From contig JAPDFW010000060.1 of assembly GCA_028826165.1 (NCBI GenBank), positions 1 through 64,000 of the forward strand: a stretch of 64,000 bases of DNA, given 5' to 3'. This DNA comes from Anaeramoeba ignava BMAN. Its lineage: Eukaryota; Protista; Anaeramoebae. This document shows, in pieces, positions 1-64,000 of this stretch. How positions within the stretch are numbered: position 1 is the first letter of the stretch; every line of letters starts with the position of its first letter. The position numbers were made by a program, and so were the translations under genes. Under the pieces are notes generated by a model, which was not told where the DNA came from, did no database searches, and saw only the letters and a program-made list of their open reading frames with translations.

Positions 1-3000
1 TTGAATTGAGAATTGATTTTAGAAATTGCAACCATAATATTTTTGCTTTCAAATTTTGGTTTAGATTCTTTTTTTAAATTAGGTAAATCTTGATTTTTAA
101 AGAGATTTTGTTGAATAGACTTAATATTGTTTTTTATTTCTTTCATTTTCATTAATAATTTTATACAAGAAATAAGAATAATATTTTCTGATTTGTTTTC
201 AATATATTTTTGATTTGTATTTTTCAAAAATTCATCAATAAAATTAACAATTTCTTCATTATCTTCATTTGAATTTTCATTTTTGAATAAATGAAAAGTA
301 AATTTTTAGTATTGGATAAAAATTGAATAAATATTTTCAATTTGTTTAACTTTTAAAAATATTTCAATTTTTTTTCATTGAATAATTTAAAATTTTTGAA
401 TAAACCAAAATTAAATTTTTGTTAATTTTTTTGAATAAAAATTGTTGAAAATTATTCTTCCATAAAAATGTTAAATATTTTGAAAATTTATGGAAAATAT
501 TTATAATTTCTTTTTCATATATTCTTCAATTTTACTTTTTTAATTGTTCTGAAATGTTTTGTATCATTTTCTTCAATTTCTTCTTCAAATTGAACATTTT
601 CTTTTCGTTACTTTTCTCAAACATAAATAAATTGGTTTTTCTTTTTGAGATTTTTACAAATTTTGATTTTTATAATTAATATTTTCTGAAAATAATTTTC
701 AATTAATTCATTTGTTATTTTATTAATCATTAATTCATTTTCAATTTTTTGATAATTATATTTTTCTCGTGTTTTTTTTGGATTTAATTGTTTTAATTGA
801 ATTGAAAATTGTTTTTGGAATGTTTGAATAATCCATTCATTATAAAGTTTTTCAATTTCTTCTTTTTCTTTTTCTTTTTGATTTATTTCAATCCAAAATT
901 CAAATAATTCTTCAATATTATCATTTTGAATTATTTCTTCTTTATCTTCTTTTATTTTTTCAATCAATTCTCTTATAAATAATAAAAATGAAAATGTTTT
1001 TCTCTTCTCATTTGTTTTTGTTTTTGTTTTTGGTTTGAAATTAATTAATTTGGAAATAAAAAGTAAATTAATTAATTTTTGATGAATTTTTTCAAAATAA
1101 ATTTGATGAATTTTTTGAAATGAAATTGTTTCTATTTTTTCATTGATTGTTGTGAATAATAATAATTTTGATAATTCTTTTAAATTAATTTTAAATTTTT
1201 GGAAAATATTTTTTGTTCTGAATGAAGAACCAATTTGATAAAAATCTTTTTTAAATATTTTTGAATAATTTCATCATTGAAAAAGATGAATCAATAAATG
1301 GAATAATTTTTGTTTTGTTGAGAAATTGTTTCATTTTGTTGAATTATTGAATAAATTATTGATGAAAATGGGAATTTTTGTTTAATTGTTTTTGTTTTGT
1401 AAATTGAATAACAAGGAATTTCAAATTGTTGAAATATATTATTCCAAATTTCTTTCATTTTTTCATCTTTTGAATTTAATAAAATTGTTAAATTTTCATT
1501 TTGATTTATATTTTGGAAAAATATATCAAAAATTTCAATTAAATCTTCTTTAATTTTATCAAATAAAATACTTATAAATTTTCTTTTCTTTGTTTGAAAT
1601 TTTGTAAAAATATCAAAATTTCCCATTTAAAATTTTTCATGTTTTGATTTTTAATTGATAATTCAATCATTTCTAATTTTTGATAATTTGTTTTTCATTT
1701 CTTCATTCTTAAAAGGTTTTTCAATTAATTTTTTCTTTTTGAAATTTTCATTTGTTAAATCTTTTTCTTTTGAAAGAATTATTCCTAAATTTTCTATTAT
1801 TATTTTTTCTATTTGTTTGTTTTTTTGTAAATAATCAAATGATTCTAAAAGATTTTGAGGTAAATTTTTAAGATTAAATAATGATTCCAATTTCTCTTCA
1901 ATATAATAATGTTCCCCAATTTTTCAAAATAAAAAGGAAAAATGATTTAGAATTTGAAGTGAAAGATAAATGAATGAATAATATAATATAAGAATTTTCA
2001 AGTTCTGTTTTGATTATTATTATTATTGTTATTATTGTTGTTATTATTATTGTTATTGTTGTTGTTTTGAGAAATTATTTGTTCAATTAAAAATTTAAAT
2101 TTGATAAAATAATTCAATTTGATTTTGTTTGAAATGAATAATTAAAATATTTTTCTTTTGGAATATTGGAAATTAATTCTTCATTTTCTTTTTGATAATT
2201 TTATCTTTGTTTTGTAAATCTAAAATTTTAAATGAATATTCTGAATATTTTTCTTCAATTTTTCCAATTTCTTTTATATCCTCTTGTAAAAATTATTGAT
2301 TTTTCAATTTTATTTTTAAAAATTTCTTCATTTAAAAGTTCTTCAAAAATTATTGTAAATAGATGAAAAATATTCTTCTTTGATTTGATTAACTTTTTGA
2401 ATTTGTTTTTGATAATAATTTTTAATTTCAATCATTTTTCAAATTTAAAAATTGAAATAATTTTCTTTTTGATTTTTCTTTTTGATCTTTTTCATTTTGA
2501 TATTTAAGAATAAGTGAAGAAAAATAAGTTTTGATTAAATTCAATAATTAAATCTTTTTCTTTGATTTTGTTTTCAGTAAATTTTTGATTGATTGAATAT
2601 TTTGAATATTTTGGATGATGATTCCTTTGGAATATTAAAAAGAAGAAATATCAATTAAATGTTTTTCAAATTGATTTTAATAAATTAGGTTGATTAAATT
2701 CATATTTAATTGCTTTTGTTGTTATAATTATTAATCTGAAATTTGGATTCATTTCAATTTTTCTTATTTCCATTTCCAAAAACGAATTGTTATATAAAAT
2801 TTTTCATTTTCTTTTAATATAATTTTTGATTAAATAAAATCATCTCAATAATGGATAAATTTTTGATAATCAAGAAGAATTAACATTTTTCCTTCATAAA
2901 TACATTTTTCAATAATATTTAATGCTTTATTAATTTCTTTTGATTTTTCTTTTTCTATTTGTGATTCTGATTTTATTAATGAATTTGAATCAAATAAAAT

Positions 3001-6000
3001 GATTGAATTTCTTGAAAAATCTTGTAAAATTATTGAAAAATTGAAATATTTGGAATAAATATCATTAAATGTCTTGATGTTTTTATAAAAATCTGAATAT
3101 TTTTGAATTTCATTTTCTTTTGATAATTCTTGAATATTTTCTTTTTATTAATTGAAATGGATTGAATTCTGGAAGTTTTTCAAATCCTTCAATTTTACTA
3201 TTTTCCAAAATTTGATTTAATATTTTTGATTTAATTCCAAAATTTCTAAAAAGAGATTCATAACAAATATCTAAAATTCGTGTTTTCTTTTGTTCATTTC
3301 CATAATAAAATCCAATATTATTAAGGAAATATTGATAATCTTTAATTCCATAAAAATTTAATGGTGGTTGATTTTCTTGAAGAATTGTTTTAAATTGTTT
3401 TGAAATTATTTCATTTTGATTTTGATAAATTTTAGAAAATAATTCAACAAAAATATTGGGATAATTTCTTTGTATTTTTTTAGAGAATGATTTTATAATT
3501 TCTTTTGTTACAATTTCTAATTGATTTCGATTTAAATTTAATAATAAATTTCTTGAAGTTAATCCTGAAATTTCAAAATTTGTATTTGTATTTGTTAATA
3601 AAATTAATGTGAATTTTGAATTTGAATTTGAATTATAAATCATTTTATTCATAATTTTTTTGATTTTTGAATGAATCATAATTAAATTTTCTTTTGATAA
3701 ATTTGTGAAATCTTTTAAAATTATTATTGGAATATTTTGTTTTTGTTTTTGTTTTTTAATGTTTTGAAATTGATTTTGAAGATATTCTTGTGTAAATATT
3801 TGTGAACATTGAATTTTAAATCGTTTTATTTGTGGAAGTTTCCATTGTTTTAAAATTTGATTTTCATTTTTAGAAGATAAAAATGAATTGAAAATAGATT
3901 GAAAAGATTTTTTTGAAATTGCTATTTTTGTTTTAAATAATAATAAAAATTTAATTTAATTTAATAATTGTTTTTGTTATTGTTTTTGTTATTAATTTAC
4001 CTAAATTATCAATTATTAATAAAGGTATTTGTGTAAAAAATGAAATAAATATTGATAAAATATTTTCATTAAAATTTTGATTTTGGAAAAGATTTGTTTT
4101 GGTTAAATTAAATTGAATTGATTGAATTAAACTTTTTGTTAATTTATCAATAATTTCTTTAATTTTGATTTTTTCTAAATCTTTTTTAAAATTTCCACTT
4201 ATTTTAATCTTTTTGAAATTTTCTTCAACTTTTAATAAAAATTTATCTTTTTCTTCTCCAATAAAATATGATCCATAAACAACAAACAAAGATAATAGAA
4301 TACTTTCTCTAATTATAATTCGATTTCTATTTGATGGATAAATCAATTTTTTGCAAATTTCTTTTTTAATTAACCATTGGAAAATATTGAGAAATATGAA
4401 AACATCTTGTAATGATTGAATAGAATAATTTGTTTTGTTTTGTTTTTGAATATAATTTCTTGAAAAATTAATTGTTTCTAAAATAATTTGAATAATTTTT
4501 TCTTTATCAATATTAACTAAATTTTTGGAAATTTTTGGTAAATCATTGATAAAATATAATTGTTTTCTCCTTTTTCGCTTAAATTCCCAAAATCATAAAT
4601 ATCTTCAAAAAATGAATCAGGAATTAATTGAGGTTTTGAAATTATTTCTTCAATTATATTTGATTCATTTGATTCATTTGGTTTGATTTGAGAAGAATAT
4701 TGTTTTGATTGAAATGATTTGATTGAAGCTAATAAATTAATTTGTTTTGATAAATTTTGTTCATTAAAAGAAAATCGATCTATTAAAATTTTCTTTAATA
4801 AAATTATGCATTCTTTTGATCCTGTATTGAAATCATTGAATAAAATATTAATTTTTGAATTTGGTTTTTCTTTGATAATATTTTCAGCTTTTTCAATAAT
4901 TTGTTCAATATCTTTTTGTTTGTTTTAGAATTGATATTTAAAATTATTAATTTTTGTTTTAAGATTTCTTCTAATAAATAATGAATTAATAAATTTTTCT
5001 CATAATCATTTCCTTCAATAAAAATAACTGGAAGTTTTGCTATTAATCTATAATGAATATTAATTAATTTCATTAGGTTATTTGAGGTTAAAAATATTGG
5101 ATATTCTTTTATATCTTGTTTTGAATTAAAAGAATTGAGAATTTTCAAAATCATTTCTTTTTCAATTTCAATTTTCTCTTCATCATTTTGGAAATTTTCA
5201 TAAATTTTAATCAATGCATTATTATTTAAAAATTTTTCTAATTTTTGATTAAATAATGATTTGATTTGATTATTGCTTATAATTATCATTTCAAGTGATT
5301 CATTTTTGTTTTGATTTAAAAAAATTGGGAAAGTGAAAAATTTTTGATTCCAATCAATTCTATCTTTTAATAAATTTGAGAAATCTTCAAATTCATTTGT
5401 TTCTATTTTTTCTATTTTTGTACTCCATTTAAGATAACGTGAAGAAATATTAACAATAGAATCTAAATAAAATGAAAATAATTGTGAAATAAATTTTTCA
5501 TAAATTTCTTTTTCTTCTTTGAATAAAAGTATTCTTAATTGATTTGAATCCAAAAATTGACAATTTTGTAATAAAATTGTTTGTGATTTTAAAATTGAAC
5601 AAATAATAAATATTATTCTGAATGTTAAAGGTTGATCTTGTAGTTTTTGTAATATTTTCTTTTCAATTAAATTAAAGAATTCTTTTTTATCTGGTTCTTG
5701 ATTAATAAATTCTTTTCTTTTTTCAATTTGAAGATTTTTGAATTGTTTGAAATTATTATTACTTAATTCAATTAATTTAGCAACATTTTTCAATTTTTTA
5801 TCTTCAATTTTTTCAATTATAAAATTTGGATTTAATTTAAATTTAATAAATGAAAATTCATCATAATTAACTTGACATTCTTTTTCTTGAAAATATTTTA
5901 ATGATTGGAAATTATTTAATCCATTTTCTGAATTTTCTTTTCTATTACTTGGAATTTCAAAAGCTAAAAAATAATTATTTAAATCTTCTTGATTAAAATC

Positions 6001-9000
6001 AAAAATGAAATTTGATGATTTTTCTCTTTTGTTTTCAAATAAATTCCACATTGTGAATCCCCAAATAAAATCTAAAGTTTCTAATTCAGGTGAAAAAGGT
6101 AATTCAATATGAAAAAATTTCTTTTCTTTTTCTTTATCTTTAATAAAATCATTTGATATTTCTTTTGATAAAATGATATTGAAATATAGATAATTTTCTT
6201 TTTGATATTTTTCATTATATTTTTTGTGAATTTGATAAGTTTTTCCCATTCCACTAATTTTAGAAGTAAATAATTGTATTTTTGAATAAAGTTTGTGATA
6301 TTTTTGGTAAATTTGTGTTATTTTTTTTTTGGAAATAATTTTGATTTTGTTTGTTATTAAACATTTTGGAAATTGATTAACAATTCTAAAACTTCCAATT
6401 TTCTCTTCATAAAAGAAAATTAATAATGGAAAATGAATTGTGAAAGAAATATTTTGAATTTTTTCAGTTAATACTTTTAAACATTCTTGAGATAATTTAT
6501 GTGAATGAAGAATTGAAAATAAATATTTGTTTTTTGGAATATTTTCATATTTTTCATTATAAATTTGATAAATATTAAAGAAATTGTTAATATCATTTTT
6601 TGTTGAATTTGAATCACAAAATAATATATTTTCTTTTAAAGGGAAATGATTACAATATCCTAAATATAAAGTTGTAACAATTTCATAAATTTCTTTTTCT
6701 TTTTCTAATTTATAAAAGAAAAATTTTTGATTTTGATTTTGATTTTGATTTTCAAAAATTTGATTAAATTGAGAATTTGATTTTTTTAAAATATTTTCAT
6801 CAATTTTGATTATTCTTTGTTTGATTGAATTTTTGATAGGAATTAATTTTTCTAATTTATTAATAAATGTTTTGAAAAAATTTGAATCAATTTTAATTTG
6901 AGAAATTTGAATTTTGAAATTTTTAAATTCTTCATTTTTTAAATTTGGTTTAAATGATTTAAGAAGAGATAATGAATTATTGTTTTTGTTTTCAAAATGA
7001 AATTCTTTTATAATTGAAAAGATTTGTTCTTTTGAGAAAATTGAAAAAGTAAATTGAATATTATTATTATTGTTGTTGTTGTTATTGATAAATTCTGAAA
7101 ATAAATTATCAATTTGTTTTGTGAAATTTCTTTCTTCTTCAGTTTCTTTTTCTTTTTGTAATAAAATTAATTCTTCAATTTTTTTAAAAATTTTCTCTAA
7201 TTTTTCTTGTGAAGGATTTATTTTTTGATAAATTTTGATAATAATTTCAAATATATCATTAAATGATTTGAAAAGTTTTTCATTATATAAATATTCTTTA
7301 AATTCTTCTCTTAAATTTTGTAAATATTTTTTGGTTTGTTTTAAATTATTGTTATTGATTTTATTAAAAATTTCTTTAAATTTTTATCATTTTCTAATTT
7401 TTGTAAAATTTGAATTGATTGAGGAAGTAATTCAAAATTATATTTCTTATTTAATGTACTTTCAATAAATTTTATAAATTTCTTGAAATATTTGATTAAT
7501 TTTTGATAAATCTTTCATTTCTTTTTCATTTTTCAATTTTGGATTAAAAAAATTAGAATAAAATTCATTTTCATATTTAAATAATGGAAAAATAAAAGTA
7601 AACCAATAAGGAATTTTGGAATAATTTTTTCTGTATTCTTGATATTTTAAAATTGGATAACAAATTCGTTTAATTTTATCTTTAGGAATATTGGAAATTT
7701 CAAATAATAATTCAATTTCTTTTTCTAATAATTCTTTTTTAATTTTCATTTTTTTTTCTTTTTCAATTATTTTTAAGAATAAATTTTCAAATTCTTTGAT
7801 TTTCATTTTTTGATTTGAAATTAATTTTGTTTTTTTTATCAAATCATCTTGAATTTGTTTAATTTTATTTTGTAAATCTTCAAATGAAATTTTCTTTTTT
7901 TCATTTATTAATGATTGTTGATATTCATTCCAATAAATCTTTTGAAAAATTTGAGTTTGTTTCATTTTATAAAAATTTTGGATAATTTCTTCTTTAATTT
8001 TCAAATTTTGAATTGATTTTTTAATTTCATTAATTGATTTATTACTTTCAAATAAATTCAATATTTCTTTAATTTTTAAAATATCTTCTTCAATTAAAAT
8101 TGAATTTAATTCTTTTGATAAGAAGTTTTTTTGTTGATTTAATTGTTCAAGTTCTTCTTTTAAAATTTGTGAATTTGGTTTTTCGAATATAACCCAAATT
8201 GCTGAATTTTCATAATTTTGATTAATAATTTCAGAAATTTCTTTATAAGAAAAATTTAAATTTTTTGATTTTTCAATAAAATTTTCAATTTCTTTTTGAT
8301 ATTTTTTAATTGATTTAAGAAATTCAAATTTTGAAATTTTTTCTTTTTCTTTTTCTTTTATAGTTACGAAAGCATTTATCCAAATATTTTTTTCTTGTTC
8401 TGGAAGTGAATTAAAGAATTGAAATAAATTTTGAGAATTAGTTGGTCTTTTTTCTCCAATTAAAGAATTTAATTCCAATAACTTTTGATTTTGATTTTGA
8501 TTTTGATTTTCATTTTCATTTTGAATTTGATTTATATTTTGATTTTTATTTTGATTTCGATTTCGATTTCGATTTCGATTTCGATTTCGATTTTGATTTA
8601 TATTTGGATATAGATTTTGATTTATATTTTGAATTTGAATTAGATTTATATTTTTATTTTTATTTCGAATTTGAATTCGATCTATATATTGATTTTGAAT
8701 TTGAATTTGATTTATATTTGGATATAGATTTTGAATTTGATTTTGATTTTTATTTCGAATTTGAATTCGATCTATATATTGATTTTGAATTTGAATTTGA
8801 TTTTGATTTTCTTCCATAAATTTCCAAAGAAATTCGAAAAGAAATTTTGGAATATTGTTTAAATTTAATACTTGTGATTCGATTATTAATTCTGAAATTT
8901 CTGATTTGGTTTTATTTTGGAAAATTTTTTGGTTGATATTTTCACAAATTTCTTTTTCAATTTCTTTCAAATAATTTTGATTTTGATTTTGATTTTGATT

Positions 9001-10207
9001 TTGATTTTGATTTTGATTTTGATTTTGAATTTGATTTTGATTTTGATTTTGATTTTGATTTTTGATTTTTTTTAGATTTTGATTTTCAAGATTAGATTTA
9101 AAACTTTGATAAAATGTAATGAAACATTCACAACTTGATTGAAGATGTTGTGATTCAAAATTTTTGATTAGGTTTAATATTAATGAATTGAAATTATTTT
9201 GAATTAGATATTTTAATAATTCTTTTTTATCTGTTAAATTTTTGAAAAAAATTAGAATTAATTCTTGTGCTTTTGAATATATTTTGGAATCAAATAACTT
9301 GAATAAATCAAAAAAGAAACCTTGATTTATTGAATAATTATGTATAAGAAATTCAAATTTTTGGAAAATTGGTTTTGGTTTAAATTTCTTGAAAAAGTTC
9401 CAATCTTCAGGTATTAAAAAGTCTGAATATAAAGGAAATAAATAAAGATATTCAACTTTACAATTTTTAAGATTTCTTTTGAAATAATTTTGAAAAATTC
9501 CTCGAATTTCTTTTAATTCTTGTTTTTCTATCGCAAATATTTTTTGAATAATTTGAAGCATCTCAACAACTTTTTGAGGAAAAACTTGTAAATTATTAAT
9601 GAAAATATAATCAAAGTTTTCAGTGAAAATAGTAAGGCAAATACAAACAAATAATAAAATTGATTTTCTTTCGTTATTTCATATTGGATTTTTTTAATTT
9701 CTTCAAAAAATAATTCACAAAATTGAAAATCCTTTAGATTTTTATATTTGACATTTCGGAAAAATTCATGTTGACTTAAAGATTTAATTCCTTTCCAAAA
9801 ATTGATAAAAATATCTTCTATTTTTTATTGCGTTTTTCTGTTTTTCTTCTTTTGGATATTATCAATTTTGATATCGAAAAAAGTAAATCATTTCCAATTG
9901 ATAAAATAGATTCAACATCTTGAGAAGAAAAATAACTTTTAAATATAAATATTTTTTTTTCTTGTAGTTGAAAATTTGAAAGGAAATAAAAGTATTGAAT
10001 TAATTTTTCTTGTTGATTTTCAAAGTATTTTATTTGGATAGTATTTTGTTCTATATTTATTTCAGTTTTAAAAGAACCATACCAAACATTTTTATTTGGA
10101 TGAATTTGTCCAAGAGGAATAAAATTTTGATTGTTAACTTTAACAGAAACAGAATTAGTTTGAAGAGAACCAAAATGTAAATAAAAATAAAGTTGTTTTC
10201 GTTGCAT
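1..10207 (-). pseudogene. RNF213/mysterin-like giant AAA+ protein, broken by many frameshifts and stops; runs off the left edge of the window
   Basis: Collinear minus-strand fragments (ORFs 9818-10207, 7462-9561, 4804-6249, 3951-4346, 3110-3679, 1663-1890, 1291-1626, 617-967) carry RNF213-type landmarks in the expected order: SGMGKTYQI (~6235-6260), LPVIFIEG, QSLQDV, ENILSIFISFFTQIPLLII, IQCSQ, FYGIKDYQYF, LFRNFG, KCIYEGKMLILLD. No plausible introns bridge the breaks. Assembly error cannot be excluded. Confidence 0.7.
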
Positions 10208-10364
10208 TTATTTTTAAGAAAAAAAAAATGAAAAAAAAATAAAAATTATTTTTCCTTTTTTTTATTTATTTGGGCAAATTTTGCTTTTTTTTTTTTTTAA
10301 AGAAAGAAAAAATCAATTTTTGTTTTTAAATTTTGAGTTTTTTTAAATTTTTGAGTTTTATTTC

Positions 10365-12422
10365 CTATTTTCTATCTTTTCTGTTTTTTCTTTATATTTT
10401 TCTACCATTGTATTTAAAAGATTTGTTGAATATTCAACAAAAAACATAAAAAAACCTCCAACGAAAGCTGCTTTTGTTGCTTCTCTATTTTATTTTTTTT
10501 TCCGATTTTAATTTTAATTTTAATTTTTTTCCGATTTTAATTTTAATTATAATTTTAATTTTAATTTTAATTTTTATTTTTATTTTAATTTTAATTTTAA
10601 TTTTAATTTTAATTTTTATTTTAATTTTAATTTTAATTTTAATTTTAATTTTAATTTTAATTTTAATTTTAATTTTAATTTTAATTTTAATTTTAATTTT
10701 AATTTTAATAAATAAAATACTTTGTTCCAGAACGTGCTGCTAAAATTCCACCAGTTAAAGCACCAGCAAAAACACGATTCCAAATATCTTCTTTTTTTCT
10801 AAAATGAACTAAACTACATTCTAAACTTGCAAAAATTCCACTCCAAACAGCAAAAGAACCTTTATATTATTTTAATTTTGATTTTTATTTTTGATTTTGA
10901 ATTTGAATTTGATTTTAATTTTAATTTTGATTTTAATTTCAATTTTAATTTTGATTTTGATTTTGATTTTGATTTTAATTTTAATTTTAATTTTAATTTT
11001 GATTTTAATTTTAATTTTGATTTTGATTTTGATTTTGATTTTGAATTTAAACTCAATAAAATTCACACCTCCTGTTTTTAATGATTGATATTTCATTTTA
11101 TAAAATCCTCCTTTTAAACGATCTCCAACTGGACTACTTCTCGCTCCTTTCAAAAAATTCCAAGCTCCTCCTCCTTTTTAAAATTAAATTTTGATTTTGA
11201 TTTTGATTTTGATTTTAATTTTCATTTTTAATTTTAATTTTAATTTTGATTTTGATTTTGATTTTGATTTTGATTTTGATTTTGATTTTGATTTTAATTT
11301 TTATTTTGATTTTGATTTTAATTTCTATTTTGATTTTGAATTTGATTTTAATTTTAATTTTGATTTTGAATTTGATTTTGATTTTGATTTTGATTTTGAT
11401 TTTGATTTTGATTTTGATTTTGATTTTGATTTTAATTTTAATTTTGTATTTATATTTAGAATTTGATTTTGATTTTGATTTTGATTTTGATTTTGATTTT
11501 AATTTTTATTTTGATTTTAATTTATTTTGATTTTGATTTTGAATTTGATTTTGATTTTGATTTTGATTTTAATTTTGATTTTTATTTTGATTTTGATTTT
11601 CATTTTGATTTTAATTTTGATTTTAATTTTGATTCTTATTTTGATTTTGATTTTGATTTTAATTTTGATTTTGATTTTGATTTTGATTTTGATTTTGAAT
11701 TTAATTTTGATTTTGATTTTAATTTTGATTTTGATTTTGATTTTGATTTTTAATTTTAATTTTGATTTTGATTTTAATTTTTATTTTGATTTTGATTTTA
11801 ATTTTAATTTTGATTTTAATTTTAATTTTGATTTTGATTTTAATTTTGATTTTGATTTTGATTTTGATTTTGATTTTGATTTTGATTTTGATTTTGATTT
11901 TGATTTTGATTTTTGATTTTGATTTTGAATTTTGATTTTGTATTTTGATTTTGATTTTATTTTTATTTTGATTTTGATTTTGATTTTTGTATTTTGATTT
12001 TTATTTTGATTTTGATTTTTGATTTTGATTTTGATTTTGATTTTAATTTTGATTTTGATTTTAATTTTAATTTTGATTTTGAATTTGATTTTCAATTTGA
12101 TTTTGATTTTGATTTTGATTTTGATTTTGATTTTGATTTTGATTTTGAATTTAATTTTGAATTTGATTTTGATTTTGATTTTGATTTTGATTTTGATTTT
12201 GATTTTGATTTTGATTTTTAATTTGAATTTGATTTTGATTTTGATTTTGATTTTGATTTTGATTTTGATTTTGGTTTTAATTTTGATTTTGATTTTGATT
12301 TTGATTCTGTATTTTAATGCAAAATTACCAATCATTCCCATAACAAAACTACTTCCAATTTCATCTAAAATCTTTTTAGGACAAGCTTTTGATTGAGTAT
12401 TTTCTTTATTTTGTTGAGACAT
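10365..12422 (-). CDS. TIM17: Tim17-family inner-membrane protein translocase subunit, 4 exons
   Basis: Spliced product MSQQ...[19 protein letters not shown]|[22 protein letters not shown]...KTG|[47 protein letters not shown]|[17 protein letters not shown]...RK*. GT-AG introns; intron 1 is 11174-12328. Matches the Tim17 PRAT motif. Confidence 0.93.
11190..12305. repeat. (GATTTT/AATTTT)n hexamer microsatellite filling Tim17 intron 1 (also fills introns 2 and 3)
   Basis: Direct inspection; source of the ILIL/FDFD/KIKI pseudo-ORFs. Confidence 0.95.
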
Positions 12423-12477
12423 TTAAGAAAGAAAAAAAATGAAAAAAAAAAAATGAAAAAATTTTTTTGAATTTTTT

Positions 12478-13476
12478 TCAATTTTTTTTTTTTGAAATTA
12501 TTCTTCTTCTTGCATTTATCAACCAAGTATTAACTTGTTTAACATCAATTCCTGTCAACTTTGATAATTTAATTTTTTCTTGTTGATTTGGATAAGGATT
12601 TTTTTTATTTTTCTTCAAATAATCTTTTAAAAAATTAACAGCTTTTTGAGGTAAATTATGTCTTCTTTGTTTTAAATGAATTTGTTCAATTTCTCGATTT
12701 TTTTGGATTTCATTTACAAATAAAATAGTTGCTCTTCTTTTTTTTCTTTTTGGAATTTTTTGATTAAATTTTTCTTCATCAATTTCTTCATCAATTTCTT
12801 CATCAATTTCTTCATCTTCTTGTTTTTCTTTTTCTTTTTCTTTTTCTTTTCTGCATTCAATTAATAAATTTTCACAAAATCTGTCAAATTTTGTTTTTTT
12901 TGATGAAATTAATTTTTCTAATTGATCAAAAAAATTCACAATTTTTTTCGTTTCAAAAAATATTTTTCTTGTTAAAATTGATAAGATTAAATCAAAATCT
13001 AAATTAGAATCTAATCCAAAATCTATTAAAGATAATTTGCTTTTTTGATTTGATTCAATTTTGGAAATTTTTTTTTTAATCATTTTCAATTCTTGTTTTT
13101 TGTTTGTTTTTTTAAGTTGGTTTAATAAAGAAAATAATGGATGATTTTGGATTTTTGATTTTAATTCTTGAAAAACTTTATCATCAAAAATTATTTGATC
13201 ATCATTTTTAATTTGATTGTCAAAATCAAAATTAATGTCAGAATCTAATTGAGAATTAAATTTTTTATTTTGCATTCCAAAGTCACAATCAAAGTCACAA
13301 TTACAATCAAAATTTAAATCAAAATTTAAATCAAAATTAAAATCAAAATCAAAATCATTTTCTTTTTGTTTTTGATTTTTTTCTTGTTCTTGTTCTTTTT
13401 TTTCAAAATTAGCAATTTCTTTTAAAGTTTCTAATTCAATTCCATCAATAAAAACTGAAAAATCAAATTGATCCAT
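12478..13476 (-). CDS. TALE-class (KNOX/MEIS/TGIF-like) homeodomain transcription factor
   Basis: C-terminal RRHNLPQKAVNFLKDYLKKNKKNPYPNQQEKIKLSKLTGIDVKQVNTWLINARRR with the PYP three-residue loop extension; upstream KSKIQNHPLFSLL. Confidence 0.9.
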   Translation of the reverse strand: MDQFDFSVFIDGIELETLKEIANFEKKEQEQEKNQKQKENDFDFDFNFDLNFDLNFDCNCDFDCDFGMQNKKFNSQLDSDINFDFDNQIKNDDQIIFDDKVFQELKSKIQNHPLFSLLNQLKKTNKKQELKMIKKKISKIESNQKSKLSLIDFGLDSNLDFDLILSILTRKIFFETKKIVNFFDQLEKLISSKKTKFDRFCENLLIECRKEKEKEKEKQEDEEIDEEIDEEIDEEKFNQKIPKRKKRRATILFVNEIQKNREIEQIHLKQRRHNLPQKAVNFLKDYLKKNKKNPYPNQQEKIKLSKLTGIDVKQVNTWLINARRRIISKKKN

Positions 13477-13651
13477 TTTTTTGTTTTTTAAAAGAAAAAA
13501 AAATAATCAAATCAAATCAAATAATTATAAAAAAAAAAAGAGGAAAATTGAAATTGATTAGAAAAAGAAAAATGACTTTTGAATCAATTCTTTTTATTTT
13601 GTTTTTTTTTTGAAGAATTTTTCTTTTGAAAAAAAATATAAAAAATGACTT

Positions 13652-14260
13652 TGAAATTAAATTTTAATTTTAATTTTAATTTTAATTTTTATTTTAATTT
13701 TAATTTTAATTTTAATTTTAATTTTAATTTTAATTTTAATTTTAATTTTTATTTGAATTTTTATTTGAATTTTAAATTTAATTTTAATTTTAATTTTAAT
13801 TTGAATTTTAATTTTAAATTTTGATTTTGATTTGAATTTTAATTTTAATTTTAATTTTAATTTTAATTTTAATTTTAATTTTAATTTTAATTTTAATTTT
13901 AATTTTAATTTTAATTTTAATTTTAATTTTAATTTTAATTTTTAATTTGAATTTTAATTTTAATTTTAATTTTAATTTTAATTTTAATTTTAATTTTAAT
14001 TTTGATTTTAATTTTGATTTTTAATTTTAATTTTAATTTTAATTTTAATTTTAATTTTTATTTTAATTTTTATTTTAATTTTAATTTTAATTTAAATTTT
14101 AATTTTAATTTTAATTTTAATTTTAATTTTAATTTTAATTTTAATTTTAATTTTAATTTTAATTTTGATTTTAATTTGAATTTAAATTTAATCTGAATTT
14201 GAATTTTAATTTTAATTTTGAATTTTAATTTGAATTTGAATTTTAATTTGAATTTTAATT
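13652..14260. repeat. (TTTTAA)n microsatellite, intergenic, 3' of the next minus-strand gene
   Basis: Direct inspection. Confidence 0.95.
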
Positions 14261-15610
14261 TTAATCTTTTTTAATAAGTTTAAAATCATCTGCTAAGAAA
14301 GAATATAAAGTCCAACCAATTTCATAAGTAGCAGTTGAATGAATAACTGTAACTTTAAAAAATCTCCACCAATTACCAAAAATGAAAGCCATTAAAACAG
14401 ACCAAATCCAAGAAACAATAACAGCCGTTTTAATGTATTTCAAATTCTTTTTAAGTTTTACTGATTCTTCTTTATAAGGTCCATTTACTGGAAAATACAA
14501 TAAAGTTATTGAATTTGTTAGCATTATTATTGTTGTTGAAAAAAAAGGACAAATTAAAAGTGCAAAAATATTCACTAAAAATAATCCAATGTAAATTTTT
14601 TCCAAAATTGTTTTTTCTAATAGTTTTGGTCCCATTTTTTTCCAATCTGTTTTTCGAATAAAGAAAAAAGTTTGTTTTAAAAATTCTATTGATTTTAAAA
14701 ATCGGGCAAAAATTTCATTTTGTTTTTTTTCATTTTGTTTTTTTTCATTTTCATTTTCATTTTGTTTTTTTTCATTTTGTGTTTCATCTTGTTTTTTTTC
14801 ATTTTCATCTTGTTTTTTTTCATTTTCATTTTGTTTTTTTTCATCTTGTTTTGTTTCTTTTTGTTGTGTTTCATTTTCATCTTCACTTTCATCTTGTGTT
14901 TCATCATCACTTTGTGTTTCATCTTGTTTTTTTTCATCTTGTTTTTTTTCATTTTCACTTTCATTTTCATTTTGTTTTTTTTCATTTTGTTTTTTTTCAT
15001 TTTCATCATCACTTTCATCTTGTGTTTTATCATCACTTTGTGTTTCATCTTGTTTTTTTTCATCTTCATTTTGTTTTTTTTCATCTTGTTTTTTTTCATC
15101 TTCATTTTCACTTTCATCTTGTTTTTTTTCATTTTCATCTTCACTTTCATCTTGTTTTTTTTCATTTTCATCTTCAGATTCATCTTGTATTTCATCATCA
15201 CTTTGTGTTTCATCTTGTTTTTTTTCATCATGTTTTTTTTCATTTTGTTTTTTTTCATTTTGTTTTTCATCTTGTTTTTCATCATCACTTTGTTTTTCAT
15301 CTTGTTTTTTTTCATCTTGTTTTTTTTCATTTTCATCTTCACTTTCATCTTGTATTTCATCATCACTTTGTGTTTCATCTTGTTTTTTTTCTTTTTGTTT
15401 TGTTTCTTTTTGTTTTGTTTTTGTTTTTGTTTTTTTTTAAAATTAAATTTGTTTTTGTTTTTGTTCAGATTCAGAAAAAATGAAATTTAAAAAAACTTAT
15501 TAAATTCTGTTTCTGTTTCTGTTTCTGTATCTTTTTTATCTTTATCTTTATCTTTATCTTTATCTTTATCTAAATCACCTAAAAAAAAAGGAAAATTTTT
15601 TTAAATTAAA

Positions 15611-15654
<44 letters not shown>

Positions 15655-15659
15655 CTCAT
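14261..15659 (-). CDS. Uncharacterised membrane protein: long acidic DEKKQ/ESEDENE repeat followed by ~3 hydrophobic helices
   Basis: ORF 14261-14635 stays open upstream (…NEIFARFLKSIEFLKQTFFFIRKTDWKKMGPK…) through the acidic repeat to ~15436. Candidate exon 1 is ATGA at 15659-15656 (GTAAAA donor) and exon 2 is 15578-15497 (SDLDKDK…ETEFN). A TCATTT motif lies upstream. The exon 2/3 junction is unresolved. Confidence 0.55.
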
Positions 15660-15754
15660 TTTTAAAATTAAAATTGTTTTTTTTGTTTTTTTTGTTTTTT
15701 TTGGAAAGGAAAAAAATGAAATTTAAAAAAATGAAAAAAAGATTTTTTTTTATT

Positions 15755-16155
15755 AAAATCAAATCAAAATTCAAATTCAAATTTAAATCCAAATTTAAAA
15801 ATCAAATTCAAATTTAAAATTCAAAATCAAATTCAAATTTAAAATTTAAATTTAAATCCAAATTCAAATTCAAAAATCAAATTCAAATTCAAATTCAAAT
15901 CCAAATCCAAATTCAAATTCAAATTTAAATTCAAATTTAAATTCAAATTCAAATTTAAATTCAAATTCAAATTCAAATCCAAATTCAAATTCAAATTCAA
16001 ATTCAAATTCAAATTCAAATTCAAATCCAAATTCAAATTTAAATTCAAATTCAAATTCAAATCCAAATTCAAATTCAAATTTAAATCAAAATTAAAATTC
16101 AAATTTAAATTTAAAAATTAAATTTAAAAATCAAATCCAAATTTAATTTGAATTA
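15755..16155. repeat. (CAAATT)n hexamer microsatellite
   Basis: Direct inspection. Confidence 0.9.
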
Positions 16156-16158
16156 AAT

Positions 16159-17817
16159 TCAAATTTTTTCGTAAACAAAACGAATTGTATTTGCGATAAT
16201 TTTTCCACCATCAGTAGTAGTATCCCAATAAAAGGAACTAAAATCACGAGAAATAGGATAAAAATTCAAAGCAACGATAGTACCATGTTTAACTTCATAA
16301 CCAGAAGGATTAGAAACAACAATTAACGGACGTTTATCACTCCAATTACAAACAACACGAGAATTTGATTTTGCGGTTATTTTTGAATGATGAGACCATT
16401 TACCGCCACTAAAGCTTTGAACACCATTAAGAATTGGATGATTCTTTATCAAAATCTCACCCAAAAGACATTCCTTATCGCCAGTCCATTCACCTCTTCC
16501 AAAAGGTAAAATTGAAGTGATTTTCCCTTGAAGAATTCCCTTTTTCAAACATCCATGCATCAAAATTATCGGTTTGTTTTGGATCGATAAGTCGTATAAA
16601 CAATCTCCAATTTCTTTTGGAAATTCGAATTCTTTTGTTGAATAAACAATAAACACATCGTAATTTATCAGTTTTTTTGGATCCTGTTGAAGATAGTGGA
16701 TCTCATCAATATTATCAGGCGAAAATCCTTGGAGAACAAGATGCTTGACAAGATCATATCGACGACGTTCATTATCATCGGAAGCAACAATAAGAATTTT
16801 TGCTTTTTCTTCGGTTTTTTTGTCTTTAATTTGAACTGGCAAATCTACAATTTGTTTTTTTTCATTTTGATTTTCATTTTCATTTTCATTTTGATTTTCA
16901 TTTTCATTTTCAATTTCAATTTCTTTTTGTTTTTTATCAACATCAGAATTTTGTTCAGAATCAGAATCAAAATCAGACGGATTCTCAATCTCTTGAATTT
17001 GACTATCGAAAAATTCTTGTTGATTTCCAACTCGCTTTTCATTTTCAATTTTTTCTATTCTTTTTTCTAATTGAACAAATCGATCGGTAAAAATTTGCAA
17101 ATCGGATTTTATGGAATTGAAATCTTTTGACATCTTCTCGACAATTTGCTGCAGAGAAAACAAAGAAACCTTATCTGGTTTGATGTTCTTGATTTCTTGC
17201 ATTTTTTCAGTGACTTTTTTCTTGATCACATCGTCGCCATCTTGTTTACCAAGAAACTTGGAAATCTTCGAAAGTGCACTAAGTTGGACATTGTGTTTCA
17301 AAAGAAACTGAAGGAAAAAATCGTTTTTGCGAAAAAGAACAACAAGATAATGCTCCTTTTTGGCGGTTATTAACGGAAGATAAAGATTTTCCCATAAATT
17401 TTTCTGTTTTTTCAATTCGCGCAATTTTTGCTTTTTTGCTGACACTTTTGATAAAAATGACTTGATTTTTTTACTTGAATTATGATAAACAGGTTGGTAT
17501 TCATCTCTTGATTGTTTCATATCAATATTTTGGAAAACGCCCAGAAAAGCAAAAAAATGAGCAAAAGATTGATCGGGTTTCTCTTTCTCAATGCTTTGGA
17601 AAAATTTAGTTACAAGTGCAATCATTTTTTCTTTGATACTTAAAGTTAAACTTTGAAGAAGTGGTGGTGCTTCATTTGTTTTAAGTGACGATCTTTCTAT
17701 TACTATTGATTTAGATATTACTGGTTCATAATAAATTGAGTTTGTTTGAGGATTTATTAATTCTTCTTCAATTTCTGATTTAAAATATTGTGATAAAAAA
17801 TTGAATAAATCTTGCAT
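16159..17817 (-). CDS. Protein with N-terminal U-box-like motif, coiled coil and C-terminal class I GATase/ThuA-like domain
   Basis: Intronless 552-aa ORF. N-terminal EEELINPQTNSIYYEPVISKSIVIERSSL resembles a U-box. C-terminal KILIVASD…YDVFIVYS…HPILNGVQSFSGG…NWSDKRPLIV…VALNFYP…DGGKIIANTIRFV. Confidence 0.65.
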   Translation of the reverse strand: MQDLFNFLSQYFKSEIEEELINPQTNSIYYEPVISKSIVIERSSLKTNEAPPLLQSLTLSIKEKMIALVTKFFQSIEKEKPDQSFAHFFAFLGVFQNIDMKQSRDEYQPVYHNSSKKIKSFLSKVSAKKQKLRELKKQKNLWENLYLPLITAKKEHYLVVLFRKNDFFLQFLLKHNVQLSALSKISKFLGKQDGDDVIKKKVTEKMQEIKNIKPDKVSLFSLQQIVEKMSKDFNSIKSDLQIFTDRFVQLEKRIEKIENEKRVGNQQEFFDSQIQEIENPSDFDSDSEQNSDVDKKQKEIEIENENENQNENENENQNEKKQIVDLPVQIKDKKTEEKAKILIVASDDNERRRYDLVKHLVLQGFSPDNIDEIHYLQQDPKKLINYDVFIVYSTKEFEFPKEIGDCLYDLSIQNKPIILMHGCLKKGILQGKITSILPFGRGEWTGDKECLLGEILIKNHPILNGVQSFSGGKWSHHSKITAKSNSRVVCNWSDKRPLIVVSNPSGYEVKHGTIVALNFYPISRDFSSFYWDTTTDGGKIIANTIRFVYEKI

Positions 17818-17999
17818 TTTTTAAATTTAAAAAAAAAAATGAAAAAAAAAAATTGAAAAAAAAAATAATTTTATTAAAAAGAGAACTTTTCTTTTTACTT
17901 AATCTTTAAAATTATCACTTTTCATGTTTTTGTTTAATTTTTCTTTTTTAAAAAATTATCAAAAAAAAAAAAATATAATTGAAAATTTTCCAATTCATT

Positions 18000-19601
18000 T
18001 TAAAAAAACCAAAATCGTGGATTCTCTTCAATAAATTCATTTGGATCTTCTTTTTTCCAAAATATACTATCTTCTTCTTTTTCATCTTCAACAAAAAATG
18101 CATTTTCTAATTGAAATCTAACTTGTCTAATTTGCGAAAGTAATTGTAATTTTCGATTTTCCATTTCAATTTTTTTGTGAAGGAAATCTTGTTCAAATTC
18201 TTTTTTCTTTTGGAATTTAGTTTTTTTTATTTTGACAGATTGTTGTTGAGTTTGTGTTCCCATTTTATTTTCCAAAAAAATTAGAAATCTTTCAACTCTT
18301 GGGAAAAAAAGATCAGGAAATCCAAAAACAATATTATTATGGCCAGCTCCAGTAATCCATAAAGGATCAACTGAATTTGGAAGTAAAGAATAAACTGTTT
18401 TTCCGTGATTAAAAGGAATTAGTTTATCATCAGTTCCATGAAGAACAAGTGTCGGTACTTTGATGTTTTTTAATTTTTCAAAGTTGCAAAACATATCATA
18501 TGGAAGTCTCTTTTTTGTTTTAACAACTACTTTCATGCATGATAAAAGTGGCGACATTAGTATTACTCCTGCTGATTGTTTTTGATTTGCTAATTCTACT
18601 GTTACTCCTGTTCCTAAACTGTGTCCAAATAGTATGATTCTATTTGATGGTATTTTTTTGACTGAGATTAGATATTCGTATGCTGCTATTCCTGCTTTGT
18701 AGCAATTTTCTTCATTATGCTAAATTTTTTGTAAATTTCATGTAAATAATTTTTATTTATAATTTTTTTTTAAATTTCATGTAAATATTTTTTATTTATA
18801 AATTTTTTATTTTTATTTTTATTTTACTTCTCCTTCGGTAAAAGGATAACCAGGATATTCATAGAGAAGAATATTAACATTCAAACGATAGCAAATTTTC
18901 TTTGCCCATTTCTGTAAAAGAGAAATAGATTCTCCATTTCCATGAGAAAAAATAAGAGTAAACTTGGGTTCAGTTCCAGGATTCTTATAAAAATTAGGTT
19001 CCTTTTGTTCTTCAATTTGATTTTTCTTAATTTTTTCTTTTTGTTTTTTCTCTTTTGTTTTTTCAATTTCAATTTCAATTTCAATTTCCAAATCGTTTTT
19101 CTGGTTTGTTGTATTTGATTCATTTGTTCCTTGATCCTTTGTAGAAAGCCTGTTTTCTTTATTTGTATCATCTGTACTATTTGTTGGATTAAACGCGTAT
19201 TTCTGGATTTTTTTTTCTTTTTTAAGAATTTGTCTGTTTGAAAATTTTGAACTTTTTGGATCTTGATGACTATGATTAACAACAAGACTTTCGTTAGTAA
19301 TAACAAGTGAGTTTTCATCTAAAGGATCAATATTTGACAAATTAAAATGATTTTGTTTTTTGGTTTGATTTTTTTTTTTAGTTCTTGAAAAAGTATCAAT
19401 TGATAAATTTCCTGAACGTCTTTTATTTTTGTTTGCAAGTCTTATCATTTCAAATATATCTTCTTTCACATCTTGAGGTGTAAACCAAAGAATTGGAATC
19501 TTTTGTTTTTTCGTGATTTTTATATAGGATAAACGTTTCTTTTCTAATTGTGGAGGTTCATCTGGTGGTGAAAATACAATTTTATTTAATAATTGTCCCA
19601 T
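18000..19601 (-). CDS. ABHD17/ABHD13-like alpha/beta hydrolase, 2 exons (intron 18720-18827)
   Basis: LIFSHGNGE, YEYPGY, nucleophile FGHSLGTG (exon 2), LHGTDDKLIP (Asp) and GAGHNNI (His). The splice GAA|gt…ag|CAT keeps frame. Confidence 0.9.
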
Positions 19602-19844
19602 TTAAAATTTTTAATTTTTAATTTTTAAATTTTAATTTTAATTTAATTTTTTATTTTAATTTGAGAATTGTTTTTTTTCTTTTGATCTAAGTGTTAATAG
19701 GAAAATGAAAATAAAAAAAAAAAAAAATTTTTCAAGAACAACAAAAATAAGAAAATAAGAAAATAAAAAAAATGAAAAAAAAAAATAAGAAAATAAAAAA
19801 ATAAAAAGGAGAAAAAAAAATTTTATTTAAAAAAGGGGAAATTT

Positions 19845-21185
19845 ATTTCTTAAATTTATTTCTTTAATTAAACTTATTTTAATTTATTAATTAATTATTA
19901 AAAATATTTAATTTCTTATTTATTTAATATTTATTTATTAATTATAAATTAAAGTAAATTTATTTTTATTTATTTATTAATAATCAAAAATATATTCCAC
20001 TTTTTATTCTTAAATTTATTTCTTTAATTTAATTAATTTTAATTTATTAATTAATTATTAAAAATATTTTATTTCTTATTTAATTAATATTTATTTATTA
20101 ATTATTAATTAAATATAATTTATTTTTATTTATTTATTAATAATCAAAAATATATTCCACTTTTTATTTTTAAATTTATTTCTTAAATTTAATCAATTTT
20201 AATTTATTAATTAATTATTGAAAATATTTTATTTCTTATTTATTTAATATTTATTTATTAATTATTAATTAAATATAATTTATTTTTATTTATTTATTAA
20301 TAATCAAAAATATATTCCACTTTTTATTTTTAAATTTATTTCTTAAATTTAATCAATTTTAATTTATTAATTAATTATTGAAAATATTTTATTTCTTATT
20401 TATTTAATATTTATTTATTAATTATTAATTAAAGTAAATTTATTTTTATTTATTTATTAATAATCAAAAATATATTCCACTTTTTTATTCTTAAATTTAT
20501 TTCTTTTAATTAAACTTATTTTAATTTATTAATTAATTATAAAAATATTTTATTTCTTATTTATTTAATATTTATTTATTAATTATAAATTAAAGTAAAT
20601 TTATTTTTATTTATTTATTAATAATTAAAAATATATTCCACTTTTTATTTTTAAATTTATTTCTTTAATTAAATTTATTTTAATTTATTAATTAATTATT
20701 AAAAATATTTTATTTCTTATTTAATTAATATTTATTTATTAATTATTAATTAAATATAATTTATTTTTATTTATTTATTAATAATCAAAAATATATTCCA
20801 CTTTTTATTTTTAAATTTATTTCTTTTAATTTAATCAATTTTAATTTATTAATTAATTATAAATTGTTTATTAAATTATTTATTAAATTGTTTATGGAAT
20901 TGTTGATTAAATTATTGATTAAATTATTGATTAAATTATTGATTAAATTGTTTATTAAATTATTGATTAAATTGTTTATGAAATTGTTTATTAAATTATT
21001 TATTAAATTGTTTATTTAAAATTGATTAAATTGTTGATTAAATTGTTTATGAAATTATTTATTAAATTATTTATTAAATATAATTTATTTTTATTTATTT
21101 ATTAATAATCAAAAATATATTCCACTTTTTATTTCTTAAATTTATTTCTTTAATTTAATCAATTTTAATTTATTAATTAATTATA
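19845..21185. repeat. ~160-bp tandem satellite, about 6 full units plus a partial unit
   Basis: Marker TATATTCCAC recurs at 19991, 20151, 20311, 20471, 20632, 20792 and 21116. Confidence 0.92.
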
Positions 21186-22590
21186 AATTGTTTATTAAAT
21201 TATTTATTAAATTGTTTATTAAATTATTGATTAAATTATTTATGAAATTGTTTATTAAATTGTTTATTAAATTGTTTATTTAAAATTTATTAAATTGTTT
21301 ATTAAATTATTGATTAAATTATTGATTAAATTGTTGATTAAATTGTTTATGAAATTGTTTATTAAATTGTTTATTTAAAATTGATTAAATTGTTTATGAA
21401 ATTATTTATTAAATTGTTTATTAAATTATTTATGAAATTGTTTATTAAATTATTTATGAAATTATTTATTAAATTGTTTATTAAATTATTGATTAAATTA
21501 TTGATTAAATTGTTTATTAAATTATTTATTAAATTGTTTATGAAATTGTTTATTAAATTGTTTATGAAATTGTTTATTAAATTGTTTATTAAATTGTTTA
21601 TGAAATTATTGATTAAATTGTTTATGAAATTATTGATTAAATTGTTTATTAAATTGTTTATTAAATTGTTTATGAAATTGTTTATTAAATTGTTTATTAA
21701 ATTATTTATGAAATTGTTTATTTAAAATTGATTAAATTGTTTATGAAATTGTTTATGAAATTATTTATTAAATTATTTATGAAATTGTTTATTAAATTGT
21801 TTATGAAATTGTTTATTTAAAATTGATTAAATTGTTTATGAAATTGTTTATGAAATTGTTTATGAAATTATTTATGAAATTATTTATTAAATTGTTTATT
21901 TAAAATTGATGAAATTGTTTATTAAATTGTTTATTAAATTGTTTATTAAATTGTTTATGAAATTATTTATGAAATTGTTTATTAAATTATTGATTAAATT
22001 GTTTATTTAATTGTTTATGAAATTGTTTATTAAATTGTTTATGAAATTGTTTATGAAATTGTTTGTTTAAAATTGATTAAATTGTTTATGAAATTGTTTA
22101 TTAAATTATTGATTAAATTATTGATTAAATTGTTTATTAAATTATTGATTAAATTGTTTATTAAATTATTGATTAAATTGTTTATGAAATTGTTTATTAA
22201 AAATTGATTAAATTGTTTATGAAATTGTTTATGAAATTGTTTATGAAATTATTTATTAAATTATTTATTAAATTATTTATTAAATTATTTATTAAATTAT
22301 TTATTAAATTATTGATTAAATTGTTGATTAAATTGTTTATGAAATTGTTTATGAAATTGTTTATTTAAAATTGTTTGTGAAATTGTTTGTGAAATTGTTT
22401 ATTAAATTGTTTATGAAATTATTTATTAAAATTGATTAAATTATTTATTAAATTGTTTATTAAATTGTTTATTAAATTGTTTATGAAATTGTTTATGAAA
22501 TTGTTTATGAAATTGTTTATGAAATTGTTTATTTAAAATTGATTAAATTGTTTATGAAATTGTTTATGAAATTGTTTGTTTAAAATTGAT
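20861..22590. repeat. 12-bp minisatellite (AAATTGTTTATG / AAATTATTGATT variants)
   Basis: Direct inspection; gives the KLFM/KLFI pseudo-ORF. Confidence 0.93.
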
Positions 22591-22792
22591 GAAAGTATTT
22601 TTTCTTTTTATTTCTTTATTTTATTTTTTTTGTTAATTGTAAAATAATAAGTCAAAAATCACATTTTTTGTTTCATTTCTTTCTTTTTTTCTTTTAATTT
22701 CTTTTTTTAAAAAAAAAATTTTTTTTCTTCATTTTTTTTTCATTTTTCATTTTTTTCTTTTTCATTTTTTTTTGTTTTTTAAAAAAATATAA

Positions 22793-25700
22793 ATGCAAGA
22801 ATCAACAGCAGATCCACCATCAATTTATGCGAAACCACGGAATTTATACCAACTTTTCATCAATAGTTATTACAATGAAAACAAAGAAAAAGGAACAAAA
22901 GAAGAAATTTTTTATCAAGCACAAGAAACATGGAAAAAAGTACGAACTGATATAGATTATGTTAAAAAATACACACGAAAAGAATTTCAAAAATACCGGA
23001 CAAAAAGAAAAGAAGAAGAAGATCAACAAGAAAATCAACAAGAAAATCAACCGCAAAGAAAAACAGAACAACAAAAAACAGAACAAAAAACAGAACAAAA
23101 AACAAAAAAAGCAAAAACAAAAGCAAAAACAAAAACAAAAGCAAAAACAAAAGCAAAAACAAAAACAAAAGCAAAAGCAAAAAAAAACGATAAAAATGAA
23201 AAAACAAAAGAAAAAAAAACCGTTGCAAGAAAGTTAAGTAAAGAACAACTTCTCAATGAATTGTTTAGTAAATTTTGTCCAGAAAATCCTATTGATTTAA
23301 AATTTATTCAAGATAAACAACTTGTTCGTTCACTTGAATCCCTGTCAAAGCATTGGCATGATTACAGAATGCTTCGTGATGAATATCAAAAAGGACTCAA
23401 AAGATCTCCACAAAAGAGAACTGTTCTTGCACGCAGTTTGGGTGCTGTTAAATCCCAACAGAAAGAAATGAAAAAAGTTATGGAACAAATTTCAAACTTA
23501 GTTTCTCAAAATCAAAATCAAAATGAAAATTCTCAAGATTCTCTTCTTAAGTTTACTAAATATTTGACTGATTTTATTTCAGCTCTTGTTGCTGCAAAAA
23601 AGAGACTTAGAAAAAGAGTTTATAGGCAACGTCAAAGTATTAAAATTCAAGATGAAAATGAAAATGAAAATCAAAACGAAAATGAAAATGAAAATGAAAA
23701 TCAAAATCAAAATCAAAATGAAAATGAAAATGAAAATCAAAGTAATTTCAAAATTCAATTTAAATTCATTTATAAATTTAATTTTAATTATTTTTTATTA
23801 TTTTCTATTTAAAAGGAAATTTAAATCAATCTCTAATTCAATCCAAAAGAAAAAAACAAATTAAAACTCGAAGCAGCATTTCAAACACCAAAAACATTCA
23901 AAGAAATATAAACACACGTCAATATCAAAATCAATATCAAAATCAATATAAAAATCATTATCAAAATCAATATAAAAATCAAAATCAAAATCAAAATCAA
24001 AATCAAAATAAAAGTGAAAGTGAAAGTGAAAGTGATGAAGATGCAAAACTCAAAAGATCTGAATCACAATTTTATCGACCTGTAGTTGCACCTCAAAAAA
24101 CTTATTCGAAAGATGATCTTGATCCAAAAATTACTCGAAAACGACCATTTCATATTGAAAATTCTAATATTAATCAAAATACCTCGTTTAATCCATTTCA
24201 CAGAAAAGAATCAAAAAAAATTTTGCCAGAAATCGAATACAAACAACGCTCACTTATTTTCAAAAAACAATTAACAACTGAAAATGAGCAAATTATCACT
24301 AAAAAAGTGAAAAAAAAGGAAAAAGAAAAAGAAAAATCAAAGCAAAAACATTCCCGTAATTTTTGGGAAAATCTTAAAGATCCTTTTCCTTTTGCAAATT
24401 TTGGATCTGAAGTAACATCCATTTTTGATGATAATGATTATGAAAATTCAAATGTAAATGAAAATAATGGAAATCAAAGCATTATCAATATGGAAAATAA
24501 TAATATTTTGAATAAGAACAATATGAATATGGATATTGAATCAAGAATTATGAATAATAATCATAATAATAGCATCATTATTAAAAAAGAATCTAATTTC
24601 TCAACAAATCAAGTTCTTATGCTTCCTCAGCAAATCCCAAAACTAGAATATCAAAAAAATAACTTTTTAACTTTTTATCAAAATAAAAGCCAAGATACAA
24701 GACTTATGGGCCTTTGTTTTTGCTATTGGGATGAAGCAGAGGATATGATAATTGAAGCAATCAACTCAAATAGAGAATCTTTTCCTCTTTCGTTATTTCA
24801 ACTTCAGGATTTTATTCATGAAATGAAATGGAGTGTTTTTAGAAACCCTGATTATTTTCTTGTTAAATATTCAATTTCTTCAGAACTTTCTCTTCTTTTC
24901 AGATTGCAAATACTTTCTCTTTTTCCTGTTATTTGTATTTGCAAAAATGATACTCCTTTTTTTATTAATATACACCAGATTCAAAACTTTGTTTTATTAA
25001 AGGAATTATTTGGAATTAATTTGGAAAGAACAAATCATAACCAAAACCAAAATCAAAATCAAAATCAAAATCAAAATCAAAATCAAAATCAAAATCAAAA
25101 TAATACAAATTCCAATTCAAATCAACCAATTTTTGAAGAATTTTCGAAATATTCAAATATAATGAATACCGGTAAAATTCAAATTTAAAAAAATATTAAA
25201 AATTTAAAATTTAAAAAATAACATTTCTTTCTTTTTATAAAGAAAATTTAATACCTCAAAACTCTATTAAAAATCAATACTCTTTCGATACTTTCGAACC
25301 AAATACAGTTTCATCTCGCATCGACTGTTTAGAAAATATTTCAGCAGATGTATCAAGTATTCTTGAATATATCCAAAAAGAATCAAGAAATTCTTTACAA
25401 AGAACAGCGCCTCGATTTAGTTTTGAAAATTCATTATTTAAAAATTTATCAAAATCACCAATTTCAGAATTTTTATATCAAAATCAAAATCAAAATCAAA
25501 ATCAAAATCAAAATCAAAATCAAAATCAAAATCAAAATCAAAATCAAAATCAAAATCAAAATCAAAATAAAATTCAAATCCAAAATCATCCAGATTACAA
25601 AATATCATCTATTCAAATCCAATATTTATTTGAATTCTCATCACAATTTTCACGTGATACACTTCTTTTGAAATTCAGTAAATTGCCAAATATTCATTTA

Positions 25701-27161
25701 ACAACACCAAAAGCACAAGAATTTGAAAAAAATCAAATGGGAATTGAATCTAAATTACTCCAAGATAATTCACTTTATATTCCTGGATATTATATTTCAT
25801 CACATGTTTTCACAGAATATTCGTTTGCAAATCTGAATCATTTACAATCACAAAAATATGTCTTTGATGATCTTCAAAGAAAACATTTTGCATTTCCAGA
25901 AAATCAACAAATTTACGTATTTAATCGAGCAATTAAATCATTCATTTCAACAACAGAAGTGATAATGAGTGATCTTTCAAAAATTCTACAGAGATCATTG
26001 AAGCCCATCTTGAATATTATTGTTGATCGCGATGATTTAGAAATGAATCCGCGTTCATTAATTTCAATTTTTTATTACGGTTGCATTTGGAGAGATTTTC
26101 ATTTGGATCTTTTAAATATTGCTTATCATCCAAGAAGAAATGAACAAAAACAAACAGAAAAAACAGAAATTTTAAAAGAATCAAATGAGCCGTTGAACAA
26201 AATTAATTTTATCGAATCACTGATGAATTTCAAGGATGATTTCTGGGAATTCTTGAAAAATCATCATATTCCAGATGATTTATCTAGTTGTTTTCAAGGC
26301 GATTTACAACCGCCTTCTTATCAGGAATCACTTCAAGAAAACGAACGCATTCTTAAAGAAAAACAAGTGTTTGAAATTGCACTTAAAAAATTGCTTTCAT
26401 GCTGTCAAGGTCTTAAATTTCATGATTCAAATGTTCATTGTTTTGGTTCTTCAATCGAAAACAAACTCAATCCTTTTAATGATTATTTTCTTCTTCGTCT
26501 TTTAATTTCTCTTCCTCCAGAAAGAATTTCAAAAAACAAATTTTGGCTTCAAATGCAACATCAATTTACGTTTTTTTTTCAACACTTGAAAATCAATAAG
26601 AATTTTGTCACTTTTGCAAAATGTAATGGTGAAAATTGTTTTCATTGTAAAATGTATCCTGTTCGTTCTAAGTCTGCAATGGATGTATTTATGAATTTAT
26701 CCGGTATTTTTGATCCTCAACCTTCTAGAAATTATTTTGGACATTATGAAACATATATTGAAAGGGAAGAAAGAATGAATTTAAATCAAAATCAAAATCA
26801 AAATCAAAATCAAAATCAAAATCAAAATCAATATCAAAATCAAAATCAAAATCAAAATCAAAATCAAAATCAAAATCAAAATCAAAATCAAAATCAAAAT
26901 CAAAATCAAAATCAAAATCAAAATCAAAATCAAAATCAAAATCAAAATCAAAATCAAAATCAAAATCAAAATCAAAATCAAAATCAAAATCAAAATCAAA
27001 ATCAAAATCAAAATCAAAATAAATTTCAAAATCAAAATTTAAATCTAAAATTAAAATGTCCTTTTCTTAATTGTAATTTTCAAGCTGAATTTAAAACTGA
27101 AATGAAAAGACATTATGAATTATTTCATTTTTCTGAATTAAATTTAGTTGAAAAATTTTAA
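22793..27161 (+). CDS. Transposase-derived (Zator-like, degenerate DDE) nuclear protein with N-terminal HMG-box-like and C-terminal C2H2 zinc finger; 3 exons (introns 23742-23815, 25172-25242)
   Basis: Both phase-1 GT-AG introns join ORFs 22793, 24223 and 25668 into one frame. Motifs: PRNLYQLFI…AQETWK; HPDY…QYLFEFSSQF; VFNRAIK…DLSKIL…KPILNIIVD…NPRS…GCIWRDFHLDLL; KCNGENCFHC…GHYETYIE; CPFLNC…HYELFH. Confidence 0.7.
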
Positions 27162-27736
27162 TTAATTTTTTGTTATTCCAAAAAAAAAAAAATTTAAGGC
27201 AAAAAGAAACTTTGTTTTTGTTTTTGTTTTGAAAAGATCTTTAATTTTTTTAATTCTTTTAATTTCTTTAATTCTTTTAATTTTTTTGTTTAATTCTTTT
27301 TTTATCAAAAATAAATAATTTTTTTCATCAAACAAAAAAAAAATAAAAAAAAAGAAAAAATTTTTTAAATTAAATTTAATAAAAAATTGTAAAACGATCC
27401 CCACAAAATAATAATTAAAAAAAATAAAATAAAACTGATCTTTTTCTGATCAATTTTTTTAAAATAAAATCAAATTAAAATAAAAAAATTTAAAATAAAA
27501 AATAACAACGAATCAAAAATAAAAAACTAATTTAAAACAAAAAACTAATTAAAAAACTAATTAAAAAACAAATTAAAACAAATTTAAAAAAAAATTTTTT
27601 TTTTTTCATTTTCATTTTCATTTTTTTTCTTTTAAAAAAATATCTTTAAATTTTGATTAATTAATAAATTGATTAAAATTAAAATTAAAATTAAAATTAA
27701 AAAAAAATTTTTTTTTTAAAAACAAAAATAATAAAG

Positions 27737-30700
27737 ATGTTTTATCAAAAACAAGTTCAAGATAATTCAATTTTTCCTGATTTACATTCATATACACAAA
27801 AAGGACAAGAAATACCAACAATTGACAAGCATTTGCCATCATTTGAATATTCACGACAATTTATGAATTCAAGTTTTCAAAATCCATTTGAAAATTCAAT
27901 TTCAAAAAGAATAACTGATAAGGATTCAATTCATCAATTTTCTCAAAACAACCAAATTTCTAATCGAATAACTGATATTGAACAATCTCAATTTCCAAAC
28001 AATTCAATTTTCAAAAGGAAAATTCTTGAGAAGGAGCCAATTTCCAAAAGAATAACTGATATGGAACCTATTCATCAATTTCCAAATAATTCAAGTTTAT
28101 TAAGTGATCCAAGTTTTTTAAATGATTCCAGTTTTTTAAATGATTCCAGTTTTTTAAGTGATCCAAATTTTCCAAACAATTCAAATTTTCCAAACAATTT
28201 AAATTTTCCAATTTCAAAAAGAATAACTGATATGGATTCTTTTGTAAGATTGCCTTCACAAAATAATCATAGTTCAAGACATTTATCTGATGTGGATTCA
28301 GTTATTCCATATTCACCTTATTATAATAATAATAATAATGATAAAAATACTTTTCAAAATTATGGAAATCATAAGGATTATCAATATAATAAAGATCGTC
28401 AGGATTATCAAGATCATCAAAATGATAAGGATTATTCACATTATAAGGATTATAGGAATGATAAAAATTATAGGAATGATAAAAATTATAGGAATGATAA
28501 AAATTACAAAAATGATAAAAATTACAAAAATTATAGGAATGATAAAAATTATAGGAATGATAAAAATTATAAAAATTACAAAAATTATAGGAATGATAAA
28601 AATTACAAAAATGATAAAAATTACAAAAATTACAGGATTGTCAAAAGTTATGATAATTATGCAAATGATAAAAATCAAAAGAATTACAAGAATTATAGGA
28701 ATAATAAAAATTTCAGGATTGTAAAAAGTTATGATAATTATAGTGATGATGGTAATTATAGGGATAACAGAAATTTTAAAAAGTACAACAATTACAAATA
28801 TGATAAAGATTATAAACACGAGAAAGATTATAAACATGATAAAGATGATAAAGATTATAAGTATGATAAAGATGATAAAGATTATAAGTATGATAAAGAT
28901 GATAAAGATTATAAGTATGATAAAAATGATAAAGATTATAAGTATGAAAAAGATTATAAAAATGATAAAGATTACAAGTATGATAAAGATTATCAAAATG
29001 AAAAAGATTATCAAAATGATAAAGATTATCAAAATGATAAAGATTATAAAAATGATAAAGATTATAAAAATGATAAAGATTATAAAAATGATAAAGATTA
29101 TCAAAATGATAAAGATTATCAAAATGATAAAGATTATCAAAATGATAAAGATTATGGAAAGGATAAAGATTATAATCATGATAAAGATTATGGAAAGGAT
29201 GAAAAAACAATTCCTGATTTGGAGCCAATTATTGAATATTCAGATCAAAATAATATTTCAGATAATAAATCTAAGGAAAAGGAAAATCAAAATGAAATTC
29301 CAAATCAAAATCAAATTGAAATTGAAAATCAAAATCAAAATCAAAATCAAATTGAAAATCAAAATGAAAGTCAAAATCAAATTGAAAATCAAAATGAAAA
29401 TGAAATTGAAAACGAAAATCAAAATGAAAATGAAAATGAAAATGAAAATCGAAATAAAGATCAAAATGAATATTCACAAGAATATGAAAATAAACGTCCT
29501 CGCAAATTCTTTGATTTACCTCCTCGTCACTATTATAAATCATATCTGTAAATTATTTAAATTATTCGAATTTATAATATAATTTTCCAATTAATAATTT
29601 CCATATTTTTTTCATTTTTATTTAATTTTGTTACTGAATATTTAAAAGGAATCGAGAAAAAAAAACAATGAGGTTAGTTTGAAAATCAATTTAAAAAAAT
29701 ATTCAATTCAAAAAATATTCAATTTAAAAAAATATTCAATTTAAAAAAATATTCAATTTAAAAAAATATTCAATTTAGATTTGGAAAAGAAACAAGACCA
29801 ACAAGAAGTCTTTTCATTGGAAATTTATCATTTTCAGTTACAGATAATTTTCTTTATAAATTATTTTCTACAATTGGAGAAGTAGATAATGCAGTTGTTG
29901 GATTTGACAAAAAAACAGGAAGAAGCAAAGGTAAATCAAAATTATAAATTCATTTTTTAAATTATTGATTTAAATTCATTTTTTTAAATTATTGATTTTA
30001 AATTATTGATTGATTTAAATTATTGATTTAATTATTGATTTTAATTATTGATTTTAATTATTGATTTTAAATAATTGATTTTAATTCATTGATTTTAATT
30101 ATTGATTTTAATTCATTTTTAATTATTCATTTTAATTCATTTTTAATTATTGATTTTAATTCATTTTTAATTATTGATTTTAAATTATTGATTTTAAAAG
30201 GATATGGATTCGTTTCTTTTTATGATGTTAATGATGCTAAAAAAGCATTTGAATATTTTGAAAATTATAGAATTGATCAAAGGAGAATAAGAATTGATTG
30301 GGATCCTGGTTTAGATAAGAAAGTATTCCCTTCAGATCCATATGATCATACAGGGTTTGTTGATTTTTGATTTTTTTCATTTCAATTTTTTTCAATTTTT
30401 TTTCAATGAATCTTTTTGATTTTCATTTTTTTTGATTTTTTTCATTCTCAATTTTCAAGATAAAATGGATAATATTTCTTTTTCTTCTTTTTTTTTTTGA
30501 TTCAATTTCATTATTCTTTTATTATATTTAGAAAATTTTTTTTTGATTCTTTTTAAAAACAAAAAAGTGGAACAAAAAAAAATTTTTTTTTTATTAATAA
30601 TTTAATTAATTTAATTTAAAATTAATTTTAATTTGATTTTTTAAAAATAAAACAATTTTCGTTCCTTAATTCAATTTAATTCATTTTCAAATTTAAAAAC

Positions 30701-30922
30701 AGAAGCAAATTATCAAAAAATAATTATTACAGAAATAGACATAGAAACAAATATGAAGATGAATATTATTCAAAAAGAAGAAAAGAAGGTAAAAAATAAT
30801 TTTAATTTTTAATTTTTAATTTTATTTTGTTAAATTTAATTTTAAATTTAGATTTAGATAACAAAACAAAATATGATTCCGTTATTGAAATATCAAAAGA
30901 AGAAAAAGAAGAAAGAAAATGA
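27737..30922 (+). CDS. CBP20/NCBP2-like RRM protein with ~600-aa low-complexity N-terminus, 6 exons
   Basis: Exons 27737-29547, 29649-29672, 29779-29930, 30201-30354, 30703-30788 and ~30858-30922 splice in frame. RRM: SLFIGNLSF…GFDKKTGRSK|GYGFVSF…IDQRRIRIDWDPG. The last two exons are less certain. Confidence 0.75.
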
Positions 30923-31087
30923 AAAACAAAAACAAAAAAAAAAAAAAAAGTGGAACAAAAAATAAAGAAAAAAATAAGAAAAAAAATAAACTTTTTGAAA
31001 AAGTTTGAACAATAAAAAGAAAATGAATTAATAAGTAAAAAAAAAAAAAAAAAGAATAAGTAGTAATTAAGAGTTTTAATAAGAAAA

Positions 31088-32537
31088 TCATAAAATATCT
31101 CTATCATTTTCAATCATATTTGTTTTACCAAAAGTTAAACGAAAATTTTTATGTAAATTTCCCATTTGAGATTTTTGTTCATTTTGTTCATTTTGTTCAT
31201 TTTGTTCATTTTGTTCAAAATTTTCAGTAATATTATGTCCCATCAAATTAGGATTTAAATCGGAAAGATCATCAGTTAAAGAATTATCTGTTTTTTTATT
31301 AGATTTGAGTTCTTTATTATCAATATATAAATTTTTTTCATCATCAGAATCAACAAGAAAAGTTTGTTCAGAATCAATATTTCTTTGCATAATTTCTTGG
31401 ATTCTGATAACATAAAGAAGAAGGGAAATCAAGAGCATTCCAGAGGGAAGAATTTCAAAGATTGAGAACCAAGAGAGAATAAATGAATAGTATCTTTTAT
31501 CGTGATTTTTTTGCCAAGTTTTTTGAGTATCAGCAATTTTATTTTTATTTAAAATAATTGAAAAATCCCAAAATAAACGTATAATGAATAATAAAAAATA
31601 GATTAGGATAACAACCAAAAACAGGGTAACGCCCACCATTTTCTTTATGGGTTTATTTTGCAAATCAAGTTTTCTGAGCTGTTTCAAAATACGAATCATA
31701 TAGAATCCAAAAATTGCAAAAAATATTATCAGAATTCCATATACTAATGAAGTTGAAGAAAATAAAAGAACTACAATATCTTCATCTGTGCAAAATATTG
31801 AAACAATTATTATTGCTATGAATACTACTATTATTACTATATAGAATTTTGTTCTCATTTGTTTGTATTTGTTGTTATTTGCTGATTTTCGGAAAGTTAA
31901 ATGAATTAAAAATAATATAAAGAGTGAAAAACTAAAAGAATTCAAAATGAATTTCAAAATGAATTTAAATTTGTTTAATTTTAATTTTAATTTTAATTTT
32001 AATTTTAATTTTAATTTTAATTTTAATTTTAATTTTAATTTTAATTTTAATTTTAATTTTAATTTTAATTTTAATTTTGATTTTGATTTTAATTTTGATT
32101 TTAATTTTAATTTGTTTAATTTGTTTAATTTGTTTAATTTGAATTATACGCTGAAAATTCAAAGTATAAAGGTAATGAAAGATAAAATAGAAAAAGTAAA
32201 AAATAACTTGGCCAATGAATTTTAGTAATCATAAATATTCCTCGAAAAAGTAAAAAAATAAAAATAAGAATCAATGAAATAAATGGAAAATAAAAAGAAC
32301 TTTTGAGTTTAAGTTTCTTTCTATTTAAAATCCAAAATTCAAACAATAAAATATTTTTAATTTAATTTTTTTAATTTAATTTTTTTTTAAAAACCTTAAA
32401 ATTAATGCTTTTATCATAACTAAAATAGAAAATAAAAGTTCTATAAAATAAAAACTTCCTAAAACATAAAGATGCCAAGATTTAGATTGTTGAGCTGAGG
32501 GTGCATATTTTTCAATTTGATTCCAATCAACTGTCAT
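31088..32537 (-). CDS. TOM1/THH1/GPR137-like multi-pass (7TM-like) membrane protein, 3 exons
   Basis: ATG at 32537 (MTVDWNQIEKY…); exon 2 …LLFRGIF…LPLYFEFS; exon 3 …FIIRLFW…FSIFEILPS; successive hydrophobic helices. Confidence 0.7.
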
Positions 32538-32604
32538 TTTTTTTTGAAAAGAAAAAAATGAAAAATAAAAAATGAAAATAAATTTTTTTAATTCCTTTAT
32601 TTAA

Positions 32605-33215
32605 TTTTATAATTAAATTTATAATTAAATTTATAATTAATTTTGTAATTAAATTTATAATTAAATTTATAATTAATTTTGTAATTAAATTTATAATTAA
32701 ATTTGTAATTAAATTTATAATTAAATTTATAATTAAATTTATAATTAAATTTATAATTAATTTTATAATTAAATTTATAATTAAATTTGTGATTAAATTT
32801 GTAATTAAATTTGTAATTAAATTTATAATTAAATTTATAATTAAATTTATAATTAAATTTATAATTAAATTTATAATTAAATTTGTAATTATATTTATAA
32901 TTAAATTTATAATTAAATTTATAATTAAATTTATAATTAATTTTATAATTAATTTTGTAATTAAATTTATAATTAAATTTATAATTAAATTTATAATTAA
33001 ATTTATAATTAAATTTATAATTAATTTTGTAAATAAATTTATAATTAAATTTATAATAAAATTTATAATTAAATTTATAATTAATTTTGTAATTAAATTT
33101 ATAATAAAATTTATAATTAAATTTATAATTAATTTTGTAATTAAATTTGTAATTAAATTTGTAAATAAATTTGTAATTAAATTTGTAATTAAATTTGTAA
33201 TTAATTTTTTAATTA
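32605..33215. repeat. 12-bp minisatellite (AATTAAATTTAT)n
   Basis: Direct inspection; gives the IKFI pseudo-ORF. Confidence 0.93.
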
Positions 33216-33316
33216 AATCTTTGGTTTAAAAAAAGTGGAACAAAATAAATTGAATTTTTGCTTTTTCTTTCTAATTCTTTCTAATTCTTTCTTTTTCTTT
33301 AATTCCTTAAATAAAT

Positions 33317-36300
33317 TTACCAACGACCTTTAAAATTAAATTTAACTTTTAATAAATAACGAATTCTTGCTTGATTTTCTCGATAAACAATATATTCATT
33401 GTATAAAAGAGATCTTCCATGTTTTTTAGATTGAACAGGTTTTCCATAAGGAACAATAACTCCATCTTCCATTTCATGAAATTTTTCAGGATCAGGAATA
33501 GTTCTTCCACATCCTTTTGTACTATTAAATCCTTTAGGTGGTTTTTCCATATATTTTGAACCTTCTAATTTTTTCTTTTTTCCCAATGCAACTTCACAAA
33601 GAAGCATAAATGCAATATTATTTGATGGTGTTGCACTTTTGATTTAAATTTTTTTGATTTAAATTATTTTGATTTAAATTATTTTGAATTAAATTATTTT
33701 TAATTGAATTATTTTGAATTAAATTATTTTAATTAAATTATTTTAATTAAATTATTTTGATTTAAATTATTTTAATTAAATTATTTTAATTAAATTATTT
33801 TGATTTAAATTATTTTGATTTAAATTATTTTGATTTGAATTATTTTAATTAAATTATTTAAATTAAATTATTTTGAATTAAATTATTTAAATTAAATTAT
33901 TTTGAATTGATTTAAATTTTGATTTAAATTATTTTGATTTGAATTATTTTGATTAAATTATTTTGATTTAAATTATTTTTAATTGAATTATTTTGAATTA
34001 AATTATTTTTAATTGAATTATTTTGAATTAAATTTTAAATTTACTGGCAATAATTTGCTGATTTACTGCACATATCAGCAAAATAAATTCCTGTTTTTAA
34101 TTTTTAAGTTTAAATTTTTAAGTTTAATTTTTAAGTTTAATTTTTAAGTTTAATTTTTAAGTTTTAAATTTCAAACCTTTTCCAAACATATATCTATTTT
34201 TTTTATTAAAAAAATTAATGTTTAATTAATAATTTTTTTAAAATTAAATTTTAGATTTATTTACCCAGTAACAGGAGCTATTTTAAATAAAAATTAATAA
34301 AAGATTTCATAAAAAGAAATAAAAAGAATTAAAAAGAGAATAAGAATAAAATAAAAAGTTAAAATTTTCACTAATAAAGAAATAAATATAAAAAATTTAC
34401 CCTCTAATAAATAAAAATAAAAATAAAATTAAATTTAAAATTGAATTTAAAATTAATATTAAAATAAAAATAAAATCAAAATTAAATTGAAAATTAAATT
34501 GAAAATAAAAATAAAATTTAAAATTAAAATTAAATTTAAAATTAAAATAAAAATAAAATTAAAAATTAATATTAACCTGGTGGCGCAATTCTTAAACCTT
34601 GAGATAAAATCCCAACAAAATTTGTTAAACGAGAACCATGCCAAAGTAAATAACGAGGATCTAAATCTTGAAATTCTTCAAATTTCTTGAATTCACCTTC
34701 ACGTTCAACTTCAAAAGCATCCAACAAATCAAGAGAATAATGACTATGAGTTTTACCATGAGTATTCTTCAAATACTTATTAATAACATTAAAAGTATCT
34801 GAATCTTTTTGAATAGGATCAAGTTTTGTTTTTAATTGAGAATAATGAATATCAATGGGATTCAAACTTTTATCACTTTTTGATTCCTTAATCAAAGCAC
34901 TAGCAATTTCAATATCAATTAAAGCCTCAAGCATATGAATTTTGGATTCCAAAATTTCCTTGTTATCAATTAACGGAAATGATTCTCCGCGCTTTATAAT
35001 ATGAGGAATAATTGTGTAAAATCGGTTTGAATAATCAAGTAATTTTTGACTATTATCAGGTTCATTTTCAATAATGTTTTGAAGTTCAGTTAAAACAGAA
35101 TTTCCTTGTTTGATATGATCCTTAGTTAATTGACCCAAAGGCATCGAATTAACATCAATTTCGAGTTCTTTCATTGTGTGATTATAGTTATCAATATCAA
35201 AAAGCATTTCCACAATTTCTTGAACACCTTTTGGTAAATTTGATGGTGGATGTTCAGATTGTTCTTGATCTGATTCAGCATCATGTTGAATTGCAATTGG
35301 ATAAAATAATCCTTCTTTTTTTTCTGCTTTAAATCGATTTTCCCATTCATTTCCCGTTTTCTTCGAAAATTGTGTTTTGAAAAACTCAATTGCTTGTGAT
35401 TTTGATGTCCATGGTCCATGTAAAATATTACCTCCAATTGTTGTTCCAACTCTTCCCCATTTAGCCCAAACATGAAATTTTTTTTTGCTGTCATGTTTGA
35501 ATAATTGAAGAATATAATATGAGTTTTGATTAGATTCAATGTTTGTTTTGTTTAGCATTGAATCATAAACTTCATTTCCTTCACGATAAACATGATATTC
35601 TTCTGCAATTGGACACTCTTCATCGATTACAACCTTAATTATTTTATTAATTATTTTTATTAATTATTTTATTAATTATTTTTATTAATTATTTTATTAT
35701 TTATTTTATTAATTATTTTATTAATTATTTTATTAATTATTTTTATTATTTATTTTATTAATTATTTTTATAATTATTTTATAATTATTTTATTATTATT
35801 TTTATAATTAATTTTATTAATTATTTTATAATTATTTTTTACTCCTCCTTTTTTAATAACTTTCTTCTTTCCGTTATCAATTTTCTCATCTTCACTTTCA
35901 TATTCGCTAGATTCTTCTTGTGAACTTGTTCTTGCATTTTTCGCTAAATTTTCTTTGGTTTCTTTTTTTAGTGGTCTTTCTTTTAATGTTAATATCTTTT
36001 CATCTTTTGGAAGTTTTCCTGATAATAAATATTTCTTACAATCAACAACTCTTTCATCTCTAACTGCAATTAAGAAATCTTCACTTAAAATGGGAGTTTT
36101 CCATTTTTTAGCAGATTTTAAAGTTTTGTTTGTTTTCAATGCTTCTTTTGTAGCAATAATATGAGTACACTATTTAAAAATTTTGATTTATTTCAATTTT
36201 TTAATTGATTTGAAATTTATTTGAAATTTATTTGATATTGATTTGATATTGATTTGACATTTATTTGACATTTATTTGAAATTGATTTTGAAATTGATTT

Positions 36301-38229
36301 GATATTGATTTGAAATTTATTTGAAATTGATTTGATATTAACATGACATTTATTTGAAATTGATTTTGAAATTTATTTGAAATTTATTTGAAATTGATTT
36401 TGAAATTGATTTTGAAATTGATTTGATATTGATTTGAAATTTTAAATCATTTGAAATTTTAAATACTTACTGACTTTTGCACTCTTGAAACATATTCTCC
36501 TTCATTATCCTCAATAATCTCAATTAAATCTTCCTTTGAATTACTTAAACTTCCTGAAAAAGCAATTACAAAATCAAGTAATAAAGTGGATTTTTTCTCC
36601 ATTTCTTTCGCTTCTTCTTTTTTCTCCAAAAACATTCTTGACTTTCTTATTGCCTTTTGAGGTTTTAATTTTGACAACCAAGAGTTGCTAATGTCATCAG
36701 GTATTTTTAACAAAATTGTCTTTGAATCATCCACGGCTCCTCGAAAAGTACATTTAGTCCACGTACTTGTTGATCCAATACATTTATACTGTCCATCACT
36801 CCAAATCAAAGTTCTTTTTTGACATTGAGGGCAAAGTGGAAGTCCAAATAAAAGAGCACCAGCAATTTTTTTAGCAAGATCATCTTGCCCTCCTCTTTCC
36901 GGCAGATCATTTTCTTTTAAGATCATTTTCATTTCTTTTGTAGAAACATTTTTTTTAAGTTGATCAATCACTTCCCAAAATTTTTTGGTTTGAATTTCAA
37001 CTTCTTGTGCAAGTTTTTGATCAGGATCAATGTTTTCATTTGTTTTTTGTTCAGGAATAACAAGTGAAAATTCTTCTGATTCTGAATCTGAAGTTGTTTC
37101 TGTTTCTTTTGAAGTTGATTCAGTTGAACTTGTTTCTTTTTTTTTTGTTTTTGTTTTTCTTGATCGAAGTCGAGTTTTTCTTGTTTTTGTTTTTGGTTCA
37201 TTTTTCCGTTTTTTGCTTTTCTTTTTTTTTTCATCTTTTTTCTTTTTAGAATCTTTTTCTTTTTCTTTTTCTTTTTCATTTTCTTTTTCATTTTCTTTTT
37301 CATCTTTCTTTTCTTCCACTTTTTCTCCAAGTAATTTTTTAAGTTTATTTTGATCTTCCCAACGTAAAGAATCAAAACCTTTAACTTCATTTGCTTTATT
37401 AACAAATTTCCCCCATTTTTTAACACATTTTAAATGATGCCAAGTAACCATATAACCTTTATATTTAATTTATTTAGAAATTTATAATTTTATTTATAAT
37501 TTTATTTATAATTTTATTTATAATTTTATTTATAATTTTATTTATAATTTTATTTATAATTTTTTTGTTTTATTTATAATTTTTATTTATTTTATAATTT
37601 TAATTTATAATTTTATTTATAATTTTTATTTTTTTTTATTTTATATAATTTTATTTATAATTTTATTTATAATTTTATTTATAATTTTATTTATAATTTT
37701 ATTTATAATTTTATTTATAATTTATTTATAATTTTATTTATAATTTATTTATAATTTTATTTTTATTTAATTTATAATTTTATTTATAATTTAATTTATA
37801 ATTTTATTTTATTTATAATTTTATTTATAATTTTATTTATAATTTTATTTATAATTTTATTTATAATTTTATTTATAATTTTATTTATAATTTTATTTAT
37901 AATTTAATTTATAATTTTATTTATAATTTTATTTTATTTATAATTTTATTTATAATTTTTATTTTAATTTTTATTTTTACAATTTTATTTATAATTTTAT
38001 TTAATTTTATTTTATTTATAATTTTATTTATAATTTTATTTATAATTTATTTATTATTTTATTTATAATTTAACGAATTTATATTAAAATGGGGAATTAT
38101 ACCATCAAAACCACTTGCAGGAAACCTTTTTCCTATTCTTAATACATCTTTCTTAATTGTTTTATGGCAAATTTTACAAGAACTTCTACTTGATTTTGCA
38201 TATTCGCATAAAAAAGTAATATCTGTCAT
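33317..38229 (-). CDS. PARP1: Poly(ADP-ribose) polymerase, PARP1-type (zf-PARP, PADR1, BRCT, WGR, regulatory and catalytic domains), 9 exons
   Basis: Exons 38229-38103, 37456-36471, 36169-35843, 35633-34577, 34403-34401, 34277-34265, 34193-34177, 34090-34045, 33635-33317. Motifs: EYAKSSRSSCKIC…WHHLKC, CPQC…YKCIG…WTKC, [41 protein letters not shown] (H-Y-E triad). Confidence 0.96.
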
Positions 38230-38334
38230 TTTTTTTTTAAAAAATTAAAATTAAAAAAAATAAAAAATAAAAAAAAAATATTTTCTTTTATACTTTTTTT
38301 TTTTCATTTTTTTCTTTCTTTTTCTTTTTTATAA

Positions 38335-39583
38335 ATGACACAAAACTGGAAATTATTACAAAATGTAATTTTTTTGATTTAATTATAATTTTACTTTAAA
38401 ATTATATTTATATCAATTTAATATTTAATATTTAAATTTTTTTAAAATTTTTAAATTTTAAATTTATAAGGAATTAAAAAAATTAAATCAATTAAAAAAA
38501 CCTTTATCAAAAGAAATTGTAAAAAATTTAAAAAAAAAAAGTGAAAAAAGCTTTAAAAACACAATAAATACAACAAATACAACAAATTTACTTCTTCAAG
38601 AAAGTAAAAAAATTAATTGAAAAAAGAGAAAAAATTTTGAATGAATAAATAAACAAATTTTAAATCAAAAAATTTTAAATAAAAAGCTGAAGATTATAAA
38701 ATCGGAAAAATTATTGGATTAGATTGTGAAATGGTTGGTGCAGGAAAAAAAGGAAGAAAAAATATTTTGGCAAGAGTTTCTTTAGTAAATTTTGAAGCTA
38801 ATGTAATTTATGATAGTTTTGTTAAACCTGAAGAAACTATTGTTGATTATAGAACTCCACATAGTGGAATTCATCCTGAAAATCTTGAAAATGCTCCCAA
38901 TTTTGAAACTGTTAGAAATAGAGTTTTAGAAATTATTGAAAATAGAATTATTGTTGGTCATTCAATTTTTAATGATCTTAAAATTCTTAAAATTATTCAT
39001 CCAAAAAGATTAATTAGAGATATTGCATTTTATCCTCCTTTTAAAAATGAAAATGGATTTCGAAGAAAATTAAAAGATTTAGCAAAAGAATATTTAAATA
39101 TTGAAATTCAAAAAGAAGAGCATTCTTCAGTATAAATCAAAATTATTTATTAAAATTGTATTGAAATCAAAATAATTTATTCAAATTATTTATTATTAGA
39201 TTGAAGATGCAAAATCTACAATGCTTTTATATAAATTAGTTAGAGATCAATGGGAACCAAAAATAAATGAAATGGAACAAGAAAAATTGGAAAGAATTAT
39301 GAAAAAAAGAAAAAAGAAAACGAAATCAAAATCAAATCAAAATCAAAATCAAAATCAAAATCAAAATCAAAATCAAAATCAAAATCAAAATCAAAATCAA
39401 AATCAAAATCAAAATCAAAATCAAAATCAAAATCAAAATCAAATTGAAAAACCAAAAAGAAGAAAAACAAAAGAAAGAATTTTAAGAAAGAAAAAAAAAC
39501 AAAAAAATAGAAAAAAATTTAATTGGTATGGAAAACCAAATCGGAAAAAAGAAGAATCAGAAGAATTTGATGATTTTATTTAA
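38335..39583 (+). CDS. REX4: RNA exonuclease 4 (DEDDh), 4 exons; in-frame TAA at 38698-38700 in the simplest model
   Basis: MTQNWKLLQ N-terminus; IGLDCEMVG, LARVSLVN, DYRT..SGI, IIVGHSIFND, HSS|IEDA. Intron 39131-39199. Confidence 0.85.
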
Positions 39584-39649
39584 GAAACAAATAGAAATAC
39601 AAAAATTAGAAAAAAATAATAAAAAAATTAAAAATTAAATCATTTTTCA

Positions 39650-39672
39650 TTTTTTCATTTTTTCATTTTTTT
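39650..39672 (+). promoter_or_regulatory. Initiator-like TTTCATTTT motif (tandem copies) just upstream of the CWC22 ATG; representative of a window-wide motif
   Basis: The same motif lies on the sense strand shortly upstream of the ATGs at 10207, 12422, 15659, 17817, 22793, 27737, 32537, 38335, 43408, 48904, 56277, 60797 and 63038. Confidence 0.6.
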
Positions 39673-39675
39673 AGA

Positions 39676-42600
39676 ATGACTTCAAAAATAGAAGAAATAG
39701 AAACAAAAAAAGAAAGAACACTTTATATTCCACCATGGAAACTTGCTCAACTTCAACAAAAATATACAGATCCAAATACAGCAGAATATCAAAGAATGAT
39801 GTGGGAAGCACTTAGAAAGAGTATTAATGGATTGATAAACAAAGCTAACGTACCAAATATAAAAAATATTGTAATAGAAATGTTTCATGAGAATTTAATT
39901 AGAGGAAAAGGATTATTTGCACGTTCAAGTAAATTTAAATTAAAATTAAAAATTAAAATTAAAATTAAAATTAAAATTCAAAATTAAAATTAAAATTAAA
40001 ATTAAAATTAAAAATCAAAATTCAAATTAAAATCAAAATTAATATTAAAATTAATATTAAAATTCAATTTAAAATTAAAATTAAAATTAAAATTAAAATT
40101 TAAAATTAAAATTAAAATTAATATTAAAATTAAAATTAAAATTAAAATTAATATTAAAATTCGATTTAAAATTAAAATTAAAATTAAAATTAAAATTAAA
40201 ATTAAAATTAAAATTAAAATTAAAATTAAAAATTAAATTTTAAAATTAAAATTAATATTAATATTAAAATTAAAATTAAAATCAAAATTAAAATTTATAT
40301 TAAAATTAATATTAATATCAATATTAAAATTTCTAGTTATTAAAGCTCAATCTGCTGCTCCTAATTTTACAAATATTTATGCAGCTTTAGTTTCAATTAT
40401 TAATACAAAAATACCAGAAGTTGGAGAACTTGTTTTAACTCGTTTAATTCTTCAATTTAGAAGATCATATAGACAAGATAATAAAGTAATTAAAATTAAA
40501 ATCAAAATTAAAATTAAAATTAAAATTAAAATTAAAATTAAAATTAAAATTAAAATTAAAATTAAAATTAAAATTAAAATTAAAATTAAAATTAAAATTA
40601 AAATTATTAAAATTAAAATTAAAAATTAAAATTAAAATTAAAATTAAAATTAAAAATTAAAATTAAAATTAAAATTAAAATTAAAATTAAAATTAAAATT
40701 AAAATTAAAATTAAAATTAAAATTAAAATTAAAATTTATATTAAAATTTATATTAAAGTATAATGCTATTTCTTCTGCAAGATTTATTGCTCATCTTTTA
40801 AATCAAAGAGTTTGTAATGAAATTGTTGCTTTACAAATTGCTACACTTCTTTTAGAACATCCAACAAATGATAGTGTTGAAGTTTGTATTTATTTTATTC
40901 AAGAATCAGGAGCTGCTCTTCAAGAACTCTCTCCTTTAGGTTTAAGAGCAGTTTTTGAACGATTAAGAGCAATTTTACATGAAGGAACAATTAGTATTAG
41001 AATTCAATATTTAATTGAAAATTTATTTGCAATTCGTAAATCTGAATTTGCTGTATTTTTTATCTTTTAAAATTTAAAAATCAAAATTTATATTTATATA
41101 TTTATATTTTTATATTTATATTATTTTTTTTAGGAATATCCTTCAATTATTCCTGAATTAGATCTTGTTGAAATTGAAGACCAAATTACTCATCAAATTT
41201 TTCTTGATGATGATTTAAGTAAACAAGATGAATTAGATGTATTTAAATTTGATCCAAAATATGGAGAAAATGAAGAGACTTATAAAGTATTTATTTAAAT
41301 TAAATATTATTTTGAAATTATTTTAAATATTAATATTATTTTGAAATTATTTTGAAATATTTATTTAATTATTTTAAATATTTATTTAAATATTAATTTT
41401 ATTTTGAAATATTATTTTGAAATTAAATATTATTTTGAAAATATTTGGAAATTATTTTAAATTATTTAAATATTTATTTTAAATATGAAATATTATTTTT
41501 AAATATTAGAAAATAAGACAAGAAATCCTTGATGAATCTGAATCCGATAACGAAAATGGAGATGACGAAGATGAAGATGAAACAGAATCCGAAGCAGAAT
41601 CAGAAAACAACGAGAATCCAGAACAAGAAGAAATAGATGATCAAACAGAAGCCGAATTAATTGAGCTTAAAAAAACGATATATTTAACAATAATGTCATC
41701 ACTTAGTTATGAAGAATGCGTACATAAATTATTAAAAATCCAGTTAAAACCAGGACAAGAGATAGAAATACCGAGAATGCTGATACAGTGTTGCAGTCAA
41801 GAAAGAACATATCTTTCTTCATATGGATTAATGGGACAAAGATTTTGTCTTCTTGATAGAAAATACCAAATTCTTTTAGATACTTGTTTTGTGGATCAAT
41901 ATTCAACTATCCACCAATTGGAAACTAATAAACTTCGTAATGTTGCAAAGTTTTTTGCTCATTTACTTGCTACTGATGCTCTTTCTTGGGAAATTTTCGA
42001 GCATATTCATTTGAGTCAAGAAGAAACTACTTCTTCTTCAAGAATTTTCCTTAAGATTTTATTCCAACAACTTGCAGAAACAATAGGCCTTAAAAATTTG
42101 GCTAAAAGACTTAAGGAACCTGATCTTCAACCTTCTTTATCGGGAATATTCCCAAAAGATAATCCAAAAAATGCTCGTTTCGCAAATAATTTTTTCATTT
42201 CAATTGGTCTTGAAGGTTTAGCGTAAGTTTTGTTTTTGTTTCGTAATTTTTCAATTATAAATTTAATATTTATCTTTTTATTTTTATTTTTATTTTTTTA
42301 GTGAAGATCTTCAAGAATTTTTAAAAGAAATGCCAAAAATAATGCTTGAAAAAAGGAGATTAGAAAAAAAAAAGTTGAAACAAGATGATTCCGATTCAGA
42401 TTCAAGTGATTCTGATTCTGATTCTGATTCTGATTCTGATTCTGATTCAGATGATTCAAGTGATTCAAGTGATTCTGATTCTGATTCTGATTCTGATTCT
42501 GATTCTGATTCTGATTCTGATTCTGATTCAGATGATTCAAAAAATTCTACAAAATTTAAATCAAATGAACAATTAATCAATGAAATAATGAATGTATCAA

Positions 42601-43220
42601 AAGACAACCCAAAAGATATTTTAAAAGATATTTCAAAAGATATTTCAAAAGATATTTCAAAAGATAATTTAAAAGATATTTCAAAAGATAATTTAAAAGA
42701 TAATTTAAAAGATAATTTAAAAGATAATTCAAAAGATATTTTAAAAGATAATTTAAAAGATATTTCAAAAGATAATTCAAAAGATAATTCAAAAGATAAT
42801 TCAAAAGATATTTTAAATCATCATTCAAGTCATCATTCAAGTCATCATTCAAGTCATCATTCAAATCATCATTCAAATCATCATTCAAATCATCATTCAA
42901 GTCATCATTCAAGTCATCATTCAAGTCATCATTCAAATCATTCAAATCATTCAAATCATTCAAATCATTCAAATCATTCAAATCATTCAAATCATTCAAA
43001 TCATCATTCAAAAGATAATTCAAAAAAAGATAATTTAAAAAAAGATAATTTAAAAAAAGATAATTTAAAAAAAGATGATTCAAAAAAAGATGATTTAAAA
43101 GATGATTTAGAAAAAGATAATTTAAAAAAAGATAATTCACCTCAATTAATTCTTCCTGAAAATTTTTCTTCAGCAAAATATTCACATCAAACTAAAAAAC
43201 CAAGAACACAAAAAAAATAA
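39676..43220 (+). CDS. CWC22: Pre-mRNA splicing factor CWC22 (MIF4G + MA3), 6 exons
   Basis: YIPPWKL, YQRMMWEALRKSINGLINK, ENLIRGKGLFARS, IYLTIMSSL, LETNKLRNVAKFFAHLL, TTSSSRIFLKILFQ. Exons start at 39676, 40337, 40759, 41134, 41510 and 42302. Confidence 0.96.
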
Positions 43221-43407
43221 ATTCATAAAACAAACTTTTTTTATTTTTGAGATGAAAAATTACTTGGTTTTTTTTCTTTTTAAAAAATTTGAAAGAAAAA
43301 AGGAGAATTGATAAATAAAAACATTTTAAAAACATTTTTCAAACATTTTTGAATTTTCATTTTCATTTTTATTTTTATTTTGGATAATCCAAAAAAAAAA
43401 AAAAGTT

Positions 43408-44980
43408 ATGTTAATTGATAATCTTACTTGTCAGTTAGGCTTTGGAGTTGCATGTTTCTTTTTTGTTCCAGGATTTATATGGTTAATGGTTGATTCAGTT
43501 ACTCGTTTAAAACTTGAAAAAACTCAATGTGAAATTATTGATAAATATTATGTTGAATATACTTATAATAGTACTGGTGGAAAACCAACTGTTCCTCCTT
43601 CTGCAACTCCTCAATATAGATTACCTAATCCAATTAATTCAATTTCAAATTCAATTAATTCAAATCCAGAAAATTCTTCTTCTTCTTTTTCTCCTCATTC
43701 AATTTCTTTTCAAAATCTTTTTGGAGCTGCTTGTATTACTTCACCAACAATAAATTTTGTTCCTTTTTTTCAAGTAATTCTTTTCTAAAAATCAAATTTA
43801 AATTTATTTTCAAATTTAAATTCAAAATTTATAGATAAAATACACAACAAAAGATGGGAAAGAATATACTGAATATTCTTGTAATTTTGGAAAAGTTTGT
43901 AAGTTTCTAATTTATTCCTTTTTTAAAACATTTTTTTATTCCACTTTTTGATTTGATTTTTAATTAAATAAATAAAATAGGTTGGACTGCAAAAGGTACA
44001 GGTTGTAGAGTAAATATTTATCAAAATCAAAATCAAAATCAAAATTAAAATTAAATCAAAATTAAAATTAAAATAAAAATCAAAATCAAAATCAAAATCA
44101 AAATCAAAATCAAAATTAAAATGGAAATCAAAATCAAAATTAAAATCAAAATCAAAATCAAAATCAAAATCAAAATCAAAATCAAAATCAAAATCAAAAT
44201 CAAAATCAAAATCAATATCAAAATCAAAATCAAAATCAAAATAAAAATCAAAATCAAAATAAATAGGTTAGTGCTTGTGATATGAGAATATCAACCAAAA
44301 TATGTAAAAACTTTTCAAATTTAAAAAAATCAAATATTTATGATAAATATGATATTGGAACAACTGATTGTTGGTATAGTAAAGCATATAATGATTATGC
44401 AACAATTCATTTTCCTCATCCAAATATTTTATGGTCTTTATTTTTTTGGATTCCTTGTTTTATTTCTTGTCTTCCAGTTTTTGGTTATTATAATCAAAAA
44501 ATCAAAGATTGTTGTTATTGTTGTTCAAAAAAACGATCGAATCAAGATGAAGATGATGAAGATGATGAAGATGATGAAGATGATGAATATGATGAAGATG
44601 ATGAAATTGAAATTGAAATTCAAAATCAAAATCAAAATCAAAATCAAAGTGAAGAAATTGAAAATGAAAATGAAAATGAAAATGAAAATGAAGAAATCGA
44701 AGAAACAATCCCAAAATTAAAAGGAGATGAAGATTTTGAAACAATGATTGAAATTTACAGAAATCAAAATAAAAATCTAAATCAAAATGAAAATGAAAAT
44801 GAAAATGAAAATTATAATTATGAACCAAAAGAAAATGATGAAATTCCAATGGAAGTTATTCAAATGCAAATAAATGAATATAATCAACAAGAACCTCAAA
44901 CAAATGAACAAATTAATACTGGTCCTTTATATAATCCTTATTATCAAAATGATCTAAATCAAGAAAACAAAGATTTTTAA
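43408..44980 (+). CDS. Two-TM Cys-rich membrane protein, tandem family copy 1 (exons 43408-43773, 43835-43898, 43981-44009, 44267-44980)
   Basis: In-frame splicing: TM1 (FFVPGFIWLMV), TQCEI, PQYRLPNP, YTTKDG..Y.EYSCNFGKVC|WTAKGTGCR|…DCWYSK…TM2 (LWSLFFWIP), tail GPLYNPYY…NKDF. Confidence 0.9.
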
Positions 44981-45217
44981 AAGAAAAATTTATTTTTTTG
45001 GATTTTCATCTTTTTGGAATTAATTTTTTTCGCTTTTTTTTCTTTTTACAGTTGGATTTGGGTTTTTTGATCAAATATTTTTTTTTTGGTTTCATTTTTT
45101 AAAAAATTTTCAAAACAAGAAAGGGTTAATTAATTAATTATTAATAATAATATCATTACAATTTTTTTTTTGATTTTTGATTTTTGATTATTGATTAAAA
45201 AAACAAAATTTTAAAAA

Positions 45218-46604
45218 ATGGGTCGAATTGCTTGTTGTTTATCATTTTGGTTTGGACTTTTCTGTTTCTTTCTTCCAGGATTTATATGGTTAATAGTTGA
45301 AGTAGTTACTCTTTCAAAATTTGAAAAAACTGAATGTGAAATTATTGATAAGTATTATGTTGAACATCTTTATGATACTTATGAAGGAATGGTAAATGTT
45401 CCTCCTTCTGCAACTCCTCAATATAGATTACCTAATCCAATTAATTCAATTAATTCAATTAATTCAAATTCAAAAAATTCTTCTTCTTCTTTTTCTCCTC
45501 ATTCAATTTCTTTTCATAATCTTTTTGCTTATGATTGTTATGCTAGTCCTACAGATAATGTTGTTCCTTTTTTTGAAGTAATTCTTTTGAAAATTTCAAA
45601 ATCAAAATTCAAAATTCAAAATTTAAAATTATCCAATAGCTCAAATATACAACAAAAGATGGGAAAGAATATACTGAATATTCTTGTAATTTTGGAAAAC
45701 TTTGTAAGTTTCTAATTTATTCCCTTTTTAAAAAAAATTTTTTATTCCACTTTTTGATTTGATTTGATTTGATTTGATTTTTAATTAAATAAATAAAATA
45801 GGTTGGACTGCAAAAGGCTCAGGTTGCACAGTAAATCTTTTAAAATAATAAAATAATAAAATAATAAAATAATAAAATAATAAAATAATAAAATAATAAA
45901 ATAATTAAATAATTGATAAATTAATTAACAAGTCAGAAGTATGTGATGTTAGAATATCATCCAAAATATGTAAAAACTTTGCAAATTTAAAAACATCAAG
46001 TATTTATGATAAATATGATATTGGAACAAATGAATGTTGGTATAGTAAAGCAAATAATGATTATGCAACAATTCATTTTCCATTACCAAATTATTTATGG
46101 TCTTTATTTTTTTGGATTCCTTGTTTTATTTTTTGTCTTCCTATTTTGAGTTATTATTATCAAAAAATCAAAAAATCTTATTGTGATTCTAATTCTTCAT
46201 CTTGTTATTGCTGTTCAAAAAGATCAAATGAAGATGAAGATGATGAAGATGAAGATGAAGTTGTTATTGATATTTCTCAAATAAATAAAGAAAATCCAGA
46301 AAAAAATGAAACTAAAGTAATTGAGGAACCAATCCCAAAATTAAAAGGAGATGAAGATTTTGAAACAATGATTGAAATTTACAGAAATCAAAATAAAAAT
46401 GAAAATGAAAATCAAAATGAAAATGAAAATGAAAATTATAATTATGAACCAAAAGAAAATGATGAAATTCCAATGGAAGTTATTCAAATGCAAATGAATG
46501 AATATAATCAACAAGAACCTCAAACAAATCAACAAATTAATACTGGCCCTTTATATAATCCTTATTACCAAGATTATTCAAATCAAGAAAACAAAGATTT
46601 TTAA
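45218..46604 (+). CDS. Two-TM Cys-rich family copy 2
   Basis: Same 4-exon structure and motifs; small exon 45802-45830. Confidence 0.9.
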
Positions 46605-46844
46605 AAGAAAAAAATTTTTGGATTTTCATTTTTTTGGAATTAATTTTTTTCGCTTTTTTTTTCTTTTTACAGTTGGATTTGATTTTTTTTTTGTTGATCA
46701 ATTTATTTTAATTTTCATTTTTTCATTTTTTCTTTTCACAAAACAAAACAAAACAAAACAAAACAAAACAAAACAAGAACAAAATTAAATTATTTTTTAT
46801 TATTGAAAAAAACAAAATAAAAACAAAATAAAATTTAAAGAAAA

Positions 46845-48829
46845 ATGGGTCGAAAAGCTTGTTGTTTTTCATTTTGGTTTGGACTTTGTATGTTTTTTCT
46901 TCCAGGATTTATATGGTTAATAGTTGATTCAGTTACTCGAGGAAAACTTGTCAAAACTGAATGTGAAATTGTTGACAAATATTATGTTGAATATACTTAT
47001 AATTCTTATGAAGGATTAATAACTGTTCCTCCTGATGCAACTCCTCAATATAGATTACCTAATCCTTTAAGTTCAAATTCAAATTCAAATTTTTCTTCTT
47101 CTTCTTCTTTTTCTCCTCATTCAATTTCTTTTCATAATCTTTTTGCTGATGATGATGATTGTTATACTGGTCCTACAGATAATGTTGTTCCTTTTTTTGA
47201 AGTAATTCTTTTCTAAATTTAAAAATTAAAATTAAAATTAAAATTAAAAATCAAAATCAAAATCAAAATCTAAATCAAAATCAAAATCAAAATCCAAAAT
47301 CAAAATCAAAATCAAAATTAAAATCAAAATCAAAATTAAAATTAAAATTAAAATTAAAATCAAAATTAAAATTAAAATCAAAAATCAAAAATCAAAAATC
47401 AAAAATCAAAATCAAAATCAAAATCAAAATTAAAATCAAAATCAAAATTAAAATTAAAATTAAAATTAAAATTAAAATTAAAATCAAAATCAAAATCAAA
47501 ATCAAAATCAAAATCAAAATTAAAATCAAAATCAAAATTAAAATCAAAAATCAAAATTAAAATTAAAATCAAAATTAAAATCAAAATTAAAATTAAAATT
47601 AAAATCAAAATCAAAATCAAAATCAAAATCAAAATCAAAAATCAAAAATCAAAATTTAAAAATTAAAAAATATCCAATAGCTCAAATATACAACAAAAGA
47701 TGGAACAGAATATGATGAATATTCTTGTAATTTTGGAAAAGTTTGTAAGTTTTTAATTTATTTCTTTTTTAAAAAAAATTTTTTTATTCCACTTTTTGAT
47801 TTGATTTGATTTGATTTGATTTGATTTTTAATTAAATAAATAAAATAGGTTGGACTGCAAAAGGATCAAGTTGCACAGTAAATCTTTTAAAATAATAAAA
47901 TAATAAAATATTAAAATAATAAAATATTAAAATATCAAAATAATAAAATAATAAAATATTAAAATATCAAAATATTAAAATAATAAAATATTAAAATATT
48001 AAAATAATAAAATATCAAAATATCAAAATATTAAAATATTAAAATAATAAAATATTAAAATATTAAAATATTAAAATAATAAAATATTAAGTCATCATCA
48101 TGTGATGTTATGGTATCAACAAAAAAATGTAAAAACTTTGCAAATTTACATACATCAAGTATTTATGATAAATATGATATTGGAAAAACCGATTGTTGGT
48201 ATAGTAAAGCATATAATGATTATGCAACAATTCATTATCCAATGCCAAGCATTTTATGGTCTTTATTTTTTTGGATTCCTCTTGTTTTTGTTTGTCTTCC
48301 TTGCTTGATTTATGTTCGTAAAAATTATGAATGTTGCGAATCCAAATGCCAATGCAAATGCAAAAAATCACCAAAAACTAATATATATCAAGGAAATCTT
48401 TTCCGAAATCAAAATAACCAACAAAATCAATTAAATCAAGGTTTGCTTAATCAAGAACCAAATCATCAATTAAATGAAACTCAAGTATTTGAAGAACCAC
48501 CTTCAAAATTAACAACAAATGAAAATTTAGAAGCAGTCATTGATCTTTATGAAAATCCAAACCAAATTCAAAACCAAATTCAAAATCAAATTCAAAAGGA
48601 TGATACAATCCCAATCGAAGTTATTCAAATGCAAATGAAAGAATTTAATATAAATTATAATCCACCAAATAGTCAAAATCACAACCAAAATTATAATCAA
48701 AATTACAATCAATCTTATAATCAATATGTTAATCAACAAGAACCTCAAACAAATGAACAAATGAATACTGGTCCTTTATATAATCCTTATTATCAAAATG
48801 ATCTAAATCAAGAAAACAAAGATTTTTAA
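46845..48829 (+). CDS. Two-TM Cys-rich family copy 3
   Basis: Same 4-exon structure and motifs. Confidence 0.9.
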
Positions 48830-48903
48830 AGAAAATCAACAAAAACAAACAATTCTTTTTTTATTCTCTCTCTTTTTTTTTTTTCATTTTTTTCTTTTCA
48901 AAA

Positions 48904-50661
48904 ATGAATGATTGTTTATTTTTTGGTAAAAATGAAAATCCAAAACTTATCAAAAATAAACCAGAAAGAATTATAAAAAAACCAATTCAATTTAAATTTG
49001 AAAATGAAAATGAAAATGAAAAACAAATTAAACAAATTTCATCATCAAATTATTCAACAATTTTCCTTTTTAAAAATGGAAAAGCAATAGAATATTTACA
49101 TGAAAATGATTCAAATAAAAATCCTTCAAAAATCCAAATTGAAGAAAATATTCAAAAAGTAACTGTTGGGTATCAAAATGAAGCTATTTTAACAATAGAA
49201 GGAAATGTATTTGCCAAAGGAAGTGATATTATTAATCCAAAAAATCGAAATGAATTTATCAATATTTCATCACTAATTGAAGATACAAATGATAGAATAA
49301 TTGAAGATGTTGTTTCTGGAGAGCATTCAATTTACTTATTAACTTCAAATCAAAATGTTTATGGAATTGGTTCAAATAGATATTGTCAACTTGGTTTTGA
49401 TCCTGAAACATTTAAAGAAGCAGAAAAACCAATTTTAATGATGAAAAATGTTTCTAAAATATTTTCAGGAGCTTGTTCAGCTTCTGTTTTTCTTTTAAAT
49501 CCAAATCGAGAATTATTTGTATGCGGATATAATCAATATAGTCAAAAAAGATTAGGAGAATTGATAAAAGAAAACAAAAAAATAACCAAAATCCAAAATA
49601 TTCCAAAAGGCAAAATAATTGATATTCAATGTGGAAGTATTCATTCATTAATGTTGATTGAAAATGAAAATGAAAATCCAAAAAGAAAACTTTATTCATT
49701 CCAAGGATATAATTTCATACCAAATAATAAAGCTGAACATAATTTTCAATTTACTGAAATCAAATCGTCTTTATTTGAAAATGATGATGATGATATTCTT
49801 GATTTTTCTTGTGAATATGCTAGTAATTTGATTTTAACTCAAAAAGGGAAATTGATTGTATTTGGATGGAATGAATATGGTCAATTAGGAACTGGAGATA
49901 CAAAAAATCAACCAATTCCAATTCAAATTGAACTTCCTGAATTAAGATTTAATGAAGATATTTCCAATTATCATATTCTTTGTGGAGTTAATAGATCATT
50001 TCTTTATTATTCTTCTCTTTCTTTTTCCAATCTTGAAGAAGATTTGATAAAATTATTTAGAAGAAAAGAATTTTGTGATATTTCATTTAAAACAGAAAAT
50101 GGAGAAATAATTGAAGCTCATAAATTAATATTGAAATATAGATTAAATCAAAATCAAAATGAAATTGAAAAACTTCAAGAAATTATTTCAAATAAATCAA
50201 TTAAAGAATCAAATCAAATATTTGAAATGATTTATTCAAATAATTCCAAAATAAATCCAATATTATATTCTGAAATTAAAGAAATTATAAATTTAAATGA
50301 AAAAATTGAAGAAACAATGGAAAGAATTTATTTAAATGAAAATGAAAAAGATTTTATAATTGAAAGAAAAGAAAAACAATATAAATTTCCTAAATTAATA
50401 TTAATAATGAGAAGTGAATTATATCGAGGAATGTTTTTATCTGTTACAAATGATACTTCAAATAAAGTTACAGATTATAGTGAATTAAGTAATAAATCAT
50501 TTCAAATATTTGAATATTGGATTTATTCAAATAAAATTAAAGAAGAAATTGAAATTACACAAGAAATTATTGATGAAATTGAAACTGGAATTGATTATTT
50601 TCAATTAAATCAAACAAATCCAAATTTATTTGATTTATTAATTAAAAAATTTAATAATTAA
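48904..50661 (+). CDS. RCC1-repeat plus BTB/POZ-domain protein, intronless
   Basis: RCC1 repeats (VSGEHSIYLL…GIGSNRYCQLG; GKLIVFGWNEYGQLGTGD…P) followed by two BTB-like units (FCDISF…EAHKLIL; KDFIIE…KLILIMRSELYRGMF…EYWIYSN). Confidence 0.88.
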   Translation: MNDCLFFGKNENPKLIKNKPERIIKKPIQFKFENENENEKQIKQISSSNYSTIFLFKNGKAIEYLHENDSNKNPSKIQIEENIQKVTVGYQNEAILTIEGNVFAKGSDIINPKNRNEFINISSLIEDTNDRIIEDVVSGEHSIYLLTSNQNVYGIGSNRYCQLGFDPETFKEAEKPILMMKNVSKIFSGACSASVFLLNPNRELFVCGYNQYSQKRLGELIKENKKITKIQNIPKGKIIDIQCGSIHSLMLIENENENPKRKLYSFQGYNFIPNNKAEHNFQFTEIKSSLFENDDDDILDFSCEYASNLILTQKGKLIVFGWNEYGQLGTGDTKNQPIPIQIELPELRFNEDISNYHILCGVNRSFLYYSSLSFSNLEEDLIKLFRRKEFCDISFKTENGEIIEAHKLILKYRLNQNQNEIEKLQEIISNKSIKESNQIFEMIYSNNSKINPILYSEIKEIINLNEKIEETMERIYLNENEKDFIIERKEKQYKFPKLILIMRSELYRGMFLSVTNDTSNKVTDYSELSNKSFQIFEYWIYSNKIKEEIEITQEIIDEIETGIDYFQLNQTNPNLFDLLIKKFNN

Positions 50662-51328
50662 AATTAAAATTAAAATTAAAATTAAAATTAAAATTAAAAT
50701 TAAAATTAAAATTAAAATTAAAATTAAAATCAAAATCAAAATTCAAATCAAAATTAAAATTAAAATTAAAATCAAAATTAAAATTAAAATTAAAATTAAA
50801 ATTAAAATTAAAATTAAAATCAAAATTAAAATTAAAATTTAAATCAAAATTAAAATTAAAATTAAAATCAAAATTAAAATCAAAATAAATCAAAATTAAA
50901 ATCAAAATCAAAATCAAAATCAAAATTAAAATCAAAATAAATCAAAATTAAAATCAAAATAAATCAAAATTAAAATTAAAATCAAAATCAAAATCAAAAA
51001 TTAAAATTTAAATCAAAATCAAAATAAATCAAAATTAAAATCAAAATCAAAATCAAAATCAAAATTAAAATCAAAATCAAAATTAAAATCAAAATTAAAA
51101 TTAAAATTAAAATTAAAATTAAAATTAAAATTAAAATTAAAATTAAAATTAAAAATCAAAATTAAAATTAAAATTAAAATTAAAATTCAAATCAAAATCA
51201 AAATCAAAATTAAAATTAAAATTAAAATTAAAATTAAAATTAAAATCAAAATCAAAATTAAAATCAAAACTAAAATTAAAATCAAAATCAAAATCAAATT
51301 CAAAATTAAAATTAAAATTAAAATCAAA
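50658..51328. repeat. (AAAATT/AAAATC)n tract starting at the RCC1-BTB stop codon
   Basis: Direct inspection. Confidence 0.93.
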
Positions 51329-51463
51329 ATTCTTTCTTTTATTCTTTTTTTTTTTCACAAATTCGAGAAATTAAAAATAAAAATAAAAAATTCATTTTTT
51401 TTTAAATTCAAAAGAAGAATTGAATTGTTTAAATTTTATCTTTAAAAACAAATCAAAAAAAAA

Positions 51464-52983
51464 ATGGTAGGATATTCATGTTGTTGGATATCATGTGGAG
51501 TTGGATTTTGTTGCTTTTTTCTGCCAGGATTTATATGGTTAATGGTAGAAGTAGTAACTCGTTCAAAATTTGTTAAAACACAATGTGAAATAACAGATAA
51601 ATATTATGTTGAATATCTTTATGATATGGATGAAGGAAAACCAACTGTTCCTCCTTCTACAACTCCTCAATATAGATTGACTAATCCTATTAATTCAAAT
51701 TATCCAAAAAATGCAACTTCTTTGCAAAAGCAACATATTTCTTCTTTTTCTCCTCATTCTGTTTCTTTAGAAAATCTTTTTGGTGCTTCTAAATGCTATT
51801 CTTCTCCAACTGACAATGTTGTTCCTTTTTTTCTTGTAAACAAAATATTTTCCTAATTTAATTTTAATTTTAATTTTAAATTTAAATTTTAATTTTAATT
51901 TTAATTTTAATTTTAATTTTTAAAAATAGTTGAAATATTATACAGATGATGGAAAAGAATATAATGAATATGCTTGTAATTTTGGAAGAGTTTGTAAGTT
52001 TTCATTCTAATAAAAATCTAATTTAAATCAATATCTTAATATTTAAAAAATGTTACTATTTAGGTTGGAGAGAAAAAGGAATAAGTTGTACAGTATGTTT
52101 TATTATTTTAATAATTTAATAATTTAATAATTTAATATTTTAATATTTTGATATTTTAATATTTTAATATTTTGGATATTTTGGATATTTTGGATAATTT
52201 GGATAATTTAATATTTTAATATTTTAATATTCACAAAAAAAAAAGAATACAAATTGTGATATAAGAATAACATCAAAAGAATGTAAAAATTGGGCAAATT
52301 TAGAAACATCCGATATTTATGAAAAATATCAAATTGGATCAACTAATTGTTGGTATAGCAAAAAATACAATGAATATGCAAGTTGTAGATTTCCATTACC
52401 CAATTTTTTATGGTCATTATTCTTTTGGATTCCACTTTTTTTTACTTGGTTACCAGGAATATGCTATATTTTATATGCTTTTTTCAAGCCAAGCAGAAAC
52501 AACGGTTCTGGATGTTGTAAAAGAAAAAGATTTCGAACTCTAGATTTAGGAGGAATTAATCCAATTGGAGCTACACATCAATTTGAAATCAGTGGACCAA
52601 CTCAAGTCACTCATAACATGTCAGTTCCAGAAACAGTTGGGAAATTAAATGAAAAAACAGATGAAATTGAATTATTTGATGAAACACCTCCAAAATTAAC
52701 AGGAAATGAAGATTTTGAGACAATGGTTCAACTTTATCGAAATCAAACAGGAAATCAAATTCAAAACCAAAATCAAAATCAAATTGAAGGAAATGATTTT
52801 ATTACTTATAATTATGAACCAAAAGGAAATGATGAAATTCCAATGGGATTTATTCAAACTCAAATCAATGAATATAATTCACCTTATAATCAACAAGAAC
52901 CTCAAACAAATGAACAGATTAATATTGGTCCTTTATATAATCCTTATTATCAAGATCCAAATCAAGGAAACAAAGAATTTTAA
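51464..52983 (+). CDS. Two-TM Cys-rich family copy 4
   Basis: Same 4-exon structure; small exon (C)WREKGISCT. Confidence 0.88.
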
Positions 52984-53153
52984 ATAATTTAAAAAAAAGC
53001 AAAAAAGAAAAGGAGAAAATTCATTTTTATATTTTATTTTCTCAATTTATTTATCATTTTTTTTCTTTCTCAAAAACAAAAAACAAAAAACAAAAAAAAC
53101 ATTTGCCATCTCCTTTTCTTTTAATTAATAATTAATAAATCTTAAAAAATAAA

Positions 53154-56028
53154 ATGGTTTCACAAAAATGTTGTAGAATTTCATTTTGTATTGCTTTTTG
53201 TTGTTTTTTTCTACCAGGATTTATTTGGTTAATGGTAGATCAAATTACTCGTTCAAAACTTGTTAAAACACAATGCCAAATAACAGATAAATATTATGTT
53301 GAATATCTTTATGATGCTTATAATGGAAGACCAAGTGTTCCTCCTTCTGCAACTCCACAATACAGATTACCTAATCCTATTAATCCAAATTCAAATTCTT
53401 CTTCTTTTTCTCCTTATTCAATTTCTTTACATAATCTTTTTGGTGATGATGGTGATGATTGTTATACTTCTCCAACAATAAATATTGTTTCTTTTTTTCT
53501 TGTAAACAAAAAATTAATTTCAAATTCAATTCAAATTAAATTTAAATTTAAAAATAAAAAATAAAGTTGGATTACACAACAAAAGATGGAAAAGGTTATA
53601 GTGAATATTCTTGTAATTTTGGAAAAGTTTGTAAGTATTAATTTCAATTTTTATTTAATAATTCAATTTATTTTCTTTTTATTAAAAATAATTTTATTTT
53701 AAATCAATAATTAGGTTGGACAGAAACAGGAACAGGTTGTAAAGTAAATTCCCAAAAATTTAATCTAAATCAAATCAAAACAAATTAAATCAAATCAAAT
53801 CAAATCAAATCAAATTAAATCAAATTAAATCAAATCAAATCAAAATCAAATCAAATCAAATTAAATCAAATCAAATTAAATCAAATCAAATTAAATCAAA
53901 TTAAATCAAATCAAATTAAATTAAATTAAATTCAAATCAAATCAAATCAAATCAAATCAAATCAAATTAAATCAAATCAAATCAAATCAAATCAAATCAA
54001 ATCGAATTAAATTAAATCAAATCAAATCAAATCAAATTAAATTAAATTAAATCAAATCAAATCAAATCAAATCAAATCAAATCAAATTAAATTAAATTAA
54101 ATCAAATCAAATCAAATTAAATTAAATTAAATCAAATCAAAATCAAATTAAATTAAATTAAATTAAATCAAATCAAATCAAATCAAATCAAATCAAATCA
54201 AATCAAATCAAATCAAATCAAATCAAATCAAATCAAATCAAATTAAATTAAAATCAAATCAAATCAAATCAAATCAAATCAAATCAAATTAAATCAAATC
54301 AAATCAAATCAAATCAAATCAAATCAAATTAAATTAAATTAAATCAAATCAAATCAAATCAAATCAAATTCAAATCAAATTAAATTAAATTAAATTAAAT
54401 TCAAATCAAATCAAATCAAATCAAATTAAATTCAAATCAAATCAAATCAAATTAAATCAAATCAAATCAAATTAAATCAAATCAAATCAAATTAAATCAA
54501 ATCAAATCAAATTAAATCAAATAAAATCAAATTCAAATCAAATCAAATCAATTCAAATCAAATCAAATAAAATTAAATTAAATTGAATTAAATCAAATTA
54601 AATCAAATCAAATCAAATTAAATCAAATTAAATCAAATCAAATCAAATTAAATTAAATCAAATCAAATCAAATTAAATCAAATTAAATCAAATTAAATCA
54701 AATTAAATCAAATTAAATCAAATTAAATCAAATTAAATCAAATCAAATCAAATCAAATTCAAATCAAATTAAATTAAATCAAATTAAATCAAATTAAATT
54801 AAATCAAATCAAATCAAATCAAATTAAATCAAATTAAATCAAATTAAATCAAATTAAATCAAATTAAATCAAATTAAATCAAATCAAATCAAATCAAATC
54901 AAATCAAATTAAATTAAATTAAATCAAATTAAATTAAATTAAATCAAATCAAATTAAATTAAATCAAATCAAATTAAATCAAATCAATTCAAATCAAATC
55001 AAATCAAATCAAATTAAATCAAATCAAATTAAATTCAAATTAAATCAAATCAAATTAAATTAAATCAAATCAAATCAAATTAAATCAAAATCAAATCAAA
55101 TCAAATCAAATCAAATCAAATCAAATCAAATTAAATTAAATCAAATCAAATCAAATTAAATTAAATTAAATTAAATTAAATTAAATTAAATCAAATTAAA
55201 TCAAATTAAATCAAATCAAATTAAATTAAATTAATTCAAATCAAATCAAATCAAATTAAATTAAATTAATTCAAATCAAATCAAATTCAATTCAATTCAA
55301 TTCAATTCAATTCAATTCAATTAAATCAAATTAAATTCAATTCAATTCAAATCAAATTAAAATAGTCAACTTCATGTGATATGAGAATATCAACCAGAGA
55401 ATGTAAAAATTTTGCAAATTTAAAAACATCAAGTATTTATGAAAAATATGATGTTGGAACAGCTGATTGTTGGTATAGTAAAGCATATAATGAATATGCA
55501 ACAATTCATTTCCCACATCCAAGTTATTTATGGTCATTATTTTTTTGGGTTCCTTGTTTCTTTTTCTGTCTTCCAGTTTTGAGTTACAAATGTAAAAAAA
55601 GGAAAAATAAGAAAATAAATTACCATTTTAGAACAAATCCAAATCCAAATCCAAATCCAATTCAAAATCAAATTCAAAATCAAGAAAATTTTGGAAATGA
55701 AACACAAGTAATGGAAGAACCACCTCCAAAATTAAAACCAAATGATAATTTTCAAACAAAAGATGAAATTTATCAAAATCAATATCAAAACCAATATCAA
55801 AATCAATATCAAAATCAAATTGAAGGAAATGATTATAATTATAATTATGAACCAACTGGAAATGATGAAATTCCAATGGAAGTTATTCAAATGCAAATCA
55901 ATGAATATAATTCACCTTATAATCAATATGTTAATCAACAAGAACCTCAAACAAATGATCAAATGAATACTGGTCCTTTATATAATCCTTATAATCAAGA
56001 TGAAAATCAAGGAAACAAAGAATTTTAA
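53154..56028 (+). CDS. Two-TM Cys-rich family copy 5 (intron 3 = 53744-55365)
   Basis: Same 4-exon structure; small exon 53715-53743 (C)WTETGTGCK. Confidence 0.88.
53765..55360. repeat. (AAATC/AAATT)n pentamer array inside copy 5 intron 3
   Basis: Direct inspection. Confidence 0.95.
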
Positions 56029-56276
56029 ATAATTTAAAAAGAAAACAAACAAAAACAAAAAAAGGAAAAATTTGCTTTTTCAATTTTCCATTTTAAATTT
56101 ATTTTCAAATTATTTTCCAATTCCAATTTATTTTTAATTTTGAAAAAAAAAAAGAATAAAAAAAAGAAGAAAATCAACAAAAAAATAATTTTTTTTGATC
56201 AAATTTTCATTTCATTTTTTTATTTTATTTTTATTTTTATTCTTTTTTTATTTTATTCAAAAAAACACAAAAGAAA

Positions 56277-58418
56277 ATGGTTGGAAAAATATGTTGTAGA
56301 ATTTTTTTTTGGATAAGTTTTTGGGCATTTTTTGTACCTCCAATGATTTGGTTAATAATTGATGTTGTAACTCGTTCAAAATTTGAATCAGCAACATGTG
56401 AAATAGTAGATAAACATTATACTCAATATAAATATGATTTTTATGATGATATTCCTGATATAAATCCTCAAACAACTCCTCAATATAGATCTCCAAATCC
56501 TTTTGCTTTAAATTCTGATTCTAATTCTGATTTTAATTCTGATCTTTCTTATTTTCTTTCTTTAAAAAATCTTTTTGGTGCTTCTTGTTATCCAACTCCA
56601 ACTTATAATTATATTTCTTTTTTTCTTGTAAAATTAAATTCAAAATCAAAATCAAAATCAAAATCAAAATCAAAATCAAAATCAAAATCAAAATCAAAAT
56701 TAAATTCAAAATCAAAATTAAATTCAAAATCAAAATTAAATTCAAAATCAAAATTAAATTCAAAATCAAAATTAAATTCAAAATCAAAATTAAATTCAAA
56801 ATCAAAATCAAAATCAAAATCAAAATTAAATTCAAAATCAAAATCAAAATTAAAATCAAAATTAAATTCAAAATCAAAATCAAAATCAAAATCAAAATTA
56901 AAATTTAATTCAAAATCAAAATCAAAATCAAAATCAAAATCAAAATTAAATTCAAAATCAAAATCAAAATTAAATTCAAAATCAAAATCAAAATCAAAAT
57001 CAAAATCAAAATCAAAATCAAAATCAAAATCAAAATCAAAATCAAAATCAAAATCAAAATCAAAATCAAAATCAAAATTAAAATCAAAATCAAAATTAAA
57101 ATTAAAATCAAAATCAAAATCAAAATTAAAATTAAAATTAAAATCAAAATCAAAATCAAAATCAAAATCAAAATCAAAATCAAAATCAAAATCAAAATTA
57201 AAATCAAAATCAAAATTAAATTCAAAATCAAATTCAAAATCAAAATCAAAATTAAAATCAAAATCAATATCAAAATCAAAATCAAAATCAAAATCAAAAT
57301 CAATATCAAAATCAAAATCAAAATCAAAATCAAAATCAAAATAAAAATCAAAATCAAAATCAAAATCAAAATTAAAATCAAAATCAAAATCAAAATCAAA
57401 ATCAAAACCAAAATTAAAATCAAAATCAAAATTAAATTCAAAAATTTAAATTAAAATCAAAATCAAATTCAAATTCAAAATCAAAATCAAGTTAAATTAC
57501 ACAACAAAAGATGGAAAAGAATATAGTGAATATGCTTGTAATTTTGGAAGACGTTGTAAGTGTTTTTTTAAATAAATTTGGAAAATAAATCCAAAAAATA
57601 AAATAATATTAAATATTAAATATTAAATAGGTTGGACTGCAACAGGAGCTTTAAATTGCAGAGTAAATCCAAAATTAAATTTAAATCCAAATTAAAATTA
57701 AAATTAAAATTTGAATTGAAATCAAATCAAAATTAAAATTTAAATCAAAATAAAAATTGGAAAAAAATAGGGACAACATTGTTCCGATAAAATATCTTCC
57801 AAAGATTGCAAAATTTTTGTAAATTTAAAAACAGATAAAGTATATGAAAAATATGATATTGGAACAGCTGATTGTTGGTATAGTAAAGCAAAAAATGAAT
57901 ATGCAACAATTCATTTCCCAATTCCAAGTTATTTATGGTCATTATTTTTTTGGGTTCCTTGTTTCTTTTTCTGTCTTCCAGTTTTGAGTTATTATTTTAA
58001 AAAAAAAACAAAAGATGAAAATCAAGTTAGAAATGTTCATCAAGCAAATCATCAACAAAATCGATTTGAAAATCATTTCCATGAACCAAAAGAAACAAAT
58101 GAGACTATTGTTATTGATGAACCACCTCCAAAAGCAACAAGAAATGATGATTTTGGAGGAATGAATCAACTTTATCAAAATTTCATGCAAAATCAAAATC
58201 AAAATCAAAATCAATTTGGAAACAATGATATTTATAATGAACCAAAAGGAAATGATGAAATTCCAATGGAAGTTATTCAAATGCAAATGGATGAATATCA
58301 ACTTGCTTTTGATAATCAACAAGAACAACAAAATCAACCTCCAATTAATCAATTTAATGCTGGTCCTTTATATAATCCTTATAATCAAGATGCAAATCAA
58401 CCAAACAGAGATTTTTAA
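56277..58418 (+). CDS. Two-TM Cys-rich family copy 6
   Basis: Same structure; the SKSK part of ORF 56277-57344 is intron-1 microsatellite; small exon (C)WTATGALNCR. Confidence 0.88.
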
Positions 58419-58611
58419 AAATCAAAATTCAAAATCAAAATTAAAATCAAAATCAAAATCAAAATCAAAAAAGAAAAGGAGAAAATTCATTTTTATATTT
58501 TATTTTCTCAATTTATTTCTCATTCTTTTCTTTCTTAAAAACAAAAAACAAAAAAAACATTTGCCATCTCCTTTTCTTTTAATTAATAATTAATTAATCT
58601 TAAAAAATAAA

Positions 58612-60204
58612 ATGGTTTCACAAAAATGTTGTAGAATTTCATTTTGGTTTGGATTTATTTTGTTTTTTCTACCAGGATTCGTTTGGTTAATGGTAGATCA
58701 AATTACTCGTTCAAAACTTGTTAAAACACAATGTGAAATAACAGATAAATATTATGTTGGATACCTTTATGATTCTTATAGTGAAAAACCAACTGTTCCT
58801 CCTTCTGCAACTCCACAATACAGATTACCTAATCCTATTAATCCAAATTCAAATTCTTCTTCTTTTTCTCCTTATTCAATTTCTTTACATAATCTTTTTG
58901 GTGATGATAATGAGGACAAAGGTTGTGATATTTCTCCAACAATAAATATTGTTTCTTTTTTTCTTGTAAACAAAAAATTCAATTCAAAATCAAAATCAAA
59001 ATCAAAATTAAAATCAAAATTAAAATCAAAATTAAAATTAAAATCAAAATCAAAATTAAAATTAAAATTAAAATTAAAATCAAAATCAAATTCAAATACA
59101 AAATCAAAATCAAAATTAAAATTAAAATCAATATCAAAATTAAAATTAAAATTAAAATTAAATTCAAAATCAAAATCAAAATCAAAATCAAGTTAAATTA
59201 CACAACAAAAGATGGAACAAAATATAGTGAATATTCTTGTAATTTTGGAAGAGTTTGTAAGTATTTATTTAAATTTTTATTTAATAATTCAATTTATTTT
59301 CTTTTTATTAAAAATAATTTTATTTTAAATCAATAATTAGGTTGGACAGAAAAAGGAACAGATTGTAAAGTAAATTTCCAAAAATTTAATCTAAATCAAA
59401 TCAAATCAAATTAAATCAAATCAATTCAATATTCAATTTTTAATATTCAATTAGGCTTCTTCATGTGATATAAAAATAACATCTCAAGAATGTAAAAATT
59501 TTGCAAATTTAGAAACAGAAGATATTTATGAAAAATATGATCCTGGAGATGCAACTTGTTGGTATAGTAAAAAATATAATGAATATGCAACAGTTCGTTT
59601 TCCATTACCCAATTTTTTATGGACATTATTTTTTTGGATTCCACTTTTTTTTACTTGCATTCCAGTATTTTTGTGGTTTAGATCCGAAAAAAAAGGTAGT
59701 TGTGATTGTTTTAAGAGTTGTGATGATGTTTGTTGTAATTGTAGATGTAATTGCAATTCAAGAAGAGGTGTAAGAAATCCACCAATTCCAAATAATCAAC
59801 CAATGGAAATTAGTGGACCAACTCAAATAACTCATAATGTATCAATTCCTGAACCAGTTGGAGAACGTGATGATATGTCAGACTCAAGTGATACAGTTGA
59901 ACCACCACCACCAAAATTAACAGGAAATGAAGATTTTGAAACAATGGTTCAAATTTATGGAAATCGAAATCAAACAGGAAATCAAACTGGAAATCAAACT
60001 GGAAATGATTATAATTATAATTATGAACCAAAAGGAAATGATGAAATTCCAATGGAAGTTATTCAAATGCAAACGAATGAATATCAACTTGCTTTTGATA
60101 ATCAACAAGAACAACAAAATCAACCTCCAATTAACCAATTTAATGCTGGTCCTTTATATAATCCTTATAATCAAGATGCAAATCAACCAAACAGAGATTT
60201 TTAA
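58612..60204 (+). CDS. Two-TM Cys-rich family copy 7
   Basis: Same structure; small exon (C)WTEKGTDCK. Confidence 0.88.
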
Positions 60205-60796
60205 AAATTAATATCAAAATCAAAACCAAAATCAAAATCAAAATCAAAATCAAAATCAAAATTAATATCAAAATTAATATCAAAATTAATATCAAAATCA
60301 AAATTAAAATTAAAATTAAAATTAAAATCAAAATCAAAATTAAAATTAAAATCAAAATTTAACAAAATTAAAATCAAAATCAAAATTAAAATTAAATTCA
60401 AAATTCAATATCAAAATCAAAATCAAATTAAAATCAAAATTAAAACCAAAATCAAAATTAAAATTAAATTCAAAATTAAAACCAAAATCAAAATTAAAAT
60501 CCAAAATTAAAACCAAAATCAAAATCAAAATTAAAATTAAAAATTAATATCAAAATTAATATCAAAATCAAAATTAAAATTAAAATCAAAATTAAAACCA
60601 AAATCAAAATTAAAATCAAATTCAAATTCAAAATTAAAATCAAAATTAAAATTCAAAATTAATAAATAAATTTAAAGTTCGAAGTTCAAATTAAAATCGA
60701 AAAAATAAATTTTCATTTTTTTCATTTTTATTTTTTTTATTCTTATTTTATTTTATTTTTTTTTAATTAAATTTTTGAATTGGCAAAAAAGTAAAA

Positions 60797-62808
60797 ATGG
60801 TAGATACAATACTTTGTCGAGTATGTTGTGGAGTTGGATTTTGTTGTTTTTTTTTACCTGCATTTATATGGTTAATGGTAGAAGTAGTAACTCGTTCAAA
60901 ATTTGAAAAAGTTGATTGTGAAATAACTGATAAATATTATGTTGAATATCTTGTTGAAGGAATATCTGATACTTATGTTCCTCCTTCTACAACTCCTCAA
61001 TATAGATTACCAAATCCTCTTGATCTTTCTCCAAAAAATGTTACTCCTTTTCATTCTTTTTCACCTCATTCTGTTTCTTTGGAAAATCTTTTTGGTGCAA
61101 ATTGTATTCCAAGACCTACTATTAACTATATTTCTTTTTTTGAAGTAACATTCTTTTTTCAATTTAAAATTCAAATCAAAATTAAAATTAAAATTAAATT
61201 CAAAAATTAAAATTAAAATCAAAAATTAAAATTAAAATCAAAAATTAAAATTAAAATTAAAATCAAAATCAAAATCAAAATCAAATTAAAATTAAAATCA
61301 AAATTAAAATTAAAATTAAAATCAAAATTAAAATCAATTTCAAAATTCAAATCAAAATTAAATTCAAATTCAAAATCAAAATCAAAATTAAAATCAAAAT
61401 CAAAATTAAAATTAAAATTAAATTCAAAATCAAATTTAAAATTAAAATTAAAATTAAAATCAAAATCAAAATTAAAATCCAAATCAAATTCAAAATCAAA
61501 ATCAAATTCAAAATTAAATTCAATTTAAAATTAAAATTCATTTATAAAATTAAAATTAAAATTAAATTCAAAAATTATAATTAAAATTAAAATTAAAATC
61601 AAAATTAAAATTAAAATTAAAATTAAATTCAAAAATTAAATTCAAAATCAAAATTAAATTCAATTTAAAATTAAAATCAAAATTAAAATCAAAATTAAAA
61701 TCCAAATTAAAATCAAAATTAAAATTAAAATCAAAATAAAAATCAAATTTAATTTTAATTTTAATATTAATATTAAAGGTGGATTACACAACAAAGGATG
61801 GAACAAAATATAATGAATATGCTTGTAATTTTGGAAGACGTTGTAAGTATTTTTATATATTATTTTATAAATAAATCCAAAAAAATAAATGGAATAAAAA
61901 TAAATTTGGAAAATAAATCAAAAAATAAAATAGGTTTTACAAGAAGAGGAACTGGTTGCAAAGTAAATTTTCAAAAAAAAAAAATAAATAAATTCAATTC
62001 AATTACATGAAATCAAATCTAAAAAAAAATTTATTTTTAATTCAAATAAAAAAATTAGTCTTCAAATTGTGATGTGAAAATAACATCTCAAGAATGTAAA
62101 AATTTTGCAAATTTAGAAACAGATGATATGTATGAAAAATATGATCCTGGAGATGCAACTTGTTGGTATAGTAAAAAATATAATGAATATGCAACAGTTC
62201 ATTTTCCATTACCCAATTTTTTATGGTCATTATTTTTTTGGATTCCACTTTTTTTTACTTGCATTCCAGTATTTTTGTGGTTTAGATCTAAAACCAAAGG
62301 TAGTTGTGATTGTTTTAAGAGTTGTGATGATGTTTGTTGTAATTGTAGATGTAATTGCAATTCAAGAAGAAGTGTAAGAAATCCACCAATTCCAAACAAC
62401 CGACCAATGGAAATTAGTGGACCAACTCAAATAACTCATAATGTATCAATTCCTGAACCAGTTGGAGAACGTGATGATATGTCAGACTCAAGTGATACAG
62501 TTGAACCACCACCACCAAAATTAACAGGAAATGAAGATTTTGAAACAATGGTCCAAATTTATGGAAATCGAAATCAAACTGGAAATCAAACTGGAAATCA
62601 AACTGGAAATGATTATAATTATAATTATGAACCAACTGGAAATGATGAAATTCCAATGGAAGTTATTCAAATGCAAATGAATGAATATAATTCACCTTAT
62701 AATCAATATTATAATCAACAAGAACCTCAAACAAATGATCAAATGAATGCTGGTCCTTTATATAATCCTTATAATCAAGATTCAAATCAAGGAAACAAAG
62801 AATTTTAA
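60797..62808 (+). CDS. Two-TM Cys-rich family copy 8
   Basis: Same structure; small exon (C)FTRRGTGCK. Confidence 0.88.
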
Positions 62809-63037
62809 ATAATTTAAAAACAAAAACAAGAAAAGAAAAATTTTCTTTTTCAATTTTCCATTTTAAATTTATTTCCAAATTATTTTCCAATTCCAATTTA
62901 TTTTTAATTTTGAAAAAAAAAAGAGAGAAGAAAACCAACAAAAAAATAATTTTTTTTGATCAAATTTTCATTTCATTTTTTTATTCTTATTTTTATTCTT
63001 TTTTTGTTTTATTTTTTGAATAGGCAAAAAAGTCAAA

Positions 63038-64000
63038 ATGGTTTCGCCACATTTTTGTATGAATTCTTTTCGTATTGCTTTTTGTTGTTTTTTTTTACCT
63101 GCATTTATATGGTTAATAATTGATGTTGTAACTCGTTCAAAATTTGAAAAAGTTGATTGTGAAATAACTGATAAATATTATGTTGAATATCTTGTTGAAG
63201 GAATAACAGATACTTATGTTCCTTCTTATACAACTCCTCAATATAGATTACCAAATCCTCTTGATCTTTCTCCAAAAAATGTTACTCCTTTTCATTCTTT
63301 TTCACCTCATTCTGTTTCTTTGGAAAATCTTTTTGGTGCAAATTGTTTTCCAAGACCTACTATTAACTATATTTCTTTTTTTCAAGTAACATTCTTTTTT
63401 CAATTTAAAATCCAAATTCAAAATCAAAATCAAAATTAAAATCAAAATTAAAATTAAAATTAAAATCAAAAAATATAGTTAAATTACACAACAAAGGATG
63501 GAACAAAATATAGTGAATATGCTTGTAATTTTGGAAGACGTTGTAAGTGTTTTTATATATTATTTTATAAATAAATCCAAAAAAAATGGAATAAAAATAA
63601 ATTTGGAAAATAAATCAAAAAATAAAAATAAAATAGGTTTTACAAGAAGAGGAACTAGTTGCAAAGTAAATTTCCAAAAATAAATAAATAAATTCAATTT
63701 AATTACATGAAATCAAATCTAAAAAAAAATTTATTTTTAATTCAAATAAAATTAGTCTTCAAGTTGTGATAAAAAAATAACATCTCAAGAATGTAAAAAT
63801 TTTGCAAATTTAGAAACAGATGATATGTATGAAAAATATGATCTTGGAGATGCAACTTGTTGGTATAGTAAAAAATATAATGAATATGCAACAGTTCATT
63901 TTCCATTACCCAATTTTTTATGGTCATTATTTTTTTGGGTTCCACTTTTTTTTACTTGCATTCCAGTATTTTTGTGGCTTAGATCCGAAAAAAAAGGTAG
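63038..64000 (+). CDS. Two-TM Cys-rich family copy 9 (truncated by the window end)
   Basis: Exons 1-3 and the start of exon 4 through TM2 are present. Confidence 0.85.

What the first reader, a model, noticed from the sequence alone, without database searches (positions are those of the whole stretch)
43408..64000. Tandem array (9 or more copies) of an unannotated two-TM, disulfide-rich membrane protein family with BK-beta (KCNMB)-like architecture and a conserved Tyr-motif tail
Seen: nine head-to-tail genes with the same 4-exon layout, which the ORF track splits into fragments. Each encodes a Cys-rich N-terminus, TM1, a loop with invariant cysteines (xCEI/xCQI, C, CNFGxxC, C, C, CK, CWYSK), TM2, a juxtamembrane segment that is often Cys-rich, and an acidic tail with conserved blocks (PKL.G.EDFETM in most copies, YxxEPxGNDEIPMEVIQMQ, GPLYNPY, terminal NKDF/NKEF/NRDF). 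Variation concentrates in loop segments between the cysteines. Knowledge: two TMs around a Cys-rich loop with 'PQY' and 'LxSLFW' recall the KCNMB/CaKB and tipE channel auxiliary subunits. NPxY (NPYY in copies 1-4) and YxxΦ are endocytic/adaptor motifs, and juxtamembrane Cys clusters are typical palmitoylation sites. Inference: a diversifying surface receptor or channel-modulator family with a variable ectodomain and a constant trafficking/signalling tail, possibly recognising prey or symbionts.
Basis: partly seen in the sequence, partly recalled or inferred. Interest (0 to 1): 0.82.

Follow-up and report, generated by a model that had tools for sequence, protein, structure and literature searches.

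The report
Tandem BK-beta-like membrane protein genes
The anaerobic amoeba Anaeramoeba ignava carries a head-to-tail row of ten intact genes for small two-helix membrane proteins whose predicted outer domain looks most like the beta (helper) subunit of animal BK potassium channels, a protein type so far thought to have arisen in animals; what they do here is untested.

Summary
Window 43408-64000 (Anaeramoeba ignava, contig start) holds nine paralogues, and a tenth lies just beyond. Each has four exons, GT-AG introns at the same positions and phases, no internal stop, and encodes 364-405 aa. Three are in GenBank as 'hypothetical protein' or 'two pore channel 3', so 'unannotated' is only partly right.

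Each protein has TM1, a loop with eight invariant cysteines, TM2, and an acidic N/Q-rich tail with conserved blocks.

The BK-beta reading is partly supported:
- No member hits Pfam CaKB, TipE or DUF3592.
- A confident AlphaFold model (pLDDT 84) has the ten best Foldseek PDB hits all on human Slo1 beta4 (E 0.02, above the tool's 0.001 cut-off). The order of strands and helices matches beta4, and eight cysteines fit its four disulfides.
- Language-model neighbours are CaKB/TipE clusters.
- The genome paper's PANTHER table files A. flamelloides homologues under 'BK channel subunit beta'.
- The genome has eight Slo-type alpha genes.
- Giant-virus DUF3592-like proteins match the fold with better E-values, so the link may be only at superfamily level.

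The copies are mosaics, and the tail is homogenised even at synonymous sites. The most variable parts are the disordered insert and the cytosolic spacer, not the folded loop. No RNA reads could be laid and channel binding is untested. Another note of this scan (s1-698376) covers this same stretch.

The parts
43408..44980 (+). copy 1 (390 aa)
   Evidence: Exons 43408-43773, 43835-43898, 43981-44009, 44267-44980. GT-AG throughout, no internal stop.
45218..46604 (+). copy 2 (374 aa) = GenBank KAJ5076490, named 'two pore channel 3' (P0002)
   Evidence: Exons 45218-45577, 45640-45703, 45802-45830, 45933-46604. Residues 1-245 were the target of the AlphaFold model.
46845..48829 (+). copy 3 (395 aa)
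   Evidence: Exons 46845-47201, 47681-47744, 47849-47877, 48092-48829.
48904..50661 (+). interloper: RCC1-BTB gene, not a family member
   Evidence: Pfam RCC1, RCC1_2 and BTB over their cut-offs; the RCC1-like domain (WD40_RLD) matches at E 7e-34 but below its curated cut-off. It lies between copies 3 and 4.
51464..52983 (+). copy 4 (400 aa) = GenBank KAJ5076493, M0811_06073 (P0001)
   Evidence: Exons 51464-51835, 51930-51993, 52064-52092, 52246-52983.
53154..56028 (+). copy 5 (367 aa)
   Evidence: Exons 53154-53501, 53567-53630, 53715-53743, 55366-56028. The 1622-nt intron 3 is filled by an (AATCA)n microsatellite of about 317 units.
56277..58418 (+). copy 6 (364 aa) = GenBank KAJ5076495, M0811_06075 (P0003)
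   Evidence: Exons 56277-56627, 57492-57555, 57631-57662, 57771-58418.
58612..60204 (+). copy 7 (398 aa), the clearest mosaic
   Evidence: Exons 58612-58965, 59193-59256, 59341-59369, 59455-60204. Exon 1 is 93% identical to copy 5, the exon 4 loop and spacer 95-96% to copy 8, and the tail end 99% to copy 6.
60797..62808 (+). copy 8 (396 aa)
   Evidence: Exons 60797-61144, 61779-61842, 61934-61962, 62059-62808.
63038..64000 (+). copy 9 (405 aa), runs off the window; stop codon ends at C61:64532
   Evidence: Exons 63038-63385, 63479-63542, 63637-63665, 63756-64532.

Best explanation
This is a species-specific tandem expansion of a rare protist family of hairpin membrane proteins. Ten genes lie here and at least 18 in the genome.

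Shown or predicted:
- Each protein has a short Cys-bearing N-terminus, TM1, a beta-rich outer domain of about 170 residues with eight invariant cysteines (enough for four disulfides), TM2, and a 120-160-residue acidic N/Q-rich cytosolic tail.
- The array members carry a disordered insert of about 30 residues in the outer domain.
- The predicted outer domain plus TM hairpin resembles the BK-channel beta4 subunit more than any other solved structure.
- The closest A. flamelloides relatives are filed under PANTHER 'BK channel subunit beta'.

Inferred:
- The family is a remote branch of the CaKB/TipE (and perhaps DUF3592) superfamily.
- The proteins act as accessory subunits that pack their TM hairpin against a multi-pass partner. 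The likeliest partner is one of the eight Slo-type channels of this amoeba, with the outer domains sitting over the channel mouth.
- The conserved tail motifs, including the family-exclusive C-terminal NQxN[KR][DE]F, recruit sorting or scaffolding factors.
- The paralogues offer alternative outer domains and spacers on a shared tail.

The array evolves by gene conversion or unequal crossover, which makes the copies mosaics and keeps the tail uniform.
For: Gene structure and intactness.

Family range: a profile search of 1.8 billion representatives found only 16 hits, from A. ignava, A. flamelloides and a few metagenome eukaryotes.

Fold and classification:
- The AlphaFold model on a 40-row alignment has pLDDT 83.8 and pTM 0.73, with two long helices, five strands, two short helices and further strands.
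- Foldseek against PDB puts Slo1 beta4 chains at ranks 1-10 (E 0.02, prob 0.89).
- Beta4 is described as betaA-E, alphaF-G, betaH-I with four disulfides (PMC6934384).
- The eight loop cysteines are invariant in both A. ignava subfamilies.
- ESM features: P0010 scores 0.94 to CaKB/TipE clusters with 207 of 256 features shared. P0002:1-245 scores 0.90 to TipE/CaKB, and 0.93 to giant-virus clusters, one of which is partly CaKB.
- PANTHER PTHR10258 lists M0812_21464 (=P0008) and M0813_11629 (=P0021). P0002 against P0008 gives BLASTP E 3e-16, and P0008 groups near the array in a weakly supported tree.

Possible partner: eight BK_channel_a loci, matching eight PTHR10027 genes. One has Ion_trans + BK_channel_a + Slo RCK domains.

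Tail: the C-terminal motif occurs 15 times in the genome, all in family genes.

Array evolution: mosaic structure and low synonymous divergence in the tail.
Against: - No Pfam CaKB, TipE or DUF3592 hit for any exon or homologue, even at E up to 10. No CaKB match in the genome. The family profile finds no KCNMB chain among PDB sequences.
- The Foldseek E-value (0.02) and TM-scores (0.30-0.48) are weak.
- Giant-virus DUF3592-like 2-TM proteins match with better E-values (6e-6). The Atlas search by shape gave DUF3592 and unnamed clusters, not CaKB.
- No A. ignava gene appears in the PTHR10258 row.
- No binding evidence: the one complex prediction gave no verdict.
- No read-level RNA evidence was obtained.
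Confidence: 0.5

Rival explanations
1. The family is a generic DUF3592-like hairpin protein (two TM helices around an OB-like beta domain), as found in bacteria and giant viruses of amoebae. It has no relation to channels, and the likeness to BK beta is only fold-level or convergent. It would act as a stand-alone membrane protein of unknown role, for example in membrane organisation or stress.
For: - Foldseek against BFVD matches Pithovirus, Pandoravirus, Tupanvirus and Megaviridae 2-TM proteins, several named DUF3592, at E 6e-6 to 1e-3.
- The Atlas by shape gives DUF3592 clusters.
- The top language-model neighbours of P0002 are Nucleocytoviricota clusters.
- No CaKB profile hit.
Against: - No Pfam DUF3592 hit either.
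- Eight invariant cysteines suit a secreted-side eukaryotic domain like that of beta4.
- Among solved structures only beta4 aligns over TM1, outer domain and TM2 together.
- PANTHER places the homologues with BK beta.
- One giant-virus neighbour cluster itself carries CaKB in 17% of members, so the two kinds may be one superfamily rather than alternatives.
Confidence: 0.25
2. One reading: a diversifying cell-surface receptor repertoire. A variable outer domain would recognise prey, symbionts or matrix, and the constant tail would couple to endocytosis or phagocytosis through NPxY-type motifs.
For: - Tandem expansion with mosaic shuffling.
- Crude dN/dS of 0.7-0.9 in the folded loop, higher than in the TM helices.
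- NPYY in copies 1-4 and a conserved tail.
- The host has an elaborate symbiosome and expanded trafficking families (PMC11550330).
Against: - The folded outer domain is less variable than the cytosolic spacer and the disordered insert.
- No region of the fold shows dN/dS above 1.
- NPxY is lost in copies 5-9 (NPYN).
- The tail is uniform at synonymous sites, so its constancy is not evidence of selection.
- No known ligand-binding domain was found.
Confidence: 0.15
3. The array is transcriptionally silent or decaying duplicated DNA, and the gene models are annotation artefacts.
For: No run on record as RNA holds the stretch.
Against: - All nine copies keep intact frames and 27 of 27 canonical splice sites at conserved phases.
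- Three models match GenBank models from a project that mapped polyA+ RNA-seq to this genome.
- An A. flamelloides family member is a complete ORF in a transcriptome assembly (P0024).
- The eight cysteines are invariant at 23-35% identity to A. flamelloides homologues.
Confidence: 0.03

Closest known systems
BK (Slo1) channel beta subunits KCNMB1-4 (Pfam CaKB PF03185; PANTHER PTHR10258); solved as beta4 in 6V22, 6V35 and 9CZx
   Same: Two TM helices around a mostly-beta outer domain. The order five strands, two short helices, further strands is the same. Eight loop cysteines match beta4's four disulfides. Beta4 is the best and only full-length match among solved structures. Slo-type alpha genes are present in the genome.
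   Different: No sequence-profile match. The loop is longer, with a disordered low-complexity insert. There is a long acidic N/Q-rich C-terminal tail with its own motifs, where KCNMB tails are short. The host is a metamonad-related protist, not an animal. The one Slo-type alpha gene read in full (L007) shows no obvious extra S0 helix before S1 (not examined further). Binding is untested.
Insect TipE/TEH1-4 sodium-channel auxiliary subunits (Pfam TipE PF16972)
   Same: The same hairpin topology with a disulfide-rich loop. TipE is an accepted distant relative of Slo-beta (PMC3240667). Its genes are also clustered in tandem. TipE/CaKB clusters are language-model neighbours.
   Different: No Pfam hit. 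TipE, Teh3 and Teh4 have longer loops, and Teh3 and Teh4 carry EGF-like domains there. Their partner is a NaV channel, which was not looked for here.
DUF3592 (PF12158) and giant-virus 2-TM proteins
   Same: TM, beta domain, TM fold. These give the best Foldseek E-values of all libraries searched and appear in the Atlas by shape.
   Different: No Pfam DUF3592 hit. Function is unknown. No close sequence relative in viral contigs.

Membership tests
CaKB / KCNMB (PF03185) | Significant match to the Pfam CaKB profile | tested here: not met
   No hit at E up to 1-10 for the window exons or for 10 homologues. No six-frame hit in the genome (the control genomes also gave nothing). The family profile against PDB sequences finds no KCNMB chain.
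CaKB / KCNMB (PF03185) | Two TM helices flanking one folded loop of 120 residues or more | tested here: met
   AlphaFold model: helices 3-33 and 205-237 with a beta-rich domain between them, pLDDT above 90 outside the insert. Which side the loop faces is inferred from the eight cysteines and was not measured.
CaKB / KCNMB (PF03185) | Outer domain of betaA-E, two short helices and betaH-I, held by four disulfides (PMC6934384) | tested here: met
   The model has the same order of elements. Eight loop cysteines are invariant in both A. ignava subfamilies. The actual pairing could not be read because no coordinates were available.
CaKB / KCNMB (PF03185) | Structural superposition on solved beta4 clearly above background | tested here: inconclusive
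CaKB / KCNMB (PANTHER PTHR10258) | Assignment by the PANTHER family model | tested here: inconclusive
   The genome paper's table lists the A. flamelloides homologues M0812_21464 (=P0008) and M0813_11629 (=P0021), but no A. ignava gene. The link to the window is by homology (E 1.7e-15; E 3e-16).
CaKB / KCNMB | Binds a Slo-type alpha subunit and alters its gating | not testable with these tools
   Eight alpha-type genes exist. The one complex prediction gave no verdict and counts neither way.
TipE (PF16972) | Match to the Pfam TipE profile | tested here: not met
   No hit. TipE clusters appear only as language-model neighbours at 0.85-0.94.
DUF3592 (PF12158) | Match to the Pfam DUF3592 profile, or clear fold identity | tested here: inconclusive
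   No Pfam hit. Foldseek against BFVD hits DUF3592-named giant-virus proteins at E 3e-5 to 8e-4 with TM 0.3-0.45. Atlas TM is 0.33-0.42.

The most novel reading that the evidence does not exclude
BK-beta/TipE-type channel helper subunits are older than animals. This anaerobic amoeba has at least 18 of them beside eight Slo-type channels. It shuffles them in tandem arrays by gene conversion, which would give a combinatorial set of channel modulators with different outer domains and cytosolic spacers on one shared sorting tail.
Probability: 0.25. Interest if true: 0.75.

Novelty: new variant of a known kind. Interest (0 to 1): 0.55.

Why it matters
Slo-beta and TipE subunits are treated in the literature as descending from an ancestral metazoan auxiliary subunit (PMC3240667). 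A clearly related, expanded family in Anaeramoeba, with hints in Naegleria and uncultured eukaryotes, would move the origin of this class of channel helper to early eukaryotes. It might also tie it to the widespread DUF3592-like proteins of bacteria and giant viruses. It would give a simple system for asking what these subunits did before nervous systems existed. The array is also a clean example of mosaic concerted evolution: one part of the protein is homogenised while the others diverge.

Tried and rejected
- RNA evidence. The look-up of sequencing runs listed three weak holders, none on record as RNA. No reads were laid.
- Complex prediction of a Slo-type TM domain (L007 ORF residues 90-335) with P0002:1-245 gave no verdict (score 0.00). 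It is evidence neither for nor against binding.
- The first AlphaFold run, on a 3-row alignment, was useless (pLDDT 47).
- The word-based homologue searches returned only the window's own three GenBank proteins, plus one metagenome protein (P0013) in the third search.
- The profile against PDB sequences, and a TM2 piece against PDB sequences, gave only chance hits.
With P0010 alone it found no viral relative.
- pdb_via_wide was dominated by helical hairpins aligned to the two TM helices.
- The Atlas search by shape was weak.
- I could not run hhalign against CaKB because no tool could give me KCNMB sequences. My recollection that KCNMB TM2 starts with a '[FH][SC][LF][FL]WP' motif like the family's 'LWSLFFWIP' is from memory and untested.
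- Joined spliced sequences of my own were not built or searched. Searches used exons by reference, or the GenBank proteins that a tool returned. Scripts handled the exons separately.
- The name 'two pore channel 3' for P0002 has no support in any search here.
Full report
**What is there**

The window is the first 64 kb of a 569,623-bp contig of Anaeramoeba ignava (G000:C61), with about 19% G+C. From 43408 to the end of the window, exon-wise tblastn with the pieces of one copy finds the same four pieces repeated nine times on the + strand. A tenth copy lies at C61:64820-66455.

I read every junction:
- All 27 introns are GT..AG.
- Intron 1 is phase 0, after '..FF[ELQ]'.
- Intron 2 is phase 1 and splits the second Cys codon of CNFG..C.
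- Intron 3 is phase 0.
- Every copy has a total length divisible by three and no internal stop, and encodes 364-405 aa.

Copies 2, 4 and 6 match in length, and at the exon junctions checked, the GenBank proteins KAJ5076490 ('two pore channel 3'), KAJ5076493 and KAJ5076495 (both 'hypothetical protein'). So the array is real and the genes look intact, and 'unannotated' is only partly true. An RCC1-BTB gene (48904-50661) sits between copies 3 and 4.

Searches used single exons by reference, or the three full-length GenBank proteins that a tool returned.

**The protein**

Each copy has these parts:
- a short N-terminus, usually with CC at residues 6-7;
- TM1;
- a loop with eight invariant cysteines (P0002: C40, C107, C136, C142, C150, C155, C164, C186);
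- TM2, beginning with 'LWSLFFWIP';
- a basic, often Cys-rich juxtamembrane stretch;
- a 120-160-residue acidic, N/Q-rich tail with three conserved blocks and a terminal NQxN[KR][DE]F.

That terminal motif followed by a stop codon occurs 15 times in the 42.8-Mb genome. All 15 are in family genes, and the reversed control pattern gives none.

**Family range**

The same genome has a second subfamily with a 'CWYWKDDP..LWSLFLWIP' signature. It comprises two tandem triplets (C61:262-270 kb and C86:314-321 kb) and a single gene on C58. A further single gene on C71 is closer to the array type. This gives at least 18 genes.

A profile of the three window proteins, searched against 1.8 billion representatives, found only 16 hits with E up to 0.001:
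- A. ignava proteins;
- seven A. flamelloides proteins of 188-308 aa, mostly without a long tail;
- five proteins from metagenomes;
- one likely spurious plant protein (P0014, Striga asiatica; six short matched stretches).

One metagenome homologue lies on a contig with cyclin, CFAP161 and DEAH-helicase genes, so it comes from another microbial eukaryote. One A. flamelloides member is a complete ORF in a transcriptome assembly (P0024).

On a short, weakly resolved tree the array copies group with C71 and with A. flamelloides P0008 and P0022. Their internal branches are short, which fits an A. ignava-specific expansion.

**Is it BK-beta-like?**

The sequence-profile tests fail:
- No exon and no homologue hits Pfam CaKB, TipE or DUF3592, even at E up to 10.
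- The genome has no six-frame CaKB match.
- The family profile finds no KCNMB chain among PDB sequences.

The structure and other lines point the other way:
- With a 40-row alignment (full-length homologues plus single-exon translations by reference), AlphaFold gave a confident model of P0002:1-245. It has pLDDT 83.8 and pTM 0.73, with only residues 71-98, the low-complexity 'PQYRLPNP..' insert, disordered.
- The order of elements in the model is TM1, five strands, two short helices, further strands, TM2.
- Among 350,542 PDB chains, Foldseek's ten best hits are all Slo1 beta4 chains (E 0.02-0.4, prob up to 0.89).
- ESM-Atlas features put A. flamelloides P0010 next to CaKB/TipE clusters (0.94, 207 of 256 features shared). 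P0002:1-245 lies next to giant-virus clusters, one partly CaKB, and then TipE/CaKB clusters (0.93 and 0.90).
[quoted passage not shown] It lists no A. ignava gene there (PMC11550330 supplement).
- P0008 is a clear homologue of the window proteins: profile E 1.7e-15 and BLASTP E 3e-16 at 35% identity over 120 aa.

The caveats are real:
- The Foldseek E-value is above 0.001 and TM-scores are 0.30-0.48.
- In the unbiased VIA search, unrelated helical hairpins reach the same Z.
- Against predicted viral structures, the model matches Pithovirus, Pandoravirus, Tupanvirus and Megaviridae 2-TM proteins, several named DUF3592, at E 6e-6 to 1e-3.
- The Atlas search by shape gives DUF3592 and unnamed clusters.

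My reading is that the family belongs to a broad 'TM, disulfide- or OB-like beta domain, TM' superfamily. Within it, the closest characterised members are the Slo-beta/TipE subunits. Membership of CaKB proper is not shown.

**A possible partner**

The genome has eight loci over the Pfam BK_channel_a cut-off. This matches the eight A. ignava genes under PANTHER PTHR10027 in the genome paper. One full ORF has Ion_trans, BK_channel_a and two Slo-like RCK domains. A single complex prediction of its TM domain with P0002:1-245 gave no verdict and counts neither way. Presence of the channels is permissive, not evidence of binding.

**How the array evolves**

I ran per-exon codon alignments with Nei-Gojobori counts. 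These are crude in a genome this A+T-rich and probably overestimate dN/dS.

| Region | dN/dS or divergence | aa identity |
|---|---|---|
| TM helices | dN/dS about 0.5 | |
| Folded loop parts | dN/dS 0.7-0.9 | 0.64-0.75 |
| Disordered insert | dN/dS above 1 | 0.42 |
| Cytosolic spacer | dN/dS above 1 | 0.29 |
| Tail blocks 2 and 3 | synonymous divergence 0.05-0.06 | |
| Ectodomain and TM regions | synonymous divergence 0.17-0.45 | |

So the 'constant tail' is constant because it is homogenised, whatever selection adds.

Region-by-region identity matrices show clear mosaics:
- Copy 7 is 93% identical to copy 5 in exon 1.
- It is 95-96% identical to copy 8 in the exon 4 loop, TM2 and spacer.
- It is 99% identical to copy 6 at the tail end, where it is only 80% identical to copy 8.
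- Copy 3 is 99% identical to copy 1 at the tail end but only 68-80% in the two preceding blocks.

This agrees with the scan's own note on the same stretch (s1-698376).

**Verdict**

The 'diversifying receptor' half is not supported as stated.

The most likely function is an accessory subunit of a multi-pass membrane protein, plausibly a Slo-type channel, with a tail that carries sorting or scaffold motifs. I put the whole statement at about 0.5 and the specific Slo-helper role at about 0.25-0.3.

Expression in A. ignava could not be checked.

Noticed in passing
window 53762-55361: Intron 3 of copy 5 is almost entirely a pentanucleotide microsatellite, (AATCA) x about 317 at 89% matches. This explains the strong negative GC skew of 54-56 kb. 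Other long introns of the array (copy 6 intron 1, 864 nt; copy 8 intron 1, 634 nt; copy 3 intron 1, 479 nt) also read as simple repeats in the ORF track.
   Followed up: partly
window 48904-50661: An intact single-exon RCC1-BTB gene sits inside the array. Earlier notes of this scan (s1-689318, s1-689404) describe a family of about 1,200 such genes in this genome.
   Followed up: no
L007:1136-3937 (G000:C126:115635-118436): A Slo-type channel ORF (Ion_trans + BK_channel_a + 2 Slo RCK domains) reads 'FTVGLANV' where K+ channels have TVGYGD in the selectivity filter. At least one of the eight Slo-like channels may therefore not be K+-selective.
   Followed up: no
window 42330-43220: The gene just upstream of the array encodes a 296-aa protein made almost wholly of runs (DS)n, (KDNL/KDIS)n and (HHSS/NHS)n. 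It has no Pfam match.
   Followed up: no
G000:C61:262000-270500 (L002) and G000:C86:314500-321000 (L003): Two further tandem triplets of a second subfamily ('CWYWKDDPRYS..LWSLFLWIP') share the same exon order and the same C-terminal NQxNKEF as the window array.
   Followed up: partly
Nothing about them was learnt.
   Followed up: no
BFVD hits of model m5e03334b7d34: Many giant viruses of amoebae (Pithovirus, Pandoravirus, Tupanvirus, Orpheovirus, Bodo saltans virus, CroV) encode 2-TM proteins of this fold, some named DUF3592. One Atlas cluster of such viral proteins carries Pfam CaKB in 17% of its members. This hints at a link between DUF3592 and CaKB/TipE.
   Followed up: no
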